Part shown: positions 1 through 64,000 of the stretch, one piece after another
How the letters are laid out: every line of letters begins with the position of its first letter
Position numbering within the stretch: the stretch's first letter is position 1
IMG/VR virus record: IMGVR_UViG_3300029267_001213
Location: 22,554 to 86,553 of that record
Direction: 5' to 3' (one strand)
DNA from: a virus
DNA length: 64,000 bases
Translations under genes and position numbers: made by a program
The notes under the pieces: model-generated
Databases searched by the model: none
The model's input: only the letters and a program-made list of their open reading frames with translations
What the model was told of the DNA's origin: nothing

Positions 1-1
1 G

Positions 2-658
2 TGGCCGAGAATCAAGGTGGTCAATCCTAATGAGACCATTTACGGCAATGAGAAATATGTCGTAATTCCACCGGCGGCATCATTGGCCGGTGTCATGGCT
101 CGGAATGATTCACGAGGGCCCGGCGGAATTGCTGAAGCTCCAGCGGGAATTGAGTACGGATTGATCAAGGACTGCGTAGGTCTGGAGACGGACGAAGCTC
201 TGGATCCGAAAAAGCGGGACTTGGTTTATCCGGCGTTGATTAATCCGATAACCAAGATTGGAAGTTCGCCTTATCATTCAGACGGCAGCAGAACACTGAA
301 GGAGAACGGCAACTGGCCGAGCATCGGACAGAGACGGCTGGTTACTTACATCGAGAGGGTAGCGAGAATTGCTGTACTGTATGCCAAGCACAGGAATATC
401 ACGAGAAGACTCAAGAACAGTGTTGAAGGAACGATGGAACAGTTCCTTCTTGAGCTGACCAGCTTGGGAGTTTTTGCGTCAACAAAGCCAAGAGAGGCAT
501 TCTGGATTGACGTATCAGACGAGTTGAATCCACCGAGCGTGGCATTTGCAAGACAGGTCAGAGTAAGAATTGGTCTGGCGACTGCTTATCCGGGTGAGTT
601 CATCATCATATCATTCTCACAGGATTTAAGGGCACTTGAGCAGGCGCTTCTTTTCTAA
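2..658 (+). CDS. Contractile tail sheath protein, C-terminal part (truncated by window start)
   Basis: Frame is open from base 2 (WPRIKVVNP...). Sheath C-terminal motifs PPAASLAGVMARND, EAPAG, INPI, GSRTL, RRL and RVRIGLA..PGEFIII. Confidence 0.92.
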   Translation, partial: WPRIKVVNPNETIYGNEKYVVIPPAASLAGVMARNDSRGPGGIAEAPAGIEYGLIKDCVGLETDEALDPKKRDLVYPALINPITKIGSSPYHSDGSRTLKENGNWPSIGQRRLVTYIERVARIAVLYAKHRNITRRLKNSVEGTMEQFLLELTSLGVFASTKPREAFWIDVSDELNPPSVAFARQVRVRIGLATAYPGEFIIISFSQDLRALEQALLF

Positions 659-670
659 GGAGGAATAAAA

Positions 671-1132
671 ATGGCCAATGAAAGAAAAGACAGAGATAAA
701 GGCTTTCTATTTCTGGTAGAAATCGGAGGCTTTAACAAGGCGGCTTTCCGGACGTGTTCACCTATCCGGCGGGATACGGAGATTATCGAAAACTGGGAAG
801 GCGGCGAAATGATTGCGGACAAGGATCCGGGTCGGACCATGTTTGATCCGATAACACTGGAACGGGCCATGACGGATAACGAAGAACTCCGGCAATGGTG
901 CGAGGACGTGGTTAATTTCACAGAGGGCAATGCTGGTGTTCCATTGAACGAGCTGAAAAAGACTGTGGACATCATACAGCTGGACAGGACAAGAACTCCT
1001 ATCCGGAAGTACAGACTCCATGAATGCTGGCCAAATACGGATCAGATAGGACCGTGGGACAACACTACCAGCGAAAATGTTTTGGAGTCTGTGACTCTTA
1101 CATTTAAGTATTACACAAGAGAGCCGGTATAA
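671..1132 (+). CDS. Tail tube protein (T4 gp19-like)
   Basis: Follows sheath with AAGGAGG RBS. FLVEIGG..AAF, PGR..FDPITLERAM, L..CWP and ESVTLTF motifs of the gp19 tube family. Confidence 0.9.
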   Translation: MANERKDRDKGFLFLVEIGGFNKAAFRTCSPIRRDTEIIENWEGGEMIADKDPGRTMFDPITLERAMTDNEELRQWCEDVVNFTEGNAGVPLNELKKTVDIIQLDRTRTPIRKYRLHECWPNTDQIGPWDNTTSENVLESVTLTFKYYTREPV

Positions 1133-1174
1133 TTATCGGCTCTATAAAAGGCCAAGAACCAGAAGGAGGATAAG

Positions 1175-2101
1175 ATGACAGAACAAGACCATACCGTAAA
1201 AAATCAGGCAAGCGAGAGTCAGACAGAACCTTTACAGGATACGAGCGTCCAGAAATCGGAAGATACTGGACCGGAAAAGTCCAATGTTAAGCCTTTTCCC
1301 AAGCCCGGCAAAATGAAAAAGATCGTTTGTCCGTCTGGATTGACTGTGACTTTAAGAAAAATGCAGACACATGAGTACGATTATTTCGATGGTGCTACGG
1401 AAAGGGATGTTCCTACCATAACAACCAGCATATTGAATTCATGCACGGAACAGGTTCACAGTCCGGTTCCAGCGTTTTATTCATTATCTAAGGAAGGAAA
1501 TCTCGACTGGATGAAGGTTCTTACCGGTGACAGACTATATGCTCTGGTGCAGCTCAGAATTCTTTCATTAGGAAGCAAGTACGAGTTTACGGTGCATTGT
1601 GAAAGGCCGTATTGTCCACGGATGATTCATTGGAAGGTAGATTTGGACGAAGACATTCCTGTTCTGGACCTGCCGGATGAATCCCTTGAAGCATTATCGG
1701 CAAATAAGCCTTTATCTTTCAAGCTTCCGGACAGCGGTAATGTAGTCAAGTTTGTTCTTCCTACAGCCGAAATTGAAGAACGGTTGATGAAGATGGAGGA
1801 TAACCAGTTTCAGACAAAGATAACGGCACAGCGTTTGCTTCACAGGATTGTAGACATCGAAGGCGTTGAGCCTAATGACCGGTCTACGTTCTTGGACAAG
1901 ATGGACATTGATGAGCTGGCGGAATTGCAGATAGCCATGGATGATGCCGATTGCGGAATAGATACGAACATCATAGTGCAGTGTGGTGGGTGTAAGGCGT
2001 CACAAGAGGTAAGTCTCCCTTTCGGACTAACTTTCTGGCTACCGAGTACCTTAGAACGAAATCGACGAAGGCGGCGGCGCTCGAGATCTTCAAAGGAATA
2101 G
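1175..2101 (+). CDS. Tail assembly chaperone / T4 gp26-like baseplate hub chaperone
   Basis: Lies between tube and tape measure. GDRLYALVQLRILSLG..YEF.V.C, LP.SG..VKF.LPT, GIDT.I...CxxC and LPF...FW motifs. Confidence 0.75.
   Translation: MTEQDHTVKNQASESQTEPLQDTSVQKSEDTGPEKSNVKPFPKPGKMKKIVCPSGLTVTLRKMQTHEYDYFDGATERDVPTITTSILNSCTEQVHSPVPAFYSLSKEGNLDWMKVLTGDRLYALVQLRILSLGSKYEFTVHCERPYCPRMIHWKVDLDEDIPVLDLPDESLEALSANKPLSFKLPDSGNVVKFVLPTAEIEERLMKMEDNQFQTKITAQRLLHRIVDIEGVEPNDRSTFLDKMDIDELAELQIAMDDADCGIDTNIIVQCGGCKASQEVSLPFGLTFWLPSTLERNRRRRRRSRSSKE
2017..2023 (+). promoter_or_regulatory. Programmed -1 ribosomal frameshift slippery heptamer C CCT TTC
   Basis: X XXY YYZ pattern in the chaperone reading frame. 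The -1 frame stays open from here through the 2122-2328 ORF. Confidence 0.75.
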
Positions 2102-2121
2102 ATCATGAGTATCTGCATACC

Positions 2122-2328
2122 TTGGTCATTAATGCATGTCGGATGGAATTGGGATGCGGGATAGCTGGAATAACGATGGAGCAGGCGTGGAGGATGACCA
2201 TTGAAGACTTGGAGGACATCGCCAGAGCTTCGGTAGAAACAAGAAAAGCGGGACTCGGTGTCATAAAGGCGTTGGCCGAAATCGTAGCAAAGGCAGGTGG
2301 AATGAAGCTGAGATGGTCAAGAAAATGA
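2122..2328 (+). CDS. C-terminal extension of tail assembly chaperone (frameshift product, lambda gpGT-like)
   Basis: -1 frame relative to 1175-2101, weak TTG start, directly upstream of the tape measure gene. Confidence 0.7.
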   Translation: MVINACRMELGCGIAGITMEQAWRMTIEDLEDIARASVETRKAGLGVIKALAEIVAKAGGMKLRWSRK

Positions 2329-2335
2329 GATAGCT

Positions 2336-4792
2336 ATGGCACTCAATCAATCCATGGGAATCGGTTTCGTCATTACAGGCAAAGACCTCGCTTCCCGACA
2401 AATCAACAAAGTCAAAGGTAATCTTAGAGGGTTAGGTAAGCAGTCCGAAGAGACTCAGCAGACTATGGAGTCAGCAATGAAGATGACTGCTGCTGGCATT
2501 GGATTGCTTACTGTAGGACTGGTCGGTTTGTCTGCGGAGATGAAGCTGGCTGGAGTAGCTGGTGAATTCGAACACGTAATGGCCGGGGTGGGTGCTACGG
2601 CACGGGCTTCCGAAGCAGAAATGAAAATGCTGAAACAGGCGGCGATTGAGGCTGGTATAGCAACGCAATTTTCGCCATTGGAAGCTGGACGTGGATTAAA
2701 GGTTCTGGCAGCGCAAGGTCTGGCGGCTTCGGATCAGGTTACAGCATTGATTCCTGTACTGGACTTGGCTGCAGCTGGAGAAATATCCGTGGCGGAATCT
2801 GCGGAAGCCGCGGTCGGTGCCGTCAAAGCCTTCGGAATGGAAATGACGGATTTGACCATGACGGCGGATAAAATGATGCGGGCTACGACTATTTCAAATT
2901 TACGAGCATCTGAGTTTTCAATTACGATGGGCCGGGCTGGTGCAATGGCAAAGACATTCGGTCAGTCTCTGGATGATACGCTGATTGGCCTTGGTGCCTT
3001 AAGAAATATGAACGTTCAGGCAAGCGTAGCAACAACGTCATACAATGAGGCGGTCAGGCGTCTGGCTGTTGACCAGGCAGGACAGCGTGAGGCACAGCGA
3101 TTGGGCGTTCAGATATTCGATAAACAGACCGGCAAGATGCGGTCGGCTCTGGATATTATGCTGGACGTAGCTGAAGCTACAAAAGACTTGGGCGACAAGG
3201 AAAAAAATCGTGCATTGAATCAGATGTTCGGCGTGCGAGGCATTGCGGCGTTTAATGCTATTGCGGAAATAAATATCAAGACCATGAGAGACGGCAAGGA
3301 AGTAACCCTAAAGGGTGCCGAAGCTTTGAAAGAATATCGCAAACAGATGAGCAGTGCTGGTGGAGCATCCGAAAAGTTCAGAGAGAAACTTCTTTCGACA
3401 TACGAAGGACAGAAGACACTGTTGAAAGGTTCCATTGAGACGCTGGCTATTACGCTTGGAGAGCCTCTGGCCAATCTGTTCAAGCCCGGAGTAACGTTCA
3501 TTATTGAGAAAGTTAATGAGCTTATTAAGGCATTTCAGGATATGGATCCAGAAACAAAAAAATGGGTTGCCGGGATTGCTGTAGCAATTCCTGTAATGAT
3601 TACGGTTGGCGGTGCGATACTTACAATAGTAGGAGCGTTTGCTTTGCTGAAGCTAGCTATTGTTGCAGCTGGAATTACTCTTGCAGGAATAGGCATGGGG
3701 TTTGTATGGGTAACGGCCATTATTGCCGGACTGGTTGCAGCCGGGGCACTTCTTTATAAAGCGTATTCGGAAAATCTTGGTGGGCTTAAAGATTCCGTAG
3801 GTGACTTAGGTAAATCATTCAAAGGACTATTTGGTGCATTGAAAAATATCGGCAAGGCTTTCGTAGAAAATGAAAAAATAATGGCGGCATTAGGTTATGC
3901 TTTCACAGGTCTAGCGTGGATTGTGGGAAAAGTATTTTCGTTTATAGCGACTACCATTGAGACAGCGGTTGAAGTAATAAGAAATATTTTTGAAGGATTG
4001 GGGTTATTGCTGGAAGGTGACTTCAAAGGATTCGGTAAGAAAATGGTCCGGGCGCTTTTGTCAGCATTTACCGGAGTGGGCAAAGCTCTTGCGGAAGTGT
4101 TTGGTGTTGAGATGAAAGATATTCACAGTGAAGTAGATCTCACAATTACTTGGATTACCGAGAAATCACTTAAAGCACTTGTGGCATGGAAAAAATTTAG
4201 ACTTGAATTCCTAGTCAGCAAGGAAGGCAAGGCAGCACAGCAACTTAGATCTGATATTGAAAAACTGGAAAAAGAATTGTCCACAATGAAAACGGCTGCA
4301 GAATTGATGGCTGAACAGGAAAAAGGTCCTACAGGAAAAAGGCAGTTTGCAGGTGGTCCGGGTGTTTCGGAAATGCCAACTATAATGGATGACTTTATTA
4401 AGGAGATGGAATCTGCACAGCGCGAACAGCAAAAAATGAGCGTACCGCGAAAGAGAATTATTCACGAGACCGAAGAGTATGCAGATTACATCGAGCGCGG
4501 ACCTGAGATGTCATTCGAAAGGCGTCCTGTATCTGAAGAAATTATGCAGGAGGCTTTAGGTCAGACGGCTGTTCCTGAAGAATACAGGGAAACAGAAAGA
4601 CAGAATGTTAAACAGGCAATGCAGGAATCCATGGAAGCGACTGTTGAGCAATTAAGTACTCAATTAACGGATAAATTTTTGAATGGCATCAGCGGGATGA
4701 GTGTTACCATGGATCAGTATGAAGTTGGTCGCATTGTTACACATGGAGAGCGTGCTCGGCAGGATAGAGAATTAGGGGCCGGAGAAGAATAA
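2336..4792 (+). CDS. Tail tape measure protein (TP901 family)
   Basis: 818 aa, Ala/Gly-rich and helical. ATQFSP.EA..GL..LA..G, PVLDLAAAG, FG..G..AFNA and L.GSIETL motifs, plus hydrophobic segments. Confidence 0.92.
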   Translation: MALNQSMGIGFVITGKDLASRQINKVKGNLRGLGKQSEETQQTMESAMKMTAAGIGLLTVGLVGLSAEMKLAGVAGEFEHVMAGVGATARASEAEMKMLKQAAIEAGIATQFSPLEAGRGLKVLAAQGLAASDQVTALIPVLDLAAAGEISVAESAEAAVGAVKAFGMEMTDLTMTADKMMRATTISNLRASEFSITMGRAGAMAKTFGQSLDDTLIGLGALRNMNVQASVATTSYNEAVRRLAVDQAGQREAQRLGVQIFDKQTGKMRSALDIMLDVAEATKDLGDKEKNRALNQMFGVRGIAAFNAIAEINIKTMRDGKEVTLKGAEALKEYRKQMSSAGGASEKFREKLLSTYEGQKTLLKGSIETLAITLGEPLANLFKPGVTFIIEKVNELIKAFQDMDPETKKWVAGIAVAIPVMITVGGAILTIVGAFALLKLAIVAAGITLAGIGMGFVWVTAIIAGLVAAGALLYKAYSENLGGLKDSVGDLGKSFKGLFGALKNIGKAFVENEKIMAALGYAFTGLAWIVGKVFSFIATTIETAVEVIRNIFEGLGLLLEGDFKGFGKKMVRALLSAFTGVGKALAEVFGVEMKDIHSEVDLTITWITEKSLKALVAWKKFRLEFLVSKEGKAAQQLRSDIEKLEKELSTMKTAAELMAEQEKGPTGKRQFAGGPGVSEMPTIMDDFIKEMESAQREQQKMSVPRKRIIHETEEYADYIERGPEMSFERRPVSEEIMQEALGQTAVPEEYRETERQNVKQAMQESMEATVEQLSTQLTDKFLNGISGMSVTMDQYEVGRIVTHGERARQDRELGAGEE

Positions 4793-5310
4793 TGGGAAAC
4801 GATAACAAGGTCATTCTTACAAACGAGGACATGGATCCTTCGAACAATGACAGACAGTTAATACTTCAGTTTGTCCCTAATGAATTGAGCATGAGTGTAG
4901 CGGTCAAATGGGCAGAGACTCAGGTTTTAGGAATGTCTCACACGCCATTGCAGTATCAATATACAGAAAACCAGAAATTACCGATGAAGATTGTGGTCAT
5001 GCGCGGATTGATGACCAGAGACGCAATACTGGCAGACCCTCATGCGAGAAAGACGGAAAATTTTTTGTTGAGTCTTACGGTTCCCGGTCGTGACAGAAAC
5101 GGCCAATTGATGTCCAGACCGCCGGTTGTGAAATTAACATGGCCGAATATGATCACGGCGAATTGTGTACTGGCCAGCCTTAATCTGGTTCATCAGCGTT
5201 TTACCAAGGATCAGGAACGCTGGATGTATATGGCAAACTGTGAATTCATAAGAGTAAGGGATAGTCGTGTATGGGGTGATCAATTGCTGGTGAAAGGACT
5301 CATGGGATGA
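4792..5310 (+). CDS. Tube initiator / baseplate protein (P2 gpU-like, CIS tube family)
   Basis: QF.PNELS..V.W....VLGMSH.PLQY and PP.V.L.WP motifs. Position after tape measure. Confidence 0.7.
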   Translation: MGNDNKVILTNEDMDPSNNDRQLILQFVPNELSMSVAVKWAETQVLGMSHTPLQYQYTENQKLPMKIVVMRGLMTRDAILADPHARKTENFLLSLTVPGRDRNGQLMSRPPVVKLTWPNMITANCVLASLNLVHQRFTKDQERWMYMANCEFIRVRDSRVWGDQLLVKGLMG

Positions 5311-5666
5311 CGGAACTGGAGAATATACCTGTTGGACTGTTGAGCAAGACAAGCCGGTATCAAGGATGCACGGCATGGGAAGATGACGACGGCAACTGGT
5401 ATCTCGGTAGCCCCCCTGTCGAAGTGAAGTATCAGGACTGGCCGGATAACAGAATTCATGTTGTACAGGAAGGCGACAGACCGTGGACACTGGCCGGCCG
5501 ATTTTTCAAGCCAGTTCCTTTTCCTTCCCGGCTGTGGTGGATTATCTGTCAGTTTCAGCCGGACCCTATTCATGATCCTACTGTAAAGCTTGAAGTGGGT
5601 AGAGAGCTGTTTATTCCGTCAATCGAAAAGGTACAGACAAAAATACTGCCAAGCTTAAAGGAATGA
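5307..5666 (+). CDS. LysM / tail-X-like baseplate protein
   Basis: H.VQEGD..W.LA.RFF...LWWII..F....DP...L..G..L.IPS motif. Confidence 0.8.
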   Translation: MTELENIPVGLLSKTSRYQGCTAWEDDDGNWYLGSPPVEVKYQDWPDNRIHVVQEGDRPWTLAGRFFKPVPFPSRLWWIICQFQPDPIHDPTVKLEVGRELFIPSIEKVQTKILPSLKE

Positions 5667-5669
5667 TAC

Positions 5670-6920
5670 ATGTTGGACAGAGGAGACCCGGTCGTAGCTG
5701 TAGAGCTTATCGAAGGAGATGGACCGGATGAGTTTATCGACTTTGGCGACCGGCTTGCAGCATTTGATTATGAGGACGTGGACCACGGCAAGGACTCTTG
5801 CAATATTCTTTTAAGAAACTGGAACCTGTCATTGCTTGAAGACCGGCGATTTGCCAGAGGTCAAAAGCTCAGAGTGTCGTGGGGATACAGCGGCGGTATG
5901 GCACCACCGAGAGACGTAGTAATCAAAAAAATTCATGGACTGGATTTGCTTCAGATAGCTTGCGAAGGAAAAGTTACTGAACTGGATCAGGAAGTTAAGG
6001 TCAGAGCTTGGGAGCAGATGACCGTTGGCGAGATAGCTGCGGAGATAGCATTCAATGAACAGAATCTGGATGGTAAGTTCGTACACATTGTAGAGCCGGA
6101 CGGCATTACTCATGAGTGCATTAATCAGCATTATTCGGATGCAAGATTTCTGGCGAAGCTGGCCAGAGATCATGGATGCGTTTTCTGTTTTAACCATACC
6201 GGATTCCATTTTCATCCACGGGATATGGCGGCAGCACCGAGGAAGGTTTTGATTTATCGAACGGACCCGGGCCGTGGAGATATTATTAAACTGGTTCCGG
6301 ACAGTGACTTCAGTCGGTCGATAGGAAAGGTAGTAATAAAAAGTCGGGATCCTAATACCGGTGAAGAATTTGAAGTCGAAGCCAGCAATCAGGACACTGA
6401 CAGAGATGGACTCGGCAAGGCATGGGAGGTAGGCAATCCAGCTACGGTATCAGGAAATCTGGCCAAGCGAAACGCTACGGCTATTACAAGATACGTATCC
6501 GGTGCGACTAAGGATCAAGCCAAGCTCGAAGCGCAGAAACGATTCAAGCTGGCAGCGCAATTTCGTTTTAAGCTTACGGCGTATTGCCATGGAGACCCGG
6601 TTCATTCGGCAAGAAATGTTTACGAGCTACAGGGAGCCGGTCAGTATTTGGAAGGCAATTATTATTGTAAGCGAGCGAAGCATTCTATCAAGGGAAGTTA
6701 TCAGACAGAGCTTTATTTAATACGAGATTCGGCATTGGAAGCTCCGACGATAATAGATCCTGAGAAAAGCAATGCGGCAATCAATGATCAGGAGGTTGTA
6801 GATGACAGCCTTTTAAGACCTGTTGTAGTATGGGAAGATGGTCCTGACGGACAGCCACAGCAGGTTATACAATGGCGCGATTCAAGAGGGAATATTGTGG
6901 ATACGCCAGCACAACCATAG
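5670..6920 (+). CDS. Baseplate hub protein (P2 gpD / T4 gp27-like)
   Basis: G.KL.VSWGY, Q..SDA.FL.KLA...G..F, GDP..A...EL.GAG..L.G.YY...A.H.I...Y.T motifs, and synteny. Confidence 0.85.
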   Translation: MLDRGDPVVAVELIEGDGPDEFIDFGDRLAAFDYEDVDHGKDSCNILLRNWNLSLLEDRRFARGQKLRVSWGYSGGMAPPRDVVIKKIHGLDLLQIACEGKVTELDQEVKVRAWEQMTVGEIAAEIAFNEQNLDGKFVHIVEPDGITHECINQHYSDARFLAKLARDHGCVFCFNHTGFHFHPRDMAAAPRKVLIYRTDPGRGDIIKLVPDSDFSRSIGKVVIKSRDPNTGEEFEVEASNQDTDRDGLGKAWEVGNPATVSGNLAKRNATAITRYVSGATKDQAKLEAQKRFKLAAQFRFKLTAYCHGDPVHSARNVYELQGAGQYLEGNYYCKRAKHSIKGSYQTELYLIRDSALEAPTIIDPEKSNAAINDQEVVDDSLLRPVVVWEDGPDGQPQQVIQWRDSRGNIVDTPAQP

Positions 6921-6929
6921 GAGAAGACC

Positions 6930-7529
6930 TTGAACATAGTTGGTTCACATGATCACGGCGTAGATGATGAAGCTTTAGATAGGGACAGGGATCCTTTTAT
7001 CTATGACGGTACGGTTGTAGAAAATAATGATCCTGAAAAACGGTACAGAGTCAAAGTCAAAGTGCCGGGTTTATTCGAGCCGACATCAGACTGGTTGACT
7101 CCTTATGGAGGACCGTGGAGCAGCGGTGGTGGGTGTGCGATTATCGGAGCACCACCTAAAGGCGCGGTAGTGGGTGTGTTCTTTAGAGGCGGCTATAAAA
7201 ATAAGCCAGCATACATAGGTGGACCTTTTACTCCGGGAGACATTGCGGAAATACCTAATGATCCGGAAGCGGTTGGTCATCCGGACGTTAGATTTATTTG
7301 CACTCCATCATTTATAATGATGTTCGATGAACGAGAAGGACAGGTAGGTTGGAGAGTTATTGATAGAAAGTCTGGACAGGTCATAAATATAGATTCAACA
7401 AATAACTCTATGGAAATGAGAGCTACAACAGCATTAAAAGCATCGGCATCAGGGATAGTTGATATTAGTGGGGCGCAGACCAATATACAGGGAAGGCCGG
7501 TAAAGGCGAAGGAGAAGCCAATCGAATGA
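6930..7529 (+). CDS. Baseplate spike protein (gpV / gp5 OB fold)
   Basis: GTVV.NNDPEK..RVKVKVPGL....SDW..P and P..G..V.V.F..G....P.YIG motifs. Confidence 0.88.
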   Translation: MNIVGSHDHGVDDEALDRDRDPFIYDGTVVENNDPEKRYRVKVKVPGLFEPTSDWLTPYGGPWSSGGGCAIIGAPPKGAVVGVFFRGGYKNKPAYIGGPFTPGDIAEIPNDPEAVGHPDVRFICTPSFIMMFDEREGQVGWRVIDRKSGQVINIDSTNNSMEMRATTALKASASGIVDISGAQTNIQGRPVKAKEKPIE

Positions 7530-8260
7530 GTGGAACGGCAGACGGCGGAGCATATTATCCTTTCGAGGTTCCGGAAGAAATCTGCGAGCTGTTCGATATT
7601 GAGATTAATTTCGAGCTGCCTATTCTCGGCGTTCCTTATATAGATTTCGTTGAAGAATTAATCCGGCTGCTCAAGACGGCCCTCGGTCCTTTAATTCCTT
7701 TTTTCCGGGTACTGGATGTCATTGTTCAAATATATAAGTGCGCTCAAGCAGTGCCGGATGCAATAGTGGAGTTGGATCCTACAGATTTATTTACATGCCT
7801 TGGTGAGCTGGGCAGAAAAATTGCTCAGTTACTCGAGATGGCCCCATGGCTGGCAGTACCAATTCTGATAGTAAAAATCATAGACTTATTAATTGCATTT
7901 TTACAAAAAATAAAGCGGAGACTTGAGTATCAGCTATGGTTATTAAGGCAGATATTTGTTGCGATAGATCAAGCTGCAAACATTAATGATGGTCGACTTC
8001 AAGGACTTCTTACATGTGCACATGGAAACATGCAGGGAGAGCTGGATGAGTTGACAGAAATACTGAGAGGCATTGGCCAGCTTATCGGGGTTATAAATAT
8101 TTTGATGGATCTGGCTGGCGTTCCTGAAGAGGCGCAGATACCTGAGCTTACAGCGATATTTGATGCCGGTTCAGAAAGTACTATTCAGGAAGGATTGGAT
8201 GCAATGGACGATTTTATTGAAATTTTACGAACGGCAAGATCCTTGGTACCATTGCCATAA
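7526..8260 (+). CDS. Hypothetical baseplate-region protein (helical)
   Basis: ORF coupled by ATGA overlap inside the baseplate operon. No recognised motif. Confidence 0.55.
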   Translation: MSGTADGGAYYPFEVPEEICELFDIEINFELPILGVPYIDFVEELIRLLKTALGPLIPFFRVLDVIVQIYKCAQAVPDAIVELDPTDLFTCLGELGRKIAQLLEMAPWLAVPILIVKIIDLLIAFLQKIKRRLEYQLWLLRQIFVAIDQAANINDGRLQGLLTCAHGNMQGELDELTEILRGIGQLIGVINILMDLAGVPEEAQIPELTAIFDAGSESTIQEGLDAMDDFIEILRTARSLVPLP

Positions 8261-8268
8261 GGTGAGAC

Positions 8269-8706
8269 ATGGAAGGATTTACAGGTAAGGATGAGTTAAC
8301 TACGGGCCGCGGCCTGTTGTTACCTTTAAGGTGGGAGGCGAATGACTTCGCAAATGGCAGTGGAGAGCCGTTGGTGCATAGCTGTTTATTAATTGCAGTG
8401 GGCACCATAGGAGATTCTCCATTTACGGACGGCGAAATACCTTGGGATACTGAGGTTGGAACTATTGTCATGGCGATGAAGCACAGAAATATGACAATCG
8501 GAAGGGCGGACAGGGCCGAGGAAGAAATATCCAGAGGGGTCCATACTACTTATCCGGTAGTTATAATCCGTGAAGTAGACGTTAAAATAAATCAGGGTGA
8601 AAGAAAGACGGCATTCCGAGTCAGTGCGCGGTATGATATGCGAAGTAAATTTGTTGAGGCGGATCAGGTCATTCATTCTGGTTTGGAATTTAATACGGAG
8701 CTGTAA
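8269..8706 (+). CDS. Baseplate wedge protein (gp25 / gpW-like)
   Basis: GRGLL.P, GEIPW..E.GT motif. Size and position before baseplate J. Confidence 0.75.
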   Translation: MEGFTGKDELTTGRGLLLPLRWEANDFANGSGEPLVHSCLLIAVGTIGDSPFTDGEIPWDTEVGTIVMAMKHRNMTIGRADRAEEEISRGVHTTYPVVIIREVDVKINQGERKTAFRVSARYDMRSKFVEADQVIHSGLEFNTEL

Positions 8707-8707
8707 T

Positions 8708-10312
8708 ATGACAGATATAATTTCTCAACAATTTGGCAGCAATCAGGATTACACGTCAAACGACTTCGAGACTTTACTGGCCAGATTGCAATCATTGACC
8801 GGTTCGGTATTCCCCGGCTGGACAGAGGCTACAAGGGTTGGTTTTGCTAATGTCCTAAGAGCGCAGAATGCATTTGTCGGTGATGTCCTTTGTTATTTGA
8901 TGAACAATAAAAAGAAGGAGTGTCACTGGGGAACGCTTTCACAAAGACACAGCGCAATTAATATGGGTAAGTTAATCAGCTATCGACTTGGAGGGGCTAC
9001 TCCAGCACAGACGGAAGTTGTTTTCAGAGCAGAGAGAACCATACTTCCCGGCAAGGTGGCGGGATCCGTTTACATTCCCGAAGGAGTTATTTGCAGGACT
9101 TCAGGAACGAATATTATCAGACAGCGTTCATTGTCTGCAGTGACAATAGCTGCAGGATCAGCAGAGAGTTCTATTGTTATGGTTGAAAATAGCACTGAAG
9201 AAACAGAATCTTTTCCAGCGAACGGTAAAAAATTTCAGGAACTTGTATTGGGATATACTCCATTTGTGGAGGGTGAGTACGACATATATGGAGATAGCTC
9301 GCATCTGGCAAAGATAGACATGAGTGATTCGATTGGTCCGTTCGAGACAGTGGATTCGTTTCTGGATAGCAGGGCCAGCGATGCACATGCCGTGGTTTTG
9401 GTGGATGAAAATAATAAGGCTACTGTCAGAATAGGCGACGGACAAAACGGACGACTGGCAAATGGAACAATAACAGTAGCGTATAAATATGGCGGTGGTG
9501 AAGCTGGTCGTGTGGAAGCGGAACAATTGACCGTAGTTGAAAACGGGCCAACGGTTGACAGCAATGGCAATCCTGTTGTGGTCACTTGTTTTAATGAGAA
9601 CGCCAGTATTGAAGGTACGGGAACTGACAGAGAGACGGTAGCGTATGCAAAGCAGACAGCTCCAGCATCATCAAGAGTAGGGCAATATACTATTGCAAAA
9701 GAAGATTATGTTTTTAATGCCAAGCGTGTAGCAGGAGTGGCCAGAGCGTTATGCCTGACAAATAACGAAGAAGCGGCAATTCCAAATGGGCGGGTCAGAG
9801 TTTATATTGTACCAGAGGGCGGTGGTCAGCCTGCTTCAGCATTAATCAGCAATGTGGAAACCATGTTGCAGGTTACGCGACGGCATACGGTTACGGCAAT
9901 CCCGGAAGTAATGTCGGTGACTCCATATCTTAATATAGATGTTTATGCGGTCGTTTATCTGCGGCCTATTCCGGCTGGATATACGAGGTCTGAATATTTG
10001 GCAGTGGTCAGAGATCAAATCGAAACGGCACTGGAAGATTTCTTTATTCCTTCACTTAGTGATGGAACGGAAAATCCTAATGTAGATTTCGGTGCTAATT
10101 ATAAAGATATCAATGATAATATTATTGGTGAAATAGCATGGAGTGATATTCTAAATGAAGTCAGGGATGCAGGATACGTAAGGAAGGTTGGTTCTGGTGC
10201 GGATGAATTTTTGCTTAATGGAGAAAGAGATGATGTGTTTTTATTTCCGTATCAGTTCCCGGCGTTCGGTGAGATAACACTGATAGACGGAGACAGCGGT
10301 GAGGAATTTTAG
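8708..10312 (+). CDS. Baseplate J / gp47-like wedge protein
   Basis: DYTS.DFE.L..RL, G.D.NGR....I.V.Y..GGG.AG.V, D.ET and EDY...A..V.GVARA motifs. Start moved to ATG 8708, right after the preceding stop. Confidence 0.9.
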   Translation: MTDIISQQFGSNQDYTSNDFETLLARLQSLTGSVFPGWTEATRVGFANVLRAQNAFVGDVLCYLMNNKKKECHWGTLSQRHSAINMGKLISYRLGGATPAQTEVVFRAERTILPGKVAGSVYIPEGVICRTSGTNIIRQRSLSAVTIAAGSAESSIVMVENSTEETESFPANGKKFQELVLGYTPFVEGEYDIYGDSSHLAKIDMSDSIGPFETVDSFLDSRASDAHAVVLVDENNKATVRIGDGQNGRLANGTITVAYKYGGGEAGRVEAEQLTVVENGPTVDSNGNPVVVTCFNENASIEGTGTDRETVAYAKQTAPASSRVGQYTIAKEDYVFNAKRVAGVARALCLTNNEEAAIPNGRVRVYIVPEGGGQPASALISNVETMLQVTRRHTVTAIPEVMSVTPYLNIDVYAVVYLRPIPAGYTRSEYLAVVRDQIETALEDFFIPSLSDGTENPNVDFGANYKDINDNIIGEIAWSDILNEVRDAGYVRKVGSGADEFLLNGERDDVFLFPYQFPAFGEITLIDGDSGEEF

Positions 10313-13300
10313 ATGACACTGCCAGTAAGAAAATATTGGTGGCGACCAAGTGTGCTGGCTCCCTATGCAGGACAGGGCCTTAATATCTCCGGCAACAATT
10401 ATGAGGACTTCGAAAAGTTCATGGGATGGTTGCTGGTAAGAAAGATATTTGTTTCCGGAGTACCAAGAGAATATGAGCGCGAGCTTTCTATAGACGCCAA
10501 TGGTGCGCGGATTATTTTGCCTGTCAATACAGACTGGGCAGAAACGAATCTGGATGATGATAATGCGTTGATGGGTGATAGCAGATATTGGGTATGTGTT
10601 TATCCATATTCCTTGAGAGGTTTTATTAATCCTAGAATGGACCCGGATATACTGGGCTTTGCAGAAATACACTGGCGGGTTCCCAATGTAAGAAAATATA
10701 ATAATAATTATGGAATGCATACTGGCCTTGGAATAACACTGGGGAAAAGCCATGCGGCAGTAGCACATACAAAAAAGCAAAGTCTTATTGTTCCACCTGA
10801 AAGTGGTGGTGGCTGGAAAATAAAATCTGATTACGCTGGTTCATCATGGAACAATCCGGCATTGGAATCGGATGTTGTGCTAGACGAAATAGCAGAAGGA
10901 AAATTCCGAGCAGACCATGTGAAGAGAGATGACTCTACCGGATTGATGACCTTGAAGTTTTGGAATCCTATTACAAGAGAATATCAATTAATGTTTTCGG
11001 ATAATTCCGTTTCTTGGGATATGTATGCAGATTTTGTTCCGTTTATGATCGGCGTTCCTAATTCAGAAAGCGGTGATGATCTTGAGCATACTCTGGTTCA
11101 GTTTCAGGGCTATCCTTATGATCCTTTTATAGCACAGGTAATGCCGGTTGCAGATTACTTGTCTAATCTGGATATTATTTTTGATGGCAAAAATGCTGCA
11201 GCTTCTGGACATGGCGGTTATGAGCTCAGGGAAGATCTTGGCTGGGCAATAAGATGTACAGCGTATACGAGAGGTGGCGCATCAAGTGGGTTGGCTCATA
11301 TTATTACAGACTCTATGGCACAGGGATATGATCATCCGTGGATGCCAAGCGGAGCATTTACTATTTTATTTGATATAAATATTGATGATTGGGATCCGGG
11401 CGAGCGGAGATATATTGCTTATTGTACAGGCTCAAATACATATCCGGTTTATTGGACACTGAGTGCGGATGATGATCTCCGGGCTGAAATAACTACTGGT
11501 TCAGGTTCTATAATAATGGATTTTACAGCGGCTCTCTTTTGGAACGGAGAGCCGCATCAGGTCGGAATAAGTTTCGATGGAGTGAGCAGATGGCGATTGT
11601 TATTTGACGGACAGTATGTTTCAGAAAAAATTGATTCTACAGCAGTCATGCAGAATGAGACTTTGCTTCTTGGTGCATGGTTTGGAAATCGTGGTGTTGA
11701 AGCATGGCGTGGTGATGTTCAGATATGGGAACAGGAGCTTAATAATGATCAGCTGGTCGAGGCTTATAGCGAATTACTGAAATATAGAATTAAAAATTAT
11801 TCTTTCGAAATAGCGAAAGATGGCGCTGCAATTGCTGGCGAGGCTGAAGACTGGGATTGTACTCCTTCGGAGCTTTATGCGTTTGCAGAATTCGAACATC
11901 ATGATCAATTTAATTCTGAGCGCGAAGATTATGAGACGGACTGGAACAATAATGATGGACATATAGACCAGTGGGATAATGATGCAAGTGCACCGGCATT
12001 ATTTTCTTTAGGCAAAGAGAAAATTGCCGCAGAGACTTTTGAACGTCCGGGATGGGAAGTGCTCGGTTCGGACTATCAGAAAAACGGCTGGCCGTGGCAA
12101 TGGCCGAGCAACAGTAAGCAAGCTGTATTTTCAGGTGTGGCGTTTTATGGCATTGCGGATATTACGGTCGAATCGTTTGAGTTCGGATGGGATTCAAATG
12201 AAAATTATATTTACAGTCCACAGGACATATGGGTACTTGAGCCACAGCTTCCATTGATAATTAATAAATGGAAAAACAGCAGGGTGGCTTTTGCAATTTA
12301 TAATTTCGGACTGGCCGAATGGCGTGGAGCTGACATTGAAATAGCAGAGGGTACTTATAATACGGCAACGGATTTGGCTTCTGCATTGCAAAGCGCATTC
12401 GATGCAATCGGTCTGGCTTCTGAGTTTGGACTTACTTTCGGAACGCATCCGGACAGCCCGGCTACGAAATATACGATTAAGACAGATAACGTGGTAAGCA
12501 TAGCCGCTGTAGGCGTAGGTCCTGATATTAGCTCCGGCGAACAGCCGGATGGTCGTGCGGACTTAGGAATGCCAGCCAGAGAGACTTCAATAATTCTAGG
12601 TGATGAAAATGTAGAAGGCTATCGGGTTAATCAGCTGGATGTAATTATGAATGGTGATCTGGCCGGATTTAACTGGCTGGGAGGCAATGGTGGTTTTTCG
12701 AATCGAGCACAATTTGACGGACAGAGTGCTGAAAAATTCGAAACCGGATGGAACAATGACGAGTACACAGACAAGATGGTGGGTAATATTATTTATGCTT
12801 TGAATCCCTATGATCAGATAGGCATTACGGGAGATTATACATCAAGATATAATATTCCTGGACTTGAGTGCGTGATAGCAGACGGTCAGGAAAATGATGG
12901 AAATTATACAGTAATATCAGCCGTGTTTTTAGGTGGTATAACTATAGTTACATTTAATGAACGTATAGAGGTGGTTATTTCTGGATGGGGTTCGGTTTAT
13001 CCTAATTACAAGAGGGCAGAATTCAATGCAACAGAAGCTTATTTAATAGGTAATTCATGGCCGATCCCGGATGAGTTTGAAATATTCGGAAGAGACTTAA
13101 CGGCATTATTTGATACGGATTACGAGTTTTCTGTTACAGGTCATCCTAATGCTGGCAAGTATACAGTAAAAGCACCCGGAGCATATATGAGTGGATCGAA
13201 TATGAGAATTCCGGTTAATGAAAATTTTAATCACATGGCAGCTCAAGGTCATGTTTCGGCTCCGAGAAGAGTAGAAAATTTCGAAGATCCTTATGGACAC

Positions 13301-13327
13301 TTATGGCCAACAGAGGTTATTGATTAG
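10313..13327 (+). CDS. Large virion protein with LamG/concanavalin-like domain and repeated E-x-F-E-x-G-W motifs
   Basis: 1004 aa in the tail operon. LamG-like FTI.F.I...H.VGISFDG....L.FDG...LLLG..W.G.VQIW..EL segment. Confidence 0.6.
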   Translation: MTLPVRKYWWRPSVLAPYAGQGLNISGNNYEDFEKFMGWLLVRKIFVSGVPREYERELSIDANGARIILPVNTDWAETNLDDDNALMGDSRYWVCVYPYSLRGFINPRMDPDILGFAEIHWRVPNVRKYNNNYGMHTGLGITLGKSHAAVAHTKKQSLIVPPESGGGWKIKSDYAGSSWNNPALESDVVLDEIAEGKFRADHVKRDDSTGLMTLKFWNPITREYQLMFSDNSVSWDMYADFVPFMIGVPNSESGDDLEHTLVQFQGYPYDPFIAQVMPVADYLSNLDIIFDGKNAAASGHGGYELREDLGWAIRCTAYTRGGASSGLAHIITDSMAQGYDHPWMPSGAFTILFDINIDDWDPGERRYIAYCTGSNTYPVYWTLSADDDLRAEITTGSGSIIMDFTAALFWNGEPHQVGISFDGVSRWRLLFDGQYVSEKIDSTAVMQNETLLLGAWFGNRGVEAWRGDVQIWEQELNNDQLVEAYSELLKYRIKNYSFEIAKDGAAIAGEAEDWDCTPSELYAFAEFEHHDQFNSEREDYETDWNNNDGHIDQWDNDASAPALFSLGKEKIAAETFERPGWEVLGSDYQKNGWPWQWPSNSKQAVFSGVAFYGIADITVESFEFGWDSNENYIYSPQDIWVLEPQLPLIINKWKNSRVAFAIYNFGLAEWRGADIEIAEGTYNTATDLASALQSAFDAIGLASEFGLTFGTHPDSPATKYTIKTDNVVSIAAVGVGPDISSGEQPDGRADLGMPARETSIILGDENVEGYRVNQLDVIMNGDLAGFNWLGGNGGFSNRAQFDGQSAEKFETGWNNDEYTDKMVGNIIYALNPYDQIGITGDYTSRYNIPGLECVIADGQENDGNYTVISAVFLGGITIVTFNERIEVVISGWGSVYPNYKRAEFNATEAYLIGNSWPIPDEFEIFGRDLTALFDTDYEFSVTGHPNAGKYTVKAPGAYMSGSNMRIPVNENFNHMAAQGHVSAPRRVENFEDPYGHLWPTEVID

Positions 13328-13338
13328 GAGGTAATGTC

Positions 13339-14061
13339 ATGGCGCAAGGTGAATGGGCAGACTGGGGCGAGAGCGTAGCTCAAGCAAATGTAAAGAGAGG
13401 AGTTAGCGCGGGTTATCCAAAGCCATCCGGCGGTGGATCCTTTTGTTATGCTTTTTCCTCAAAAGTCAGCGAGGCTGGTCAGGCGGTTGCAAAGTATGTG
13501 GACCTGTCGAACTTTAATCCTATTGCATCAGGCAAAGGATGCAGTGTCAGAGGAACTTTGCGAAGACATTCAAGTGCCGGTCATTCTGTATTTCTTATAG
13601 CATTGGGCCAGAGCGTGGCGGATATATACAGCGATGAAGCGTACCTGTTAGGCGTATGGGATGCGGAACCGGGCAAGATAGCTTTGCGAAAAGGAATCAT
13701 AGCTGAAGGAATTCCTGAAGATGATGATCAGATATTAGCTTCAAGCAATTTACTTTACGAAGGTGGACAATATTTGCATTTGAGATTGGACGTTATCGTG
13801 AACGGCAACGGCGATGTGGTATTAAACGTTTTGCAGAATGATTTGTCAGCGCACAACGTGGATGCTCCAGTGTGGGAGAACATTGAAGGCATGGGCGATC
13901 CTCTTAATGATGATCCGACATTCGTGGACGATGTGCTGGGTATCAATAGCGGCAGTGTTCCATTTATCGGCGGTGGTTATGTCGGATATGGATATACTTC
14001 ATCGCAGATAGGCAGAAATGCATTTGTAGATCATCTGGAGATGCTACGGCAAACGGCATAA
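13339..14061 (+). CDS. Hypothetical virion protein (beta-rich)
   Basis: GGAGG RBS, in the tail operon, beta-strand-like composition. Confidence 0.55.
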   Translation: MAQGEWADWGESVAQANVKRGVSAGYPKPSGGGSFCYAFSSKVSEAGQAVAKYVDLSNFNPIASGKGCSVRGTLRRHSSAGHSVFLIALGQSVADIYSDEAYLLGVWDAEPGKIALRKGIIAEGIPEDDDQILASSNLLYEGGQYLHLRLDVIVNGNGDVVLNVLQNDLSAHNVDAPVWENIEGMGDPLNDDPTFVDDVLGINSGSVPFIGGGYVGYGYTSSQIGRNAFVDHLEMLRQTA

Positions 14062-14062
14062 G

Positions 14063-15319
14063 ATGGCGAATATTCTAGCACCATTAAGGAAGGCAAGCGG
14101 CTACTTATCTGGCCGAATTGAGCATCAATTTGCAGAGGACGGCTCTCATGTTTTCGTATTGGGTGCATTGGATGACGTTATCGAGCTGGTAGCTTTGAAT
14201 GAGAGAGTAGTTTTATATCAAAGTGGTATTGATTTGAAAGAGATAGATTTTCTTACTGGCAGATTTTCATGTCAAGGTCCAAGTCAGTCCTTGCAGGAAC
14301 ATGGCGAAAGGATGTTACCTGCAGATGCTCCGGCTGGAGAATTACTTACGATGTGGCAGATGGATCAGTGGGTTCCAGCTGGTGGAACTGTTTATTCAAC
14401 GCCGGGCATAGCAGGAGTGGGTTCTAACGCTATTTTGCATTTTAACCCTACAGGCAAGGCTAAGGTTTGGAATCCGTCACCGGAAAATATTAATTGGCTT
14501 GGCAAAGCACCTGAATTCGAAATTAATTATAGTACTGTTCATGATGTAGCATACATTCCAAGTGGTACGGCTATTTATTCTATAGCCAATTCAATTGAAG
14601 AAAGACAGTTTGACTTCTGGCTATCAGTCGATTCTATGGATCCCAGTTATCAAAATACTGAGTACAGACAATTGTGGGCACAGGGTCCGCAGTTTCCGGG
14701 CATGAATCCTCGGCCGGGGATATCAATAGCATTCGAGCCGGTTACAATGGGCGGTGGACTTGTTGTGGACATATCTCCGGACGGTGTGAATCCGGGTGAA
14801 AAATACGGACCCATACTTCCCGGCGATGGATGGTCTGTAGGGGGAGGGCCTTTTCTGTTTACCGTACAGCTTGGACAGCGGGCAGTGAGCAATACAACAA
14901 AGCTTTTTATAAACGGCGTAAAAAAATGGGAAGGAACCAGAACTATTAATCAAGGCGGAGTGCATAGTGTATTGGTTGGTGGTGCAGTGGATGCTGGTTT
15001 TACATTCCCATTTGCAGCATGTGGTCTTGGAACGAATATATATGAGATTCGTATTCTTAATAAGCTGAGAAGCGAAGCGTCCGTAAAATGGACAGCGGAT
15101 GGAATGTCCAGAAAATACGGATGGTGTTTTGAAATAATGATAAACAACAGACCGAGAGCCAGACGATGGATAAGACCCGGCAATGCTCAGACTCTTGAGG
15201 ACGTTAAGGCATGGGTGCATGACTTTTCGACCAGCGAGGATGTAAGCTTTCAATTAAGACTGGGACACTATCCGGAAGATCCGGCTTTCGTTTATAACTC
15301 TACTTTATACGCGGTGTAA
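14063..15319 (+). CDS. Virion protein, probable LamG-like domain
   Basis: FDFWL, KLFING, V.VGG and IYEIRILNK.RS pattern. In the tail operon. Confidence 0.5.
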   Translation: MANILAPLRKASGYLSGRIEHQFAEDGSHVFVLGALDDVIELVALNERVVLYQSGIDLKEIDFLTGRFSCQGPSQSLQEHGERMLPADAPAGELLTMWQMDQWVPAGGTVYSTPGIAGVGSNAILHFNPTGKAKVWNPSPENINWLGKAPEFEINYSTVHDVAYIPSGTAIYSIANSIEERQFDFWLSVDSMDPSYQNTEYRQLWAQGPQFPGMNPRPGISIAFEPVTMGGGLVVDISPDGVNPGEKYGPILPGDGWSVGGGPFLFTVQLGQRAVSNTTKLFINGVKKWEGTRTINQGGVHSVLVGGAVDAGFTFPFAACGLGTNIYEIRILNKLRSEASVKWTADGMSRKYGWCFEIMINNRPRARRWIRPGNAQTLEDVKAWVHDFSTSEDVSFQLRLGHYPEDPAFVYNSTLYAV

Positions 15320-15322
15320 AAA

Positions 15323-16819
15323 ATGTTTGTCTGGTGGCTGGTAATAAATTATTTAACTGCGGCGACTGTAAGGTTTCCGGCAATATTGCTGGATGTTATT
15401 TTTCCGATTCGTTTGGACGAAGACAAAGATCATGTTCTGGCGATTAATAGAAGTCCTGAACCAGACGAGACAGACATTCCTAGAGAGGGACCTGTAAGAT
15501 TACAGATAGCATCTCTTGGCAAGGCGGATGTAGATATTGAAAATACGCTTGTTTATATAAACAGCGTTCTGGCATTTGATGGCAGCTCATTTTCTGTAGA
15601 CAGAAATTTGTGTTTTCAATCGGGATGGAACAGGGACGGTTGGTCGTGGGTCGGTGCGGCTGATGAGATAGGTATTCAGTCATCAGACCCGGACATGCTT
15701 TATGAAATAGCAATTTATCCGGATGAAGACTTTGAGTCTGAAGAAGAAATTTCTGTCCGGGTTGTTTCGCAGACAGTTCATTCATCGGCAACAATGGATG
15801 AGACTTATTCATTCACTATCGAAGATTATTCAGCTCCAGAAATTCTTTTATTAACACCGGTGGACGAATTTACACTGGATGTAGAATTCAATGAGCCGGT
15901 CAGGATGGAGGGAGACGGCGATTTATCAGACGCGCTTACGCTGGGCAATTACAGCATAGAGCGACAGAATGAAGATCCTTTTCCGGCTGTACATCTGGAA
16001 GTGGTTGCGGTCGAAGCCGTGGATGATTCCACTGTCCGGCTGACGTTTCAGTGGGAATCTACTCCGGTGCAGATTTATGAGCTTACAGTCGAAAATGTTG
16101 AGGACATAAAAGGTAATGCAATTGATCCGGATAATAATACGGCAACATGGTCCGGATATGAATGGCCAGTTCCAGAGGGACGCGAGTTCAGCATTTACTA
16201 TAACATGCTTCCGGGCATTGCCAGACAGCTTGATGAGAACTTGGACCTGCGAAGGTTAACGGCATGCTTCGAAGAAATTCTTTATTTGCTTTTATGGTGG
16301 ATAGATAAATTCACATGGCAGGTTGACATTGATCGGGCTACGGAATCTCAGTTGGATGAGTTACTTCTGGATATGGGCAATCCGTTTAACTTCGAGATGG
16401 ATGTCAATCAGAAGCGAAAATTGCTTCGAGTGCTTTGGGAGATATATCAATCCAAAGGAATCGACCGAGCAATGGAGAATGTAATTTATTTATTTTTAGG
16501 ACTGGAGGTCAGGGTCCGGGCGTTTGTAGATTTTCTGGACGAAGAAGGACAGAACTATATGTGGCGGCTAGGTCATTCAAGACTAGGAACGGATACGGCC
16601 CTGTGGCCTACGAGCGAATGGAGTCAGCTGGCATTTAATGTTTACAGCGATGTAATTCTTACAGATGACCAGCGCGGCAAGATTGAACAGATAATAGAAA
16701 TCATGCGTCCGGCGGAAAGTCATTTTGCCTTTCTTATAGAACCGGATACAATACCAGAAACAGATCACTGGCAGCTTGGTCGCAGCCGTCTTGGTGTTGA
16801 GACTTTCCTGCATGAGTGA
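15323..16819 (+). CDS. Baseplate / tail protein I-like with Ig-like domains
   Basis: Ig-like P.I......LDVEFNEPV...Y.LTVENVED..GN segment. C-terminal LD.LL.DMG.PF, IY.SKG...M, I...RPAESHF and a duplicated W.LG.SRLG motif. Confidence 0.78.
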   Translation: MFVWWLVINYLTAATVRFPAILLDVIFPIRLDEDKDHVLAINRSPEPDETDIPREGPVRLQIASLGKADVDIENTLVYINSVLAFDGSSFSVDRNLCFQSGWNRDGWSWVGAADEIGIQSSDPDMLYEIAIYPDEDFESEEEISVRVVSQTVHSSATMDETYSFTIEDYSAPEILLLTPVDEFTLDVEFNEPVRMEGDGDLSDALTLGNYSIERQNEDPFPAVHLEVVAVEAVDDSTVRLTFQWESTPVQIYELTVENVEDIKGNAIDPDNNTATWSGYEWPVPEGREFSIYYNMLPGIARQLDENLDLRRLTACFEEILYLLLWWIDKFTWQVDIDRATESQLDELLLDMGNPFNFEMDVNQKRKLLRVLWEIYQSKGIDRAMENVIYLFLGLEVRVRAFVDFLDEEGQNYMWRLGHSRLGTDTALWPTSEWSQLAFNVYSDVILTDDQRGKIEQIIEIMRPAESHFAFLIEPDTIPETDHWQLGRSRLGVETFLHE

Positions 16820-16830
16820 GGAGGACAGAG

Positions 16831-18897
16831 ATGAATAAATTCGATTGGTACTTTGATCAGCTTGTTTCAGAGGGAGACTTGGACGATGCATTCGACAATG
16901 TAGAACAGGCGCTCTGGAACATTGCTGGAGATCAAGATTTCTCCGGCATAAGCTCTGGCATTGTTGCACAGGAATGGACTTGGCCGTCATGGTCGATAGC
17001 TATTACAGCTCCGGGCACTGGAAACGATAAGCTCGGCAGACGATTGTTCCTTGATGCAGCTGCAGAAATTGATTGCTCTGAAGATGAAAACGGAACGAGC
17101 ACGTCGGTGGGCGCAGGTAAGGAAAGATTCATTTCTGTATTTGCAGAATATGATAGAGAGCTTTCCAATCCACAGACGGACGGCAATGGAGTTCCGGTTT
17201 ATGCTACGGTAACGGAGAAGGTTAATTTCCGTGTAGTCATGGGTTCTGAAGTCACAGCGCCGGCCACGGATTCAGACAAACCGGCATTGGATTCTGAAGA
17301 CATACTGGTTGCGGATATTAAAATCGACGAGAACACCGGATCCAACGGCATACAGAATGCGGATATTAATCCTCATAATGGGACCACTATTAAAAACAGG
17401 CGTGAGGATTTCATCAGAGATGAGGATGCAAATAAAGCGTGGTCTACTACCAAGGAAGCACTGGCGGAGTTAATACAGCTTTACAGTTCGGGTGGTGGGT
17501 CTATTCCGGTGAACATAACTGAAGACTGGCATAATGCAGAATCTCTGAGTTCCGACAATGTGGAAGATGCTATTAATGAGATCATAAACGAGCTGGCGGA
17601 TGACACTGGAGATACGGCATGTGGTGCTGACAGAATCGGGGCAGATGCAGAGACGGGTTCTCCTGATTCATTGTCTCAGGGCAGCATCAGAGATCAGCTG
17701 GAAGAACTTCTGGACATAGCAAATGCAAGAGTTAGAAAAGATATTGCGGATACCATTACTGCAAATCATACATTGACCAATGGCATTAAGTCAGAGGGCA
17801 TAATTCAGCTGCTTACGGATGACGCTTTCCTGAAAGGTGCGGACGCTGGAGTGGGCGGCGAAGACAATGTGGTTCCATTAGTCAAGACTGCTACAAAAAG
17901 CAGTGCAACAGGTATCCAGTGGGGAGATGATTATGCCAGTATTATAGATACTTTCAATTGCACATGGGATCAGTCGGGCGGTAAGTTTAAGAGAGAAACA
18001 GCATCATTTGATTCTTATGCGGTCATGGTCACGGTTCAGGGAATTGTACTTGCATATAAAAGCAAACAGGATGCGGACCATGCGACCGGATGGGATAAGG
18101 GGATTATTGGTTCAGGTGGCTGGACGAATGCGTCAACCATTGCCAACGGACCAGACGGCAAAGTTACCGAAGTAGGACTTTCGTCCGGTAAGTGGCTGGC
18201 TGTAAATTGCAAATGGGACCCGACATTATTTACTGGTGCTGGCGGCTGGGACATGATTGACGGTTCGGAAGATGCTTATGCCATAAAGACAGACGTGGTC
18301 GGATATGTTGTTTACTGGAAAGACCATAACAGACTTGATGGCGGTGGCAGTGGCAATGGCGTTTGGAAAGAAGATGATGTTGTTTTCGGAACTGGCACAG
18401 GATCGCCGGAACAGCAGTCATGGAACGGGACATGGTCGTGGGGCGGTCCTGCATCGTCGAGATCTGAAATGCTGTTTAGTTCTTCCGACGGACCGGAAGT
18501 ACAGGAAACTCCAGCCGGAGGCGTGATAGTAAAACGCGGTCAGACGGTAAATCTCGGCAGTGTAACCTTATGGCAGAGCAGAGCGTTGGTCGCGGGCGAG
18601 GTAGCGATCATCGAAGCCAAGATCATAGGCATACAAGATGATAATTCTGAAGCAGCTGCATATTGGAAGGTAGGTTCTGTTTATCATAACGGAACCAATT
18701 TGGTATGGGTGTATGGCAGTGGTGATCAGGAGGTAGTGCCCGAGAAAGAATCTAGCGGTGCTTCTGGGTGGGATGCAAACATATCTTTAAGTTCTCCGGT
18801 TATCCGAATAATCGCACAAGGGAACACCGGTGATACAGTAAACTGGAAGGCCGAGATTAAGGTAACTATCAGACGCAGCAACGAGAGTTGTGCGTAA
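16831..18897 (+). CDS. Tail fibre / receptor-binding protein
   Basis: N-terminal baseplate-attachment-like segment (FDWYF.Q.V.E.DLD.AF), NVEDAINE hinge, Gly/Trp-rich beta C-terminus. ATG 16831 follows GAGGAGG. Confidence 0.75.
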   Translation: MNKFDWYFDQLVSEGDLDDAFDNVEQALWNIAGDQDFSGISSGIVAQEWTWPSWSIAITAPGTGNDKLGRRLFLDAAAEIDCSEDENGTSTSVGAGKERFISVFAEYDRELSNPQTDGNGVPVYATVTEKVNFRVVMGSEVTAPATDSDKPALDSEDILVADIKIDENTGSNGIQNADINPHNGTTIKNRREDFIRDEDANKAWSTTKEALAELIQLYSSGGGSIPVNITEDWHNAESLSSDNVEDAINEIINELADDTGDTACGADRIGADAETGSPDSLSQGSIRDQLEELLDIANARVRKDIADTITANHTLTNGIKSEGIIQLLTDDAFLKGADAGVGGEDNVVPLVKTATKSSATGIQWGDDYASIIDTFNCTWDQSGGKFKRETASFDSYAVMVTVQGIVLAYKSKQDADHATGWDKGIIGSGGWTNASTIANGPDGKVTEVGLSSGKWLAVNCKWDPTLFTGAGGWDMIDGSEDAYAIKTDVVGYVVYWKDHNRLDGGGSGNGVWKEDDVVFGTGTGSPEQQSWNGTWSWGGPASSRSEMLFSSSDGPEVQETPAGGVIVKRGQTVNLGSVTLWQSRALVAGEVAIIEAKIIGIQDDNSEAAAYWKVGSVYHNGTNLVWVYGSGDQEVVPEKESSGASGWDANISLSSPVIRIIAQGNTGDTVNWKAEIKVTIRRSNESCA

Positions 18898-18907
18898 GGA
18901 GATAATA

Positions 18908-19141
18908 ATGTCGAAAAAAGAGAAAGAGCCGAAACGGATAAAGGTTGTGCTGGGTCTTGGTTCCCGTAATAAGAAAGACATACCAAGTGATCCGAGCATT
19001 CAGAAACTAATTACTGAGGATAAGGAAAGAAAAAAGTCTGAGGCTAAGGCAATTGAAAAGGTTCAGGTGGCTCGTGAAAAAAGAGCTGCTATAAAAACAG
19101 AACGAAAAAAGAAAGCTGAAAAGACTAAGACTGAAAAATAA
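18908..19141 (+). CDS. Small Lys-rich hypothetical protein
   Basis: AAGGAG RBS before ATG 18908. Highly basic. Confidence 0.5.
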   Translation: MSKKEKEPKRIKVVLGLGSRNKKDIPSDPSIQKLITEDKERKKSEAKAIEKVQVAREKRAAIKTERKKKAEKTKTEK

Positions 19142-19188
19142 AAAACAGCCCGGCTAACCAGAGAGTGAATGATCAGCCGGGCTAAAAA
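19141..19188 (-). terminator. Hairpin, possible intrinsic terminator acting on the minus strand
   Basis: AGCCCGGCT (19147-19155) pairs with AGCCGGGCT (19175-19183). A-runs flank both sides, so a U-tract follows only on the minus strand. The loop is long. Confidence 0.4.
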
Positions 19189-19272
19189 GGGTAACGGAGT
19201 TAATATAGCAGAAAAAAAATTAATGTCTACTCTGGTTAATCAGAGTACACTGAAGACACGGAGGAAAAAACG

Positions 19273-19581
19273 ATGGACTTTTTTGAAATACTTTTAAGCG
19301 TGAATTTCCTTTTACTGGCTGCAGGAGCCGGAGTAATTCTGGAGATACTGAGAAAGGTTCTCCCTGATAAAATCGAAAAGCACAAAGTGTTTAAGATAAT
19401 CCTTCCTTTACTGCCATTCATTCTGGCAACAGCCGGTTCTTTTATTCCGGGATTAAGCCCTGCGGAAAATCTGGCACAGTCGGTCGTGTTTGGATTACTG
19501 GCCGGCGCTTTGGCTGGATCTGTTTATCCGGCAGTTAAACGATTTATTAAAATGTTCGTAAAGAATAAGGCAGCGGAATGA
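19273..19581 (+). CDS. Holin-like membrane protein
   Basis: 102 aa, three hydrophobic segments, basic C-terminus, follows the tail genes. Confidence 0.7.
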   Translation: MDFFEILLSVNFLLLAAGAGVILEILRKVLPDKIEKHKVFKIILPLLPFILATAGSFIPGLSPAENLAQSVVFGLLAGALAGSVYPAVKRFIKMFVKNKAAE

Positions 19582-19901
19582 TTCCGTGGATTACAGTTCT
19601 TAAGATTGTCGGCGTGCTGGGCGGCGTGGCAATCCTGATAGCGGTCATTAGGAATCTATGCAGACGATTCGGCTGGTTTGGTTCAGGTGGGAAAGTTACT
19701 GCGGACGATGCAAAAGAGGCATTGAAAATTCTGGAAGATGCCGTGGAGAAACATGATAAGGACAGGGACGCTATAAATTCCAGTCACACGGAAAAAAAGA
19801 AAGCTGCAAAAGCTGCCTTGGAGAAGATTCGTAATGAATCAAATAAAAAGAGTCTGGAAGATGTACTCAACAGGTCACATAAAATACGCCGCGGTCGTTA
19901 G
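19578..19901 (+). CDS. Membrane-anchored coiled-coil protein (i-spanin-like)
   Basis: N-terminal transmembrane segment then a charged helical region. Follows the holin-like gene. Confidence 0.45.
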   Translation: MIPWITVLKIVGVLGGVAILIAVIRNLCRRFGWFGSGGKVTADDAKEALKILEDAVEKHDKDRDAINSSHTEKKKAAKAALEKIRNESNKKSLEDVLNRSHKIRRGR

Positions 19902-20406
19902 TTGTTTCATAGCGATTATTCTGGCGGCACAGAATTCATATGCGGATGACCAGTGCAAGGTGCAGGACTACGAGTCGGACAGAGAGCCGGATTTCAAGTG
20001 TCCTTCTCCGGGCGAACTGGAATTGCTCGGACATGTAGACCTCGAGCGTCCTGTTGTTTTGAAGGAAGGCGATATTGCTCCATATGAAGGAGCCTTATAT
20101 ACGAAGGCGGCGATCATCGAAACAGATTTGCAGATAATGGCACTGCGGCAGTTACGATGGCTGGACGGATGGAAAAGGCGACGGCTTCATCTGGCGGATA
20201 CTGAGCTACGCAGATCAATGCACGATGCCAAGCTGGTTATAGCGGAAGCGGAAATACTTTCACTGAAACAGGAGAACAGCAGGTTGAGCGAGGAGGCGGA
20301 AGTGCAATGGTATGAGGAGCCGGTATTATGGCTGGCGGTGGGCACGGTTATTGGCGCGGTTCTCGGTGGGGGAATCGGTTACGGATATTCTCTGATTTCA
20401 CGTTAA
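19834..20406 (+). CDS. Exported protein with C-terminal membrane segment (spanin-like)
   Basis: Signal-peptide-like AAVVSCFIAIILAAQNSYA, L.EG..APY.G.LY motif, coiled coil, C-terminal WY..P.LW..VG...G transmembrane segment. Overlaps the previous gene, start uncertain. Confidence 0.5.
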   Translation: MNQIKRVWKMYSTGHIKYAAVVSCFIAIILAAQNSYADDQCKVQDYESDREPDFKCPSPGELELLGHVDLERPVVLKEGDIAPYEGALYTKAAIIETDLQIMALRQLRWLDGWKRRRLHLADTELRRSMHDAKLVIAEAEILSLKQENSRLSEEAEVQWYEEPVLWLAVGTVIGAVLGGGIGYGYSLISR

Positions 20407-20497
20407 AAAACACGGAAAAACCAAGGAAATAGCGGCATTTATTCCGTAACTATGCGGAATCATTAGGGAACTTTCTGTCTTTTTATGTCGATTTTCC

Positions 20498-20527
20498 TTG
20501 ATACCAATATAGAATATAATTTATACT
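20498..20527 (+). promoter_or_regulatory. Sigma70-type promoter heading the early gene block
   Basis: TTGATA-N18-TATACT upstream of AAGGAGG and ATG 20549. Confidence 0.6.
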
Positions 20528-20548
20528 TAAAATAAAGGAGGCAGCACG

Positions 20549-20926
20549 ATGAAACTAATAAATAAAAAACACTACATTAACAAGGACGCGGCAATTGGGA
20601 AACTGAAGAAGGACCTGATGTCTCTTTTATTCGTGAATCCATTTTGCAGATTGGAAGCAAAATTCACGAGAGACGGCTGGCGGTGCGTGGTTGTTGAAAA
20701 AGGCAACGTTATAAAGCGCCCAAGAATTGAGACTGTCGAAGCACTTGCAAGAGCCGGTTACCTGAAGGCGGACAGGCTGGACCCGGATAAAAAGAAATCT
20801 TATCTGTACAATCCGACGGAAAAACTTTTCCGGAAAGTTCTCAAACTTCAGCACAAGGCAGCGGGCCCGGCGGATGTGTTCGATGCAATGATGAGGAGGT
20901 CAGCGACTTTTAATCTGTATGCTTAA
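20549..20926 (+). CDS. Hypothetical basic early protein (possible winged helix)
   Basis: Strong RBS. V.AL.RAGYL.......Y..T pattern is wHTH-like. Confidence 0.55.
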   Translation: MKLINKKHYINKDAAIGKLKKDLMSLLFVNPFCRLEAKFTRDGWRCVVVEKGNVIKRPRIETVEALARAGYLKADRLDPDKKKSYLYNPTEKLFRKVLKLQHKAAGPADVFDAMMRRSATFNLYA

Positions 20927-20974
20927 TCAATGATGACTGCCTATCGGCAACGGTAGGCAGAGATGATTGATTAA
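20923..20974 (+). other. Long intergenic hairpin A (candidate RNase III processing site)
   Basis: TTAATCAAT/ATTGATTAA lower stem, internal loop, CTGCCTATCG-GCAA-CGGTAGGCAG upper stem. Confidence 0.65.
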
Positions 20975-20978
20975 TCAC

Positions 20979-20991
20979 TGTTCTTTGAAAT
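20979..20991 (+). promoter_or_regulatory. BoxA-like antitermination sequence
   Basis: TGTTCTTTGAAAT resembles rrn/lambda boxA (TGCTCTTTA) and sits near the start of a long operon. Confidence 0.5.
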
Positions 20992-21166
20992 GCGAATCGG
21001 AACGAAGACATCAGCTTCCAAGAAAAATGTCCCGTTCCACTTTTAACAATTCTTGGCGAGTATCAAAGCGGCCAGAAAAACTGAGGCAAAAAGTAAGACC
21101 TCTTAAACAAATCCTTACCGGATGGCGGCGATACTTTTCCTAGCCGACAGGCAAAACGGAAAGCCA

Positions 21167-21225
21167 GCTTAATTGTTGTTAGAGTGCATCATTGGTAGAT
21201 GGTGCACTCAATAGAATGATTAAGC
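21167..21225 (+). other. Long intergenic hairpin B (candidate RNase III processing site)
   Basis: GCTTAATTGTT/AATGATTAAGC lower stem and GAGTGCATCAT/ATGGTGCACTC upper stem, with G.U pairs. Confidence 0.65.
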
Positions 21226-21286
21226 GAGCAAAAAAAAACGTCCACCACCAGATCATAAAAAACAGATTAAAAAAAAGGAGGCGACC

Positions 21287-21682
21287 ATGAATAGGAAAGA
21301 AAAGAATCAAGGCATGAATTGGGTTAGGCAGTCAACAAGGTTGGCTATCTATCTCAGAGACGGACTTGCTTGTGCGTATTGCGGCGACTCATTGGAACAA
21401 GGCGCACAGCTCACGTTGGATCATTTGAAGCCGCATTCGAAAGGCGGAACGAATGAGGCGAAGAATTTAGTAACGTGTTGCCATAGGTGCAACAGTGCAC
21501 GCGGCAACAGGCCGGTGAAAACATTTTGCAAGACGGTAGCCGAGTATCTTAATCACGATGCGGATCCGGATGAGATTCTCAAGCATGTCAGGCGGACAGC
21601 TCGCAGGCAGTTACCACGGAAGGAAGCACGCAAGCTGATAAAGCGCAGAGGTTCCGTGGCGAGAGTACTGGCGAGAATGTAA
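21287..21682 (+). CDS. HNH endonuclease
   Basis: RDG..CAYCG....LTLDHLKP.SKGG.N...NLVTCC.RCN..RG motif. Confidence 0.93.
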   Translation: MNRKEKNQGMNWVRQSTRLAIYLRDGLACAYCGDSLEQGAQLTLDHLKPHSKGGTNEAKNLVTCCHRCNSARGNRPVKTFCKTVAEYLNHDADPDEILKHVRRTARRQLPRKEARKLIKRRGSVARVLARM

Positions 21683-21721
21683 GCGAATAAAAAAATGTAA
21701 ACCATAAAAAGGAGGCGAGTT

Positions 21722-22075
21722 ATGAGAATTAATTACACATGCAAAAAATGCGGTCAGATAATTCCGAAGAAAGATATTGATGAATTTCAGGATGGATTGA
21801 AATGCGGCGGTGATCCTGAATGGGATTGTATTCCTGCATGGTGTGGTGATTGTGCTGAAAAATGTTCGGCTGGCTCGGCAGAGCCGTATGATGAAATACA
21901 GGAAAAGAATCCTGTAAAATCATATTTGGCGGACATCAAATACAATGTAGATTTACTTCTGGCAGATAAGGATTTCATGGAAAACTTTGAAGACAGCGAG
22001 CATGTTGTTACGGAACTGGAGAAGGCCAGAAAGATACTTTGCAATGTATGGGATTACATTGGTGAGAGAAAATAA
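21722..22075 (+). CDS. Hypothetical protein with N-terminal Cys4 zinc site
   Basis: CKKC...CGDC. GGAGGCG RBS. Confidence 0.65.
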   Translation: MRINYTCKKCGQIIPKKDIDEFQDGLKCGGDPEWDCIPAWCGDCAEKCSAGSAEPYDEIQEKNPVKSYLADIKYNVDLLLADKDFMENFEDSEHVVTELEKARKILCNVWDYIGERK

Positions 22076-22089
22076 AGGAGATCAGAACA

Positions 22090-22284
22090 ATGAAAAAAGC
22101 AATAAAGAAAATAAAAGTTAATTCAATGGGTGAGGCGCACAAAATAGCAATGGCGGTTGCTTTTAATTCTGGCAGGACAATCGAGGCCAGAGAAATGTTC
22201 GGCTGCTTTTTAATAATAAAAAATTCAGAGACTGTTTTGGCCATAGTTGGGGTTGGTCAAAAAAGTAAAGGAGATGTACAATGA
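22090..22284 (+). CDS. Hypothetical early protein
   Basis: AAGGAG RBS, coupled to the next gene. Confidence 0.55.
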   Translation: MKKAIKKIKVNSMGEAHKIAMAVAFNSGRTIEAREMFGCFLIIKNSETVLAIVGVGQKSKGDVQ

Positions 22285-22514
22285 GTAAAATAGAAACCGA
22301 CAGAAGAGAAATACTGGACGCTATTCATGCATTGGAATACGCAAATGAAAACGATTATGCATTGGATGGCATTACAGACGAAGATGTAAAAAATTTCAGA
22401 GCTGTAGGCGGGGCAATATTTGAACTGAGAAAAAATTCTGCTGTTCGGAATTTATGCAGGAGCTTGAATCTCAGCATGGAAGACGTTCTGAACATTGCCA
22501 TAAGATTTATGTGA
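22281..22514 (+). CDS. Hypothetical early protein, paralog of the 24759-25127 N-terminus
   Basis: NENDY...GITD..V..FR..G and LNLS.E.V..IA shared with 24759-25127. Confidence 0.65.
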   Translation: MSKIETDRREILDAIHALEYANENDYALDGITDEDVKNFRAVGGAIFELRKNSAVRNLCRSLNLSMEDVLNIAIRFM

Positions 22515-22702
22515 GCGATGCAATGACAAACAGGAAAGGTAAAATAAGGAAAGTAAAAATAACCAATCAAAGGCGAGCGAAGTGTTTCTACTGCAAGCGC
22601 ACGGAACCAAGCTCAAAACGACTTCGAGAATTTGAAGCAATGCCGGACGAAGAATTCGACAGATTTTATTGCGGATGCCGGGATCCTGTTTCTAGACGAT
22701 AA
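22511..22702 (+). CDS. Small Cys-containing hypothetical protein
   Basis: AKCFYC...PSS...D.FYCGC. GTG overlapping the previous stop, or ATG 22523. Confidence 0.55.
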   Translation: MSDAMTNRKGKIRKVKITNQRRAKCFYCKRTEPSSKRLREFEAMPDEEFDRFYCGCRDPVSRR

Positions 22703-22730
22703 CCTTTTTTCAATCAGAAATAATTTTATA

Positions 22731-22798
22731 GCCAAGCGAAAGCCGGAACATTGTTTCCGGCTTGTCGGAGTGTGGCGACTCCGGCCTGATGAGCAGCC
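22731..22798 (+). ncRNA. Hammerhead ribozyme, type II permutation
   Basis: GC-GAAA (22736-22741), stem III GCCGGAA/TTCCGGC, CUU cleavage triplet (22761-22763), stem I GTCGGAGT/ACTCCGGC, CTGATGA-GC (22786-22794). Intergenic. Confidence 0.8.
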
Positions 22799-22816
22799 GA
22801 AAAAAAGAGGTGAGCT

Positions 22817-23020
22817 ATGAAAAACAAAAAGGCGAAAAAGAAACTGAATGAGGCGGAACGAGAGTACAGCAAAGTACTTCGGACATATTCCGATACGATG
22901 CTGGCCGAAACGATTGAGACGCTTGTGAGAGAGCACAAGAATCTCAGGATGAAAAAGACCATGGCAATTCATGAAGCACAGCGGCGTGGTTTTGCTGGCA
23001 TTTGCCAGTCAAAAAAATAG
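22817..23020 (+). CDS. Hypothetical early protein
   Basis: GAGGTG RBS directly after the hammerhead. Confidence 0.55.
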   Translation: MKNKKAKKKLNEAEREYSKVLRTYSDTMLAETIETLVREHKNLRMKKTMAIHEAQRRGFAGICQSKK

Positions 23021-23029
23021 GAGGCGAAA

Positions 23030-23299
23030 ATGAAGGGCAAAATTAAAATCGAATCGTTGAAGCGGTTCTTAGCAGTGAAGGTGGACGAGGCAACGTTACA
23101 ATCGGATGAGTATCGCAAAAAGGGCGAACACAAGGCGGCAGATATAGCGCATGGCCGGACGGATGCTTATGTGTATTTGTTCGATTTGTTTTTAAGAATT
23201 GATGATGCTGAGAATCCGGACAGTGATTTGAATCATCGAGTGCAGACAATATCTGCACAGATAAGGAGATTACAAAATGAAAAAGCGAAAGGGATCTAA
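23030..23299 (+). CDS. Hypothetical early protein
   Basis: GGAGGCGAAA RBS. Confidence 0.6.
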   Translation: MKGKIKIESLKRFLAVKVDEATLQSDEYRKKGEHKAADIAHGRTDAYVYLFDLFLRIDDAENPDSDLNHRVQTISAQIRRLQNEKAKGI

Positions 23300-23368
23300 T
23301 AAACCGAAGCCGATTAGCAATGAGGACGTCAAACATTGGGCGTAGCCAAATAAAAAAGAGGGTGAATC

Positions 23369-23845
23369 ATGAACATTATTAAAAAGAACAGCGGTCACAA
23401 AATAGCAATGGTCAGCCATGCGAGAGCTTGTCAGAATAAAAATAATTATGAAGATGAAAATCTTCCAAAGGACAAGGCTACTCTGGTATTTTTCCTTATG
23501 AGAAAATGGCTGGAGATTGGAAATAAAAATGCATGGATCAGAGAGAGTATGGATCCTCCATTCAATGTGGAATCATTTTGCCCGTGTTTGTCCAGAGAAG
23601 ACCTTCAAGAAAAATTCGAACATGGGAACTGGTGTCTCGGTCAGGCGTTTTATTACCTGAAGGATGGCAAGGGTTATTGCTTTATCAATCAGATCAACGG
23701 CGGTGATGAATGGCTGGTTATCAGAAACTGTATTCAGTTTGAAAGTGTGACCATGGCGGCTGTAATACGGGACGGAAAATTTGAGGACTTTCTTGACCGG
23801 ATCGAAAAGGCTACAGACAGCCAGTTAGCAAGACTGGAATACTAA
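23369..23845 (+). CDS. Hypothetical early protein
   Basis: GAGGGTG RBS. Conserved-looking HGNWCLGQAFYY...CFINQINGGDEWL segment. Confidence 0.65.
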   Translation: MNIIKKNSGHKIAMVSHARACQNKNNYEDENLPKDKATLVFFLMRKWLEIGNKNAWIRESMDPPFNVESFCPCLSREDLQEKFEHGNWCLGQAFYYLKDGKGYCFINQINGGDEWLVIRNCIQFESVTMAAVIRDGKFEDFLDRIEKATDSQLARLEY

Positions 23846-23855
23846 GGAGAGGACA

Positions 23856-24086
23856 ATGCCAAAGAAACAGAACAAGGAAAAGAAAATTCGGGAACTGGAC
23901 AAAGAGATAAGAAAGACATTCCGTGAAATTTCGGACATCGGTTACGAGCTTTTCGATCTCTCAGGCGTAACATGGCAGGAGCAGGAGATACTTGAAGAAC
24001 GGTTTAAGGACCTGCATGTAAAAAAGAACCGGTTAGTCAGAAAGTTCAAGCGTCTTACCGGGGAGGGAAAATACGATGCCTTATAA
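23856..24086 (+). CDS. Hypothetical coiled-coil protein
   Basis: AAGGAGAGG RBS. Confidence 0.55.
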   Translation: MPKKQNKEKKIRELDKEIRKTFREISDIGYELFDLSGVTWQEQEILEERFKDLHVKKNRLVRKFKRLTGEGKYDAL

Positions 24087-24567
24087 AATTGAATGGAACG
24101 GCGGAGATTATAGCAACGTGGAACACGGAAGGTTTTATTGGGATGGCGAGTGCGGTCCATGCGGAAGGCCATCTGTAAAACGCAAAGGAGGGGTGAATAA
24201 AAATATACCGATTGTGGTTGATGCGTTTCTGGATTGCAGAGGGTATTCTCCGCAGTTGATCAGGATGCAGGGGTTATCTTTCATTGCTGGTGAGATTGTA
24301 GCGAAAGCATTGCACGACAGAATATCTTTCCTGCGGTGCAGTCATCCGGCAATAGGTTATGGTCCCGGCGGCAAGAAAACATACTTCTTGGTTCATCCCG
24401 GATTGATTGATCGTTTTATGACAGTATCCGGCTGGGGTGGTCGTAATGACAAGGAGAAGGGTCGGTCGGATGCCATAGGCGAAGTGGCATTGGCGATGAT
24501 AGATTTAATTCCTTCGGCGGATGAATGCGAAAAGATGGCAGCCAGCATCAAGGAGAAAGCAAAATAA
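24076..24567 (+). CDS. Hypothetical early protein
   Basis: GGGAGGG RBS, coupled to the previous gene. Confidence 0.55.
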   Translation: MPYKIEWNGGDYSNVEHGRFYWDGECGPCGRPSVKRKGGVNKNIPIVVDAFLDCRGYSPQLIRMQGLSFIAGEIVAKALHDRISFLRCSHPAIGYGPGGKKTYFLVHPGLIDRFMTVSGWGGRNDKEKGRSDAIGEVALAMIDLIPSADECEKMAASIKEKAK

Positions 24568-24580
24568 AGAGAGGTAAGCA

Positions 24581-24766
24581 ATGGCTAAGAAATATTATCA
24601 GGTCACTTTGACAGTGACGGTCGAAGAAAATGATCTTATCGAATCAGAACTGGATGTTGAAGGATGGATATGGAATCAGCTTCATGAAGAGAATGAGTAT
24701 ATGGAACTTAATGCTATTAATGCAACAGAACATGTAAACCTTAAAAAGGAGGCGGGCTATGAATGA
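24581..24766 (+). CDS. Small acidic hypothetical protein
   Basis: GAGGT RBS. Confidence 0.55.
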   Translation: MAKKYYQVTLTVTVEENDLIESELDVEGWIWNQLHEENEYMELNAINATEHVNLKKEAGYE

Positions 24767-25127
24767 CATAAGAAAGAAACTGATGGACATGGACCGGGAA
24801 AAAATTTACAGCGCGATTCTAAAGCACGATTCAGAAAACGAGAATGATTATACTCGGGAGGGAATAACAGACCGAGAGGTGAGGATGTTTCGCATAATAG
24901 GAATGCGCGGGATGGATGCCTTGTGGGTTGACGTAAAAGATTTGGCGAAGATGTTGAATCTGTCCGGCGAGACAGTCATGTCTATAGCGGAAGAATATTT
25001 TTCAATCTGCGAAAACTGCGGCAAGCGTATTACGGAATATGATATTAAAGTTTATCGGGACGGTGTAAATCATCCGGATGGCATTCCGTCATATTGTGCA
25101 GATTGCGCGGAATTAGAATCAGCATAA
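24759..25127 (+). CDS. Hypothetical two-module protein (22281-like domain plus 21722-like zinc site)
   Basis: Similarity to two other genes in the block. GGAGGCG RBS. Confidence 0.65.
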   Translation: MNDIRKKLMDMDREKIYSAILKHDSENENDYTREGITDREVRMFRIIGMRGMDALWVDVKDLAKMLNLSGETVMSIAEEYFSICENCGKRITEYDIKVYRDGVNHPDGIPSYCADCAELESA

Positions 25128-25170
25128 ATAAAACCGTCCACCACCAGCCCCATAAAAAAGGAGAGGCAAT

Positions 25171-25368
25171 ATGGATTACAAAACAAGAACAACATTAACA
25201 GAAAACAATGAAGGCAAATGGACGGTATCTGTTCAGGCATATGATAAGACCGTCTGGACAGGCGGGTATTATCATTCTTTTGGTGAGGCTTGTGCAGCTG
25301 CCGAGCGTGCAATAGGCGACGTTTATCAAATGATTGCAAGGCGCGAAGGAGGAGAAAAAAAATGTTGA
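25171..25368 (+). CDS. Hypothetical early protein
   Basis: AAGGAGAGG RBS. Confidence 0.55.
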   Translation: MDYKTRTTLTENNEGKWTVSVQAYDKTVWTGGYYHSFGEACAAAERAIGDVYQMIARREGGEKKC

Positions 25369-25652
25369 ACCTTTCAGACAGCATGCTCAAGGAATTGAGA
25401 ATTCTCAAAAGACATTCGGACGGCAAGATGGCATTCGGCATGAAGATCAAGGATAAGCCTCCGGTGTGCAGAACTGAAATGTTACTTAGCGTAGCTAATG
25501 AATTCGTTCAAAAAGGTTATGCAACATTCATGGATATTGATAAATCCAGAGTGAAGATAACCAAGGAGGGAGAAAAGCTCGTAGAAAAATTTTTTAATCG
25601 CAAGACATACAAGGCCGATAAGCGGTTTAATTATCTGGCACAGTCCAAGTAA
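25362..25652 (+). CDS. Hypothetical protein (possible winged helix)
   Basis: ATG 25362 after AAGGAGGAG. F..KGY......VKIT.EGEK wHTH-like tail. Confidence 0.55.
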   Translation: MLNLSDSMLKELRILKRHSDGKMAFGMKIKDKPPVCRTEMLLSVANEFVQKGYATFMDIDKSRVKITKEGEKLVEKFFNRKTYKADKRFNYLAQSK

Positions 25653-25669
25653 TAAAAAGGAGGGTAACA

Positions 25670-26332
25670 ATGAACGGAACAAAAAACGCAGACAGGCCGA
25701 AGGAATTCGGACAGGTATGTGTATGGCCGGGAACGGTAGTGAAGACGGCGAGGGCTGAAGGAGACAGCGTAAAAGATTTCGAAGAGCATGTGCGAAAAGA
25801 ATTTGGCGTGCGGGTAATGTATCTTGAGGAGATTACAACAGCCCCGGACATCGAGAATGGTAAACCTGTTGAAGGCACAGGCGGAAGGAATGATTTGTTT
25901 TTCGCTGTACACAATGAGGACGTTGAAAAGTTCGCAGTGCCGAGGCTGTCGGTGGGAATCCGCTGGATAGGCGATGTCCTGTCAAAAGAAAATTATCTGA
26001 GTCCAATATATCCGGAGAGGGTATTTGAGTACGTTTTGAGAAAAGATGTGCTTACGAAATACGCGGATGATGATGGCGAAGATGATGATTGTGATTCCTA
26101 CTTCGAAGACATTGAGCGTCTGGAAGAAATCCGTGAAAGGATGCATGAGCTTCTGGAGGAGGCCGAAGAAATAGTTCGTAATTTCGAAGGCGGCGATATG
26201 GCATACCAGAGGGCGAAGAGTTACTGGCTGGCACATATCAAAACGGCATTGGACGATGAGCATGATTATCTTGGCGGTTCAATGGTAACCATGGAGGACA
26301 CTATTAACGAGATGGAGAAAGTAAACCAGTAA
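25670..26332 (+). CDS. Hypothetical protein, apparently two domains joined by an acidic linker
   Basis: GGAGGGTAAC RBS. DDDGEDDDCD linker between an alpha/beta region and a helical region. Confidence 0.65.
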   Translation: MNGTKNADRPKEFGQVCVWPGTVVKTARAEGDSVKDFEEHVRKEFGVRVMYLEEITTAPDIENGKPVEGTGGRNDLFFAVHNEDVEKFAVPRLSVGIRWIGDVLSKENYLSPIYPERVFEYVLRKDVLTKYADDDGEDDDCDSYFEDIERLEEIRERMHELLEEAEEIVRNFEGGDMAYQRAKSYWLAHIKTALDDEHDYLGGSMVTMEDTINEMEKVNQ

Positions 26333-26356
26333 AAACAGAAAGGAGTAACAGAAAGC

Positions 26357-26602
26357 ATGATTTGTGTAATGGCAAAAATCAGGAGAGGTGAGTTCACTGT
26401 AGGTGGTCAGAAATTCGAACCTGTCGAAATGAACAGGCTGTTCGATGTGCCCGTAGACAACGTGGCGACAGCAGAAAAGGAGGTAAAAAAACAGATCGAA
26501 AAAATAAATAAAACTGGACGGCAGGGAAACTACGAGTATATCGGTCCCTGTAAAATGGCAGACAGCGGTGTTCAGCCCAAAGTCAAAGCCAAGGCTGAGT
26601 AA
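26357..26602 (+). CDS. Hypothetical protein
   Basis: AAGGAG RBS. Confidence 0.55.
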   Translation: MICVMAKIRRGEFTVGGQKFEPVEMNRLFDVPVDNVATAEKEVKKQIEKINKTGRQGNYEYIGPCKMADSGVQPKVKAKAE

Positions 26603-26635
26603 CTCAAAACGAAACAGAGAAAGGAGAAGAAACAG

Positions 26636-26956
26636 ATGGCGAAAAAAACAGGAAAAGGATCAAGCAACAAAGCCCCGAGCGCAACAAATCAGGAACCCAA
26701 GACAGACCCGAAACCTCCGGCACCGAAGACAAGCGAAGTCGTTTTCGAAAAAAAGGAAACGAAGACTCTGGTGATTGAAGATGACTCCAAGAAACGGGCC
26801 ATTTTTATCAAGGAGAAAGGCGAGAGAAAATCGTTGGTCATCCTTCGTTTTGCAAAGCAGCTTTATGTCAAAATGTCGGATGAGCAGCGCAAGGAGGTCG
26901 CGGAGGCATCCCTGAATGCAGTCATAAGCTCATTCAATAAACAGGGATGGAAGTAA
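26636..26956 (+). CDS. Hypothetical basic protein
   Basis: AAGGAG RBS. Confidence 0.55.
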   Translation: MAKKTGKGSSNKAPSATNQEPKTDPKPPAPKTSEVVFEKKETKTLVIEDDSKKRAIFIKEKGERKSLVILRFAKQLYVKMSDEQRKEVAEASLNAVISSFNKQGWK

Positions 26957-26963
26957 CAGCGGT

Positions 26964-27014
26964 TTAATTACTGCTAGGGCCTACCAGCAATGGTAGGTCC
27001 ACTGGAGTAATTAA
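26964..27014 (+). other. Long intergenic hairpin C (candidate RNase III processing site)
   Basis: TTAATTACT/AGTAATTAA lower stem, GGGCCTACCA-GCAA-TGGTAGGTCC upper stem. Similar to hairpin A. Confidence 0.65.
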
Positions 27015-27039
27015 GCTCCCATAAAAGGAGGCGAAAAAA

Positions 27040-27270
27040 ATGGACGCAGGAATAGAGCTTTGTTCTTTATGTGATTATGAGCTTTATAATTTGCTGGATA
27101 GTCTCATAGCAAAAAAGCAACGGTACTACGAGATGACAGCATTGGGCAAAGACGAAAAGCTCATGGAGATGCTTCGAGATGTTTATCATCTGGATATCGA
27201 AAAAATAGATTTGGATATTCAGCGTGTCGAAGAAGAACTGGACATTCGATTTTCGGAAGAGACCTATTAA
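27040..27270 (+). CDS. Hypothetical early protein
   Basis: AAAAGGAGGCGAA RBS. Confidence 0.6.
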   Translation: MDAGIELCSLCDYELYNLLDSLIAKKQRYYEMTALGKDEKLMEMLRDVYHLDIEKIDLDIQRVEEELDIRFSEETY

Positions 27271-27285
27271 CAAAAGGAGGCGAAA

Positions 27286-27585
27286 ATGAAAAACAAAATA
27301 GCGACTAATCGGCTTCTTGATTCGGTATGGACATTAGAATACCAAGAACTGAACACGGGTGAAATAGAAATCATTTCGTATTCAAGGGATAACCCATACG
27401 GATATGATCGGGAAAGAGAAGTGCCAATGGTCAGGCTTGTTGAGGAAGACCCGAACAGGACCGTGAAGGCAGTAAGGTTTGCAGAATACGAACAATTCGG
27501 ACGTTGCACGAAGTGGGGTGAGTCTATTCCTGTTGCAAATCCAAAGCCAGTTTTTCAGTATCCATATCAGGGTCAGGTACAATGA
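27286..27585 (+). CDS. Hypothetical early protein
   Basis: AAAAGGAGGCGAA RBS. Confidence 0.6.
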   Translation: MKNKIATNRLLDSVWTLEYQELNTGEIEIISYSRDNPYGYDREREVPMVRLVEEDPNRTVKAVRFAEYEQFGRCTKWGESIPVANPKPVFQYPYQGQVQ

Positions 27586-27965
27586 AAAAAAGAAGACAAA
27601 AAAAGCCTACATTCATTGAGAGAAAGATACTGATGAAGTATCTCAATCTTAGGCGAGTAGAATGTAAGGTTAAAGAAATGTCAGCATTGCTGAATGAAAA
27701 TTATTATGAAGCTGTTATCGCAAATGCAGAACGAAAAATTGTTCATACTATCCAAAGAGAGCTGGCAACCTTTTCGAATGAACATCTGCAATCCATAACG
27801 GCACATTACATAGAAAGGGCTAATGAAGAAATAGACGTTTATACAAAAAAGCGACATAGGAAAATCGAGGAAGAAAGAAAGGCGTATTGCAAACAAAAAA
27901 GGAGGCGCGATGACGAAGAAACAGGAACCGAAAAGAAAAGCAGCCATGCTGGCAAAGTGTCATGA
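27582..27965 (+). CDS. Hypothetical basic protein
   Basis: ATGA overlap with the previous gene. Confidence 0.5.
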   Translation: MKKRRQKKPTFIERKILMKYLNLRRVECKVKEMSALLNENYYEAVIANAERKIVHTIQRELATFSNEHLQSITAHYIERANEEIDVYTKKRHRKIEEERKAYCKQKRRRDDEETGTEKKSSHAGKVS

Positions 27966-28194
27966 CTGCATGGGACATTATGCTGATGGCATGGTTGACT
28001 GCGAGAACGTTGGATGTCCTTTATATTCATGGATGCCTTACAGAGAAAAAGATGCAGACCTTGAATGGATGAAGTACAATCCAAAGCGTAAAGGTAAAGT
28101 AGTTAAGGAGAAAAAGAAACTTACTCCAGAGCAGCGTGAAATACTGAGTAAGCGCATGAAAAAGACAAGGAGAAAGTTAAAGAAAGGAAATTAG
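27910..28194 (+). CDS. Hypothetical Cys4 protein
   Basis: AKCHDCMG.Y.DG..DC....CPLY motif. GGAGGCG RBS. Confidence 0.65.
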   Translation: MTKKQEPKRKAAMLAKCHDCMGHYADGMVDCENVGCPLYSWMPYREKDADLEWMKYNPKRKGKVVKEKKKLTPEQREILSKRMKKTRRKLKKGN

Positions 28195-28197
28195 TTC

Positions 28198-28608
28198 ATG
28201 GCACCGAAGAGACAGCCCAAGCGATTCAAAAAAAGAGAGCGCATGAAAAAAGGCATGGAGCTGCGGCGTCTGGCTCAGGATGCGGTAAGTAAGATTGACG
28301 AAACGGCACAAGTTCAGTGGGGGTGGGATCAAGGACATATGCTGATAGTAATATTTAAGCGCAGGGATATACTTGATGAAGCAAAAAAACATGCATCAGT
28401 CGGATGCAAGCCCGGGCACTACAGCGTACCAATGGCTACAGATTTCATTCATAAGAAAGAAACTGAGGCGAAGGATGAGCTGAAAAAAGCAATCAGGACT
28501 GCCATTGGCAAAGATACTCCGGTAGCGATACATGCATATAATCGGGCTTATGAAGATGTGCTCGGCGTTAAACATGTAGGAGGAGGCGATGTCAGGAATA
28601 TTAAATGA
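28198..28608 (+). CDS. Hypothetical protein
   Basis: ORF in operon order. Confidence 0.5.
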   Translation: MAPKRQPKRFKKRERMKKGMELRRLAQDAVSKIDETAQVQWGWDQGHMLIVIFKRRDILDEAKKHASVGCKPGHYSVPMATDFIHKKETEAKDELKKAIRTAIGKDTPVAIHAYNRAYEDVLGVKHVGGGDVRNIK

Positions 28609-28933
28609 TGTTCTGGACAGATGTTATGGATACGGTGGACCACTACTGAGCAGCGACCGTGAGGCAATTCAGGAATACGTCAGGCAGCCAAGCGAGGAAG
28701 GATGGAACAGAATAAAGGATGTCGTGGTCAATCCTAATTACGGACTGGGACTGAGTGTTGAAAATGCTCTGGTCGGATGGATGCTAAATCTGGATGCTTC
28801 TGTCTTTTCAAGAGAGAACATGCGTCAGCAAATTATCAATCGAAGGATTCAGCCACCCAGCGGATTCAATCTGGTGCAAGCTTTAAAATTCGTAACAGCA
28901 AGGTATGAAAAACAGAAAGGCAATCGGGCGTAG
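28589..28933 (+). CDS. Hypothetical protein, last gene of the early block
   Basis: GGAGGAGGCG RBS. Confidence 0.55.
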   Translation: MSGILNDVLDRCYGYGGPLLSSDREAIQEYVRQPSEEGWNRIKDVVVNPNYGLGLSVENALVGWMLNLDASVFSRENMRQQIINRRIQPPSGFNLVQALKFVTARYEKQKGNRA

Positions 28934-28941
28934 CCAGTGAT

Positions 28942-29050
28942 TTTCCTTTCCGGCATACAGCCGATAGAACCAGATAATGCGGACAGGGTTTTAAGATTCG
29001 CCTCTTTTTTACCTGTTTGTGGTTCTGTCGGTTGTATGCTGGGAAGGAAA
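28942..29050 (+). ncRNA. Long G.U-rich RNA hairpin, candidate antisense sRNA
   Basis: 31 bp outer stem (28942-28972 with 29020-29050) whose four non-Watson-Crick pairs are all G.U, plus an 8 bp inner stem. Apex contains TTCGCCTCTTTTTT. Confidence 0.65.
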
Positions 29051-29269
29051 GCGCAATTAAGCAGCGATACTTCAGTGAATGAACAAGGGTTAAGCATACG
29101 ACATTAAAAAAGAAACCGGCTACAAAATGATACATAAAGAAAGGGGTGATATACCTAAGACAACAGCGACGCGGACTTCTTTAATAAAATTGGATAGATA
29201 ACTTTTCTATGAGCAAACTTTTTCAAGAAAGATACTAAGTGCTATTAAAAGTATGGAGCCGGTATTGTT

Positions 29270-29374
29270 GCATGGTTCGGTAATGATTTCATGCGGGTAG
29301 GTTCCCTATGAAGAAAAACGGCGTTTTGAAAACGCATGGTTCAGTAATGATTTCAGCCGGATAGGTTTTGTATG
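29270..29374. repeat. Two imperfect direct repeats, 64 bp period
   Basis: GCATGGTTCGGTAATGATTTCATGCGGGTAGGTT (29270-29303) and GCATGGTTCAGTAATGATTTCAGCCGGATAGGTT (29334-29367), each followed by NNNTATG. Confidence 0.8.
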
Positions 29375-29645
29375 GCGACAACATACAAATAGAATGATCT
29401 TCTTTCTTTACCGGTACCTAATACTGCAGCATTATTTTTGCATTATGGCTGTACATCATACAGCAATTTTATATAATGCGTAGTACCTTAGTACATAGTA
29501 AATCTTACGTTCTATTATTTTGATTGATTGAATATGAAGACGAATTGTCTTTAATCAAATTTATTAAAAGGCAATGTATTGAATCAACAGGTAATTTAAT
29601 TACCTTAAAAAACTGGAAAAAGAACCAGAGAAAGGAAAGGGTAAC

Positions 29646-30812
29646 ATGGACAGAGAGAGAATCGCTTTTAATAATCTGGCGAAGGAACTGAAGACGGCAT
29701 ATCTCGAGCGCGGAGAGCTGGTTGATCAGGTATTGGCATGTCTGGTCAGTGGGAAGCATATCTTCCTGCTGGGCCCTCCCGGTACAGCGAAGTCGAGCCT
29801 TTTGAAAGCGGTATGTAATTCAATGGAGGACTCAAGATATTTTTCGTGGCTACTTACGCGGTACACGACTCCGGAGGAACTGTTCGGACCGCCGTCAATC
29901 GAAGGCCTAAAGAACGACAGATTCGAAAGAGTAACAAAGGGAAAGCTTCCGGAGGCGGATCTGGCATTCATTGATGAGATATGGAAGGCCAGCAGTTCAA
30001 TAATAAATACCTTACTCACTATCATGAACGAGCGCGAGTTTTACAACAATGGTGGTGGTAAGCCGATGCAGTGCCCGTTAAAATTCTTGGCGGCTGCATC
30101 AAACGAAATGCCGGCGGATGATGAGCTTCAAGCGATGTACGACAGATTTCTGGTGAGGACGGTTGTGCAGCCTGTAGTTTCTGAATCAGCGACAAGAGCT
30201 TTGCTTACGCAGGATGATCCTCAGAAAATGATAAAAGAAAAAATCACTGCGAAGATTCTGAAAAAAGCTATGGACACAGCCAGCAAGGTCAATGTGCTGG
30301 ACGATACTGTGGACACGGTGATTAAGATTCGTAAGACTCTCAAGGCGGACGAAGGCATTGTTGCCAGTGACAGAAGATGGAAAGAAATCTTTTCATTCCT
30401 GAAAGCGGTTGCATGGCTGAGCGGAGATGATGAGGTCATCCCGGAACATCTGTCAGCTACTGTGGACTGCTTATGGGAACAGCCGGATCAGCGTAATACA
30501 GTTGCAAGCGTTGTAGGCAAGATTTCTTCTCCGGCAGTTGCTGAAGCGCGTGAGCTTCTGGATGCGGCCAAGGACGAAGCCAAGAAGGCACTTGAGGCTG
30601 CGAACAATTCGGATGCTGGCAATAATCCCGAGATGCTTTCACAGCTCGGAAAGGCGAACAGTCGTCTGGACAAGAGTGTGAAACAGGTTCAGGCGTTGTA
30701 TAACAAGACAAAAAGCAAGGCGTCGATGGAAAAGATAAAAGCCATTTCGGAAGAACTTTCAGGACTCTGCAATGAAGTGAAGGAGACGGCGCGGAAGACT
30801 CTGAAAATATAA
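29646..30812 (+). CDS. MoxR-family AAA+ ATPase, RavA-like
   Basis: Walker A GPPGTAKS, LLTRYTTPEELFGP, Walker B FIDEIWKA, NTLLTIMNER, ASNE.P, DRF and SDRRW motifs. Confidence 0.93.
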   Translation: MDRERIAFNNLAKELKTAYLERGELVDQVLACLVSGKHIFLLGPPGTAKSSLLKAVCNSMEDSRYFSWLLTRYTTPEELFGPPSIEGLKNDRFERVTKGKLPEADLAFIDEIWKASSSIINTLLTIMNEREFYNNGGGKPMQCPLKFLAAASNEMPADDELQAMYDRFLVRTVVQPVVSESATRALLTQDDPQKMIKEKITAKILKKAMDTASKVNVLDDTVDTVIKIRKTLKADEGIVASDRRWKEIFSFLKAVAWLSGDDEVIPEHLSATVDCLWEQPDQRNTVASVVGKISSPAVAEARELLDAAKDEAKKALEAANNSDAGNNPEMLSQLGKANSRLDKSVKQVQALYNKTKSKASMEKIKAISEELSGLCNEVKETARKTLKI

Positions 30813-30822
30813 GGAGGGTGCT

Positions 30823-32451
30823 ATGGTGATCGATAAGAAATTTTTCGATGACAATGAAGCGCCGGCAGTCAAGAAAGAAGTCATCAAGGAAAGTGTGCGC
30901 GGTCCTGATTTGAAGATGGACATGCCGAGAAATAGCTGGGAGAGAGTGCAGTGGGAAAAGTTCCTGAATGATACGGAAGGCAATGAAGTACCGGATGGAC
31001 TGGATCCACGAGGGATGAACAAAGAAAAAAACGAACAGATGGTCAGTCCTACGTGGCCGGGCTTTTCCCGGGAATTGTTTTCCCGGCTGTTGAATGCAGA
31101 TCAGGTTGAATGGAAAAAAGAACCAAGTCCAGAACATGCATGGGCCGATCTTGCACATAAGTCAGCGGACGAAGTGCGGGAATGGGATAATCTTCAGCGG
31201 CGATGCTACGATGATGAGACGTGGTCGGCTATGGCGGCATTGAGCATTGCAAGTTCTGTGAAGGAAGTGGTTATCGGCATTGCGACTACTGAAGATTTAC
31301 AACAGGAACGAGAACAGGCTGCAGGACTTCAGGCTCTTGCTCAGTGGATGCAGAATCAGGCAGACAAAGAACAGGATCCTGCGAGACAGCAACAGCAACA
31401 GGAGAAGGCGGACAATCTCAACCAGCAAGTTGAAGACCTTATGAATCAGATTCAGCAAAAGGAACGACAGGCACAACAGCAGGCGAGTCAGGTAGATCCT
31501 TCTACGATGAGACAGGCGGTGCGTGCGGGTATTAATCAAGCACAGAATCGAATTGAAGAAACTGAGCGAGCGATGTCCATGCTTGGGGCAGGTAAGGATC
31601 CGGGCAAGCTTCAGCGTTCTGGCGGTTCGCAATTGAAGACAGCTCTTGCCAAGAAAATCATGGAGAGCGAAAAGCTTAGACAGATAGCGAAACAGGCTGG
31701 ACGACTTAGAACCACTGCATTGAGAAAGGCCAGAACAAAATGCAAGACCGGCCGGTCTGAATATTACGGCGTGGAGCTTGGTGATGACATCGGACGGATG
31801 TTGCCGAGTGAATTGATCAAGCTTGTTGATCCGGCGCTGGAGAGTCTTTTTTATCGGGGACTTCATGAAAAGTCTTTGTCTCAGTATCGAGTGCGGTCAA
31901 GGGAGCGTGAGAATCGCGGACCGATAGTTGTGGCGATTGATACATCCGGATCCATGTACGGAGATAAGGAAGTGTGGTCGAAGGCGGTTGCCTTGGCATT
32001 GATTTCCGTAGCGATGGAACAGAAGCGACCGTGGGGTGTAATGTTGTGGGATACTTCACTTCAGGACACGGTTTTATCTGCAGACGGAATGGCACGGCCT
32101 GAACAAATGATGGAATGGCTTGAGGCGTTTTCAGGAGGCGGTACACATATGGATGTACCTTTGAGAGAATCCATGCGGATGATTAATGAATGTAAGGAGC
32201 TGAGAAAGGCGGACGTGATTCTTATCACGGATGGTTGTGCGAACATTTCAAAAAGTGTTCAGGAAAAATATCTGAAAGCTTCCGAAGAAAACGGATGGTC
32301 AACGTTCGGCGTGCAAATCGGTGGCGGATGGGAATCAGGTCTTGAACTGCTGGCAGATATTTGCGGCAAGCAAAATGTACACGAGATAAGCGATATGCTT
32401 TCGCGTGAAGATGAGGACAGAATTCTGGAGCGAATAGTTCCGGGCAATTAA
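30823..32451 (+). CDS. vWA-domain protein, ViaA-like
   Basis: G.DIGRMLPSEL, GPIVVAIDTSGSM.G (MIDAS), GGGT and ADVILITDG motifs. Confidence 0.92.
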   Translation: MVIDKKFFDDNEAPAVKKEVIKESVRGPDLKMDMPRNSWERVQWEKFLNDTEGNEVPDGLDPRGMNKEKNEQMVSPTWPGFSRELFSRLLNADQVEWKKEPSPEHAWADLAHKSADEVREWDNLQRRCYDDETWSAMAALSIASSVKEVVIGIATTEDLQQEREQAAGLQALAQWMQNQADKEQDPARQQQQQEKADNLNQQVEDLMNQIQQKERQAQQQASQVDPSTMRQAVRAGINQAQNRIEETERAMSMLGAGKDPGKLQRSGGSQLKTALAKKIMESEKLRQIAKQAGRLRTTALRKARTKCKTGRSEYYGVELGDDIGRMLPSELIKLVDPALESLFYRGLHEKSLSQYRVRSRERENRGPIVVAIDTSGSMYGDKEVWSKAVALALISVAMEQKRPWGVMLWDTSLQDTVLSADGMARPEQMMEWLEAFSGGGTHMDVPLRESMRMINECKELRKADVILITDGCANISKSVQEKYLKASEENGWSTFGVQIGGGWESGLELLADICGKQNVHEISDMLSREDEDRILERIVPGN

Positions 32452-32472
32452 AAAAAAGAAAGGGGTAACAAA

Positions 32473-33405
32473 ATGAACATGAGAAATTTATCAGCAAAAG
32501 GGAGAGTGGATGCAATCGTAAAGGCGGTAGAATTTGATGGAGCACTACTTGGACATATTGTCTGGTGGACTCTCAGGGAGGCGGAAGTGGATTGCGATGC
32601 TCTGAAAAAAGCGATGGAAGATGCTGGCATTGATTCTGAACAGCTCGGCATAAAAGAACCGAGCGCCAAGCGTATTTTAGGCCGTGCAGTAGGGAAGCTT
32701 TCGATAGAGCTTTCATCCAAAGAACGAAGGAATGGATCAACGTATCTTTTCAGGCCGGTACCTCTCGAAGACAGGACAGCAGCGTTTGCTATTGTATCCG
32801 AGAAGGAAAAGACAACTTCTGAAAAAGTGGAGAAGCTGATTCACAAGACTGTGGATGTCGTATCTGTGGACAAGGAAGGAGAGATATACAGCGAAAAGAA
32901 TCATGATACGGCAGACAAGCTGATAGAAAAATATAAGCGTCTGAAAGGCAAACTGGCTCCACCGGAAGTCAGAGCCGCTATGATGCAGCTCATGGTCAGT
33001 TGGGATTCTTTCCGGCTCAGAGACGGAGGGGGAATATATTTTGTTCCGGCTGGATTCGACAAGGAGCTGGCAGCATTGAAGGTCGCGGTAGAGTCCGTTG
33101 GTGCGTCGGTGTTTTATATCGTGCCGGTACCGGATGTGGCGGGAGCAAGAGAAGGTATAGCCAGTGCAGCCAAAGGAAGTCTGGAATCAGAACTTGCAGC
33201 TATCCAGCAGGAGATGGAAAAATTTGACGACAGCACCAGAATGAAAACACTGGAAAGCAGAATCGGGACACTTCAGGATGTACTGCGAAAGGCCCAGTTA
33301 TATAATGATGCGCTTGGCATGGCACAGTCTGACGTTAAGCGCATGGTTAGAAAATTGCAGACAAAAATTGAAGCGATTGTATTGGGCAGAGAAGATGCAG
33401 CATAA
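32473..33405 (+). CDS. DUF6744/DUF3150-like protein associated with MoxR-vWA
   Basis: LG.IVWW.L and LR.GGGIYFVP motifs, C-terminal coiled coil. Confidence 0.6.
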   Translation: MNMRNLSAKGRVDAIVKAVEFDGALLGHIVWWTLREAEVDCDALKKAMEDAGIDSEQLGIKEPSAKRILGRAVGKLSIELSSKERRNGSTYLFRPVPLEDRTAAFAIVSEKEKTTSEKVEKLIHKTVDVVSVDKEGEIYSEKNHDTADKLIEKYKRLKGKLAPPEVRAAMMQLMVSWDSFRLRDGGGIYFVPAGFDKELAALKVAVESVGASVFYIVPVPDVAGAREGIASAAKGSLESELAAIQQEMEKFDDSTRMKTLESRIGTLQDVLRKAQLYNDALGMAQSDVKRMVRKLQTKIEAIVLGREDAA

Positions 33406-33429
33406 TATTAGCGATAGTAAATAATATGA

Positions 33430-33459
33430 TTGACAGCATAATAATATTTCCTTAATAAT
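33430..33459 (+). promoter_or_regulatory. Sigma70-type promoter candidate
   Basis: TTGACA then AATAAT at 18 nt spacing, upstream of the HTH gene. Confidence 0.45.
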
Positions 33460-33494
33460 GCAGATTGTGAAGAGGCGAGAGAGGAGCATGTCGT

Positions 33495-33881
33495 ATGAGC
33501 AATTCTAAAAACATAAGGACGGCAAAGCTGAATCGCAAACAGGCTATCAGCAAACGGAAGGTGAAGCTGAACAAAACACGCCCGGGCATTATTATTGATA
33601 AGGACAAGTTATATCAGCGAGTATGTGAGATAGCGGATGAGCGCGGAGTAACACTGGCGGACCTTGCAAGAGATGCTGGTGTTACTCCGGCATGGTTGAA
33701 TACAGCTTTGACCAGCAAGTCGGGAATGACTCTGGACACTCTGGCAGTGTTTGCTCACATATGCAAAACGAAGCCGGGAAAATTATGCGATGAGTTTGCA
33801 GAGATAGTCCCATTAAAGAGAGGAAGGAATGACAAAAAGAAAAAGAGCCAGACAAAGACGGCAGTATCTATCTCAAAGTAG
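33495..33881 (+). CDS. XRE/Cro-type HTH regulator
   Basis: RGVTLADLARDAGVTPAWLN......MTLDTL helix-turn-helix. Confidence 0.8.
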   Translation: MSNSKNIRTAKLNRKQAISKRKVKLNKTRPGIIIDKDKLYQRVCEIADERGVTLADLARDAGVTPAWLNTALTSKSGMTLDTLAVFAHICKTKPGKLCDEFAEIVPLKRGRNDKKKKSQTKTAVSISK

Positions 33882-35211
33882 TGCTGGTGATTTCGGTTCC
33901 TGTCCGAGAAAATTTTATTACTCTCGGATATTGGGATTGAGCCTTCGTCCTGAACATCAGCCTTTATACTTGGACGAAGGTAAGTTGTGGCATGAGCTTT
34001 TGGACAGGAGTATTTACGGTGAAGTGAAAAGACTTTGTCAGGACATGCCGAAGGCTATAAGCATTCAGGATGCTGTAGATGAATGGACGAAGGAACACAT
34101 CAGACAACTTGAGGAGAGACAAAAGAATCAGCAATTCGATTTCGTTTCGGATTCGGTAACTGTTGAACAGATTGAGGACAAGGCTCGCATGTGGATTGAC
34201 ATTGCCAATAGATACCGGGACAAATATTTGCAAAAGGACATTGAGAATTATCAATTGCTGGGTACGGAAGTTAAATTTCGTTTTCCTTTAAGAGTACCTT
34301 GCAACAAGTGCAATGGCGAGACTCTGATGGATGGGCCTTACTGCGGTAAATGTTCCGGTACGGGTCTCGGTCGCAAGTCACCGAAGTGGGATGCAATGGG
34401 CATCATAGACCGCATTGTACGCGAGCGAAAAACGAATCGAGTTCTGGTTATCGAAAGCAAGACAACGGGGGATACTCCAGTAGGATATATGACTGGTGCA
34501 TGGTCCCGGGCACAGTCCCGGCTTTACCTGTTGGGTGCGGAACACTGGTTGAAGGAGCAAGGCGTTGATTCTACAGCGGACGGCATCATATATGATGTAG
34601 TCAGAAAGAAAGTTCCTTCGGTTCCGAAGATGACTCAGTGCAGGACTTGTAAGAGTACCGGCGAGATGGATAAGCCTACGTTGGAGCGATATGCAAAGCG
34701 CATGAAGAAAAAGAATCCTGCGAAGGCGTTATTTGCGGAGGGACAATTGCAGAGCATGGGAGAATCTGATTCAGCACCTTGTCCGGAATGCGAAGGTACT
34801 GGAGTGGGCGGTATAAGTCGTGCGGCGTGTGATACTACGGTAGATGTTTTTCGAGCTACGGTTGAAAAATATCCACATATCAAGGAAGCGGAATATCTGG
34901 AAACACTGCTTAAGCTGGAGCAGGTTGGGGATGTGCGATTTATGAACAGAGAGGAGTTTTTTGTCGAGCGCAAAAAACAGTATGAGTGGATGCTGGATGC
35001 ATATTTCAAAGCGAGAGAAATTGATACCATGCGGTACTGGTATCGAAACGAGTCAGCTTGTGACCGGCCTTTTCCTTGTGCATTTTCAAGACTCTGCATT
35101 GATGGCGGCGAAGGTGCCATGGATTACTACTGGACACGAGACGAAAAGGAAGAGCAGGAGCGTGAAGAACAGGAACGGCAGCAAGCTGCCAATGAAGATC
35201 CATTTTTATAA
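33829..35211 (+). CDS. PD-(D/E)XK exonuclease (Cas4/RecB-like) with two zinc-finger insertions
   Basis: S.S....F..CPRKFYY, G..WHE, E.KF, GIIDRI...VIESKT, Q..LY and C-terminal C....C....LC motifs. Two CxxC...CxxCxGxG inserts. Confidence 0.85.
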   Translation: MTKRKRARQRRQYLSQSSAGDFGSCPRKFYYSRILGLSLRPEHQPLYLDEGKLWHELLDRSIYGEVKRLCQDMPKAISIQDAVDEWTKEHIRQLEERQKNQQFDFVSDSVTVEQIEDKARMWIDIANRYRDKYLQKDIENYQLLGTEVKFRFPLRVPCNKCNGETLMDGPYCGKCSGTGLGRKSPKWDAMGIIDRIVRERKTNRVLVIESKTTGDTPVGYMTGAWSRAQSRLYLLGAEHWLKEQGVDSTADGIIYDVVRKKVPSVPKMTQCRTCKSTGEMDKPTLERYAKRMKKKNPAKALFAEGQLQSMGESDSAPCPECEGTGVGGISRAACDTTVDVFRATVEKYPHIKEAEYLETLLKLEQVGDVRFMNREEFFVERKKQYEWMLDAYFKAREIDTMRYWYRNESACDRPFPCAFSRLCIDGGEGAMDYYWTRDEKEEQEREEQERQQAANEDPFL

Positions 35212-35224
35212 AGGAGGGTAACAA

Positions 35225-36034
35225 ATGGGAGTGAATGTTAATGAGCAATGGGACATGCTAAAAGGAGGGGCTGGAGCTGTGAAGGTTACATCAGCCAAGG
35301 AGTATGCGTCACAGAACAAAGTTAAGATACTTGTTATTGGCGGGACAGGAACTGGCAAGACTTATTTGTGCGCTACAGCTGCGGAAGGAGACAAGGTGGT
35401 TATTGGTCTGGCTGAGCCACAAGGAATGACTACTATCAGAATGGCGAATCCTGAAGCCATTGTATTTCCTATCGGATGGCGAGAGCCGGATCATGAGCTG
35501 TATGAAAAACTGGCGAACGGAGAATTAAACAGAGATGTGCTCGGAGCTTATGATCTGGATCAGTTCGCTGGTTTCGTTCAGGAGCATCATGCGGAAATTG
35601 ATGCTGCGGCGCTGGATGGCATTACCGAGGCGCAGGAAGTAATACAGAATTATTTTCTGTTACTAAGCGGAAAAGGTCATGAGACTCCATCGCTGGACGA
35701 GTTTCAGAAAATCACAAAGCGAGTTCATAAATATATCAGGAAACTTCGAGATTTGCCGGTAAACTTTTTATGTACTGCCTTACAGCAGGAAGATGTTTTG
35801 TCTGACAGCAACAAGGTAATCAAGCGGATGCTGATAGGCGGTCAGCGATTGCGTGAGCGTATTCCGCAGATGTTTACAGCGGTTGGTATGCTTGGGCGAG
35901 TTGAAGGCGAGGAAGAAAGTCAGCATGTAGCGATGTTTTCAGGTCGTAAAGATTGCCAGACGAAACCTTATGGCAAGTTGAGACTTGAACAGCCGCCGGA
36001 TTTCAAAGAGTGGGTCAAGCTCATTACTGAGTAA
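35225..36034 (+). CDS. Sak4-like / AAA_24 P-loop ATPase
   Basis: KILVIGGTGTGKT, hhhDGITE, L.DLP.N...TA motifs. Sits between nuclease and SSB. Confidence 0.8.
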   Translation: MGVNVNEQWDMLKGGAGAVKVTSAKEYASQNKVKILVIGGTGTGKTYLCATAAEGDKVVIGLAEPQGMTTIRMANPEAIVFPIGWREPDHELYEKLANGELNRDVLGAYDLDQFAGFVQEHHAEIDAAALDGITEAQEVIQNYFLLLSGKGHETPSLDEFQKITKRVHKYIRKLRDLPVNFLCTALQQEDVLSDSNKVIKRMLIGGQRLRERIPQMFTAVGMLGRVEGEEESQHVAMFSGRKDCQTKPYGKLRLEQPPDFKEWVKLITE

Positions 36035-36127
36035 ACAAATTAGGACGGTGCAGAAGGCACATGTCTGTTTATGTCGTAAACTTTTTAACTAGGAATTTGA
36101 TTCCTAAGAAAGGACAAGGAGGGTAAC

Positions 36128-36664
36128 ATGTCAGAGAAAGGCACATGGAAGCCGGGAGAATCATTTGATCCGACAAAAGAGTATGGCGAAGGTGGAGGAG
36201 GTATTCCCGATCCGGATAAATATTTTGCCATGGTAAGCGGTGTCGAGGTTGGAGAAAGCAGCAATCATAATCCTCAGATCGTTGTGAGTCTTCGGCTCAT
36301 TCAGGGCAGTAAAACAAAGGGACAGTTCAGAGGAACGAGATTCAGAGACTGGCTAGTGCTTACAGAAAATTCAATCTGGCGATTGGAAAATCTGTGCAAG
36401 GCTATCGGACTTACTGAAAGTTTCGATCCTACGGATGCCGAAGTTGTTAATGAGCTTTTTTATCAGAAAATTCTGTATGCCAATGTGGGCAAGGACGGTG
36501 ACAAGACGAGAGTAGTTAAGCCGTTTTTCGAACAGGCCAGCAAGGAGGACCAGAAAAGGTTCAAGCAATTTGAAGTTCCTGAAGACTGGGATGATAGGTC
36601 TTTCGAGTTTCCGAGCGAAGAAGAGTCTGAAGAAAGTAGCGAAGCAGATCCGTTTGCGAGCTAA
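36128..36664 (+). CDS. Single-stranded DNA-binding protein (DUF669-like)
   Basis: P...Y.A.V..VE...S...NP.I, WRL..LCKA.G motifs. Acidic tail ending DPFAS. Confidence 0.75.
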   Translation: MSEKGTWKPGESFDPTKEYGEGGGGIPDPDKYFAMVSGVEVGESSNHNPQIVVSLRLIQGSKTKGQFRGTRFRDWLVLTENSIWRLENLCKAIGLTESFDPTDAEVVNELFYQKILYANVGKDGDKTRVVKPFFEQASKEDQKRFKQFEVPEDWDDRSFEFPSEEESEESSEADPFAS

Positions 36665-37542
36665 TGCTGGATCAGTTTCTCAGCGAGCCTAAAGTAGGCC
36701 AGCTGTCGGACGCTGGTTTTAGGTTGTTGTTAGCTATGCTCAATGGCAAAGTAGATGCTAAAGGGCGAGGGCGAGCACATCCTATTTATTGGCGTTCGGC
36801 AGCTTGGCCTTTCAGAGAAATTCAAATTGAAGAAGTGCAGTGTGCATTGAAGGAGCTGGTGAGTGCAGGAGAGATTATTCCTTATCAGCGAAACAAGGAA
36901 TGGTATATTGTAGTTCCAAGAGCTTTGAAGATTCAGTCAGAGACCGAGCAAAAAACGTCCACCACCCCAGCCCCACCGACAGCGGTTTTGAAAAAGGCAT
37001 TGGATGGTTTTCAGCATTCGGATGCAATCATCAAGGAGCTGGTTGATGATCAAGTATGGAGTGCGGAAAAGCGTGCAAAGCACAGGGGTCAAATAGACCG
37101 AAGAGCATATCAGCTCGGACTGGGTCTTGATTGGGAAGGGGATTCTGCAAGTTCAGATTATTATAAACGCGCACCGATGAAAGTGGTGCATCGGTTATAT
37201 GCAATATGGGTGCAGGTTACAGGAAGACATCCCGGCAAGACCAAGCTTACAAAAAAAAGAGAACGTATGCTTAAAGATCGAGTGAAGGAGTATGGCCCTG
37301 AAAGAGTACTGGCAGCAATAAAAGGAGTACGACTGGATCCGTGGAATTCAGGACAGGACCCACGGACAGGTGGAAAGAGATATGATGACTTAACATTAAT
37401 ATGCAGGAACGGAGAAAATATAGAAAGGTTTGCGGATTTATACGAACAGGCACAGCGCGGTGAAATTTTACCGGATGAGATCGAAGATGATAATACGATA
37501 GCTAGAAGACTGAGAAAACGGAGACAATTAAATGGCGATTAA
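36664..37542 (+). CDS. Replication initiator-like protein
   Basis: N-terminal LS...FRL.......D..GR winged helix. C-terminal LT.KR...L..R......AI.G...DPW..G......YDDL.LICR. Confidence 0.7.
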   Translation: MLDQFLSEPKVGQLSDAGFRLLLAMLNGKVDAKGRGRAHPIYWRSAAWPFREIQIEEVQCALKELVSAGEIIPYQRNKEWYIVVPRALKIQSETEQKTSTTPAPPTAVLKKALDGFQHSDAIIKELVDDQVWSAEKRAKHRGQIDRRAYQLGLGLDWEGDSASSDYYKRAPMKVVHRLYAIWVQVTGRHPGKTKLTKKRERMLKDRVKEYGPERVLAAIKGVRLDPWNSGQDPRTGGKRYDDLTLICRNGENIERFADLYEQAQRGEILPDEIEDDNTIARRLRKRRQLNGD

Positions 37543-39490
37543 GGAAGAGAGTGGCCGAGAGTATGTAGAAAGAAAAGGCTGGCATGTTGCGGGTATTGAG
37601 CGAACGTCAGCCGGTGAGCAATTGATATTAAAAATTTGCCCCTTGTGTAAGTCCGAAGCGTCGGGCCGGCACAAGGGGCTTTTTCATATAAACGCAAGCA
37701 ATGGATTATGGCTTACATATTGCTGCGGACAGAGTGGTAATCTCTGGCAATTAAAAAGGGAGCTGGGCGATCTAAAAATGAGGAGCATTGAGGAAGTTAC
37801 TTCATGGGGCATGAAGAAAGAAGATTCCAAGATGGCTCAAAATTTTAAGCGAGTAATTGCCAAACGTCGAGAGAAGGGGCCGTTTTCCAAAGTTGATCAA
37901 AACGAAGTAAAAAAATGGGCAAGAGACTTATTGGGAAAAAGCGATGAAGCGAAGACTGCCTTGGAATATCTGACTAAAGTAAGATGTTTAAGCAAACAAG
38001 TTATCAAAGAATCAAGACTTGGATATACAACACGGTACGCGGCGAATGGTGAAGAAGTCGGTGTTGTATCTATTCCAATTTTTTACCGGGAAGAAATTGT
38101 AAATGTGAAATTTAGAGTTTTACCTGAAGACTTGGACAAGGCGGAGGGACAAAGATTTCTCAGGATGCCCGGATGCAGAACTGTTCTGTACGGCATAGAT
38201 GATGTCAAGCCGAATACCGAGCGAATAATATTATGTGAGGCTGAGATAGATCGGTTATCCATGCTGGATTACGGCTTTGATAAATCAAGCGTGGTTTCTC
38301 TGTCAGCTGGTGCGAGCAAGCTGGACGATGATTCATTGGAGTGGATGGTACCTTTTAATGAAATACTTATTCTTATGGACAGCGATGATCCGGGCGAAAA
38401 GGCCGCGGATATTATTGCGGACCAGCTAGGACGATACCGATGCAGGAGAGTTCGGCTTCCATTGAAAGATCCCGGAGATTGTTTAAGGGCTGGCATTAGC
38501 AGAGAGGATATTCAGCGATGCGTTGAATCGGCTGCGGAATGCTTTACTCATAGAGTACAATCTCCGGGCGATTTGAGAGAAGAGGTTTTGAACTGGATGG
38601 ATGATCCGGGTCAGGCTAAAGGTAGGACTACCGGATGGACCGAAGTGGACGACTTGATAGGCGGGGTAAGGGATGGGGATTTTGTTATTGTTACCGGCGA
38701 GACAGGCGTAGGCAAGACGACGTGGCTTACTGCATTGATGCATAATAGGTCGGTGGATAATGATTCTACATTGATAGCGTCTTTTGAAATGCGGCCAGCG
38801 AAAATACTGAGAAAGATGACCAGTATGGAAATTGGCGAGAGTCTTTTTAAGGTTACACCGGATGTGGTTGAGGATGCGCTGGACCGGATAGAAAAGCGTA
38901 AGATATATTTTCTGGATGCATACGGTCATTTTTCTGTAGCGGCATTGGAAGACGTTGTGGAGTACGGTGTCAGGAGATTCGGAGTGCAGCGTGTGGTTAT
39001 AGATAACTTGCAATTCTTTTTAGACGACAGTGAGTTCGGCGGTGATGAGCGCAAGGCCGTAGACAATACTATAATGAGATGTAAGTATCTTACGGACAGA
39101 TTAAATATTACGATTTATTTGGTAGTGCATCCTAAGACACAGCGAATATTTAGAGGTAAGGTTTTACCGCCAGAGATTCATGATTTGCGCGGAAGTGCTA
39201 TGATTAAGACGGTTGCGGATTTGGTCTTGAGAGTGGGACGACCTAATGAAAAAGACAAAAAGAAAAATAAGCCGCTGTATGAAAACAACAGAATGAGCGA
39301 GTCTTTAATAACTTCATTAAAAATCAGGGAGGATTTTGTAGGCAAACTGGATTCATGTTTGTTGGCATTTAATTGTGATTCTTTAAGATATGGAGATTCT
39401 TCATTGTTGCCATTGTCAGAACCAGATGCAGACGAAGATTTAATAGATAACATTCCAGCTGGATGTGAGCTGGATTTTCAAATGTTCTAA
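37532..39490 (+). CDS. Primase-helicase (T7 gp4 / Twinkle-like)
   Basis: Zinc finger CPLC...CC, TOPRIM CEAEID.LS, DSDDPG and KDPGD, then Walker A GETGVGKTT, SFEM, IDNL, VVHP and DLRGS. Confidence 0.93.
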   Translation: MAIKEESGREYVERKGWHVAGIERTSAGEQLILKICPLCKSEASGRHKGLFHINASNGLWLTYCCGQSGNLWQLKRELGDLKMRSIEEVTSWGMKKEDSKMAQNFKRVIAKRREKGPFSKVDQNEVKKWARDLLGKSDEAKTALEYLTKVRCLSKQVIKESRLGYTTRYAANGEEVGVVSIPIFYREEIVNVKFRVLPEDLDKAEGQRFLRMPGCRTVLYGIDDVKPNTERIILCEAEIDRLSMLDYGFDKSSVVSLSAGASKLDDDSLEWMVPFNEILILMDSDDPGEKAADIIADQLGRYRCRRVRLPLKDPGDCLRAGISREDIQRCVESAAECFTHRVQSPGDLREEVLNWMDDPGQAKGRTTGWTEVDDLIGGVRDGDFVIVTGETGVGKTTWLTALMHNRSVDNDSTLIASFEMRPAKILRKMTSMEIGESLFKVTPDVVEDALDRIEKRKIYFLDAYGHFSVAALEDVVEYGVRRFGVQRVVIDNLQFFLDDSEFGGDERKAVDNTIMRCKYLTDRLNITIYLVVHPKTQRIFRGKVLPPEIHDLRGSAMIKTVADLVLRVGRPNEKDKKKNKPLYENNRMSESLITSLKIREDFVGKLDSCLLAFNCDSLRYGDSSLLPLSEPDADEDLIDNIPAGCELDFQMF

Positions 39491-39503
39491 AAGGAGGAGA
39501 ACC

Positions 39504-40106
39504 ATGCCAAAGAAAAAGATGACGAGTAAGAAAAAGACTACAAAAAAACCAGCTACAAAAAAGCCCACGGCTCCAAAGGTGACAGCGAAGGTGACGAAAG
39601 ACCCGAAAATTTCGGCGGTGATTTGTCCCAGTTGTAATGGAGTGTTGGTTCCGGAGGGACATCAGCGAAAGGCGGTGCGGTTAATCTGTTCACAGTGCGG
39701 GACGAAAGTCCCGGTCAATGCGCCCATAGTTAAGGTGGTTGTCAGCAAACAGTGTCTGGCCAAGGCCATGAAGAACCTTACACTGCCATTAGCGATAGCT
39801 CCTACCAAGGCCAGAGAAACGAAGTACGACCGGCGATTAGTTGTTACGTGTACGAGCGAGCAGCATAATCAGTTCATGAGAGCTTTTATGGCGTGCAGAC
39901 AATTAAACGACGTTAAGGACGAAGACCGTTCATGGCTTGGTCAGGTTCTGGAATTAATCTGTGCGGATTTTCTTTCTGGCGTTCCTAGTGATATATTGAC
40001 CGATGTAGACAAGGTGCTGGGAGAGATGCAGAACAAGGAAGACAAGAGACAGAAAAAGATGAAGTTTGGTGAGGACAATGGTAAAGAAAAAGAAAAGCAA
40101 AAGTAA
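39504..40106 (+). CDS. Hypothetical protein with basic N-terminus and zinc ribbon
   Basis: AAGGAGGAG RBS. CPSC...CSQC, LELICADFL. Confidence 0.65.
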   Translation: MPKKKMTSKKKTTKKPATKKPTAPKVTAKVTKDPKISAVICPSCNGVLVPEGHQRKAVRLICSQCGTKVPVNAPIVKVVVSKQCLAKAMKNLTLPLAIAPTKARETKYDRRLVVTCTSEQHNQFMRAFMACRQLNDVKDEDRSWLGQVLELICADFLSGVPSDILTDVDKVLGEMQNKEDKRQKKMKFGEDNGKEKEKQK

Positions 40107-40740
40107 ATCTACCGGACCCGGTGTGCCTGTCGAATATATCGACGGATTGCTTAATCGGTGCAAGACATGTGCTCACAGTGCGGATGGACCGTTATGCTTT
40201 ATTAAAAAAGCGTTGTTGGAATCAAAGAACAAGGATGGTGCATTGGACTGCTGGCCTGAAGCTGTACGATTGAGCAAAGAACTTAAGCCGTATCAGTGCG
40301 GCATGTATGTTGTGGTCGATGCAAAGCCCTGTCCTAAGTGCGGACGAAGGATAGCTCAATTTTATGAGGAGGGTACACGTCCCGGTAAAATTGATGTAGT
40401 GGATGCTGATAATTGGGCATACATTCTTTATCCGGTGCCAGATGAATATAAGGAAGATACTGTTGAGCTGGTGGTAATGGATATAGACAACGAAAACAGA
40501 AAACTTGTTAGCGGTATTTATCTTGGCGGGTCTGTAGATCAGGGACTGGTTGATGAGGCGGGTAAGATGTTTCCGAAAACTAAGTTTAAGATTTTACTCG
40601 GCAGACAATCTCATTGGGATACATGTCCTGAATTAGAAAGGAATAAGGTCCATAAGAAAGATGACGGAGACGCCGATAGCGGTACTAGGAGTGGACCCCG
40701 ACAGTCAGCACTCGGGCTGGGGACTGATCAGGCCGAATGA
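40078..40740 (+). CDS. Hypothetical Cys-rich protein
   Basis: CKTC, CPKCG and SHWDTCP motifs. Confidence 0.6.
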   Translation: MVKKKKSKSKSTGPGVPVEYIDGLLNRCKTCAHSADGPLCFIKKALLESKNKDGALDCWPEAVRLSKELKPYQCGMYVVVDAKPCPKCGRRIAQFYEEGTRPGKIDVVDADNWAYILYPVPDEYKEDTVELVVMDIDNENRKLVSGIYLGGSVDQGLVDEAGKMFPKTKFKILLGRQSHWDTCPELERNKVHKKDDGDADSGTRSGPRQSALGLGTDQAE

Positions 40741-41248
40741 AGGAATAGAATTCTGCGGTCTGGTCTGGCATGTTCTGGTTCGGAACGGCCCGGCCAAGAA
40801 ATTGACTGAAGTGGTGAGCGATATAGATGGAATCATCCTTAGCTGCATGGAGATATGCAAAACGAAAGGATGGCGACTTGTGGTGGTTTGCGAGAATCAG
40901 TTTTCGGCAAAGAACTGGAAGTCATCTTTTATGATTGTAGAGATACGCAGAACATGGGAAACACTGGCAGCGAGACACGGATTGCAAACGGACAAGATGA
41001 TGCCTTTGAACTGGAGAAGTTTTGTTTTCCCCGGACAGAACAGGCGGACTACAAAAAAGCGCATATGGAAAAGACTTGCCAAGGAGTTAGTATTAAATGA
41101 GCTTTTAGAGAACAAGAAACACATGACCAATGAAGAGAAAGAAAAATTCGAGCGAAGCTTGTTTAGCGATACGGCTGAAGGTTGTTGCATTGGCAAGGCG
41201 TGGATGCGATATAATCGCGGTTGCAAAGTGCAGCGAAAATTATGCTAG
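40661..41248 (+). CDS. RuvC-like Holliday junction resolvase
   Basis: VLGVDP....GWG, VVCE.Q, P..WR and D.AE..CIG RNase H-fold motifs. Confidence 0.8.
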   Translation: MTETPIAVLGVDPDSQHSGWGLIRPNEGIEFCGLVWHVLVRNGPAKKLTEVVSDIDGIILSCMEICKTKGWRLVVVCENQFSAKNWKSSFMIVEIRRTWETLAARHGLQTDKMMPLNWRSFVFPGQNRRTTKKRIWKRLAKELVLNELLENKKHMTNEEKEKFERSLFSDTAEGCCIGKAWMRYNRGCKVQRKLC

Positions 41249-41256
41249 GAGGAGTC

Positions 41257-42243
41257 ATGCCAAAGATAAGACGATTGAAATATAAAAATTATGCTGGACT
41301 GCAAATTAAGGGCACGGTGCCGGTAAAAATATCACCTTATGGAATGCAGGAACATTTAGGTCGGGCAGCTTATCTGACAGAACAGGTTGAATCTAATGGC
41401 ATGTATGGCTCGGTAATGAATTATGACAACACCGGCATGACTGCTGGGTTGCATCAGGCAATAGCTGTATATCCGAAAGAGCTGGAGGATAAGGATTTTA
41501 ATGCTGCGGATGATCAAGGACCATTGTGGAAGTTGTTGCGGAGAATTGATCTGGTTCATTCTAATGAATGGACAAAGCTGGCAATAGCTTTTTTCGATGA
41601 GTGCAATTGGTACGTAGCGTTGGACGGTTCACTTCGGGATTATACTTCGGGGCGACTTATATCCGGAAAAGAAATCAGAGATGAATTTACCGGATCGAGC
41701 AATGGGGTTGTTCCTGTAAGGGGAAAGGGAAGAGAGCGTGCTGAAAGATGGATAGAATTGTTTCATCGTGTAATGATTGATCCGGAAACTTATTCTGTAC
41801 AGGTCAAGGTAGGACAGGAACATATTACTAAGCGCGCAAGCCGGACAAGACTTTGGATGTCAAACAATTCCAGTTATAAAAAGAAAACTATTCAGGAAGC
41901 GGTTTATGGCAATAAGCATATTTCTGCAGTGACCATAATTGAAGATATAGAGCCAGAACTCGAATTAGCCATGTGTATGTTCTGGAGCAATACAGTAAAC
42001 GCGCCGGGTGCGGCATTAAAAAGGTTATGTCGTGTAATACACTTGAAAGATTCGAAAGGGCCGGTAGCTTTTGCTAAAGCACTTGTCAGAGCTTTAGGCA
42101 ATACTACCTTCGGACGCTGGGATGATGACATTAAAGGTGGTCGATACCAGCGGACGAGATCAGCGGCAATGCAATCGGGGTTATGGAATGCGGAATTGTT
42201 CAGGGGCAAGACTGCTATAATGCCGAAAGATTTGCCGGGATAA
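41257..42243 (+). CDS. Lysozyme-fold protein, endolysin candidate
   Basis: VES.G.YGSV.NYD..GMTAG.HQ resembles a lysozyme catalytic Glu plus beta-hairpin. ATG after GGAGGAG. Confidence 0.5.
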   Translation: MPKIRRLKYKNYAGLQIKGTVPVKISPYGMQEHLGRAAYLTEQVESNGMYGSVMNYDNTGMTAGLHQAIAVYPKELEDKDFNAADDQGPLWKLLRRIDLVHSNEWTKLAIAFFDECNWYVALDGSLRDYTSGRLISGKEIRDEFTGSSNGVVPVRGKGRERAERWIELFHRVMIDPETYSVQVKVGQEHITKRASRTRLWMSNNSSYKKKTIQEAVYGNKHISAVTIIEDIEPELELAMCMFWSNTVNAPGAALKRLCRVIHLKDSKGPVAFAKALVRALGNTTFGRWDDDIKGGRYQRTRSAAMQSGLWNAELFRGKTAIMPKDLPG

Positions 42244-42267
42244 ATTACACGGAGGTAATTAAAGTAG

Positions 42268-42828
42268 ATGTATAGATATATAGCGATGTTTATTTTGGCG
42301 TGTTCGCTTTTGTTCTGTCCATTATGGAGCAAGGCGCAGATATGCGTCGGTGGAGATTGTGTTTCCTATCCGGATTTGGTCAGAACAACCAGAGGGATAA
42401 TATGGATATTACGCACAGAAGGAGCAAGGCTTTCAGATTACAGATTGAAGTTTGCAGAATCGTTTGCATGGGCAATTGTACCACCGGCGAAAAAGTACGG
42501 AGTAGATTTAGATGCGATGGTGGTTACGGCTTATGCCGAGTCATCATTTTATCCGGAGGCAATAGGAAAGAAAGGTGAGTTCGGTTTATACCAAATACAT
42601 CCGGACAAAGCCAAACGAATGAAGCGATGGATTAGCGTTCGTGAGAATGCTGATTACGGAGCGCGGTTATTGGCGCGAGCTACGAAAAGATGCAGAGAGA
42701 AGTTCGGAGACGAAGTAACTTGGGAACATGTGTTCGGTCATTATCGTAGCGGGTACTGCAATCCGGAGTATGGCGAAAAAAAAGCCAGACTGGTACGTAA
42801 TTTGAAAGCGGCATTAAAGGAGGAGTAG
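42268..42828 (+). CDS. Lytic transglycosylase (SLT domain) with signal peptide
   Basis: KYGVD.......A.AESSF.P.AIG..GE.GLYQI...N..YGA..L...Y..G motif. Hydrophobic N-terminus. Confidence 0.88.
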   Translation: MYRYIAMFILACSLLFCPLWSKAQICVGGDCVSYPDLVRTTRGIIWILRTEGARLSDYRLKFAESFAWAIVPPAKKYGVDLDAMVVTAYAESSFYPEAIGKKGEFGLYQIHPDKAKRMKRWISVRENADYGARLLARATKRCREKFGDEVTWEHVFGHYRSGYCNPEYGEKKARLVRNLKAALKEE

Positions 42829-42829
42829 G

Positions 42830-43150
42830 ATGAGTAAATTAAAGGTCGTAATAATAACAGGACGTGGCACAGGCGGCATAAGGCTGACGGAAGAACTGAA
42901 GCCTATGGCATTGCATGGTCGAAAATATGACGAGATAAAAAATGAGGCCAAGAAAAAGTTGCTGGATCGCGGATATGAAATTGAGACAATTTCTCAAGAT
43001 ACTGCTGGTAATATTATCGGATATGTATATGACCCGAAAAAATTCGGCAGGGAACAGGACAGGCAACTTTTATCAAAGACGGTGCCTAAGCCAAGGCGTA
43101 TGCCTGAAAGAATCAGCGGTCGTGCGGTAAGGCGAATGAATAAAAATTAA
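42830..43150 (+). CDS. Hypothetical protein
   Basis: AGGAGGAG RBS. Confidence 0.55.
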   Translation: MSKLKVVIITGRGTGGIRLTEELKPMALHGRKYDEIKNEAKKKLLDRGYEIETISQDTAGNIIGYVYDPKKFGREQDRQLLSKTVPKPRRMPERISGRAVRRMNKN

Positions 43151-43190
43151 AAATTGGAAACGCAAAACAGAAACAGAGATAGGAGACATT

Positions 43191-43547
43191 ATGACTTTAC
43201 CAGATGTAGCCGTTATTGTAGGCGATGGCCTTAAGAATGTCATAAAGCGTCTTGGACATGCTGCGGAAAGAGCTGGTGCCAAGGGCAACAGGGAAAAGGA
43301 GAAGGGATTTCTCTTGGCGGTTAAATGGATCAGCGAGGAGATGAATCAAGTTGAGCAATTACTGTCAGAGAAAGACGCGGAGCAGCTGGAGGAGACGTTA
43401 AACAAGCCAAACGATCCGGGCATTTTAATTGGCGATACCGGCAGAGAAATTGCTGAAAGACAGATAGAGCGAGAGAAGGCGGCAAGGCGGCGTCCTAGAA
43501 AACTTGGACCGCGAGGACTTGGAACTTTGCAGCCCGGAAAAAAATAA
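43191..43547 (+). CDS. Hypothetical protein
   Basis: AGGAG RBS. Confidence 0.55.
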   Translation: MTLPDVAVIVGDGLKNVIKRLGHAAERAGAKGNREKEKGFLLAVKWISEEMNQVEQLLSEKDAEQLEETLNKPNDPGILIGDTGREIAERQIEREKAARRRPRKLGPRGLGTLQPGKK

Positions 43548-43860
43548 AATGTGGTTCAATCCATTATCGGCCCGGCTGGAGATGCAGCGCAGGATGGAAG
43601 CTGCTGAAAAACTGATGGACATGCTTGCATCATTGGAGCCTCAGTTACGGGCTAGGGAATCAGGATTTCTTATGAGCATGTTGAAAAACAGGTGCAGTGG
43701 TCAGTGGTTTGTTACTATTAAACAGCTTAGATATTTAGCCAGCATTGCACAGAAGTACGTTGAAGATGTTATCTGGATAGGCGGTGATGAAATGGAAATG
43801 GCGTTGCCTGATAATACTATTATTTCATTAAAGGAAGAAAGGTTTCTCGAAGATGACTAA
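43504..43860 (+). CDS. Hypothetical protein (start uncertain)
   Basis: E..FL.SM.......T.KQL.YL pattern resembles 52149-52343. Confidence 0.5.
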   Translation: MDREDLELCSPEKNKMWFNPLSARLEMQRRMEAAEKLMDMLASLEPQLRARESGFLMSMLKNRCSGQWFVTIKQLRYLASIAQKYVEDVIWIGGDEMEMALPDNTIISLKEERFLEDD

Positions 43861-44296
43861 GCCGACCGGATGGACAAAATTAATAGGCTCGATGGATGGA
43901 CCTTATGTGTTCAGCGTACATGATGAGCCGGGTGCTATAATTGAAGCGGGCTCGGTGTTTCCTTTGTTTAGAATATTAGATGCTGGACTGGTCAGTGGAG
44001 AATTAAAAATACACACTATCAGGGGTGTAGCGCAGTCCAGAGGCAAACAGAAAAAGAATATAATCATTGCTAGGGTTGTGGTGGTCGATGCCGAGGGCAA
44101 TGAGATTGAAATATACAGGCAAGCAATGAGTGAACAGCAAGCCGCTGATATGGCACAGGCACAGGACCGTTCTATCGTGCCCGGCATGGCGTGTGTTGTA
44201 TGCGGAGAACCTGTAAGCAAAGAAAATTGTGAGCATACCAGACACGGGCCAGCACATATAATGTGCGCGGAGGAACTAAACGATGGCGAGCAGTAG
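43853..44296 (+). CDS. Hypothetical protein with C-terminal zinc site
   Basis: CVVCGEP...H..C. Confidence 0.55.
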   Translation: MTKPTGWTKLIGSMDGPYVFSVHDEPGAIIEAGSVFPLFRILDAGLVSGELKIHTIRGVAQSRGKQKKNIIIARVVVVDAEGNEIEIYRQAMSEQQAADMAQAQDRSIVPGMACVVCGEPVSKENCEHTRHGPAHIMCAEELNDGEQ

Positions 44297-44618
44297 ACTT
44301 GAATTTCAAATTAAGCTTATTGAGCTTGTAGAGGGACTGGATGATACGCATGAAAAGAAAGCTATATTGCTTCACTTGTTTGGAAATCCTAAAGGTGATC
44401 CTGTAGTCCTTCCCGGTACGGATGAAAAAGTTCCGCGCGGAATTATGTATGAGGATTTTCAGGTAATGGAAGTTCAGCTTCAGGCAATTGGTGATGTCAT
44501 AGATGAGCATGTTATAGAGAAGGTGAATGAATTGATAGACGAATACAATCAATTGAGATTGGATTACAATAGTTCCACGGTGCCGACTACGGCATCAGCT
44601 GTTGATAAAATAACGTAA
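44283..44618 (+). CDS. Hypothetical protein
   Basis: GGAGG RBS, coupled. Confidence 0.55.
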   Translation: MASSRLEFQIKLIELVEGLDDTHEKKAILLHLFGNPKGDPVVLPGTDEKVPRGIMYEDFQVMEVQLQAIGDVIDEHVIEKVNELIDEYNQLRLDYNSSTVPTTASAVDKIT

Positions 44619-44643
44619 GGGTAACAACGAAAGGAGAGAGTAC

Positions 44644-45129
44644 ATGCCGATAAGCATTGAAGGACAGGAACTGAGTGAAATATTTATGGAGGTGGCGAAG
44701 CTTCTTAATTTGGATCCTATTGAGATGATCAAAAATATCGCCAGCTCAAGAGTGCAGTGTGCCAGAGGGATAAGGGATGAAATAAAAATCAGCGTTGAAG
44801 GCACAGAAATACAGACTTTGGAAATGGAAGTGGATGATCTTATGCGTGAAGCCGAAGCTTTGAAGGCTGAAGCCGCAGCAAAGTTGGCTAAGGTGGAAGT
44901 GTTACATGAAAAGGCAGAGCGCATGGTTTACGAAAAACTGTTTGAGATACGTCCGGATTTCAGAGACAAGAAAGATGATGTAGATATTTCTTTCAGGAAA
45001 GACAATACAGCTTTTCTGGCGAAGTATGATTATAAATCATGTTCAGACTGTCCAGCCAGACACGTATGCCCGAAGTCAGACGATAGGTCTGTTCCGGCGA
45101 AGGATGGAAAAAATGTCAGTGTCAATTGA
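44644..45129 (+). CDS. Hypothetical coiled-coil protein with C-terminal Cys cluster
   Basis: AAGGAG RBS. CSDCPARHVC. Confidence 0.6.
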   Translation: MPISIEGQELSEIFMEVAKLLNLDPIEMIKNIASSRVQCARGIRDEIKISVEGTEIQTLEMEVDDLMREAEALKAEAAAKLAKVEVLHEKAERMVYEKLFEIRPDFRDKKDDVDISFRKDNTAFLAKYDYKSCSDCPARHVCPKSDDRSVPAKDGKNVSVN

Positions 45130-45532
45130 AGACGCAGTGAATACGGCCATTAAAGCGTGCAGTAGTGCTGGCATTACTCCAGACCAGCTAGCTGTTGAGT
45201 TATTAAAGCGCGGTGAGGAGATGGGCCGCGGATCCGTTTGGAACCGTGGCCCTGTTCGTTCTGAGGCGTATAGAAAATTTATTACTTCCAGATTCAGCTG
45301 TGCTGTTACTGGTTCCAGCAATGTTCAGGCGGCGCATATGAATTGGTTATGGCATTATGAGAAACCGCCTTACGGTCGTGGAATGAAGACGGATGATTTT
45401 AGATGTGTTCCGTTAGACTGCGGAATTCATCGTGCGGATGATCAGCTGTCCGGTGGATTCAGTGATCAGAAATTTGAAGTCGCTCTTGCGGCTGTGGATT
45501 GTTTAATAGCATGGATAAAGAACAGCCGATAA
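45113..45532 (+). CDS. HNH-like DUF968-type protein
   Basis: RSEAY.KFI....CAV.G....AAH....G.GMK.DD..CVPL...H motif. Confidence 0.7.
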   Translation: MSVSIEDAVNTAIKACSSAGITPDQLAVELLKRGEEMGRGSVWNRGPVRSEAYRKFITSRFSCAVTGSSNVQAAHMNWLWHYEKPPYGRGMKTDDFRCVPLDCGIHRADDQLSGGFSDQKFEVALAAVDCLIAWIKNSR

Positions 45533-46119
45533 ATATAGAGGAGCTGCTGAACACTGGCAGTGTAAGACGGTCGTTACCTATGACCAGAGCAGCGGTTACC
45601 TTCAAGACTATGATTACGCAGTGGGATGTTTACATGACGGTCGGATTTTATGAGGACTGGCGTGTTGGTGAGGTGTTTGTATGCGTAGGTAAAGTAGGTC
45701 ATACTTTAAGAGAGGCAATAAACTCATGGGCACGAGCTGTGAGTTTATTATTACAGGCAGGAGAGCCGCTGGAAATTGTAATACAGAAGTTTAGCGAAAC
45801 AAATTTTGAGCCACAAGGATTCACTACGGATGAAGAGATTAATAATGCCAAGTCGATTATAGACTGGGTATCAAAAAAATTAAGGAGATATGCGGACCCA
45901 CTGAAAAACGATTTGAGATTTAGTAAGATGGAGTACCTTATTCACAAAGGAGAAAGCCAGAGAGCAGGGCAGGGCGGTCCAGCAGGGGAAGGCAGGAATG
46001 AAAGCAGGTTCTCGGATGGAGAGCAGGGCAGGGCGGTCCAGCAGGGGAAGGCAGGAATGAAAGCAGGTTCTCGGATGGAGAGCAGGGCAGGGCGGTCCAG
46101 CAGGGGAAGGCAGGAATAG
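45511..46119 (+). CDS. Stand-alone TSCPD domain (C-terminal domain of class II ribonucleotide reductase NrdJ) with repeat-derived tail
   Basis: R.LP..R..T.K......Y.TVG.Y.D...GEVF....K.G..L......AVS..LQ.G.PL......FEP.G.T....I..A.SIID motif. Confidence 0.8.
   Translation: MDKEQPINIEELLNTGSVRRSLPMTRAAVTFKTMITQWDVYMTVGFYEDWRVGEVFVCVGKVGHTLREAINSWARAVSLLLQAGEPLEIVIQKFSETNFEPQGFTTDEEINNAKSIIDWVSKKLRRYADPLKNDLRFSKMEYLIHKGESQRAGQGGPAGEGRNESRFSDGEQGRAVQQGKAGMKAGSRMESRAGRSSRGRQE
45960..46117. repeat. 59 bp tandem repeat, about 2.7 identical copies
   Basis: Unit AGAGCAGGGCAGGGCGGTCCAGCAGGGGAAGGCAGGAATGAAAGCAGGTTCTCGGATGG starts at 45961, 46020 and 46079. Confidence 0.95.
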
Positions 46120-46124
46120 AAAGC

Positions 46125-46841
46125 ATGCCGTATTCAAAGAAACCTTGTGCTGTATGTGAGCGCATGATGAGACTACCGAAGGGCGGAATATGTTCAAGGT
46201 GTCAGCGCATACTGCATGAGCAAGCGGATGTTGAGTACATAAAAAAAATAAAAAGCAATCGTCCCGGCAATAGTTCTGTTGGTGAGGTTCCCGTAGAAAA
46301 ATATAATGAGATGTGGGTGGCGTACCAAGAGAGACAGACTATTACTCATGTAGCTAAAAGTGTTGACGGCATAGGAAAGGATGCAGCAAAAAAATATATT
46401 GAGAGGGGCGATCCGAAGCGCGGACTTCGGCCACTCCGAGCGCGGTTTATTGAGGTTCAGCAAAGGGCACAGAAAAAAGCTGATTATACTGCGGCGGATG
46501 CAAGGCGTGAGAGCTTAATAATTGCCAGACGATATGAACAGCAGATTGGTATGCATTTGAAAGATAGAGAATACATCATTGAGAAAAAAGATAAGGCTAC
46601 TGGAAAAAAGAAAAAGGAAGTTAGACTTAAAAAGAAAACTGAGTTTCCTAAGACTCTCAGTTCTGAGATAGATAAGACGGCACGGTTGAAGCAATTCTTG
46701 CTAGGAGAGGAAGACAGTCGGATAAAAATTGTCGATGAGTTCGACGGCTATACAGATGAGGAGCTGGAACATTACATTAAGACAGGCGAGGAACCTTTGA
46801 GATTCAAAACGAAGACCAAGACTGAAGGAGACACAGATTGA
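46125..46841 (+). CDS. Probable terminase small subunit
   Basis: HTH-like TITHVAKSV..IG...AKKYI.RG. C-terminal RL..FLLGE.DSR....D.YTDEEL. Upstream of the large subunit. Confidence 0.55.
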   Translation: MPYSKKPCAVCERMMRLPKGGICSRCQRILHEQADVEYIKKIKSNRPGNSSVGEVPVEKYNEMWVAYQERQTITHVAKSVDGIGKDAAKKYIERGDPKRGLRPLRARFIEVQQRAQKKADYTAADARRESLIIARRYEQQIGMHLKDREYIIEKKDKATGKKKKEVRLKKKTEFPKTLSSEIDKTARLKQFLLGEEDSRIKIVDEFDGYTDEELEHYIKTGEEPLRFKTKTKTEGDTD

Positions 46842-47113
46842 GCGAAAAAGAAAATATCAAGCTTCCAGTATCGGAAACACATGTGCGGGGCATTCAGGCG
46901 CTTATGGATTTGGCACGAGAAATTGCTGTAGCGATAGATAAAGAAATTTACGGTGCGGAAGAATCAGACGAGGAGAAAATTATTGCATTAACAAAATTAA
47001 TTTTTAATCATTTATCTCAGTGGGTATTAAAAAGATCGAAGCGCAAGCGTGTAGTCAGAGCATTGATTGCACGACTTCAGAATATGGACAATGCAGAGTA
47101 TATTGAAAAATGA
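46838..47113 (+). CDS. Hypothetical protein
   Basis: AAGGAG RBS with TTG start, coupled on both sides. Confidence 0.55.
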   Translation: MSEKENIKLPVSETHVRGIQALMDLAREIAVAIDKEIYGAEESDEEKIIALTKLIFNHLSQWVLKRSKRKRVVRALIARLQNMDNAEYIEK

Positions 47114-47778
47114 AATATCCTATAGTGGAAATATTCAAATCGGTTCAAGGCGAAGGAATTATGATGGGTACTCCGGCAGTGTTCATTCGGTTTGCTGGAT
47201 GCAATATTAAGTGCAAGCGTTGTGATACTGATTATAGCGAGAGGGAAAAACTTACTCTTAAACAAATCATTAAACGTGCAGCTGAATTGAGACAGGACTT
47301 CGAATGGCTTGTGCTTACCGGTGGCGAACCTTTTCTGAGTATTGATGAAAAATTACTGGAAGGTCTGGCTAATGAATTCGGACGAAGACTTATTCAGATT
47401 GAAACGAACGGATCGGTCAGGCCGAATATCGGCGGACGCTATCAGAAGATGTTGAGCTTCATGAAAAAAAATGTTGAGCATATTACAGTATCTCCAAAGC
47501 TGCCATGGGATGCTATTCATCCGTGGTGGGTGTATGCGGCCAAAGAAATAAAAGTAGTGTGGCCTCCACTGGCTACGGACGTGTACAACGGCGAGGCGTT
47601 ATTAAGTCAATGCTACAGCGTGGCATTGATTCGTAAAATTCCGTTATGGATACAGCCGAGAAATACAGGCAAGAAATTGTCTGCGAAAAATATAGCGAGT
47701 GCATTAAAGAAGGTACAGCATTATTCTGCTGCAGCCAGATTGGGCATTCAGGCGCACAAGGCATGGAACATTCAATAG
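47110..47778 (+). CDS. queE: 7-carboxy-7-deazaguanine synthase (radical SAM)
   Basis: EIFKSVQGEG...G.PAVFIRFAGCN.KC..CDT, LTGGEP, IETNG, TVSPK, QP and Q.HK motifs. Confidence 0.92.
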   Translation: MKYPIVEIFKSVQGEGIMMGTPAVFIRFAGCNIKCKRCDTDYSEREKLTLKQIIKRAAELRQDFEWLVLTGGEPFLSIDEKLLEGLANEFGRRLIQIETNGSVRPNIGGRYQKMLSFMKKNVEHITVSPKLPWDAIHPWWVYAAKEIKVVWPPLATDVYNGEALLSQCYSVALIRKIPLWIQPRNTGKKLSAKNIASALKKVQHYSAAARLGIQAHKAWNIQ

Positions 47779-49310
47779 AGAATATTGATTCAAGGTGGCG
47801 CGAGCCAGAGCAGCATCTGGTAGATATTCCAGACGAGGAAATAACTTTATCGAGCGATAGACACGAGGCGAAGCGCAGGGCTAAAGCACTGAGAGCGATG
47901 CAGTGCAGACAGGCCAGAAAAAATCCTAATGCTTTTATAGAATATGCAATTAGAGACAAACACGGAAATCATATACGACAGGCTTGGTATCATGAAGAAT
48001 GGCAGGATGCTATTTCCAATCATCAAAGCGTTTTCATTATGGGACCAAGGCGACATGGAAAGACTACTCAGATAGTTGGACGGATTGTATGGGAGCTTGG
48101 CAATGATCCTTCATTGAGAATCAAGATAGTCTGTCAAAATGATTCGAAAGCAGCAAAGAGACTTTATGAAGTTCAGCAGCATATAGAATCGAATCCACGG
48201 GTAGCGGATGTCTTTCCTAATTTACGGCCAGCTGAAAAAGGCCGTTGGAATAATCATCAGCTTTATGTGCATCATGAGGGTATTCACAGAGAGCCAAGCG
48301 TTGAGGCATTCGGCGTTGAGTCGAGTGCATCTGGAGATCAGGCAGATTTGTTGATTGCGGACGACGTTGTGGACAGGCGGAATGCTCTTGGTCAGCCGAA
48401 AAAGCGCAAGGTAATTATTCAGGCATGGGAGTCAGACTGGGAAAACCTTTTGAATCCTGACAGCCGGGTTATTTACATATGCACTTTATGGCACCGAGCT
48501 GATTTGTCTCATAAGCTCCGAGACTCCGGCAGTTATCACGTATTGGATCATAGCATTAAGGATGAGTTTCATCCTATCTGGCCGGAAGTCTGGAGCTGTG
48601 AAGAACTGATTAAGCGTAAAGATAAGATAAGGACGATAGAATTTAATCGTGGATTCAGAAATGTAGTAACGGATGATGATGAAGCATTAATTAAATATGA
48701 TTCGTTACATTGGTATGAGCCGAAGGAAGTGAAGGTTAAGAATCCTCTTATATTCAGAGGGTATGATTTGGCAATGGGAAAAAATGCAGCAAACAGCATG
48801 TTTGCTTGTGTAACTTTGGTTGTGGATCCGGACGAGAAAAGAATCTATGTTCATCATGGCTATGAAGACAGGATTCCATGGTTTCCAGCACAGGTCCGGA
48901 GAACCATAAAAGATCATAAAGCTTTGCCAGCGGATTCAATATTAATTGAGTCCGTAAATTATCAGCGGGCGCTGGGTGAGCAGCTGGCGGAATCAGCTCC
49001 TGAATTGCTCGGATTGATTCAGGCGGTGTATCCATTAAAAGACAAAGGATTAAGGTTACAATTTATTGCGCCTTTGATAGAGTCTGGTAAGATACTGTTC
49101 AGTCAGTCATTGAATCCGCAGCGTAAAGGAGCAGGACTTGTGGTTCCATTGGTTGAGCAAATTACAGATTATCCAGTCACGGAACATGATGACTTAATGG
49201 ACGCATTTGTTATGGCGGTCATAGGGGCGAAGCCTTATGTTACCGAGATAGATGATGATGATGACTACGAGGAAGACGAGATACCGGTGCGGATTAGGAC
49301 CATAGGCTGA
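47763..49310 (+). CDS. terL: Terminase large subunit
   Basis: PRRHGKTT, ADLLIADD (Walker B), I.TLWH..DL, nuclease G.DLA, IES..YQ and HDDLMDA motifs. Start probably ATG 47763. Confidence 0.93.
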   Translation: MEHSIENIDSRWREPEQHLVDIPDEEITLSSDRHEAKRRAKALRAMQCRQARKNPNAFIEYAIRDKHGNHIRQAWYHEEWQDAISNHQSVFIMGPRRHGKTTQIVGRIVWELGNDPSLRIKIVCQNDSKAAKRLYEVQQHIESNPRVADVFPNLRPAEKGRWNNHQLYVHHEGIHREPSVEAFGVESSASGDQADLLIADDVVDRRNALGQPKKRKVIIQAWESDWENLLNPDSRVIYICTLWHRADLSHKLRDSGSYHVLDHSIKDEFHPIWPEVWSCEELIKRKDKIRTIEFNRGFRNVVTDDDEALIKYDSLHWYEPKEVKVKNPLIFRGYDLAMGKNAANSMFACVTLVVDPDEKRIYVHHGYEDRIPWFPAQVRRTIKDHKALPADSILIESVNYQRALGEQLAESAPELLGLIQAVYPLKDKGLRLQFIAPLIESGKILFSQSLNPQRKGAGLVVPLVEQITDYPVTEHDDLMDAFVMAVIGAKPYVTEIDDDDDYEEDEIPVRIRTIG

Positions 49311-49341
49311 ATATGGTATAATAGTCGGACGGAGGGCACAG

Positions 49342-51246
49342 ATGCCAAGATCAAAAAAAGGTACACAGAACAAGTCGGGATCCATACTTAAGCGAGTGGA
49401 CGATAATGTCGTAGTGAGGTCTAGAATTATCGGCGATGCCGGGCTGGAGGCATTGAGCAAGGGACTTACCGGCAGACAGGTTGAGTCGCCTTCCGGCAGG
49501 ACAGATACAGAAAACCGTATGAGTGGCATTTTCATGAAGGCGAGTGCTATAGAGCCAGCTATTGATCCGGCCAAACTTCTGCAGATGGGCGAAGTGTCCA
49601 GTACACTGAGAAGTTGTGCAAAAGCATATTCAGTAAATATCGGGGGACGAGGATTAAGAATAGAGCCTTTCGTAGATTTGAAGTCGGAAACCGCAAGAGA
49701 TCAGATAAAAGCGGCGATGCGATATAGGCGCATATTTGAAGCGATGGAAAACAGTGATTCTGATAAGGTACCAGACAGGGCAGAATTAATGAGCATAAAT
49801 GTTGAGGATGAGGAAGTTGATACAGAGATAGATGCTTTGAAATTTGAAGCGGACATGCAATATTTCAAGCTGGAGTCTTTCCTTGATGCTGCGGTATCGG
49901 GACAGTCAATAAGCACTTTGCTCAGAAAGACCGTTTTAGAAAAGCATATTATCGGGTGGGCTGCTTGGGAAGCGTTGCGAGATACCGAAGGCAGACTGGC
50001 TCGTTTTTCATGGTTGCCCGGCTGGACAATCCGTCCTTTGAAAAAAAGCACGCCGGTTCTGGTCAGCGAAATGGAACGAATGGGAAAAGTTTATACTACA
50101 GAGCGGGCTGTTTATCGAAATTTCAGAGGGTACGTTCAGGTAACTCCAGATGGCGAGACTATTTATTTCAAAGAATTTCGAGACCCAAGAGTAATGTCAA
50201 GACAGACAGGACAATACTTTAAGGATATGGCTGCATTCAAGGCGGCTGTAAAGAACCATGAATTAAAGGATGATGATATTCCGGCGAATGAGTTGAAGTT
50301 TTTCAATGTATTCTGGCCGAGAGGTGGGACAGGACTGCCTGAATGGTCAGGAGCTACGGCGGAGGTGCTTGGCATCAGAGAAGCGTCGGAAGTCAATCTC
50401 GCATATTTCAATAATAAAGCCATTCCACCCATGGCGATCATGGTTCATGGCGGGAGACTTTCGAAGGACTCAGTTGAAGACTTGAAGAATCAGATTGAAG
50501 CACAGATTAAGGGCAAGGGAAATTTTCACAAGATACTGATTCTGGAAGCTCAGACTCCAAAGGGCAAACAGGCCAGCGGTCTTATGGAACCGCCGACAAA
50601 GCAGCGGCCAATGATAGAAATGAAGTCTCTTATGGGCGACCAGCTCAAGGATGCTTTGTTTATGGATTACATTAAACTGAGCGAGAACATGATAGGCCGG
50701 TCGATGAGAATACCGCCATTAGCCCGTGGCGGTCATGAAGACTTTAATAAGGGAACGGCACTGGCGCAGCTTCGATTTGTTGAAGACCAAGTATTTGCAC
50801 CGGAGAGGTCTGAATGGGAAGAGTGGTTTAATAATGATGTACTGGAAGGGGCATTGGGAATTACTCTCTGGAAAGTACAAATTGCAGGTACAATTAGTTT
50901 CGATCCGGAGACTATGGCAAAAATTATCAAGGAGCTTTCCGAGTCCGGCAGTATTGTGACCAAGGAAGCGCGGCAGGAAGCTGCCAAGATCCTCGGACGC
51001 ACTCTGGCACCCATTGATGAGCGGTGGACGGATTATCCATTATCAATGGTATTGCAGGGATTGACACCGATTGACAACGAAGAGAGTGAAGATAAGGAAA
51101 CCGACGGTTCGGAAATCGAAAGACTGGTTGAAGAATACCGTGAGAGATGGGCCGCAGGAGAACAGAAAAGCACTATGCGGATTGGTGATACTCTTATTAT
51201 ATCTTTACCGCAGGAGGACTTTGATAAGCTCGTAGAACCGAGATAG
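49342..51246 (+). CDS. Portal protein (PBSX/XkdE-like)
   Basis: Follows terL. YFKEF.DPR, ANEL..F, G.PEW, N.AYF.NKAIPPMAI.V.GG, DALF..Y, IPP...G...DFN..TA and E.QVF.PER motifs. Confidence 0.9.
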   Translation: MPRSKKGTQNKSGSILKRVDDNVVVRSRIIGDAGLEALSKGLTGRQVESPSGRTDTENRMSGIFMKASAIEPAIDPAKLLQMGEVSSTLRSCAKAYSVNIGGRGLRIEPFVDLKSETARDQIKAAMRYRRIFEAMENSDSDKVPDRAELMSINVEDEEVDTEIDALKFEADMQYFKLESFLDAAVSGQSISTLLRKTVLEKHIIGWAAWEALRDTEGRLARFSWLPGWTIRPLKKSTPVLVSEMERMGKVYTTERAVYRNFRGYVQVTPDGETIYFKEFRDPRVMSRQTGQYFKDMAAFKAAVKNHELKDDDIPANELKFFNVFWPRGGTGLPEWSGATAEVLGIREASEVNLAYFNNKAIPPMAIMVHGGRLSKDSVEDLKNQIEAQIKGKGNFHKILILEAQTPKGKQASGLMEPPTKQRPMIEMKSLMGDQLKDALFMDYIKLSENMIGRSMRIPPLARGGHEDFNKGTALAQLRFVEDQVFAPERSEWEEWFNNDVLEGALGITLWKVQIAGTISFDPETMAKIIKELSESGSIVTKEARQEAAKILGRTLAPIDERWTDYPLSMVLQGLTPIDNEESEDKETDGSEIERLVEEYRERWAAGEQKSTMRIGDTLIISLPQEDFDKLVEPR

Positions 51247-51264
51247 AACCAGAAAGAGGGCCCG

Positions 51265-51525
51265 ATGGATACAGGTGAATTAAAAAAGTCAGGCATTACT
51301 TACCAGTTTACAGCACAGAAACCGAAAACAAGACCGGAGAACATTGCTCAGAACATTTGTGATAAAATAAGCGAGATGGGGAGAATGAGTGGAGTCTCAC
51401 TGTCGGAGATTGGTCAAATATCTTTAAGCATTTCATCGTTTGCACAAAAAAGACCGAGACCTCCACAGCTCTGCATAAAGGAAAGGATTATAGATAATGC
51501 CGATAGGAAAGATAAAAGTTATTAA
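51265..51525 (+). CDS. Small protein carrying the shared C-terminal QxxIKERI motif
   Basis: Ends PPQLCIKERIIDNADRKDKSY. First gene after the portal. Confidence 0.65.
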   Translation: MDTGELKKSGITYQFTAQKPKTRPENIAQNICDKISEMGRMSGVSLSEIGQISLSISSFAQKRPRPPQLCIKERIIDNADRKDKSY

Positions 51526-51661
51526 TAAGTCCGTGGTGGACTTTCAGGCGTTTATCAATGCACAGATTCAGGCGAAAGCCGGAAAGCGTCCGTCAGGCAC
51601 AGTGAGCAAGAACCAGAAAGAGAATGAAAAAGAAAGAACCTATCACAAGGGTACACGATAA
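51497..51661 (+). CDS. 54 aa hypothetical protein (below the ORF-track cutoff)
   Basis: ATG 51497 after AAGGAAAGG. MPIGKIKVINKSVVDFQAFINAQIQAKAGKR... fills the gap between neighbours. Confidence 0.5.
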   Translation: MPIGKIKVINKSVVDFQAFINAQIQAKAGKRPSGTVSKNQKENEKERTYHKGTR

Positions 51662-51836
51662 GGCCAGAGTAGCACTTCATTTATGCGGCCTGTCAGACGC
51701 TCCTAAGATTGAAAATTTGCTCAGAGAACTGGCTCGGTTACATCCTAATGCGACACCCATGGAGCTGGTAAATTTTGCTCGTAATGAATCAAATTTGAGC
51801 GAGATGATGGGACATGATCCGTGGGGTGATGAATGA
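51624..51836 (+). CDS. Hypothetical protein
   Basis: ORF in operon order. Confidence 0.45.
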   Translation: MKKKEPITRVHDKARVALHLCGLSDAPKIENLLRELARLHPNATPMELVNFARNESNLSEMMGHDPWGDE

Positions 51837-52148
51837 CGTGGAGGGATTCAGCCGGGGATGTTCCTTTTCCGGATAAAATTAAGCAGTGAAATTGCATGAA
51901 ATGAACAGAACTTAAGTGCCGGTAATGCAAAGTGAAACCCGTTACAAAACGGGCGTGAAAAAAGCGATGTGGTTTAATGTAGGCAAGCGGGAAAGTTATT
52001 ATGGGAAAATGGGCTGCGGCTCTCTGGTGGACGGCGAAATATTCAGGGCGCAAGCAATTGAGATTGCTGGAAAAATAAAAAATAAATAAACAAAATAATT
52101 GACGCTATACAATAGGATAATGTATGCATTGATCAAAAGGAGGGTGCA

Positions 52149-52343
52149 ATGACATTTGAAGAGAAGGTGGACGCATTGGGACATGAGCTGACTCATGGTG
52201 TGGTGGACTTCAGTGATCAGGAATATGACTTCATAAACAACATGGTCGAGCTGGTCGAGTGCTGTCATGAGCCATCAGAAAAACAGGTAAAGTGGATTGA
52301 AGACCTGTATGAAAAACGGATCTATCGTGGAGAGAGCGCATGA
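52149..52343 (+). CDS. Hypothetical protein
   Basis: GGAGGGTG RBS. E.DFI..M......SEKQ.KWI.DLY. Confidence 0.6.
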   Translation: MTFEEKVDALGHELTHGVVDFSDQEYDFINNMVELVECCHEPSEKQVKWIEDLYEKRIYRGESA

Positions 52344-52720
52344 AGTACGAGCCGCTGGAATATGTCATACATACTGAGCAAGGACCGATGATGGTCAAGG
52401 GTTACAAGGTCGGCAAGTATACTGCAATTCGAAATACAGGTCCGAGTACTCAAGGTGAATTCTGGACTAAGGACCATTTACCGACAGGCCGGAAAATTCC
52501 TATCGGGATAAATGATGTAAGGGAAACAGCCCGGTTGATATGTCTGGCATTTAAAAAGGAAACAACTGGTCGAGGAGTGTCATTGAATGATCCGGAAAGA
52601 CGAATGCTGACAAAGCCGGCAGTCAGACGAATCAAGGCATATGGATTATTGATTGACCAGCAAAAGGATGCCGGTCTGGAGCTTGAATCATACGAAAGTT
52701 ATCTGGAGGGTATAAAATGA
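52340..52720 (+). CDS. Hypothetical protein, W..DHLPTGR family
   Basis: Motif shared with 58701-59183. Confidence 0.6.
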   Translation: MKYEPLEYVIHTEQGPMMVKGYKVGKYTAIRNTGPSTQGEFWTKDHLPTGRKIPIGINDVRETARLICLAFKKETTGRGVSLNDPERRMLTKPAVRRIKAYGLLIDQQKDAGLELESYESYLEGIK

Positions 52721-53028
52721 GTCAGATAATGATGTTCGATCCGGAGAGCAAATTGAAGAAGGACTTCAAAAAATTCCATCGGAAAAATCCGCATGTGTAC
52801 GAAAAGCTAAAGCAGCTGGCACTGGACCTGAAGCGTAAAGGTCGGGACAGATATACTATCAATGGATTATTCGAAGTGCTTCGGTGGCATTATGCAATGA
52901 GGACAAATAGCGATGATGAGTTCAAGCTGAATAATAATCACCGGGCTTATTATGCCAGAGAGCTTATGAGAAATGTTCCTGAGCTTTATGACTTTTTCGA
53001 GACGAGATTTGCAAAAGGAGATTCATGA
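52717..53028 (+). CDS. Conserved phage hypothetical protein
   Basis: F..FH..NPHVY..L...A.....G........FE.LRW.......FKLNNN.RAYYAR......P.L..FF..R pattern. Confidence 0.7.
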   Translation: MSQIMMFDPESKLKKDFKKFHRKNPHVYEKLKQLALDLKRKGRDRYTINGLFEVLRWHYAMRTNSDDEFKLNNNHRAYYARELMRNVPELYDFFETRFAKGDS

Positions 53029-53255
53029 TACGGAATCAGAATGATGCCTTGAAAGTTCTTAGAGCTGGTGGCGAGGTTGATGTGGTTTCAGGTTTTAATA
53101 TGGGACGATGTTACATAAAGCACAGGAACGGAAGGTTCGAGTATCTGCATGGCAATACATGGAGGGCCCTGAAACGAAGGTATAGATTTGCAGCTCGAAG
53201 AACAGGACCGTTCGAGATGCGGTATAGGTTGAAAGAGACCAGTCTAAAAAAATGA
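53025..53255 (+). CDS. Hypothetical basic protein
   Basis: AAGGAG RBS, ATGA coupled. Confidence 0.5.
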   Translation: MIRNQNDALKVLRAGGEVDVVSGFNMGRCYIKHRNGRFEYLHGNTWRALKRRYRFAARRTGPFEMRYRLKETSLKK

Positions 53256-53557
53256 GATGTTGCAAAATACCTTCACAGGATCCGGCTATCCTGCATATGA
53301 CTTATTTTAAGGGATCACGGGAAATGGTTTTGAAGGTTGCTGCGCAGAAAAAGTTTCGAGGATTCAAGCCGGGCAGCTTTATAGATTTTCTATCAACAGG
53401 AGAGACAAGAAACATGTGGGTTGTGGATGAGATAGAAGAGGTGAGTGATAGTGTTTTATATTTGTTTTGCATTCGGCCTTTTCAGCTGACAGTAAAAAAA
53501 AAAATAACAAAGGAGAAGATTGATGGAAATAAAAGAATGGCAGATAAAAGTGCATGA
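53252..53557 (+). CDS. Hypothetical protein
   Basis: ATGA coupled. Confidence 0.45.
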   Translation: MRCCKIPSQDPAILHMTYFKGSREMVLKVAAQKKFRGFKPGSFIDFLSTGETRNMWVVDEIEEVSDSVLYLFCIRPFQLTVKKKITKEKIDGNKRMADKSA

Positions 53558-53816
53558 ATTGGCGAAAGAAAAAGGATGGTGGAATGAAAAACGTAATATA
53601 CCGGAACTGCTTTGTCTGATGCATTCAGAAATATCAGAGGCACTTGAGGCGTATCGAAAAAATGACAATGATAATTTTATGGAGGAGCTTGCCGATTTGG
53701 CGATTAGATTATTTGATGCATGTGAGGCTTGGCAGATAGATTTAGATGAAGAAATTGCCAAAAAATATGCAATTAACAAAGCCCGTGAATATCGTCACGG
53801 CGGGAAACGGTGCTAA
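53520..53816 (+). CDS. MazG-like nucleotide pyrophosphohydrolase
   Basis: KGWW...L.LMHSEISEALEA.RK......EELAD..IR.FD.......L...I..K...N..R..RHGGK motif. Confidence 0.88.
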   Translation: MMEIKEWQIKVHELAKEKGWWNEKRNIPELLCLMHSEISEALEAYRKNDNDNFMEELADLAIRLFDACEAWQIDLDEEIAKKYAINKAREYRHGGKRC

Positions 53817-54040
53817 TGATCCACTACCTGACGCGGAAGGAGGGGGCGAAGATGAATGAAGAGAAACTGAAAGAAGAATTCACGATTGCGGAAATCGCAG
53901 AAAGTATAAATCTCATGCGTAAGCGGTATGAACAAGGGCAGGGCAGGTACGCTGATGCAATGTGCCGACTATCATTGCCGATGAGTGAATATCTATTATC
54001 AGAAATCGTTGCTCTGCTAACACAGGAGGAGCAATCATGA
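53810..54040 (+). CDS. Hypothetical protein (start probably MNEEK)
   Basis: AAGGAGGGG RBS before an internal ATG. Confidence 0.5.
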   Translation: MLMIHYLTRKEGAKMNEEKLKEEFTIAEIAESINLMRKRYEQGQGRYADAMCRLSLPMSEYLLSEIVALLTQEEQS

Positions 54041-54228
54041 CTGACAGACCCAATGGGAAAGATGATCCACTGGCAAAGGAGAGTAAACGAGGCCGGGAAT
54101 TGGCAGAACAGTTAGTCGACCACATGAAAAAGATGGGTGGAGCCGAACGGTGCTGGATACCAGTGGCAGGGTATACCGTAGAGGTTGCAGTATTACCGGC
54201 AGACACGCAGGATGTGAGCCATGACTGA
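54037..54228 (+). CDS. Hypothetical protein
   Basis: AGGAGGAG RBS. Confidence 0.5.
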   Translation: MTDRPNGKDDPLAKESKRGRELAEQLVDHMKKMGGAERCWIPVAGYTVEVAVLPADTQDVSHD

Positions 54229-54258
54229 CAAACCAGCATCAAACAAAGGAGAAAAGCA

Positions 54259-54552
54259 ATGAAGTACATTGAAGTGACAGAGTGTAATGTTACCAAGAAC
54301 GAAGGCGATGAAACAGCAAGTGGAAACATGATAACGTTTAAGACCAAATTGTACGACGGTGAAAACGAAAAAGATTACATAGGCGAGATTGCTTACAATG
54401 AAGACTTAGACGTGGACTATCGTTTGATTGAAGTTCTGGCACATGGTGCATCAGCATTAGCCCGGGCCGACTTATTGGAAGACGGTCATGATATTCTTGC
54501 TCAGGTAATTGAGAATGAAATGTACAGGACTATGAGACGGGCGTTGCTTTAG
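54259..54552 (+). CDS. Hypothetical acidic protein
   Basis: AAGGAG RBS. Confidence 0.55.
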   Translation: MKYIEVTECNVTKNEGDETASGNMITFKTKLYDGENEKDYIGEIAYNEDLDVDYRLIEVLAHGASALARADLLEDGHDILAQVIENEMYRTMRRALL

Positions 54553-54688
54553 CCGTGCATTAAGACAGTCATGCAATTGCATAAACTAATCCGGAACAGC
54601 TATTCATTCCGACAGGCTGAAGTCTCACGAGTAGGTCGGCAGATATTCTGGTTGTATGTAAAACACATTAAAGAAATATGGAGGCGAT

Positions 54689-54922
54689 GTGCGAGTTACA
54701 AAATACAAAAAAGGCGAAAAGACAGGAATGCCGGTATCACTGTTCGGCGGTAAGTCAGGCTGGATAAAAGCCGAGATGCCAATGGACGGTATACTGATTC
54801 AGCTAAATGCTTTGGAAAAGTCATCTGGCGGGTGCTTTATATCGGATGCACAGTTGGCCGAGCTTGGATATTATACTCAGGACGAAAACAGAAAGGAGAA
54901 TGAATGCAAAAAGGAATCTTAG
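54689..54922 (+). CDS. Hypothetical protein
   Basis: GGAGG RBS with GTG start. Confidence 0.45.
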   Translation: MRVTKYKKGEKTGMPVSLFGGKSGWIKAEMPMDGILIQLNALEKSSGGCFISDAQLAELGYYTQDENRKENECKKES

Positions 54923-55782
54923 GAATAGTGTTTTTCCTGTCCGGATGTTTTTCCATTCCGGGATATGAGAGTGTAAGTCAGGACGAGGACTGTACCTGTC
55001 CGGACGAGGAGTGTCCTGATACAGCATCAGGCAATGACGATGAGATAAGCAATAGAGATGCCGGGGTGTATGATTCTGGAAACGATGAGTCACAGGACAT
55101 TCCTGATAAACCAGATTTGGAATTTGTGACGGTGCCGGGCAATGCCTTTTACATCGGCAATATAAATGAACAGGGGCCTTGGTATCAGGTCGCAGTAAAA
55201 ACATTTTGGATAATGAAGCATGAGGTTACTGTAGCCGAGTACGGAAAGTGTGTACTGAGCGGGGCATGTACCCGGCCGGTTGATGAGTGTGATTGCATGT
55301 GGTCCGACATAGGCAACGATTATCCGGTGAGCTGTGTAAGTTGGAAACAGGCACAGGAATTTTGCAGCTGGGCGTGTGACTTCTGCAGATTGCCAAGTGA
55401 ATCAGAATGGGAATTTGCGGCGCGAAATGCAGGACAGGGCATACCGTATCCATGGGGGATAGATGCGCCAGATTGTGAGCGTGTAGCGAAAAGCGGATGC
55501 GGTCGCGGAATTGCGACTGTCTGCAGTAAGCCAGACGGCAATACCGAGCAAGGTGCGTGCGATATGCTTGGTAATTTATCCGAGTGGGTTGAGGATGACT
55601 GGCATGATAATTATTCTGGCATACCTGATAACGGCACGGCATGGATTGATATGGACAATTATTACAAGGTGATCCGTGGTGCAAGTTTTATGGACAACGA
55701 GAATGCATTGAGAACGACTTATCGAGAAAAACGAATTCAATATCATAGGGCACCATGGACAGGCTTTAGATGTGCGTATTAG
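54904..55782 (+). CDS. FGE-sulfatase (SUMF1/EgtB/PvdO, C-type lectin fold) lipoprotein
   Basis: Lipobox LSGC. F.IMKHEVTVAEY, YPV.CVSW.QA..FC, RLPSESEWEFAAR, YPWG, DMLGN..EWV.D, VIRG.SF and GFRC motifs. Confidence 0.9.
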   Translation: MQKGILGIVFFLSGCFSIPGYESVSQDEDCTCPDEECPDTASGNDDEISNRDAGVYDSGNDESQDIPDKPDLEFVTVPGNAFYIGNINEQGPWYQVAVKTFWIMKHEVTVAEYGKCVLSGACTRPVDECDCMWSDIGNDYPVSCVSWKQAQEFCSWACDFCRLPSESEWEFAARNAGQGIPYPWGIDAPDCERVAKSGCGRGIATVCSKPDGNTEQGACDMLGNLSEWVEDDWHDNYSGIPDNGTAWIDMDNYYKVIRGASFMDNENALRTTYREKRIQYHRAPWTGFRCAY

Positions 55783-55794
55783 ATTACAAAAGTC

Positions 55795-55824
55795 TTGCAA
55801 AGGAAATAAATAATCCTATATATT
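55795..55824 (+). promoter_or_regulatory. Sigma70-type promoter candidate
   Basis: TTGCAA-N18-TATATT in an intergenic AT-rich gap. Confidence 0.4.
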
Positions 55825-55866
55825 GCAATCAATGAAACCATAACAACGAAGGAGGGTAATAACCAC

Positions 55867-56466
55867 ATGATGAGTGAAGTAGTCAGAGACATAGTTACAC
55901 AGCGAGATGAGCGTGAGGACTGGATTCATGAGCGCAAGCTTCGAGCTGCCGTAAAAAGAGAACTGAACATTATCAGGAGAGCTGAATATCTCAGGCGCAA
56001 GAAGGAGGCGTCTGAATATCTCAGGAAAAATTTTATTCAGATGATGTACTGGCATATGGGATGCAGGAATCATCCGGAAGGACAGGAGCCAAAGACACTG
56101 GAAGAACGTTTCGGCGAATACACTGTGGCGATGGGTTATCGCAAAAGCGGGGTCCGTTCTAATGACGGAAAAAGAATGCTGGTCAGCGTATGTTTCGCAA
56201 TCAGGACGAAAGGCGATTTCTTTTCCCGGCCACAGGCAAGAATGTATATTGCTGACAGATTCAGGAACGAGGATAGAACATGGAATTTTAATGTTTGGGT
56301 TCCGGTGCAAATTATTCAGAATGCTGCTTTCGAAGACGAGGAAAAATATATTAAGGCTTATTTTCTGAACACGGTAGTCAGACAGCCGATAGTATGGACC
56401 AAGCTATCACGCCAGTTCAGAAAATTTATCAGGGATATATACTTAACAGAAGGAAACGTTACTTGA
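55867..56466 (+). CDS. Hypothetical protein
   Basis: GGAGGGT RBS. D.FSR..AR motif. Confidence 0.6.
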   Translation: MMSEVVRDIVTQRDEREDWIHERKLRAAVKRELNIIRRAEYLRRKKEASEYLRKNFIQMMYWHMGCRNHPEGQEPKTLEERFGEYTVAMGYRKSGVRSNDGKRMLVSVCFAIRTKGDFFSRPQARMYIADRFRNEDRTWNFNVWVPVQIIQNAAFEDEEKYIKAYFLNTVVRQPIVWTKLSRQFRKFIRDIYLTEGNVT

Positions 56467-56729
56467 TGCCATTAACGGAAATGGTATGGTGGATGGGCAT
56501 TCTGATTTATCTGGTTACAATTATTTCTGTAGCTGTTGTTATTCGGTCCATTAAGATTCGAGCCGAGCTGGAAGCGGCGGAACGAAATATCAGTAAGATG
56601 ACTGAGTTTGTGGAGCAACAGACGCAGTTCGTAAAATCTATGACTGAGCATATGAATGTTCGGATTAAATATATCCAGAGCAGACTGGATGCCGAAGGCA
56701 AAGACATAGACATTCCGGATATACACTGA
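56466..56729 (+). CDS. Small membrane-anchored coiled-coil protein
   Basis: TGATG coupling, N-terminal transmembrane segment. Confidence 0.55.
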   Translation: MPLTEMVWWMGILIYLVTIISVAVVIRSIKIRAELEAAERNISKMTEFVEQQTQFVKSMTEHMNVRIKYIQSRLDAEGKDIDIPDIH

Positions 56730-56732
56730 CAG

Positions 56733-57230
56733 ATGGAATGGATTAATGCAGCTTATGAACGGGGCGAAATAAGCGTGGATATTTATTCCGGGCAATGGCT
56801 TGATGAGTATCAGATTGTAACTACAGAACCACTTTGTACTAGAAAAATAGAATCATATCCTTCAAGAGTAAAGGTGCCTTATTACTTTGTAGATTTGGAA
56901 GATATAATTCGAGCGCATAAGAGAAGGAATGTTCCAGTACTGGTTTACAGTTTTAAGACGGATGCAGTACAGATTACGGATGGATTTAGAAAACATGTCT
57001 TTTCTATTGCTCGGGATGCGATGTCGCAAGCCATGAGAGATTATTTGGCTTCAGGTGGTTTGGCTTCTATGGATAGATATATTCTGAATAATATGGGCAT
57101 TAAATATGAAGTGGATGGTTCAGCAACAATGATCCGATTGCCAGCCAGACAATTAATTGTGAGAGAAAAAATAAAGGAGGAATCTGTATGGGAGAAGGGC
57201 AAGCGATTAATAATCCAGAAAACAAAATAA
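56733..57230 (+). CDS. Hypothetical protein carrying the shared QxxVREKI motif near its C-terminus
   Basis: ...PARQLIVREKIKEE... Confidence 0.6.
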   Translation: MEWINAAYERGEISVDIYSGQWLDEYQIVTTEPLCTRKIESYPSRVKVPYYFVDLEDIIRAHKRRNVPVLVYSFKTDAVQITDGFRKHVFSIARDAMSQAMRDYLASGGLASMDRYILNNMGIKYEVDGSATMIRLPARQLIVREKIKEESVWEKGKRLIIQKTK

Positions 57231-57619
57231 AATTGGTGCGGGCTATTATCAAGCGACAGCTTTCGTATATGCAGGACACCTTGCGGCTGGATTTCGACAT
57301 ACTAGGCATGGTGGACGGAAGACATGTTATCAGCACAAAAGACCTTGATTGGAACGGCTCTTGGGAATTGCTGAAGATGTGGAATATGGCTGTCGGTCGT
57401 GCATCGGCGGTAGAAATGTCAGGCGTAAAAATACAAAAGGACGAAGAGGGCAAGGTTGGATGCGAGTTCGAGTTGCGGTGCAGCGAAAACGTATTCGGCA
57501 GCGTTGGAAATTTTGACAGACAATTATTCAGCGCGAGAAATGAGGACGCTAGAATACTGACCAGCTGGGTGACAGACGAAACGCACGAGAAAGGTTTATG
57601 GGATTTCATTATATCTTAG
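57188..57619 (+). CDS. Hypothetical protein
   Basis: AAGGAGG RBS. Confidence 0.55.
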   Translation: MGEGQAINNPENKIKLVRAIIKRQLSYMQDTLRLDFDILGMVDGRHVISTKDLDWNGSWELLKMWNMAVGRASAVEMSGVKIQKDEEGKVGCEFELRCSENVFGSVGNFDRQLFSARNEDARILTSWVTDETHEKGLWDFIIS

Positions 57620-57909
57620 ACGGCAAAAAAGCTGTCGAATGTAACGATATGCGCAAGTGGGCAGAATGGATGTAGGAAGTCGACAGGCGCGTGGCGTATG
57701 ATGAGCTTAATGATGTGCAAGTCAGCACTGTTTTCCTCGGCGTGTCTATTGCTTTATTCGAGACCATGGTATTTGGCAATGGAAGTTATGAGCTGGATAA
57801 TTACTCACGAAGATATGCAACATGGAACGAAGCTGAAGTCGGTCATAAGGAAGTGGTGGACATGGTTAAGGAGACCATGTTAGAACAGGCATTGATAAAA
57901 GGATTATGA
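57598..57909 (+). pseudogene. Phage hypothetical gene interrupted by an in-frame TAG at 57673-57675
   Basis: MGFHYILDGKKAVECNDMRKWAEWM*EVDRRVAYDELNDVQVSTVFLG...LFETMVFG reads as one continuous frame across the stop. Confidence 0.7.
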
Positions 57910-57981
57910 TGCGAGGTGGAGAAGTGGTATCTCGGCAGGGTCATATCCTGCAGAACCCGGGTTCGAGTCCCGGCCTCGCTA
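57910..57981 (+). tRNA. tRNA with CAU anticodon, initiator-Met-like
   Basis: Acceptor (T)GCGAGG/CCTCGC(T) with 1:72 mismatch, D-arm GAGA/TCTC, anticodon stem GCAGG/CCTGC with loop GTCATAT, T-arm CCGGG-TTCGAGT-CCCGG. No encoded CCA. Confidence 0.88.
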
Positions 57982-57995
57982 CTGAGAAAGTGAAT

Positions 57996-58300
57996 GGGCC
58001 TAAAAATGGATTCGACGTATGCAGCGAAACATGAGAGGCGTGTCGTGGGTGCTTGTTACCACGTAAACACAACGAGCAATGAGAACTGCGAACCAGCAGA
58101 AAGCTCTGGCTGCATAGACAGTCAGTGTCTTTTCGAGAAGTCCGGTCTGTACTTTCGAAAAAGGCATCATATCACAGGCCACAGCATTCTCCTTGAAAAC
58201 GTCTGGCTGACGGCCCTGTTTATCGGGACAAAGATAGACTACACACGTAGAATTTTATGCGGAAGGTATGCGGACGCCGGTTCGATTCCGGCTAGGTCCA
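57996..58300 (+). ncRNA. ssrA: tmRNA, tag (A)ANQQKALAA
   Basis: 5' GGGCCTA...GGATTCGAC and 3' GGAC-GCCGG-TTCGATT-CCGGC-TAGGTCC-A give an acceptor stem with G3.U70. Tag frame 58088-58117: GCG AAC CAG CAG AAA GCT CTG GCT GCA TAG. Confidence 0.93.
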
Positions 58301-58363
58301 CTGAGTTGGCGATTGTTTAAGGCTTACGGCGAGTAAAATTGCTTTAAGCCACTAAAGAATCAG

Positions 58364-58624
58364 ATGGTATATATTACGTCAAAGCGTCCTGTTGTATCAA
58401 ATCCATTACAGCGATTTTATTGTCAGCATTGTGAATATGTACAATACAGACCGGGGCACTGCCTTAACTGCGGTAATCCTGTCAGGCCGATTAAAAATTT
58501 GATTCATAAGGACCAGCTACGGGACAAGCTCTGGCAGTCTTGGGATCAAGAAAATAATTTGGTCTGGATTGTGGCAATTATAATTTGCGGAATAATATTA
58601 GCGGTTGGAACATTCCTGTTTTGA
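58364..58624 (+). CDS. Zinc-ribbon protein with C-terminal membrane anchor
   Basis: CQHC...CLNC and a hydrophobic C-terminus. Confidence 0.6.
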   Translation: MVYITSKRPVVSNPLQRFYCQHCEYVQYRPGHCLNCGNPVRPIKNLIHKDQLRDKLWQSWDQENNLVWIVAIIICGIILAVGTFLF

Positions 58625-58626
58625 TA

Positions 58627-58655
58627 TTGACCAAGCAAACTAAATCCTTTATAAA
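58627..58655 (+). promoter_or_regulatory. Sigma70-type promoter heading the tagged-protein array
   Basis: TTGACC-N17-TATAAA. Confidence 0.55.
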
Positions 58656-58700
58656 ACATTATTATATTGTAACCAGAACCAGAACAAGCAAGGAGAAGAC

Positions 58701-59183
58701 ATGCCGAAAGAATTAATCATTGACGAAACAGACATTAAAGACCTGAAGATGAGCGAGTACGAGATCGCTGTCGGATGGGCTGGCCGTAAGGCAGACGAGC
58801 AGCTGGAGATGCGAAAGGTCACTGGTTTTATGGTGTCGGAACATCTTGCAGTGAGAGACATGGAGAATGGCAATGGGTGGGCCATTGATCATCTTCCTAC
58901 CGGAAGACGATTGAATCATTGGCCATTGCTTACTTTCCAGACCGTGGTGTTGTATGCAAAAGCCATTCATAAATATTTGCATGATCCGGGAACTAAAAAC
59001 GCGGAGATTGTTTACACCGAGGATGAGCAACTTAGGATGCAGCTTTACATGAAATACCTGATAGTGAATCCTGAAAGTGAGACGACGTGGGACGAATTCA
59101 AGGAACGGCCTTTGCCTGAAGGTGTGACCAGAATATCTTTACATGAATTAAATGAAACAGAAACCAAAGTTACCAGCGATTAG
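58701..59183 (+). CDS. Hypothetical protein, W..DHLPTGR family
   Basis: AAGGAG RBS. Motif shared with 52340-52720. Confidence 0.65.
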   Translation: MPKELIIDETDIKDLKMSEYEIAVGWAGRKADEQLEMRKVTGFMVSEHLAVRDMENGNGWAIDHLPTGRRLNHWPLLTFQTVVLYAKAIHKYLHDPGTKNAEIVYTEDEQLRMQLYMKYLIVNPESETTWDEFKERPLPEGVTRISLHELNETETKVTSD

Positions 59184-59439
59184 TTTTATGGAAGACCTTG
59201 GGATAATAAAAGTACTGTTGGCAAGATTGTCACAGCATAGGACTACCAGAATGGTTGTGACTTGCCATTATTGCGGAAATACTTTTGCGATGTATTTCCC
59301 AGCTCGTGAATATAAAAAAGACGTGAGACATTATTGGTGCCCGAGTTGTCTTTCTCATCCGGTATGCAGAGAAGGGTCAAGGCTATATCGGGTTGCGAAG
59401 GCAGAACAAGTTTGCATGAGCGAGCGAGTTGTTGACTGA
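59152..59439 (+). CDS. Array member 1, zinc ribbon plus C-terminal tag
   Basis: CHYC..CPSC, ends EQVCMSERVVD. Confidence 0.7.
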   Translation: MKQKPKLPAISFMEDLGIIKVLLARLSQHRTTRMVVTCHYCGNTFAMYFPAREYKKDVRHYWCPSCLSHPVCREGSRLYRVAKAEQVCMSERVVD

Positions 59440-59450
59440 GGAGTGAGCCG

Positions 59451-59759
59451 GTGTTTAGACCGTGGCAAGAAAAGTGGTTAGTGCCTATTTACAAGTTCAA
59501 CAGGCCGATTCAAATGAGCAACGGTCATGGAAACAGATACTGTTGCATAAGATGCGGTTGTGACTTGTTCTGGATGATGGAAATAAACGCAGAGGTCAAT
59601 ACTGGTTATCTTTCAAAGTCATATGTGACCGTTACAACGAAGTGTTATCAATGCGGTCGGCAGATGGGTTTTTTGTTATATAACTATCATGATAAAAATT
59701 CGCAGTTGTTGCCAATTTTTCAAGAACAGAAAATGATACGTGAGCGAATCAATGGATGA
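59451..59759 (+). CDS. Array member 2, zinc ribbon plus tag
   Basis: CIRC..CYQC, ends EQKMIRERING. Confidence 0.7.
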   Translation: MFRPWQEKWLVPIYKFNRPIQMSNGHGNRYCCIRCGCDLFWMMEINAEVNTGYLSKSYVTVTTKCYQCGRQMGFLLYNYHDKNSQLLPIFQEQKMIRERING

Positions 59760-60039
59760 GTTTAGTGTTGGTGACATAGTGGGTGTTCTGAACGATGCAG
59801 CAGAATTTGTTGCGGATTCCTTGCTCGACATGGCCGAGGTGCTTCCGATAATTTTCAGATCATCATTAGGATCTATTGAGGAGGGAATTAAAGATACTTT
59901 GTTTCGTGAAGACAGTGAGCGAATTGAAGTATTAATTACACTGTTCGGCGGTGAAGAAAAATTTATCAAGTTGGTTTGTGCTATGAAGCTTGGACATTTA
60001 CTTCAGCCGGTAATCAAGGAAAGGATCATTGATGAGTGA
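59752..60039 (+). CDS. Array member 3, helical plus tag
   Basis: Ends LQPVIKERIIDE. Confidence 0.7.
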   Translation: MDEFSVGDIVGVLNDAAEFVADSLLDMAEVLPIIFRSSLGSIEEGIKDTLFREDSERIEVLITLFGGEEKFIKLVCAMKLGHLLQPVIKERIIDE

Positions 60040-60325
60040 CTGGCGGGATAGGTGGAAGGACGTGAAGGCCAGACAGAGAATTAAGGTAACCGAGCGCGGT
60101 AGTTACAAAGACGAAAGTGCTTTTCGATGCTCATGCGGTCATGATATTTTCTTCGTGCATATTGATTGGAAAAAGGCCAAAGAATTTTTTTCACGGAATG
60201 CATTGATAGTGAGTTGTATGCGGTGCCATATGAGAATCAGAATATCGCTGGATATGACTGGTCCTGTTTTGATACCTTTTGCAGCCAGTCAGCAAATAAT
60301 TAAGGAGAGAGTCATTGGTGATTAA
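60032..60325 (+). CDS. Array member 4, zinc ribbon plus tag
   Basis: CSC..CMRC, ends SQQIIKERVIGD. Confidence 0.7.
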   Translation: MSDWRDRWKDVKARQRIKVTERGSYKDESAFRCSCGHDIFFVHIDWKKAKEFFSRNALIVSCMRCHMRIRISLDMTGPVLIPFAASQQIIKERVIGD

Positions 60326-60578
60326 GTCTAATCTGATTTATGATTTGAACAAAAGCACCAGACGTTTTCGTTGTAAGCAATGCGGCAATGATTTATTCAA
60401 TGAGCATATGCCTTATCAGGGCGAGCATCGAGTTGAGACATTTTATGTGTGTACTGTTTGCCAAGAAAAATATTCAGTAGAGACATTGGCTCGGCTGAAC
60501 GTACATCATAAGCGCATTGCACAAAAGGAACAGCCTGTAGTGAGAGAAAAAATAAGGAGCAAGGCGCGACATGGCTGA
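60318..60578 (+). CDS. Array member 5, zinc ribbon plus tag
   Basis: CKQC..CTVC, ends EQPVVREKIRSKARHG. Confidence 0.7.
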   Translation: MIKSNLIYDLNKSTRRFRCKQCGNDLFNEHMPYQGEHRVETFYVCTVCQEKYSVETLARLNVHHKRIAQKEQPVVREKIRSKARHG

Positions 60579-60789
60579 AAAAGCAAGAAAGATATTCGAC
60601 ATGAGTAGGGTGACGCAATCGACTAGATTTTTAATGAGTGCTGGCATAAGTATGAATGAAGCGATTGATGCAGTGGAAAAATTTCGAGCAACAATTACTG
60701 AAAGAACGGGTGTCTCTGAAAGGTTTATGGAATTGCGGCGAGAGCTGTTTATGGAGCAGTTGGTTATCAAGGAGCGCATCATTGAGTAA
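60571..60789 (+). CDS. Array member 6, helical plus tag
   Basis: Ends EQLVIKERIIE. Confidence 0.7.
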   Translation: MAEKARKIFDMSRVTQSTRFLMSAGISMNEAIDAVEKFRATITERTGVSERFMELRRELFMEQLVIKERIIE

Positions 60790-61018
60790 ATACATAAATG
60801 ATTATTCATTGGTTCGAGTCGATTTCAGTCATAGTGCTGCGTTTACTGATACCGCAAGCACTGAAAGTTATACAAGGTCGATGGTATGGTGTCCGGACTG
60901 CGGATCGAGAATGCTTAGAAGTCATAGTACAGGCGCATTATATTGTTTCGGTTGCTTCAATATTTTTTTTATGCAGATTTTAATTAAGGAGCGTATCGTT
61001 GACGATACCACGGCGTAG
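60782..61018 (+). CDS. Array member 7, zinc ribbon plus tag
   Basis: TTG start after AAGGAG. CPDC..CFGC, ends MQILIKERIVDDTTA. Confidence 0.7.
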   Translation: MSKYINDYSLVRVDFSHSAAFTDTASTESYTRSMVWCPDCGSRMLRSHSTGALYCFGCFNIFFMQILIKERIVDDTTA

Positions 61019-61214
61019 AAAACTTTTAGCAAGACGTGGGAAACTGACGTGTTATCAATGCGGCAGTACAGACGTTCATTCTATCAATACAGGAGAACTG
61101 GTATGTGATTTTTGCGGTACTCATTATACTAATGAATTCCCGGATGGTGTTCCGGGAACGACTAAGCCCCCTGTGCGATTTCAAGCCATGGTTAAGGAAC
61201 GGGTGATTGAATGA
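60999..61214 (+). CDS. Array member 8, zinc ribbon plus tag
   Basis: CYQC..CDFC, ends FQAMVKERVIE. Confidence 0.7.
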   Translation: MTIPRRRKLLARRGKLTCYQCGSTDVHSINTGELVCDFCGTHYTNEFPDGVPGTTKPPVRFQAMVKERVIE

Positions 61215-61510
61215 ATTGGGAAGAGGCTCATATTTTAGACACGCAATTTAGCAATGTTGTTTGCAGTGCTTGCAAGAAAAATAGACAGATAGTTCGTATG
61301 CATTCTAAAGTTGAATGTAATTTTAAGAATGGAGGGTATGTGCTAGTTATGTGCTGTCCATTATGCGGTCGGACTGTAATTATGGACAGAGAAGAAAATT
61401 TGCCAGACGCAAAACGGCTTAGAAATCGGGTTGGCGGAATACTAATAAATGATACAGCATATGTTGGAACACTACCTCGGCAGTTTTGTATAAAGGAAAG
61501 AATTCTGTAA
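61211..61510 (+). CDS. Array member 9, zinc ribbon plus tag
   Basis: CSAC..CPLC, ends RQFCIKERIL. Confidence 0.7.
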   Translation: MNWEEAHILDTQFSNVVCSACKKNRQIVRMHSKVECNFKNGGYVLVMCCPLCGRTVIMDREENLPDAKRLRNRVGGILINDTAYVGTLPRQFCIKERIL

Positions 61511-61794
61511 TGGCCAAACAAAAGAGAGGCATGCGATTTGACAGGCCAAACAGAGAGGCTATGGCGGCGACGGCAAACTGGATTACTGAGGAAGATAGAT
61601 GGATTTTTCTTTCGCTGGAGTGGGATGAAATAAAGATGCCTTGTCCATTCTGTTTTAATAAGATGTTGCATGATATGATGCAGTATCGAACGGGCTGTAG
61701 ACATTGTGGTTGTTGGTGGAATGATAGCATGTTGAGGACGTTGAATTATCGCGGATTGGAACAGGCGATTATGCGGGAGAAGGTTCATGGATGA
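61510..61794 (+). CDS. Array member 10, zinc ribbon plus tag
   Basis: TAATG coupling. CPFC..CRHC, ends EQAIMREKVHG. Confidence 0.7.
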   Translation: MAKQKRGMRFDRPNREAMAATANWITEEDRWIFLSLEWDEIKMPCPFCFNKMLHDMMQYRTGCRHCGCWWNDSMLRTLNYRGLEQAIMREKVHG

Positions 61795-62035
61795 ATTAAT
61801 TGAGCATGAGATAGATCAATTTGTACTGGATAGCCGCTGTGAATGCGGCGGATGCATAATGAGGTATGGCAATGAAGAAGTGATGTGTAACAAATGCAAA
61901 TCAATATATAGATTATTATTTCACAAAAAGACGGTTAAAGATAAATTTAATCAGCTGGTATTCGAATCTGTAAAGATCATGACTGGCAAAAAGTGTCTAC
62001 CTGAACAGCTGGTAATTAAGGAACGAACATGCTGA
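61787..62035 (+). CDS. Array member 11, zinc ribbon plus tag
   Basis: CEC..CNKC, ends EQLVIKERTC. Confidence 0.7.
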   Translation: MDELIEHEIDQFVLDSRCECGGCIMRYGNEEVMCNKCKSIYRLLFHKKTVKDKFNQLVFESVKIMTGKKCLPEQLVIKERTC

Positions 62036-62232
62036 TAAAAAACATAAGCGGGAATATTATTAAGGTGAAAAACGTAATGGTTCCACCGGACCGGCAACTG
62101 TTCATTACTCCGTCAGAATACAACAAGCTACCAGCTGCAGTAAAAGTACTGTTTATGGTAACCATGACAGATTGCCCGTTTGAAGAACTGGAACAGGCAA
62201 CGATTAGTGAACGGATTAAAGATGATGATTAA
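62029..62232 (+). CDS. Array member 12, small beta protein plus tag
   Basis: Ends EQATISERIKDDD. Confidence 0.65.
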   Translation: MLIKNISGNIIKVKNVMVPPDRQLFITPSEYNKLPAAVKVLFMVTMTDCPFEELEQATISERIKDDD

Positions 62233-62234
62233 AA

Positions 62235-62462
62235 ATGCAGAATGATAAAATTAAATTGAGCACTAGATGTTGGCTTTGCGGAGGCACAGTACCTTTCTGT
62301 CCGGAGAAAGGATGGACGCATTGCAAGGATTGTGGGCGGGAGTATATTATATCGGACAAGACCGGGGTTGCTCCGGTTTATCAGGAGACAATGAGAGAAC
62401 GAATCAAGAGAAAGGAGAAGAAGGATGACGACGATAACACTGGCAAGAAAATTTCGTTTTGA
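62235..62462 (+). CDS. Array member 13, zinc ribbon plus tag
   Basis: CWLC..CKDC, then YQETMRERIKRK... Confidence 0.7.
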   Translation: MQNDKIKLSTRCWLCGGTVPFCPEKGWTHCKDCGREYIISDKTGVAPVYQETMRERIKRKEKKDDDDNTGKKISF

Positions 62463-62853
62463 AGCTGCTCACAGACTGAATAAGCATAAAGGACAGTGCA
62501 AGCATCTGCATGGTCATACATACAAAGGGCATGTGGAGATTGAAGGTCCGGTTGGCGAGGACGGTATGGTTCTCGACTTTCAAAACATGAAAGCTTTGTT
62601 GAATATGTCGATTGGATTGCTGGATCATTCTCTTATGCTGCATGAGAATGATGAGCTGGTAAACGTCATGGCAGACCATGGTCAGCATGTGGTTACTATG
62701 CCTTACGATCCGACGGTTGAAAATCTTTCTAAGCGAATTGGCTTGAGCATTCAGAAATATCTGGATGAAGATGAAACACTGGACGCATGGGTCAAGCGGG
62801 TCGTATTATATGAGACTCCTGAATGCTGGGCCATATGGAGGCCGTTGGAATGA
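62425..62853 (+). CDS. queD: 6-carboxy-5,6,7,8-tetrahydropterin synthase
   Basis: F.FEAAHRL..H.G.C..LHGHTY, GMVLDF, LDH, PTVEN and L.ETP motifs. Confidence 0.93.
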   Translation: MTTITLARKFRFEAAHRLNKHKGQCKHLHGHTYKGHVEIEGPVGEDGMVLDFQNMKALLNMSIGLLDHSLMLHENDELVNVMADHGQHVVTMPYDPTVENLSKRIGLSIQKYLDEDETLDAWVKRVVLYETPECWAIWRPLE

Positions 62854-63272
62854 AAAGCCGTTTCAAAAAGATACTGGACAAGATGCAGAAGGCTGCTGAA
62901 TTATCCAGTGACTTGAACAACAGGGATGAGCGCAGGGCCAGACAGATGTCATCTATACCGGCATCAAATGATAAACAGCGATGGCGTTATCCTGACGGAC
63001 CATGGAAGTATGATCCGACTCCGGTGCCGGGTAAGTTCGGTTGTGAGCGCGGGATGATTCGAAGACATATTAATGAGCGATACATTCTTACTCGGTGCCC
63101 GAGATGTGCAGGTATTCAGTTGGTCGGTGGCATTGAAGTTACGGGTGACAATGACCGGCCGACATTATCCGAGTCAATTACTTGCAGTTGCGAAAGATGC
63201 CGAACAGAATTTATTATCAAAGAGGGCAGGATGTCTGTCTTGGACAAGGGCGAGGACGAAGAATTGCATTGA
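62850..63272 (+). CDS. Hypothetical protein with Cys4 site
   Basis: CPRC...PTLS.SI.C..C...FII.EG. Confidence 0.6.
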   Translation: MKSRFKKILDKMQKAAELSSDLNNRDERRARQMSSIPASNDKQRWRYPDGPWKYDPTPVPGKFGCERGMIRRHINERYILTRCPRCAGIQLVGGIEVTGDNDRPTLSESITCSCERCRTEFIIKEGRMSVLDKGEDEELH

Positions 63273-63281
63273 ATAATTATC

Positions 63282-63310
63282 TTGATTTGGATCAATTAAT
63301 TTCTTAATCT
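63282..63310 (+). promoter_or_regulatory. Sigma70-type promoter candidate
   Basis: TTGATT-N17-TAATCT in an intergenic gap. Confidence 0.4.
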
Positions 63311-63334
63311 ACAGACGCAGAACAAGAGGTAGGC

Positions 63335-63658
63335 ATGTCCAGAAAAAAAATCAAAAAGCGAACGTTTAAGCGTCAATGGAAATGGCGCATTAAAATCCTT
63401 GAGCCAGACGAATACAGTCCACCAGAAAGAAAATTAAATTACGGTGAGAGAGCTGCGGACTTGGCAATCAAGCTTATCCGTGAATATTGCAAAGCGACCA
63501 GAGTGGGTCTTTCGGAGTTGGGCATTAAAGATGATGTGGATGAAGAACAGACGAATAAAGAGCTTTTGGAATTAATGAACAAGGGTGCAATAAAAATTAT
63601 AGTTAATCCTGCAATGGTGGAGGACATAGATAAGATATGGCCACTGGACACAAAATAG
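63335..63658 (+). CDS. Hypothetical protein
   Basis: GAGGT RBS. Confidence 0.55.
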   Translation: MSRKKIKKRTFKRQWKWRIKILEPDEYSPPERKLNYGERAADLAIKLIREYCKATRVGLSELGIKDDVDEEQTNKELLELMNKGAIKIIVNPAMVEDIDKIWPLDTK

Positions 63659-64000
63659 AATGGTGTGATGCAACTTGGAATCCTTTCACCGGTTGTTTGC
63701 ATGGCTGCAAGTATTGTTATGCGAGAAAATTTTCAAGACGACTGGCTGGTATTTCCGGTACGATATATTACGAGCTTAAAAAAATGGGACTGGATCCTTT
63801 TACGCCGGTTGTGGATTTCGATAAATTGAGCAGGATGTGGCAGGTATTAAAGGATGCCAAAAAACCAAAGCGGATATTTCTCGGCTCGATGGCAGATATA
63901 GCGGGAGACTGGCAGTGGCGATTTGCTGTAGATGGAGAAATTACGGAACCGGTATGTGCTTCTCATGATGTGCAGGAAATTATCAAGGGAGTATGCGAAG
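63637..64000 (+). CDS. DUF5131 / phage Gp37Gp68-family radical SAM protein (truncated by window end)
   Basis: Read by hand: MATGHKIEWCDATWNPFTGCLHGCKYCYARK...KPKRIFLGSMAD. Absent from the ORF track because it has no stop in the window. Confidence 0.88.
   Translation, partial: MATGHKIEWCDATWNPFTGCLHGCKYCYARKFSRRLAGISGTIYYELKKMGLDPFTPVVDFDKLSRMWQVLKDAKKPKRIFLGSMADIAGDWQWRFAVDGEITEPVCASHDVQEIIKGVCE

Follow-up and report, generated by a model that had tools for sequence, protein, structure and literature searches.

A long RNA hairpin behind the small-gene block of an orphan phage, with a loop complementary to the ribosome sites of that block

Shut-off of early genes by phages is known to proceed through proteins, such as T4 RegB and RegA, and through promoter switching. 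T7 gene 1.2 with R1.3, DicF, and the C-rich loops of staphylococcal sRNAs belong to the background. In the RNase III sites of T7, internal loops restrict cutting to one strand.

The closest described systems are the following. In icaR mRNA of Staphylococcus aureus, a motif in the 3'-UTR pairs with the Shine-Dalgarno sequence of the same mRNA, by which initiation is blocked and a substrate of RNase III is formed (PMC3868564). CJnc190 of Campylobacter jejuni is matured by RNase III from an intramolecular duplex and represses at a G-rich ribosome site (bioRxiv 10.1101/2021.03.19.434396). The c4 antisense RNA of phages P1 and P7 lies in the operon of its target, is cut from the transcript and exerts antisense repression downstream (PMC8198154, PMC3858429). 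In cluster K mycobacteriophages, the SAS/ESAS elements reported in 2011 combine an asymmetric motif containing the Shine-Dalgarno core with conserved positions that are unable to pair with 16S rRNA; they precede, by 3–7 nt, the starts of some of the non-structural genes, and a single copy in the opposite orientation is present in four of six phages, where an RNA or a protein binder was left open and the function was given as unknown (PMC3203893). The T4 RegB endoribonuclease inactivates early mRNAs at their Shine-Dalgarno regions, with a specificity that comes from bases 3' of the GGAG core (PMC3014915). Long hairpins located between or after cistrons in T7 and T3 early RNA and in lambda sib are cut by the host RNase III and set the ends and the stability of mRNAs (PMC5371410), and about 22 bp are accommodated by RNase III (PMC6212723).

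We have analyzed a stretch of 64,000 nt (the window) belonging to an 86.5 kb phage record, IMGVR_UViG_3300029267_001213; positions are those of the window, and the features are collected in Table 1. The region of approximately 20.5–28.9 kb is a block of small genes without homologues, the last of which encodes a protein of 114 aa, for which no homologue besides itself was found among 5.8 billion proteins; five contigs are recorded as encoding it. Downstream of the hairpin described below is a replication module composed of genes for an ATPase, an exonuclease, Sak4, an initiator and a primase-helicase. On the basis of gene content and position, from which the term "early" is derived, the small-gene block is probably the early operon of this phage. 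Its transcription is presumed to start at a sigma-70-like promoter match before the first gene of the block, in a region where 23 promoter matches were found and 23.0 were expected from shuffles. The non-coding spacer upstream of the ATPase gene is AT-richer and carries a 48-nt direct repeat at 29270 and 29334 (two matches, with 0.00 expected). Between the arms of the hairpin and the start region of the ATPase gene there are short two-copy matches, which we regard as chance.

Table 1. Positions of the hairpin, its parts, its surroundings and its candidate target sites in the window
Feature	Position	Strand	Remarks
Sigma-70-like promoter match before the first gene of the block	20498-20527	+	10/12 match; transcription of the block presumed to begin here
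Candidate target, ribosome site of gene 21287 (HNH endonuclease)	21274-21284	+	13 pairs, -18.9 kcal/mol
Candidate target, ribosome site of gene 21722	21708-21718	+	17 contiguous + 5 pairs reaching across the start codon, -24.6 kcal/mol
Candidate target, ribosome site of gene 23030	23017-23027	+	-16.6 kcal/mol
Candidate target, ribosome site of gene 24759	24745-24755	+	-20.2 kcal/mol
Candidate target, ribosome site of gene 27040	27024-27034	+	13 pairs, -18.5 kcal/mol
Candidate target, ribosome site of gene 27286	27273-27283	+	13 pairs, -18.6 kcal/mol
Candidate target, ribosome site of gene 27910	27898-27908	+	-17.1 kcal/mol
Candidate target, GGAGGCG directly before gene 28589 (gene preceding the hairpin)	28582-28588	+	-19.1 kcal/mol
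Final gene of the small-gene block, encoding 114 aa	28589-28933	+	No family; directly precedes the hairpin
Whole RNA hairpin	28937-29054	+	47 pairs (9 G.U), mismatch-free; starts 4 nt past TAG 28931-28933
Basal pairs	28937-28939 with 29052-29054	+	3 bp, from the pair table of the fold
Lower stem, 5' arm	28941-28971	+	Pyrimidine-rich base UUUUCCUUUCC; 31 bp, 5 G.U
Lower stem, 3' arm	29021-29051	+	Partner of 28941-28971
One-sided bulge between lower and upper stems	28972-28978	+	7 nt; unpaired probability 0.64 at 28972, 0.98-1.0 at 28973-28978
Upper stem, 5' arm	28979-28987	+	9 bp with 29012-29020, 3 G.U
Upper stem, 3' arm	29012-29020	+	Partner of 28979-28987
Apical 24 nt	28988-29011	+	5+5 U-rich internal loop, weak AAGA/UCUU helix, hexaloop
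Anti-ribosome-site sequence UUCGCCUCUUUUU	28997-29009	+	Contains the hexaloop UUCGCC 28997-29002
Non-coding spacer, hairpin to ATPase gene	29055-29645	+	591 nt; promoter-like site 29450-29477

When folded by RNAfold, the + strand of 28930-29070 reaches -70.5 kcal/mol (z -9.86). Shuffled versions average -34.7 (sd 3.6), and none of 200 is as stable. The 120-nt window of the hairpin is the most stable in the 86.5 kb record when both strands are compared, with -65.6 kcal/mol against a record mean of -26.2 (sd 6.3). The first-pass annotation had described a stem of 31 bp with four wobbles, located immediately behind what it called the last early gene and pointing to an RNA structure on the + strand; all of this is reproduced here, by the fold itself, by the position of the stop codon of that gene and by the register 28942-28972/29020-29050, in which 31 nt show 87% Watson-Crick pairing and four G.T. 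The inner stem that it had noted is likewise present, with a length of 9 bp including three G.U rather than 8 bp. If read on the minus strand, the G.U pairs of the hairpin would become A.C mismatches.

In two further runs from two studies, Logan contigs spanning 28691-29003 and 28965-29151, respectively, show no differences from the record, and the hairpin is therefore no assembly fold-back. Across four DNA runs other than that of the record, the contigs are of low depth and are identical, without variants, wherever they cover the hairpin stretch.

The predicted structure is supported as an RNA-level feature of the + strand, because each of the nine non-Watson-Crick pairs among the 47 is G.U, with no mismatches, and because the + fold is better by 22–23 kcal/mol than the minus-strand fold (-47.0 kcal/mol, z -4.85), compared with a mean gap of 6.2 in this genome. 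The same asymmetry bears on a DNA-level explanation, in which the inverted repeat would form a cruciform as part of a replication origin, or of a recombination or packaging site, near the replication module. Such an element would be suitably placed, adjoining the non-coding spacer with its direct repeat just upstream of the replication genes, but a cruciform gains nothing from deviations that are all G.T in the + sense, with no A.C and no transversion; considering also the weaker minus-strand fold and the presence of a single hairpin copy in the record, we judge this explanation to be very improbable.

The location directly behind a stop codon would also fit a recoding function, by which the hairpin would promote read-through of TAG 28931-28933 into the in-frame stretch 28934-29107 and lengthen the last protein of the block. 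The frame is indeed open for 57 codons past the TAG, and an ORF with a GVT start (28937-29107) is in frame with the gene ending at 28933. An open stretch of this length in one given frame is, however, expected by chance at about 7%, (61/64)^56, and the extension of 56 aa has no PHROG match at E up to 1, no ribosome site and no coding signature; furthermore, TAG is an ordinary stop codon in this phage, terminating 22 of the 105 predicted genes of at least 80 aa. We therefore assign recoding hardly any probability.

We have compared the apex of the hairpin with the ribosome sites, and the results support that it is complementary, beyond the effect of composition, to an extended ribosome-binding motif specific to the small-gene block. 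In the block, 8 of 12 GGAGG sites continue with CG; outside it, 3 of 31 do so (Fisher p 4e-4). Sites of a GGAGGGT type stand before genes 25670 and 35225. The motif AAAGGAGGCGA, allowing up to one mismatch, occurs nine times in the window, where 1.9 occurrences are expected, and seven of the nine are ribosome sites of the block; its sole minus-strand copy in the window is the hairpin apex. A search of the entire record (86.5 kb) for the word TCGCCTC finds it a single time on the + strand. GGAGGCG is present before all eight genes named by the first-pass annotation, and, as it had stated, 13 bp can be formed with AAAAGGAGGCGAA before genes 27040 and 27286, where BLAST aligns 28997-29009 with 27035-27023 and 27284-27272 over 13 nt at 92%. 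It had expected shorter duplexes at the other named genes; duplexes are found there, but that at gene 21287 is equally long and that at gene 21722 is clearly longer. Duplexes of the apex with the eight GGAGGCG start sites range from -16.6 to -24.6 kcal/mol.

Against these eight sites, which the first-pass annotation had picked beforehand for their match to the apex, the apex ranks first of 43,265 windows of the + strand, and when the same 24 nt are shuffled, none of 5000 versions attains its mean duplex energy, so that composition is no explanation of the match. A second test was conducted without motif selection, using all 22 start sites of the block and 1487 pyrimidine-rich windows of the + strand. 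In mean energy against the 22 sites, windows of the apex occupy ranks 1–6; in specificity, defined as block minus rest, they occupy ranks 1–9, with -4.9 kcal/mol against -2.3 at the next locus, and they are absent from the 12 best complements of the non-block sites. When all start sites are considered, these being the output of a crude gene caller with at least one region mis-called, 10 of the best 12 of 128 sites for the apex are inside the block, and the mean duplex energy is -14.5 kcal/mol in the block versus -9.5 elsewhere (Mann-Whitney p 8e-6). There are 38 CCTC sites on the + strand, nine of which are outside the genes of at least 60 aa predicted by the same crude caller. A second candidate for an anti-ribosome-site element, located at -2882 (genome side) and complementary to the GGAGGTA flavour of site, was rejected, as it apparently lies within a coding sequence missed by the caller.

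In the predicted fold, accessibility of the apex is supported. The hexaloop UUCGCC (28997-29002) has an unpaired probability of 1.0, and opening of the whole apex costs 3.7 kcal/mol. The weak AAGA/TCTT pairing that, according to the first-pass annotation, could partly mask the apex does appear in the fold. The hexaloop complements GGCGAA, by which the Shine-Dalgarno core is extended on its 3' side specifically in the block. Its UUCG would fit the YUNR loop motif.

The main rival explanation is a plain structural RNA without an antisense role, namely an RNase III site, a protector of the 3' end against exonucleases or an unconventional terminator, with the loop match arising as a by-product when a U/C-rich loop meets A/G-rich leaders. 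The long mismatch-free duplex directly behind the last stop codon speaks for such an RNA, and RNase III sites of lambda, T7 and T3 have long been established (PMC5371410). The 31-bp and 9-bp stems of the predicted structure are of a size suitable for RNase III. Long hairpins in this phage need no antisense role, because other long hairpins of the same unit, at 20920-21240 (z -7.1), are without an anti-ribosome-site loop. The apical 24 nt contain 17 pyrimidines, which places them in the top 0.5% of + strand windows. Moreover, as a generic anti-Shine-Dalgarno word the apex is outdone: for exact Watson-Crick words over all 124 start sites, CTCCTT-type words elsewhere match more sites, and when G.U is allowed plain U-runs equal it in the count of 10-pair matches, a crude measure. 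On the other hand, the by-product view is opposed by the shuffles of the same composition, by the rank of the loop as the most block-specific complement among the pyrimidine-rich windows, and by the exact complementarity of the open hexaloop to GGCGAA rather than to the generic core. The terminator variant is opposed by the lack of a U-tract, the stem being followed by GGAAGGAAAGCGCAAUUAAGC, and by the lack of an entry in the terminator scan. Taking these points together, we consider a plain structural role to be a real possibility, though one to which we give clearly less than an even chance.

The search for relatives and families was conducted broadly. Neither megablast nor blastn found a match among 50,697 phage records. 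In viral contigs, the ATPase gave one locus of 39% identity with a differing gene order, the 114-aa protein, the terminase and the primase-helicase gave no loci, and the 18-mer of the apex gave no match. A scan of metagenomes with an ATPase alignment gave 80 loci of 35–47% identity, which we do not regard as relatives of this phage because the identity is low and many are on large cellular contigs. The terminase gave no match in genome contigs, and tblastn of the terminase and the primase against cultured phages reached at most 26.6% identity among the matches listed and provided no clue to the host. Nine runs are listed for this phage, none of them RNA; the samples containing it are sediment and seawater, from seven studies. 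When the whole window was searched with Rfam 15, only tmRNA, tRNA and a type II hammerhead were found, the hairpin having no family; for 28800-29700 at E up to 10, only chance pre-miRNA-like matches of at most 20.5 bits appeared, with cut-offs of 93–100. ARAGORN gave only tRNA-Met and tmRNA, both far off. The hairpin was also considered as a c4 antisense RNA (Rfam family RF01695), and this candidate was rejected on the basis of the lack of an Rfam match and of a tRNA-like fold at the hairpin. A dispersed repeat or miniature inverted-repeat element was rejected likewise, since the hairpin, searched by BLAST over the full record, matched only itself and its own arms. No gene for RNase III or a dsRBD protein was found in the phage record, which is 78% complete. 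A search for a RegB homologue gave no match in the phage; a control search was likewise without a match, so this result is uninformative. A limited literature search found no description of a hairpin RNA by which a phage targets the ribosome sites of a whole gene class.

The explanation that we prefer, tentatively and at slightly less than even confidence, is that the hairpin forms the 3' end of the operon RNA, that RNase III probably cuts it, and that its loop blocks the ribosome sites of the block. For transcription, cleavage, pairing in vivo, repression and timing we infer the following course. Transcripts of the small-gene block would carry the hairpin as their 3' tail, and RNase III of the host, whose presence is assumed, would probably cut the lower stem, which with 31 bp free of mismatches is longer than the approximately 22 bp accommodated. 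The cut would separate the operon from the downstream RNA, and a compact upper stem-loop would be released or left in place. The open hexaloop may then nucleate pairing on GGCGAA, the private extension marking at least eight genes of the block; the AAGA/UCUU helix would open, and pairing would spread over the Shine-Dalgarno core and the A-tract to give 12–17 contiguous pairs of -17 to -25 kcal/mol. Such a duplex would hide the ribosome site and create new double-stranded substrates of RNase III. The RNA may act in trans, as a small RNA released by processing, or in cis, through folding back of the 3' UTR. Being made together with its targets and likely to outlive them, it would impose a delayed self-shut-off on this class of genes; shut-off needs the hairpin RNA to accumulate, because it is made 1:1 with a transcript carrying at least eight target sites.

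A bolder form of this proposal, which we think rather unlikely, is that GCGA(A) 3' of the Shine-Dalgarno core serves as a private class tag and that the hairpin, excised by RNase III in the manner of a pre-microRNA, is its single reader, encoded at the operon's end, which would seed on the tag with its hexaloop, close over the ribosome site and so time the shut-off of the whole class. If such a tag-reader design is general, it would explain start-associated motifs such as SAS of cluster K, together with their single reverse copies. With an RNA that reads a class-specific extension of ribosome sites, early shut-off would be achieved in a way unlike the known ones and with great economy, by a feedback that times itself and is encoded at the 3' end of an operon; such an RNA would give a testable meaning to shared start-associated motifs and could provide synthetic biology with a compact, orthogonal translational off-switch. 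Even with a function in processing alone, the hairpin would remain the most prominent RNA structure in an orphan lineage of phages and would mark the boundary of two transcription units.

Comparison with the known systems shows both likeness and difference. As in icaR, a C/U-rich motif complementary to a Shine-Dalgarno sequence is located 3' of the coding part of what is presumably the same transcript: the apex is on the same strand downstream of the last stop codon, the hairpin beginning at +4 nt, and its predicted loop is unpaired and C/U-rich, as in anti-Shine-Dalgarno sRNAs. In icaR, one gene with one site is addressed by the motif UCCCCUG, whereas in the phage the motif is the tip of a predicted 40-bp hairpin on a presumably polycistronic RNA, facing at least eight candidate sites that share a private extension. 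CJnc190 differs in being bacterial, in having its own promoters, a single characterized target and a cis-encoded antagonist, and in having no sequence relation to the phage hairpin. The c4 RNA is located upstream of its target, is tRNA-like and matured by RNase P, and has an immunity role on ant, with no gene class as target. RegB is a protein nuclease aided by ribosomal protein S1, whereas the proposed reader in this phage is an RNA. Compared with the hairpins of T7, T3 and lambda sib, the phage stem, a candidate for cleavage, is unbroken for 31 bp and has a loop with an antisense motif. The likeness to SAS concerns architecture only, namely a motif that marks some of the non-structural genes and recurs once in reverse. 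SAS has a 13-bp consensus, GGGATAGGAGCCC, and a mycobacterial host, and that paper places the reverse copy in no hairpin loop; here the motif is AAAGGAGGCGA, so the SAS consensus is not matched, and the copy in reverse orientation is located at the tip of the most stable hairpin in the genome.

Four nucleotides after the stop codon of the last gene in a block of small genes (stop at 28931-28933), the + strand can form a long RNA hairpin (28937-29054), and this feature of the first-pass annotation was confirmed: the fold of 28930-29070 has an energy of -70.5 kcal/mol on the + strand (z -9.86; none of 200 shuffles matches this energy) and of -47.0 kcal/mol on the minus strand. When the whole record was scanned on both strands in 120-nt windows with a step of 15 nt, the hairpin proved to be the most stable 120-nt window (-65.6); + strand windows average -26.2 (sd 6.3), and the runner-up among independent loci, at 36698, reaches -55.6. 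At this second locus (36695-36810), situated in the 5' part of the replication-initiator ORF 36664-37542 (+), the minus strand reaches -29.6. Because the hairpin is single-copy in the record and its sequence is identical in contigs of two further runs from two studies, we ruled out both a repeat element and an assembly fold-back. The four DNA runs compared are clonal wherever their contigs cover the hairpin stretch. The same phage was found over 27000-31000 in metagenome runs labelled as sediment and as seawater, each contig piece aligned in full showing 0 to 1 differing letters; the runs that contain it belong to seven studies of 2018 and 2021, and four of them are possible sources of the record.

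Coordinates of the hairpin parts and of neighbouring or related features
Feature	Position	Strand	Remark
Basal pairs of hairpin		+	n=3; pair table
Lower stem, 31 bp	28941-28971 with 29021-29051	+	pair table
Bulge, 7 nt	between lower and upper stems	+	pair table
Upper stem, 9 bp	28979-28987 with 29012-29020	+	pair table
Apical part		+	4-bp AAGA/UCUU helix and hexaloop UUCGCC; pair table
48-nt direct repeat	29270-29317 and 29334-29381	+	79% alike; first 22 nt near-identical
Type II hammerhead ribozyme	22734-22802	+	within the block; Rfam RF02276, 54.9 bits (cut-off 37)
Structured non-coding stretch	20900-21290	+	between first block gene and HNH gene; z -7.1
Long hairpins with internal loops	20920-20977 and about 21165-21240	+
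Repeated 13-mer CGTCCACCACCAG	21239-21251 and 25135-25147	+	0.02 expected
Best sigma-70-like promoter match	33430-33459	+	11/12; best of scanned 19000-34000
16-bp hairpin	near 33640	+	in spacer 33400-33830
tRNA-Met, then directly tmRNA gene	57910-58303	+	tmRNA 136 bits; tag peptide ANQQKALAA

Among the 47 pairs there are nine G.U pairs and no other mismatches, so that the earlier argument for a + strand RNA, drawn from deviations that are all G.U, holds for nine of nine non-Watson-Crick pairs. By our own arithmetic, assuming strand-neutral transitions that account for two thirds of changes, about one third of substitutions would give a + strand G.T, and nine of nine through plain DNA drift of the arms is very unlikely. 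The energy gap between the strands is 22 kcal/mol at the hairpin, against a record average of 6.2 on this G- and A-rich strand. Both observations are evidence against a DNA-level element such as an origin or cruciform, which we regard as very improbable, even though the 48-nt direct repeat lies nearby. Located in the spacer that precedes the ATPase gene, this repeat has two matches (0.00 expected) and none elsewhere in the window, and may serve as an operator or iteron pair.

The IMG/VR virus record is 86,553 bases long, and its bases 22554-86553 form the window. All sizeable ORFs lie on the + strand, with a GC skew of +0.16 to +0.28 throughout, and the hairpin marks the boundary between two modules. 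Some 25 small genes (20549-28933) make up the upstream block; of the ten scanned, one (HNH endonuclease, gene 21287) reached the cut-off of a Pfam family, and no PHROG was found for the last four. Downstream, 591 non-coding bases are followed by genes for an AAA-type ATPase, an exonuclease, a Sak4-like annealing protein, a replication initiator and a primase-helicase, with terminase and portal further on. On the basis of this gene content and the replication module downstream, it is a reasonable inference that the block consists of early genes. T7-type RNase III sites carry internal loops, as do two long hairpins near the beginning of the block. The spacer 33400-33830 (+) reads like a small helix-turn-helix ORF absent from the gene-caller list.

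The annotation had further claimed that the hairpin apex is complementary to early-gene start sites, namely those before genes 27040 and 27286 and the GGAGGCG sites before 21287, 21722, 23030, 24759, 27910 and 28589. This was borne out for the apical 24 nt (28988-29011), and GGAGGCG precedes all eight genes: eight copies lie 0-6 nt before block starts, and their duplexes with the apex range from -16.6 to -24.6 kcal/mol, the opening cost of either partner left out; with site 21722 the apex forms 17 contiguous pairs plus 5 across the start codon. In total GGAGGCG has 19 copies on the + strand and none on the minus strand, and CG follows GGAGG in 8 of 12 block ribosome sites vs 3 of 31 outside the block (Fisher p 4e-4). 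The sequence AAAGGAGGCGA, allowing at most one mismatch, is found nine times in the window (1.9 expected; 0 of 100 shuffles reach nine): seven copies belong to block ribosome sites, another lies at 39490, and the sole minus-strand copy is the apex itself. Ribosome-site flavours vary by module: GGAGGTA or GGAGGAA is preferred and dominant before structural genes, which lie upstream of the window, GGAGGGT(AAC) stands before several replication and later genes, and AAGGAGGGTAAC or AAGGAGGGTAAT recurs at 25659, 35213, 36118 and 55851 (+), each time preceding a gene of the later part. Both copies of CGTCCACCACCAG lie about 25-35 nt before a block gene start, and the leaders of 21722 and 24759 have GTAAACC(A/T)TAAAAAGGAGGCG in common, which suggests that junction cassettes were reused in block leaders.

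The hexaloop (28997-29002) has an unpaired probability of 1.0, and freeing 28997-29009, the part antisense to ribosome sites, costs 3.7 kcal/mol. The strand is 58.6% purine, and the 17 pyrimidines of the 24-nt apex place it within the top 0.5% of windows; TCGCCTC has a single + strand copy in the whole record, in the apex, and CCTC has 38 copies on the + strand vs 397 on the minus strand. When scored against the eight sites, apex windows occupy ranks 1-9 of 43,265 + strand windows, and the mean energy of -19.2 is reached by 0 of 5000 apex shuffles (mean -9.0, best -18.5). Because these sites were chosen for matching the apex, we repeated the test with all 22 Shine-Dalgarno-bearing block starts, chosen by position only, using 1487 windows with at least 15/24 pyrimidines for comparison. 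Apex windows took ranks 1-6 by mean energy (-15.0 vs -14.3 for the next locus) and 1-9 by block-minus-non-block difference (-4.9 vs -2.3), and were not among the 12 best for non-block sites. Ten of the 12 best apex partners among 128 start sites, taken from a simple and imperfect in-house gene caller, are block sites. For exact Watson-Crick 6- to 8-mers over 124 sites, generic CTCCTT-type words elsewhere match more sites than the apex, and a plain U-run equals it when 10-pair matches are counted crudely. The + strand 8-mer with its complement in most start sites (9/124) is TTCTCCTT, at 58187 in the tmRNA. The hexaloop is complementary to GGCGAA, the part of the motif that sets the block apart from other genes. 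In sum, the genome's strongest hairpin has in its only open loop the most block-specific antisense to starts of the block that it closes, and we judge, on this single-genome argument, that an accidental coincidence is unlikely.

No Rfam family matched the hairpin, which therefore lies outside all catalogued RNA families; no relatives of the phage were found in the phage, viral-contig, genome and metagenome collections searched, and no RNA runs among the runs listed for it. That the hairpin acts simply in processing, stabilisation or termination is a serious though doubtful alternative: other long hairpins of the small-gene unit do not have anti-ribosome-site loops, but this explanation leaves the specificity results unaccounted for, and as a terminator the hairpin lacks a U-tract. 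That it promotes read-through of the TAG into the open in-frame stretch behind it is scarcely credible, because that stretch matches no family and TAG is an ordinary stop in this phage (22 of 105 genes).

We tentatively consider the hairpin to be a 3'-tail RNA of the operon giving delayed self-shut-off of the block genes. Host RNase III, which accommodates about 22 bp (PMC6212723), would probably cut the 31-bp duplex; no RNase III or dsRBD gene was found in the phage record, judged 78% complete. The upper stem-loop would then seed via UUCGCC on GGCGAA, and pairing would extend across the Shine-Dalgarno core and A-tract, blocking initiation and creating new RNase III substrates from the loop-site duplexes. 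The delayed shut-off could act in trans or by the 3' UTR folding back.

All of these steps have precedents in other systems: CJnc190, an sRNA matured by RNase III, represses a G-rich ribosome site (bioRxiv 10.1101/2021.03.19.434396); the icaR 3'-UTR pairs with the Shine-Dalgarno, feeding RNase III (PMC3868564); c4 is a phage antisense RNA in the same operon (PMC8198154, PMC3858429); and RegB inactivates early mRNAs class-wide via an extended Shine-Dalgarno motif (PMC3014915). The hairpin may work like known anti-Shine-Dalgarno regulators. The closest architectural parallel to the pair of apex and motif comes from cluster K mycobacteriophages (PMC3203893), whose start-associated sequence joins a Shine-Dalgarno core to bases unable to pair with 16S rRNA, marks a subset of non-structural genes, and has a single opposite-orientation copy in four of these phages; the authors left its reader open ("either RNA or protein").

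What the first reader, a model, noticed from the sequence alone, without database searches (positions are those of the whole stretch)
59152..62462. Tandem array of 13 unrelated small proteins sharing one C-terminal peptide tag
Seen: 13 consecutive genes carry Q-x-x-[IVM]-[KRS]-E-[RK]-[IVT] at or near the C-terminus: QVCMSERVVD*, QKMIRERING*, QPVIKERIIDE*, QQIIKERVIGD*, QPVVREKIR, QLVIKERIIE*, QILIKERIVD, QAMVKERVIE*, QFCIKERIL*, QAIMREKVHG*, QLVIKERTC*, QATISERIKD and QETMRERIK. Q and E are invariant while codons vary (CAG/CAA, GAG/GAA, CGA/AGG/AGA/CGC/CGT/CGG), which points to selection on the peptide. The N-terminal bodies show no evident similarity beyond paired Cys motifs in ten of them, and three have no zinc site. 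Inference: this is a modular 'variable body + common docking tag' system, in which many small proteins bind one hub. Possible roles are a capsid/portal packaging signal for ejected proteins, an adaptor set recruiting a protease or the phage MoxR-vWA machine to different host targets, or a degron. I know of no described phage family with this tag.
Basis: partly seen in the sequence, partly recalled or inferred. Interest (0 to 1): 0.92.

Follow-up and report, generated by a model that had tools for sequence, protein, structure and literature searches.

The report
Shared C-terminal tag on phage proteins
An uncultured phage ends sixteen otherwise dissimilar small proteins, thirteen of them in one row, with the same short peptide, which behaves like a common address label whose reader is still unknown.

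Summary
All 13 genes at 59.2-62.5 kb end in Q-x-x-[IVM]-[KRS]-E-[RK]-[IVT]. Two more genes (51265-51525, 56733-57230) carry it, and so does one just past the window end, seen only in a sister strain. The called proteome holds 16 matches against 0.05 expected.

The peptide is what is selected. Third codon positions vary freely, and Arg uses both codon families. Tags persist where the next gene has its own ribosome site, and every DNA-level match is in frame.

Two DNA-level roles sit on top. Lys is always AAG, and AAG-GAR serves as the next gene's Shine-Dalgarno in 7 of 8 such junctions. A sister strain (95.5-96.8% identical) differs by one whole cassette, and the joint lies inside the tag codons.

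Ten bodies are two-knuckle zinc ribbons and five are not. The three proteins searched have no relatives outside this phage species.

What reads the tag is untested. The phage's MoxR-vWA pair is a speculative candidate.

Earlier notes of this scan report other phages with different shared C-terminal tags; I did not check them.

The parts
59188..59439 (+). g1, zinc-ribbon cassette; tag QVCMSERV at 59407-59430. The ORF is open from 59152; the start is uncertain (59188 or 59251).
59451..59759 (+). g2, zinc-ribbon cassette, GTG start after GGAG; tag QKMIRERI at 59727.
59752..60039 (+). g3, cassette without Cys pairs; tag QPVIKERI at 60004. No relatives among 1.84 billion representative proteins apart from two weak long-protein hits (E 1.8e-5 and 4.4e-4).
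60032..60325 (+). g4, zinc-ribbon cassette; tag QQIIKERV at 60290. Its AAGGAG lies 10 nt before the next start.
60318..60578 (+). g5, zinc-ribbon cassette; tag QPVVREKI at 60531. It is a recombinant: its body matches the sister strain's g5 and its tail matches the sister strain's extra cassette gX.
60527..60543 (+). Joint of the one-cassette difference from sister strain L022. It lies in the Glu-Gln codons that open the tag; in L022 the two flanking tags share GGAACAGCTT.
60571..60789 (+). g6, cassette without Cys pairs; tag QLVIKERI at 60757.
60809..61018 (+). g7, zinc-ribbon cassette (TTG start likely); tag QILIKERI at 60974. This frame is the coding one: 8 synonymous and 3 non-synonymous codon changes against L022, versus 3 and 6 in the overlapping ORF 60798-60983.
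60999..61214 (+). g8, zinc-ribbon cassette; tag QAMVKERV at 61182.
61211..61510 (+). g9, zinc-ribbon cassette; tag QFCIKERI at 61481. The only relative in 5.8 billion proteins is the 95%-identical sister-strain copy.
61510..61794 (+). g10, zinc-ribbon cassette; tag QAIMREKV at 61762.
61787..62035 (+). g11, zinc-ribbon cassette; tag QLVIKERT at 62006.
62029..62232 (+). g12, cassette without Cys pairs; tag QATISERI at 62194.
62235..62462 (+). g13, zinc-ribbon cassette; tag QETMRERI at 62382, 18 residues before the stop. The next gene (QueD-like, from 62425) has its own AAGGAGAAGAAGG ribosome site.
51265..51525 (+). gA, dispersed tagged gene directly after the portal gene; tag QLCIKERI at 51466.
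56733..57230 (+). gB, dispersed tagged gene of 165 aa without Cys pairs; tag QLIVREKI at 57150. It shares 16 identical nucleotides with the g5 tag.
30222..30245 (+). Internal copy of the motif (QKMIKEKI) at residues 164-171 of the MoxR-type AAA+ ATPase (29733-30812). It may be chance (tag-profile E 0.039).
30823..32451 (+). vWA protein with an intact DxSxS MIDAS site. Speculative candidate reader of the tag.

Best explanation
The locus is a fast-turning cassette array in an uncultured tailed phage with a circular or circularly permuted map of roughly 88.5 kb. Each cassette is a small orphan protein, and ten of the thirteen are two-knuckle zinc ribbons.

Shown:
- Every cassette, and three genes elsewhere in the genome, carries the peptide (E)Q-x-h-[IVML]-[KRS]-E-[RK]-[IVT] 1-18 residues before its stop.
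- The peptide is kept by selection on the protein.
- Where cassettes abut, the same codons also work as DNA. AAG-GAR is the next gene's Shine-Dalgarno, and the following ATT-GAx codons hold its start.
- The tag-coding stretch is the joint at which a cassette was gained or lost between two strains.

Inferred: the peptide is a short linear docking motif. One partner, from the phage or the host, can handle the whole changeable set of small proteins through it. The partner is unknown.
For: - Not chance: 16 matches observed against 0.054 expected, with a maximum of 1 in 1000 shuffles.
- Discrete set: a profile of the tag finds the 15 tags at E 1.8e-5 to 1.5e-3, the MoxR site at 0.039, and nothing else in the record.
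- Protein-level selection among the paralogous tags: the majority-base frequency at codon positions 1, 2 and 3 of the six constrained codons is 0.82, 0.89 and 0.55. Mean nucleotide identity of the 24-nt tags is 58%. Position 7 is Arg by CGN in 8, Arg by AGR in 4, and Lys in 3.
- All 16 DNA-level matches are in frame, with none antisense or out of frame.
- Tags persist where they are not the ribosome site. In 5 of 15 (gB, g1, g5, g12, g13) the tag lies 20-26 nt before the next start. Four of these have a separate Shine-Dalgarno visible; g12 has none.
- Against the sister strain the 13 tags (g5 excluded) show 6 synonymous changes and 2 conservative replacements (V>I, M>I). The bodies show 62 synonymous and 66 non-synonymous differences, pN/pS 0.28, so both are real coding sequence.
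- The bodies are diverse. Ten of 15 have two Cys pairs at varied spacing, and 5 of 15 have none. The best body-to-body BLASTP E is 1.9e-4, and that match covers only the knuckles.
- Only weak zinc-ribbon matches appear in PHROGs, Pfam and NCBIfam.
Against: - No partner is identified, and no structure or co-fold could be made.
- Conservation depth is shallow. The only relative holding the array is 95.5-96.8% identical. The tag-versus-body difference in that comparison is not significant (Fisher p 0.27).
- Part of the motif has a DNA-level explanation. Lys is AAG in 8 of 8 window tags against 52% genome-wide (binomial p 0.005). In 7 of these 8 the AAG-GAR lies 5-13 nt before the next start.
- The tag is absent from 80 loci around related portals, which are 32-38% identical. 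It is also absent from 5 cultured phage genomes and from one-species-each GTDB genomes by pattern scan.
- The three tagged proteins searched (gB, g9, g3) have no relatives elsewhere. The tag cannot therefore be followed through deeper evolution.
Confidence: 0.5

Rival explanations
1. Diverged paralogue family. One small zinc-ribbon gene was duplicated many times. The C-terminal peptide is simply the best-kept piece of a common fold, for example a helix needed for folding or self-association, and is not a portable tag.
For: - The genes stand in tandem.
- Ten of the 13 array genes are two-knuckle zinc ribbons.
- g7, g8, g10 and g13 share the same 14-residue knuckle spacing and give weak BLASTP hits (E 1.9e-4 to 0.011).
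- One knuckle of g2 and one of g8 are 17 of 18 nt identical.
Against: - Five of the 15 window proteins, and gC in the sister strain, have no zinc site.
- Sizes run from 62 to 165 aa, and the distance from the second knuckle to the tag varies widely.
- Dispersed copies sit beside unrelated genes: the portal, a QueD-like gene, and a gene that I read as ASCH-like without any test.
- No body-wide similarity is detectable.
Confidence: 0.17
2. Junction by-product. The conserved unit is the DNA joint (ribosome site, spacer, start and stop). It is copied whenever cassettes recombine, and the peptide it happens to encode is neutral.
For: - Lys is always AAG (8 of 8 in the window, and also in gC of the sister strain). 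In 7 of 8 the AAG-GAR lies 5-13 nt before the next start.
- A 29-nt direct-repeat family covers 5 junctions at 66-79% identity.
- One cassette gain or loss between strains is joined inside the tag codons.
- The gB and g5 tags share 16 identical nucleotides.
Against: - Third codon positions are free (0.55 against 0.82 and 0.89), and Arg switches codon family.
- Gln, Glu and the hydrophobic positions are kept in the 5 tags that lie 20-26 nt from the next start.
- The synonymous rate in tags (0.089) equals that of the bodies (0.094), so the DNA is under no extra constraint.
- Seventy-seven other coupled junctions in the genome lack the motif.
Confidence: 0.1
3. A specific form of the docking reading. 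The tag is the handle by which the phage's own MoxR AAA+ / vWA pair captures the small proteins. The invariant Glu would serve as the acidic ligand of the vWA metal site (MIDAS).
For: - The phage encodes a bpMoxR-type ATPase (E 2.9e-50), followed by a vWA protein and a DUF6744 protein. The vWA protein has DTSGS, an intact DxSxS motif.
- The only non-terminal copy of the motif in the proteome sits in the MoxR protein. It lies in a stretch that 3 phage homologues do not share. Only 0.054 chance hits are expected in the whole proteome.
- In print, MIDAS takes an acidic residue of the target as sixth ligand (PMC9976466, passages).
- In print, vWA domains of MoxR systems capture a peptide, and some bacterial MoxR-vWA systems are linked to small, rapidly diverging proteins with a conserved C-terminal peptide (PMC7159879, passages).
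Against: - The MoxR-vWA genes lie 26 kb from the array.
- Three other MoxR-vWA phages (CL131, MTATph1, 0305phi8-36) have neither this tag nor any shared C-terminal motif above shuffled background.
- The MoxR site scores only 12.3 bits, against 16.7-22.6 for real tags.
- In NorQD the MIDAS site is not what binds the MoxR partner (PMC9976466).
- No co-fold was possible.
Confidence: 0.1
4. Virion loading signal. The tag docks the small proteins inside the procapsid or on the portal, so that they are packaged and ejected. This would work like the T4 capsid targeting sequence or the encapsulin cargo peptides.
For: - gA is the first gene after the portal.
- [IVM]-x-E resembles the T4 prohead protease site L/I-x-E, which I recall and did not find in the passages read.
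- T4 internal proteins are a diverse set that share only a targeting peptide (PMC3012670, passages).
Against: - The tag is C-terminal, not N-terminal.
- No prohead protease was identified among the 10 head-region proteins scanned.
- The two acidic, scaffold-like proteins just upstream of the major capsid gene share a different C-terminal peptide (14 of 21 identical). That peptide is the more obvious capsid-docking candidate.
- The array lies beside tRNA, tmRNA and base-modification genes, not within the head module.
Confidence: 0.08

Closest known systems
Capsid targeting sequence (CTS) of phage T4 internal proteins (IPI, IPII, IPIII, Alt)
   Same: A highly diverse set of small accessory proteins share only a roughly 10-residue address peptide (PMC3012670, passages read). 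The genes cluster in a variable region.
   Different: - The CTS is N-terminal and is read by the scaffolding core. This tag is C-terminal, and its reader is unknown.
- There is no sequence likeness.
- The phage is unrelated to T4; its portal is at most 27% identical to that of any cultured phage.
- Virion presence is untested.
PeSL mobile regulatory cassettes in the hyperplastic regions of T4-type phages (Arbiol et al. 2010, PMC2839356, abstract read)
   Same: A short repeated element between orphan genes serves gene expression. It is also the site where recombination inserts, deletes and swaps genes between closely related phages. Here one such event is joined inside the tag.
   Different: PeSLs are non-coding promoter-plus-terminator units. 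Here the repeat lies inside coding sequence and supplies a ribosome site, not a promoter. It also encodes a peptide that is itself under selection. No terminator-like site lies on the + strand within the array.
Small rapidly diverging proteins with a conserved C-terminal peptide linked to bacterial MoxR-vWA ternary conflict systems (FxSxx-COOH, RxD and acidic types; Kaur, Burroughs, Iyer, Aravind 2020, PMC7159879, passages read)
   Same: Small variable proteins carry a conserved C-terminal peptide in a genome that also encodes a bpMoxR-type ATPase, a vWA protein and an FGE-sulfatase (FGS) domain protein.
   Different: - The motif is different.
- The genes are not neighbours of the MoxR-vWA genes (26 kb apart).
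- No metallopeptidase or SPASM enzyme was identified beside them.
- The setting is a phage, not a bacterial defence locus.
C-terminal hub-binding peptides such as bacterial clamp-binding motifs, the PIP box, and the T4 gp45-binding tails of gp43, gp33 and gp55 (recalled, not read here)
   Same: A short motif near the C-terminus begins with Gln and has an aliphatic residue three positions later. It lets unlike proteins use one hub.
   Different: - The defining hydrophobic or aromatic end of those motifs is replaced here by an invariant Glu and a basic residue.
- Position 2 is Leu in only 4 of 15 tags.
- No clamp gene was found among the proteins I scanned.
Encapsulin cargo-loading peptides (recalled, not read here)
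   Same: A short C-terminal peptide shared by unlike cargo proteins docks them to the inside of an HK97-fold shell.
   Different: There is no sequence likeness and no evidence of packaging. The head module of this phage has its own, different shared C-terminal peptide.

Membership tests
T4-type capsid targeting sequence proteins | The address peptide sits at the N-terminus. | tested here: not met
   The motif lies 1-18 residues before the stop in 15 of 15 tagged window proteins. No shared N-terminal pattern rises above background: the top count is 3 of 144 against a shuffled maximum of 4.
T4-type capsid targeting sequence proteins | The peptide is cleaved by a prohead protease, and the proteins are found in the virion. 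| not testable with these tools
   No prohead protease was recognised among the 10 head-region proteins scanned. Virion content needs mass spectrometry.
PeSL-type mobile regulatory cassettes | The repeated unit is a promoter plus a terminator stem-loop between genes. | tested here: not met
   The repeat is coding. No + strand terminator-like site lies in 59152-62462, and the only + strand one in 50-64 kb is at 58106, inside the tmRNA.
PeSL-type mobile regulatory cassettes | Recombination between the repeats causes gene gain or loss between close relatives. | tested here: met
   There is one event. Sister strain L022 has one cassette more, and the joint is at window 60527-60543, inside the tag codons. 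Contigs of run X6 leave the window sequence at the same place, and a contig of run X7 ends there.
Bacterial sliding-clamp binding motif (QL[SD]LF / QLxLxL, recalled) | Gln, then Leu at positions 2 and 4, then a hydrophobic residue at position 5 or 6. | tested here: not met
   Gln is present in 15 of 15. Position 2 is Leu in 4 of 15. Position 6 is Glu in 15 of 15.
PIP box (Q-x-x-[ILM]-x-x-[FY]-[FY], recalled) | An aromatic pair at positions 7 and 8. | tested here: not met
   Position 7 is Arg or Lys in 15 of 15. Position 8 is Ile, Val or Thr in 15 of 15.
C-terminal degrons read at the free carboxyl end (ssrA-type, recalled) | The motif sits at the extreme C-terminus at a fixed distance from the end. 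| tested here: not met
   The number of residues after the 8-mer is 1, 1, 2, 2, 2, 2, 2, 3, 3, 4, 6, 7, 11, 18 and 18, and they are unlike one another.
Small variable proteins of MoxR-vWA ternary systems (PMC7159879) | The genes neighbour the MoxR-vWA core and a peptide-processing enzyme. | tested here: not met
   MoxR-vWA lies at 29733-32451 and the array at 59152-62462. No peptidase family was found in the proteins scanned. An HExxH-bearing ORF near gC in L022 has no Pfam match.
Small variable proteins of MoxR-vWA ternary systems (PMC7159879) | A conserved C-terminal peptide of the FxSxx, RxD or acidic type. | tested here: not met
   The motif is Q-x-x-h-[KRS]-E-[RK]-h. It shares only the general plan of a variable body with a conserved C-terminal peptide.
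Zinc-ribbon small proteins (rubredoxin-like, two CxxC knuckles) | Two Cys pairs 14-30 residues apart. | tested here: met
   Met in 10 of the 15 window proteins and in the extra cassette of L022, and not met in g3, g6, g12, gA and gB. Matches to named zinc-ribbon families are weak only; the best is Pfam E 8.6e-5.

The most novel reading that the evidence does not exclude
The tag is the handle of a phage-encoded, swappable adaptor set. The vWA partner of the phage's MoxR AAA+ motor grips the invariant Glu of the tag through its metal site. The ATPase is thereby coupled to whichever zinc-ribbon adaptor is present, and each adaptor aims the machine at a different host target. The tag-coding DNA doubles as the recombination joint that lets the phage population reshuffle the adaptor repertoire. 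The internal copy of the motif in the MoxR protein would be a built-in competitor or docking site.
Probability: 0.1. Interest if true: 0.85.

Novelty: new variant of a known kind. Interest (0 to 1): 0.6.

Why it matters
Arrays of small orphan genes are the least understood part of phage genomes. This one has an unusually clean handle. A discrete 8-10-residue peptide is shared by sixteen proteins and can be used directly as bait to find what reads it. That would assign a common pathway to a whole set of unknown proteins at once.

The locus also shows three layers of information in about 30 bases: a selected peptide, the next gene's ribosome site and start, and a recombination joint. It gives one caught-in-the-act example of in-frame cassette gain or loss at that joint. 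This is a coding counterpart of the non-coding PeSL cassettes of T4-type phages.

If the earlier notes of this scan about other phages with other shared C-terminal tags hold up (I did not check them), short address tags on accessory proteins may be a general and undescribed way for phages to organise their variable genes.

Tried and rejected
Searches for relatives that found nothing useful:
- blastn of the array against 50,697 phage records: no match.
- IMG/VR scans with the upstream 160-aa protein, the QueD-like protein and the portal: none, or only 33-35% QueD relatives that hold no tag.
- Double-tag DNA pattern in IMG/VR: 0 stretches.
- The same pattern in GTDB genomes: 13 loci. Twelve have one tag-like hit or none; L032 has two, both at poor positions. 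None is an array.
- The same pattern in metagenomes: 19 loci, of which 18 are chance (0-2 hits, no C-terminal series) and one, L022, is real.
- gB, g9 and g3 have no relatives beyond their own or the sister-strain copy. The two weak g3 hits, in proteins of 886 and 561 aa, were not followed.
- 80 loci around portals that are 32-38% identical (1.23 Mb): one loose-pattern hit, 28 residues before a stop, and no series.

Attempts to find analogous but different tags in those 80 loci failed. Reduced-alphabet and exact-pattern counting were swamped by spurious ORFs of high-GC DNA. That question stays open.

Other steps that gave nothing:
- The Atlas search of gB and a PDB sequence search gave nothing usable.
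- Rfam found only the tRNA and the tmRNA.
- Promoter scanning gave no basis for calling the array early or late.
- No RNA holder was listed among the sequencing runs.
- The contigs laid are fragmentary. Parts without cover say nothing.

Considered and rejected:
- Clamp-binding motif, PIP box and end-anchored degron (see the membership tests).
- Programmed frameshift or polyprotein: the frames follow no regular order, and every gene has a stop and a start.
- A nascent-peptide effect at termination: the distance from tag to stop is variable.
- The out-of-frame QQLLKERV at 60689 as a relic tag: it matches only the loose pattern, and both nucleotide differences from L022 in that alternative frame change the residue. 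I read it as chance.

Supplementary files of the papers were not opened. The source data of PMC7159879 might list C-terminal peptide types that I could not compare.

Full report
WHAT IS THERE

The window is the last 64 kb of an 86,553-nt IMG/VR virus record. All long ORFs lie on the + strand. Between 59152 and 62462 thirteen short genes follow one another, with overlaps of 1-20 nt or gaps of up to 19 nt.

All are on the + strand and in an ORF's frame. Thirteen are the array. Two are dispersed genes: gA (51265-51525), directly after the portal gene, and gB (56733-57230). One is internal, in the gene at 29733-30812.

IS IT MORE THAN CHANCE?

- In my 151 called proteins (27,000 residues) composition predicts 0.054 hits. 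In 1000 within-protein shuffles the mean was 0.052 and the maximum 1. Sixteen are observed.
- A frame-blind degenerate DNA version of the motif finds exactly the same 16 places on either strand. Shuffles gave a mean of 0.50 and a largest value of 3 in 100.
- A profile built from the 15 terminal tags (A2) recovers them at E 1.8e-5 to 1.5e-3 and the internal site at E 0.039. It finds nothing else in the record, so the set is discrete.
- Of 91 gene junctions with a gap of -60 to +15 nt, 14 carry the tag and 77 do not. Ten of those 77 have a Lys-Glu pair in their last 8 residues.
- A crude de novo count of 4-residue patterns in the last 25 residues of 144 roughly called proteins puts Q..I.ER on top, in 7 proteins, against a shuffled maximum of 4.

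PEPTIDE OR DNA?

Among the tags (the 15 of the window plus two from sister strain L022), the majority-base frequency at codon positions 1, 2 and 3 of the six constrained codons is 0.82, 0.89 and 0.55. Mean pairwise identity of the 24-nt stretches is 58%, with a range of 38-83%.

Codon usage in the tags:
- Gln is CAG in 12 and CAA in 3.
- Glu is GAA in 9 and GAG in 6.
- Both are close to genome-wide usage.
- Position 7 is Arg by CGN in 8, Arg by AGR in 4, and Lys in 3.

The one exception is position 5. Where it is Lys, the codon is AAG in 8 of 8, against 52% AAG genome-wide (binomial p 0.005). In 7 of those 8 the AAG-GAR ends 5-13 nt before the next start codon, so it is that gene's Shine-Dalgarno.

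The seven tags with Arg or Ser at position 5 behave differently:
- Five lie 20-26 nt before the next start.
- In four of those five (gB, g1, g5, g13) a separate Shine-Dalgarno is visible.
- In g12 there is none.

The codons after the tag (ATT-GAx and the like) hold the next start codon in the compact junctions.

So Lys-Glu and the residues after the tag are partly dictated by the next gene. Gln, the two aliphatic positions, Glu and the basic residue are kept whether or not the tag is a ribosome site.

THE SISTER STRAIN

A double-tag DNA pattern scanned over metagenome contigs gave 19 loci. Eighteen have 0-2 isolated hits. One, L022 (a 16,374-nt contig), has 15 strict hits in a series.

L022 is 96.8% identical to window 54590-60543 and 95.5% identical to 60527-64000. 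It has about 286 nt more between these two blocks. In L022, g5 ends with its own tag (QLILKERIA) and is followed by one further zinc-ribbon cassette that ends QLVVREKIRSKARHG. In the window, the g5 body runs straight into that second tail.

The joint lies in the Glu-Gln codons that open the tag, where the two L022 tags share GGAACAGCTT. The simplest reading, which is my inference, is an in-frame deletion between two tags in the window's lineage. Contigs of run X6 depart from the window at 60527-60534, and a contig of run X7 ends at 60534.

Over 14 orthologous genes the bodies differ by 62 synonymous and 66 non-synonymous changes (pS 0.094, pN 0.026, ratio 0.28). They are therefore real genes under purifying selection.

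The tags show 6 synonymous and 5 non-synonymous differences. Three of the five are an artefact of pairing the recombinant g5 tail with the wrong tag. The other two are V>I and M>I. The tag-versus-body contrast is not significant on these numbers (Fisher p 0.27). The synonymous rate in the tags equals that of the bodies, so the DNA of the tag is under no extra constraint.

L022 also runs 5.2 kb beyond the window end. In order it shows:
- the rest of the radical-SAM-like gene;
- an untagged zinc-ribbon gene;
- a further tagged gene, gC, ending QMIIKERIRCEL, whose AAGGAG precedes the next gene's start by 8 nt;
- two more ORFs;
- the folE gene with which the window's record begins.

The map is therefore circular or circularly permuted, and only about 2 kb are missing from the record.

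THE BODIES

Ten of the 15 window proteins have two Cys pairs. The spacing is 14 residues in g7, g8, g10 and g13 and 13-30 in the others. g3, g6, g12, gA and gB have none.

With tags removed, the best BLASTP pair is g7 against g8 (E 1.9e-4 over 27 residues across the knuckles). All other pairs are at 0.002 or worse. One knuckle of g2 and one of g8 are 17 of 18 nt identical. Some of the zinc ribbons are therefore probably paralogues or have exchanged pieces.

PHROGs, Pfam and NCBIfam give only weak zinc-ribbon matches, the best being E 1.3e-4, 8.6e-5 and 0.0033. gB, g9 and g3 have no relatives other than their own or the sister-strain copy in 5.8 billion and 1.84 billion proteins. For g7 the tag-bearing frame is the coding one: 8 synonymous and 3 non-synonymous changed codons, against 3 and 6 in the overlapping ORF.

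HOW FAR DOES THE TAG REACH?

- No cultured phage resembles the array.
- The portal is at most 27% identical to cultured phages and at most 38% identical to metagenomic proteins.
- Eighty IMG/VR loci around such portals (1.23 Mb) hold no tag series.
- GTDB genomes hold none.
- Five cultured phage genomes hold no match to the tag profile at E up to 1. The positive control is.

As far as these searches see, the tag is private to one phage species. That species occurs in sediment and seawater metagenomes of several studies.

WHAT MIGHT READ THE TAG?

Of the proteins I scanned with Pfam, the only recognised peptide-binding module is a vWA protein (30823-32451). It follows a bpMoxR-type AAA+ ATPase (29733-30812, E 2.9e-50) and precedes a DUF6744 protein. 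It has an intact DxSxS metal site.

The single internal copy of the motif (QKMIKEKI) lies in that MoxR protein, between the ATPase core and the lid. Three phage homologues do not share that stretch.

Two papers bear on this:
- The MIDAS site takes an acidic residue of its target as sixth metal ligand (PMC9976466, passages).
- vWA domains of MoxR systems are proposed to capture a peptide, and some bacterial MoxR-vWA systems come with small, rapidly diverging proteins whose C-terminal peptide is conserved (PMC7159879, passages).

Several things speak against it:
- The genes are 26 kb apart.
- The MoxR site scores low.
- Three other MoxR-vWA phages have neither this tag nor any shared C-terminal motif above background.
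- In NorQD the MIDAS site does not bind the ATPase.

I rate this reading at about 0.1.

The capsid-signal idea rests only on gA's place after the portal. The two acidic, scaffold-like proteins upstream of the major capsid gene share a different C-terminal peptide (14 of 21 identical, E 2e-4). A degron read at the free end is unlikely, because 1-18 unlike residues follow the motif.

COMPARISON WITH WHAT IS KNOWN

The closest functional analogue is the T4 capsid targeting sequence. It marks a diverse set of internal proteins that share only that peptide (PMC3012670). It is N-terminal, and it is not related in sequence.

The closest genomic analogue is the PeSL cassette of T4-type phages. There, recombination between repeated regulatory units shuffles orphan genes (PMC2839356, abstract). 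Here the repeated unit is coding and is translated.

I found no description of this motif, or of such a coding joint, in the searches. Earlier notes of this scan report other phages with other shared C-terminal tags. I did not test them, and they are not evidence here.

VERDICT

- Selection on the peptide and the modular build are supported.
- The hub is untested.
- This is a new variant of a known kind: a short address peptide on diverse phage accessory proteins. It has an unusual triple use of the same bases.

The conformation of the tag and any co-fold therefore remain to be done.

Noticed in passing
window 57910-57982 and 57996-58303: The phage carries a tRNA-Met and a complete tmRNA (Rfam 136 bits; tag peptide ANQQKALAA), about 0.85 kb upstream of the array.
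   Followed up: partly
L004:7944-8528 and L004:9041-10999 (record coordinates, upstream of the major capsid gene L004:11057-11983): Two acidic, scaffold-like proteins of 195 and 653 aa share a second, different C-terminal peptide (D.A.DG.YDLSA.VK..K.AG; 14 of 21 identical, E 2e-4). It is a likely capsid-docking tail.
   Followed up: partly
window 30222-30245: This is the only non-terminal copy of the tag motif in the proteome. It lies in the MoxR-type ATPase, in a linker that three phage homologues do not share. It may be chance or mimicry.
   Followed up: partly
window 54904-55782: A 292-aa protein has an FGE-sulfatase (FGS) domain (E 7.3e-40). PMC7159879 lists this domain type among the effectors of MoxR-vWA systems.
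   Followed up: no
L022 minus strand, about 3180-4874 (beyond the window end): The sister strain closes the map. After the window end come an untagged zinc-ribbon gene, tagged gC, a gene starting MRALTLWPEW, and a 226-aa ORF with an HExxH string that runs across the ends of the record. None has a Pfam match.
   Followed up: partly
window 61079-61140: One contig of run X6 (depth 3.8) skips 60 nt in frame inside g8. That would remove the second zinc knuckle. It is a single low-depth contig.
   Followed up: no
window 60689-60712: A tag-like QQLLKERV stands in the wrong frame inside g6. It matches only the loose pattern, and both nucleotide differences from L022 in that alternative frame change the residue. 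I read it as chance.
   Followed up: yes
window 57886-57909: The ORF ending just before the tRNA closes with EQALIKGL, a degenerate form of the tag in which Gly-Leu replaces Glu-Arg.
   Followed up: no
window 60010-60258: In runs X2 and X3 a second allele of the g4 body (13 differences in 249 nt) is present at about 60% of the depth, so strains coexist in the same samples.
   Followed up: no
window 62425-64000 and L004:252-5652: A QueD-like gene directly follows the array, and a radical-SAM-like gene lies about 0.8 kb further on.
   Followed up: partly
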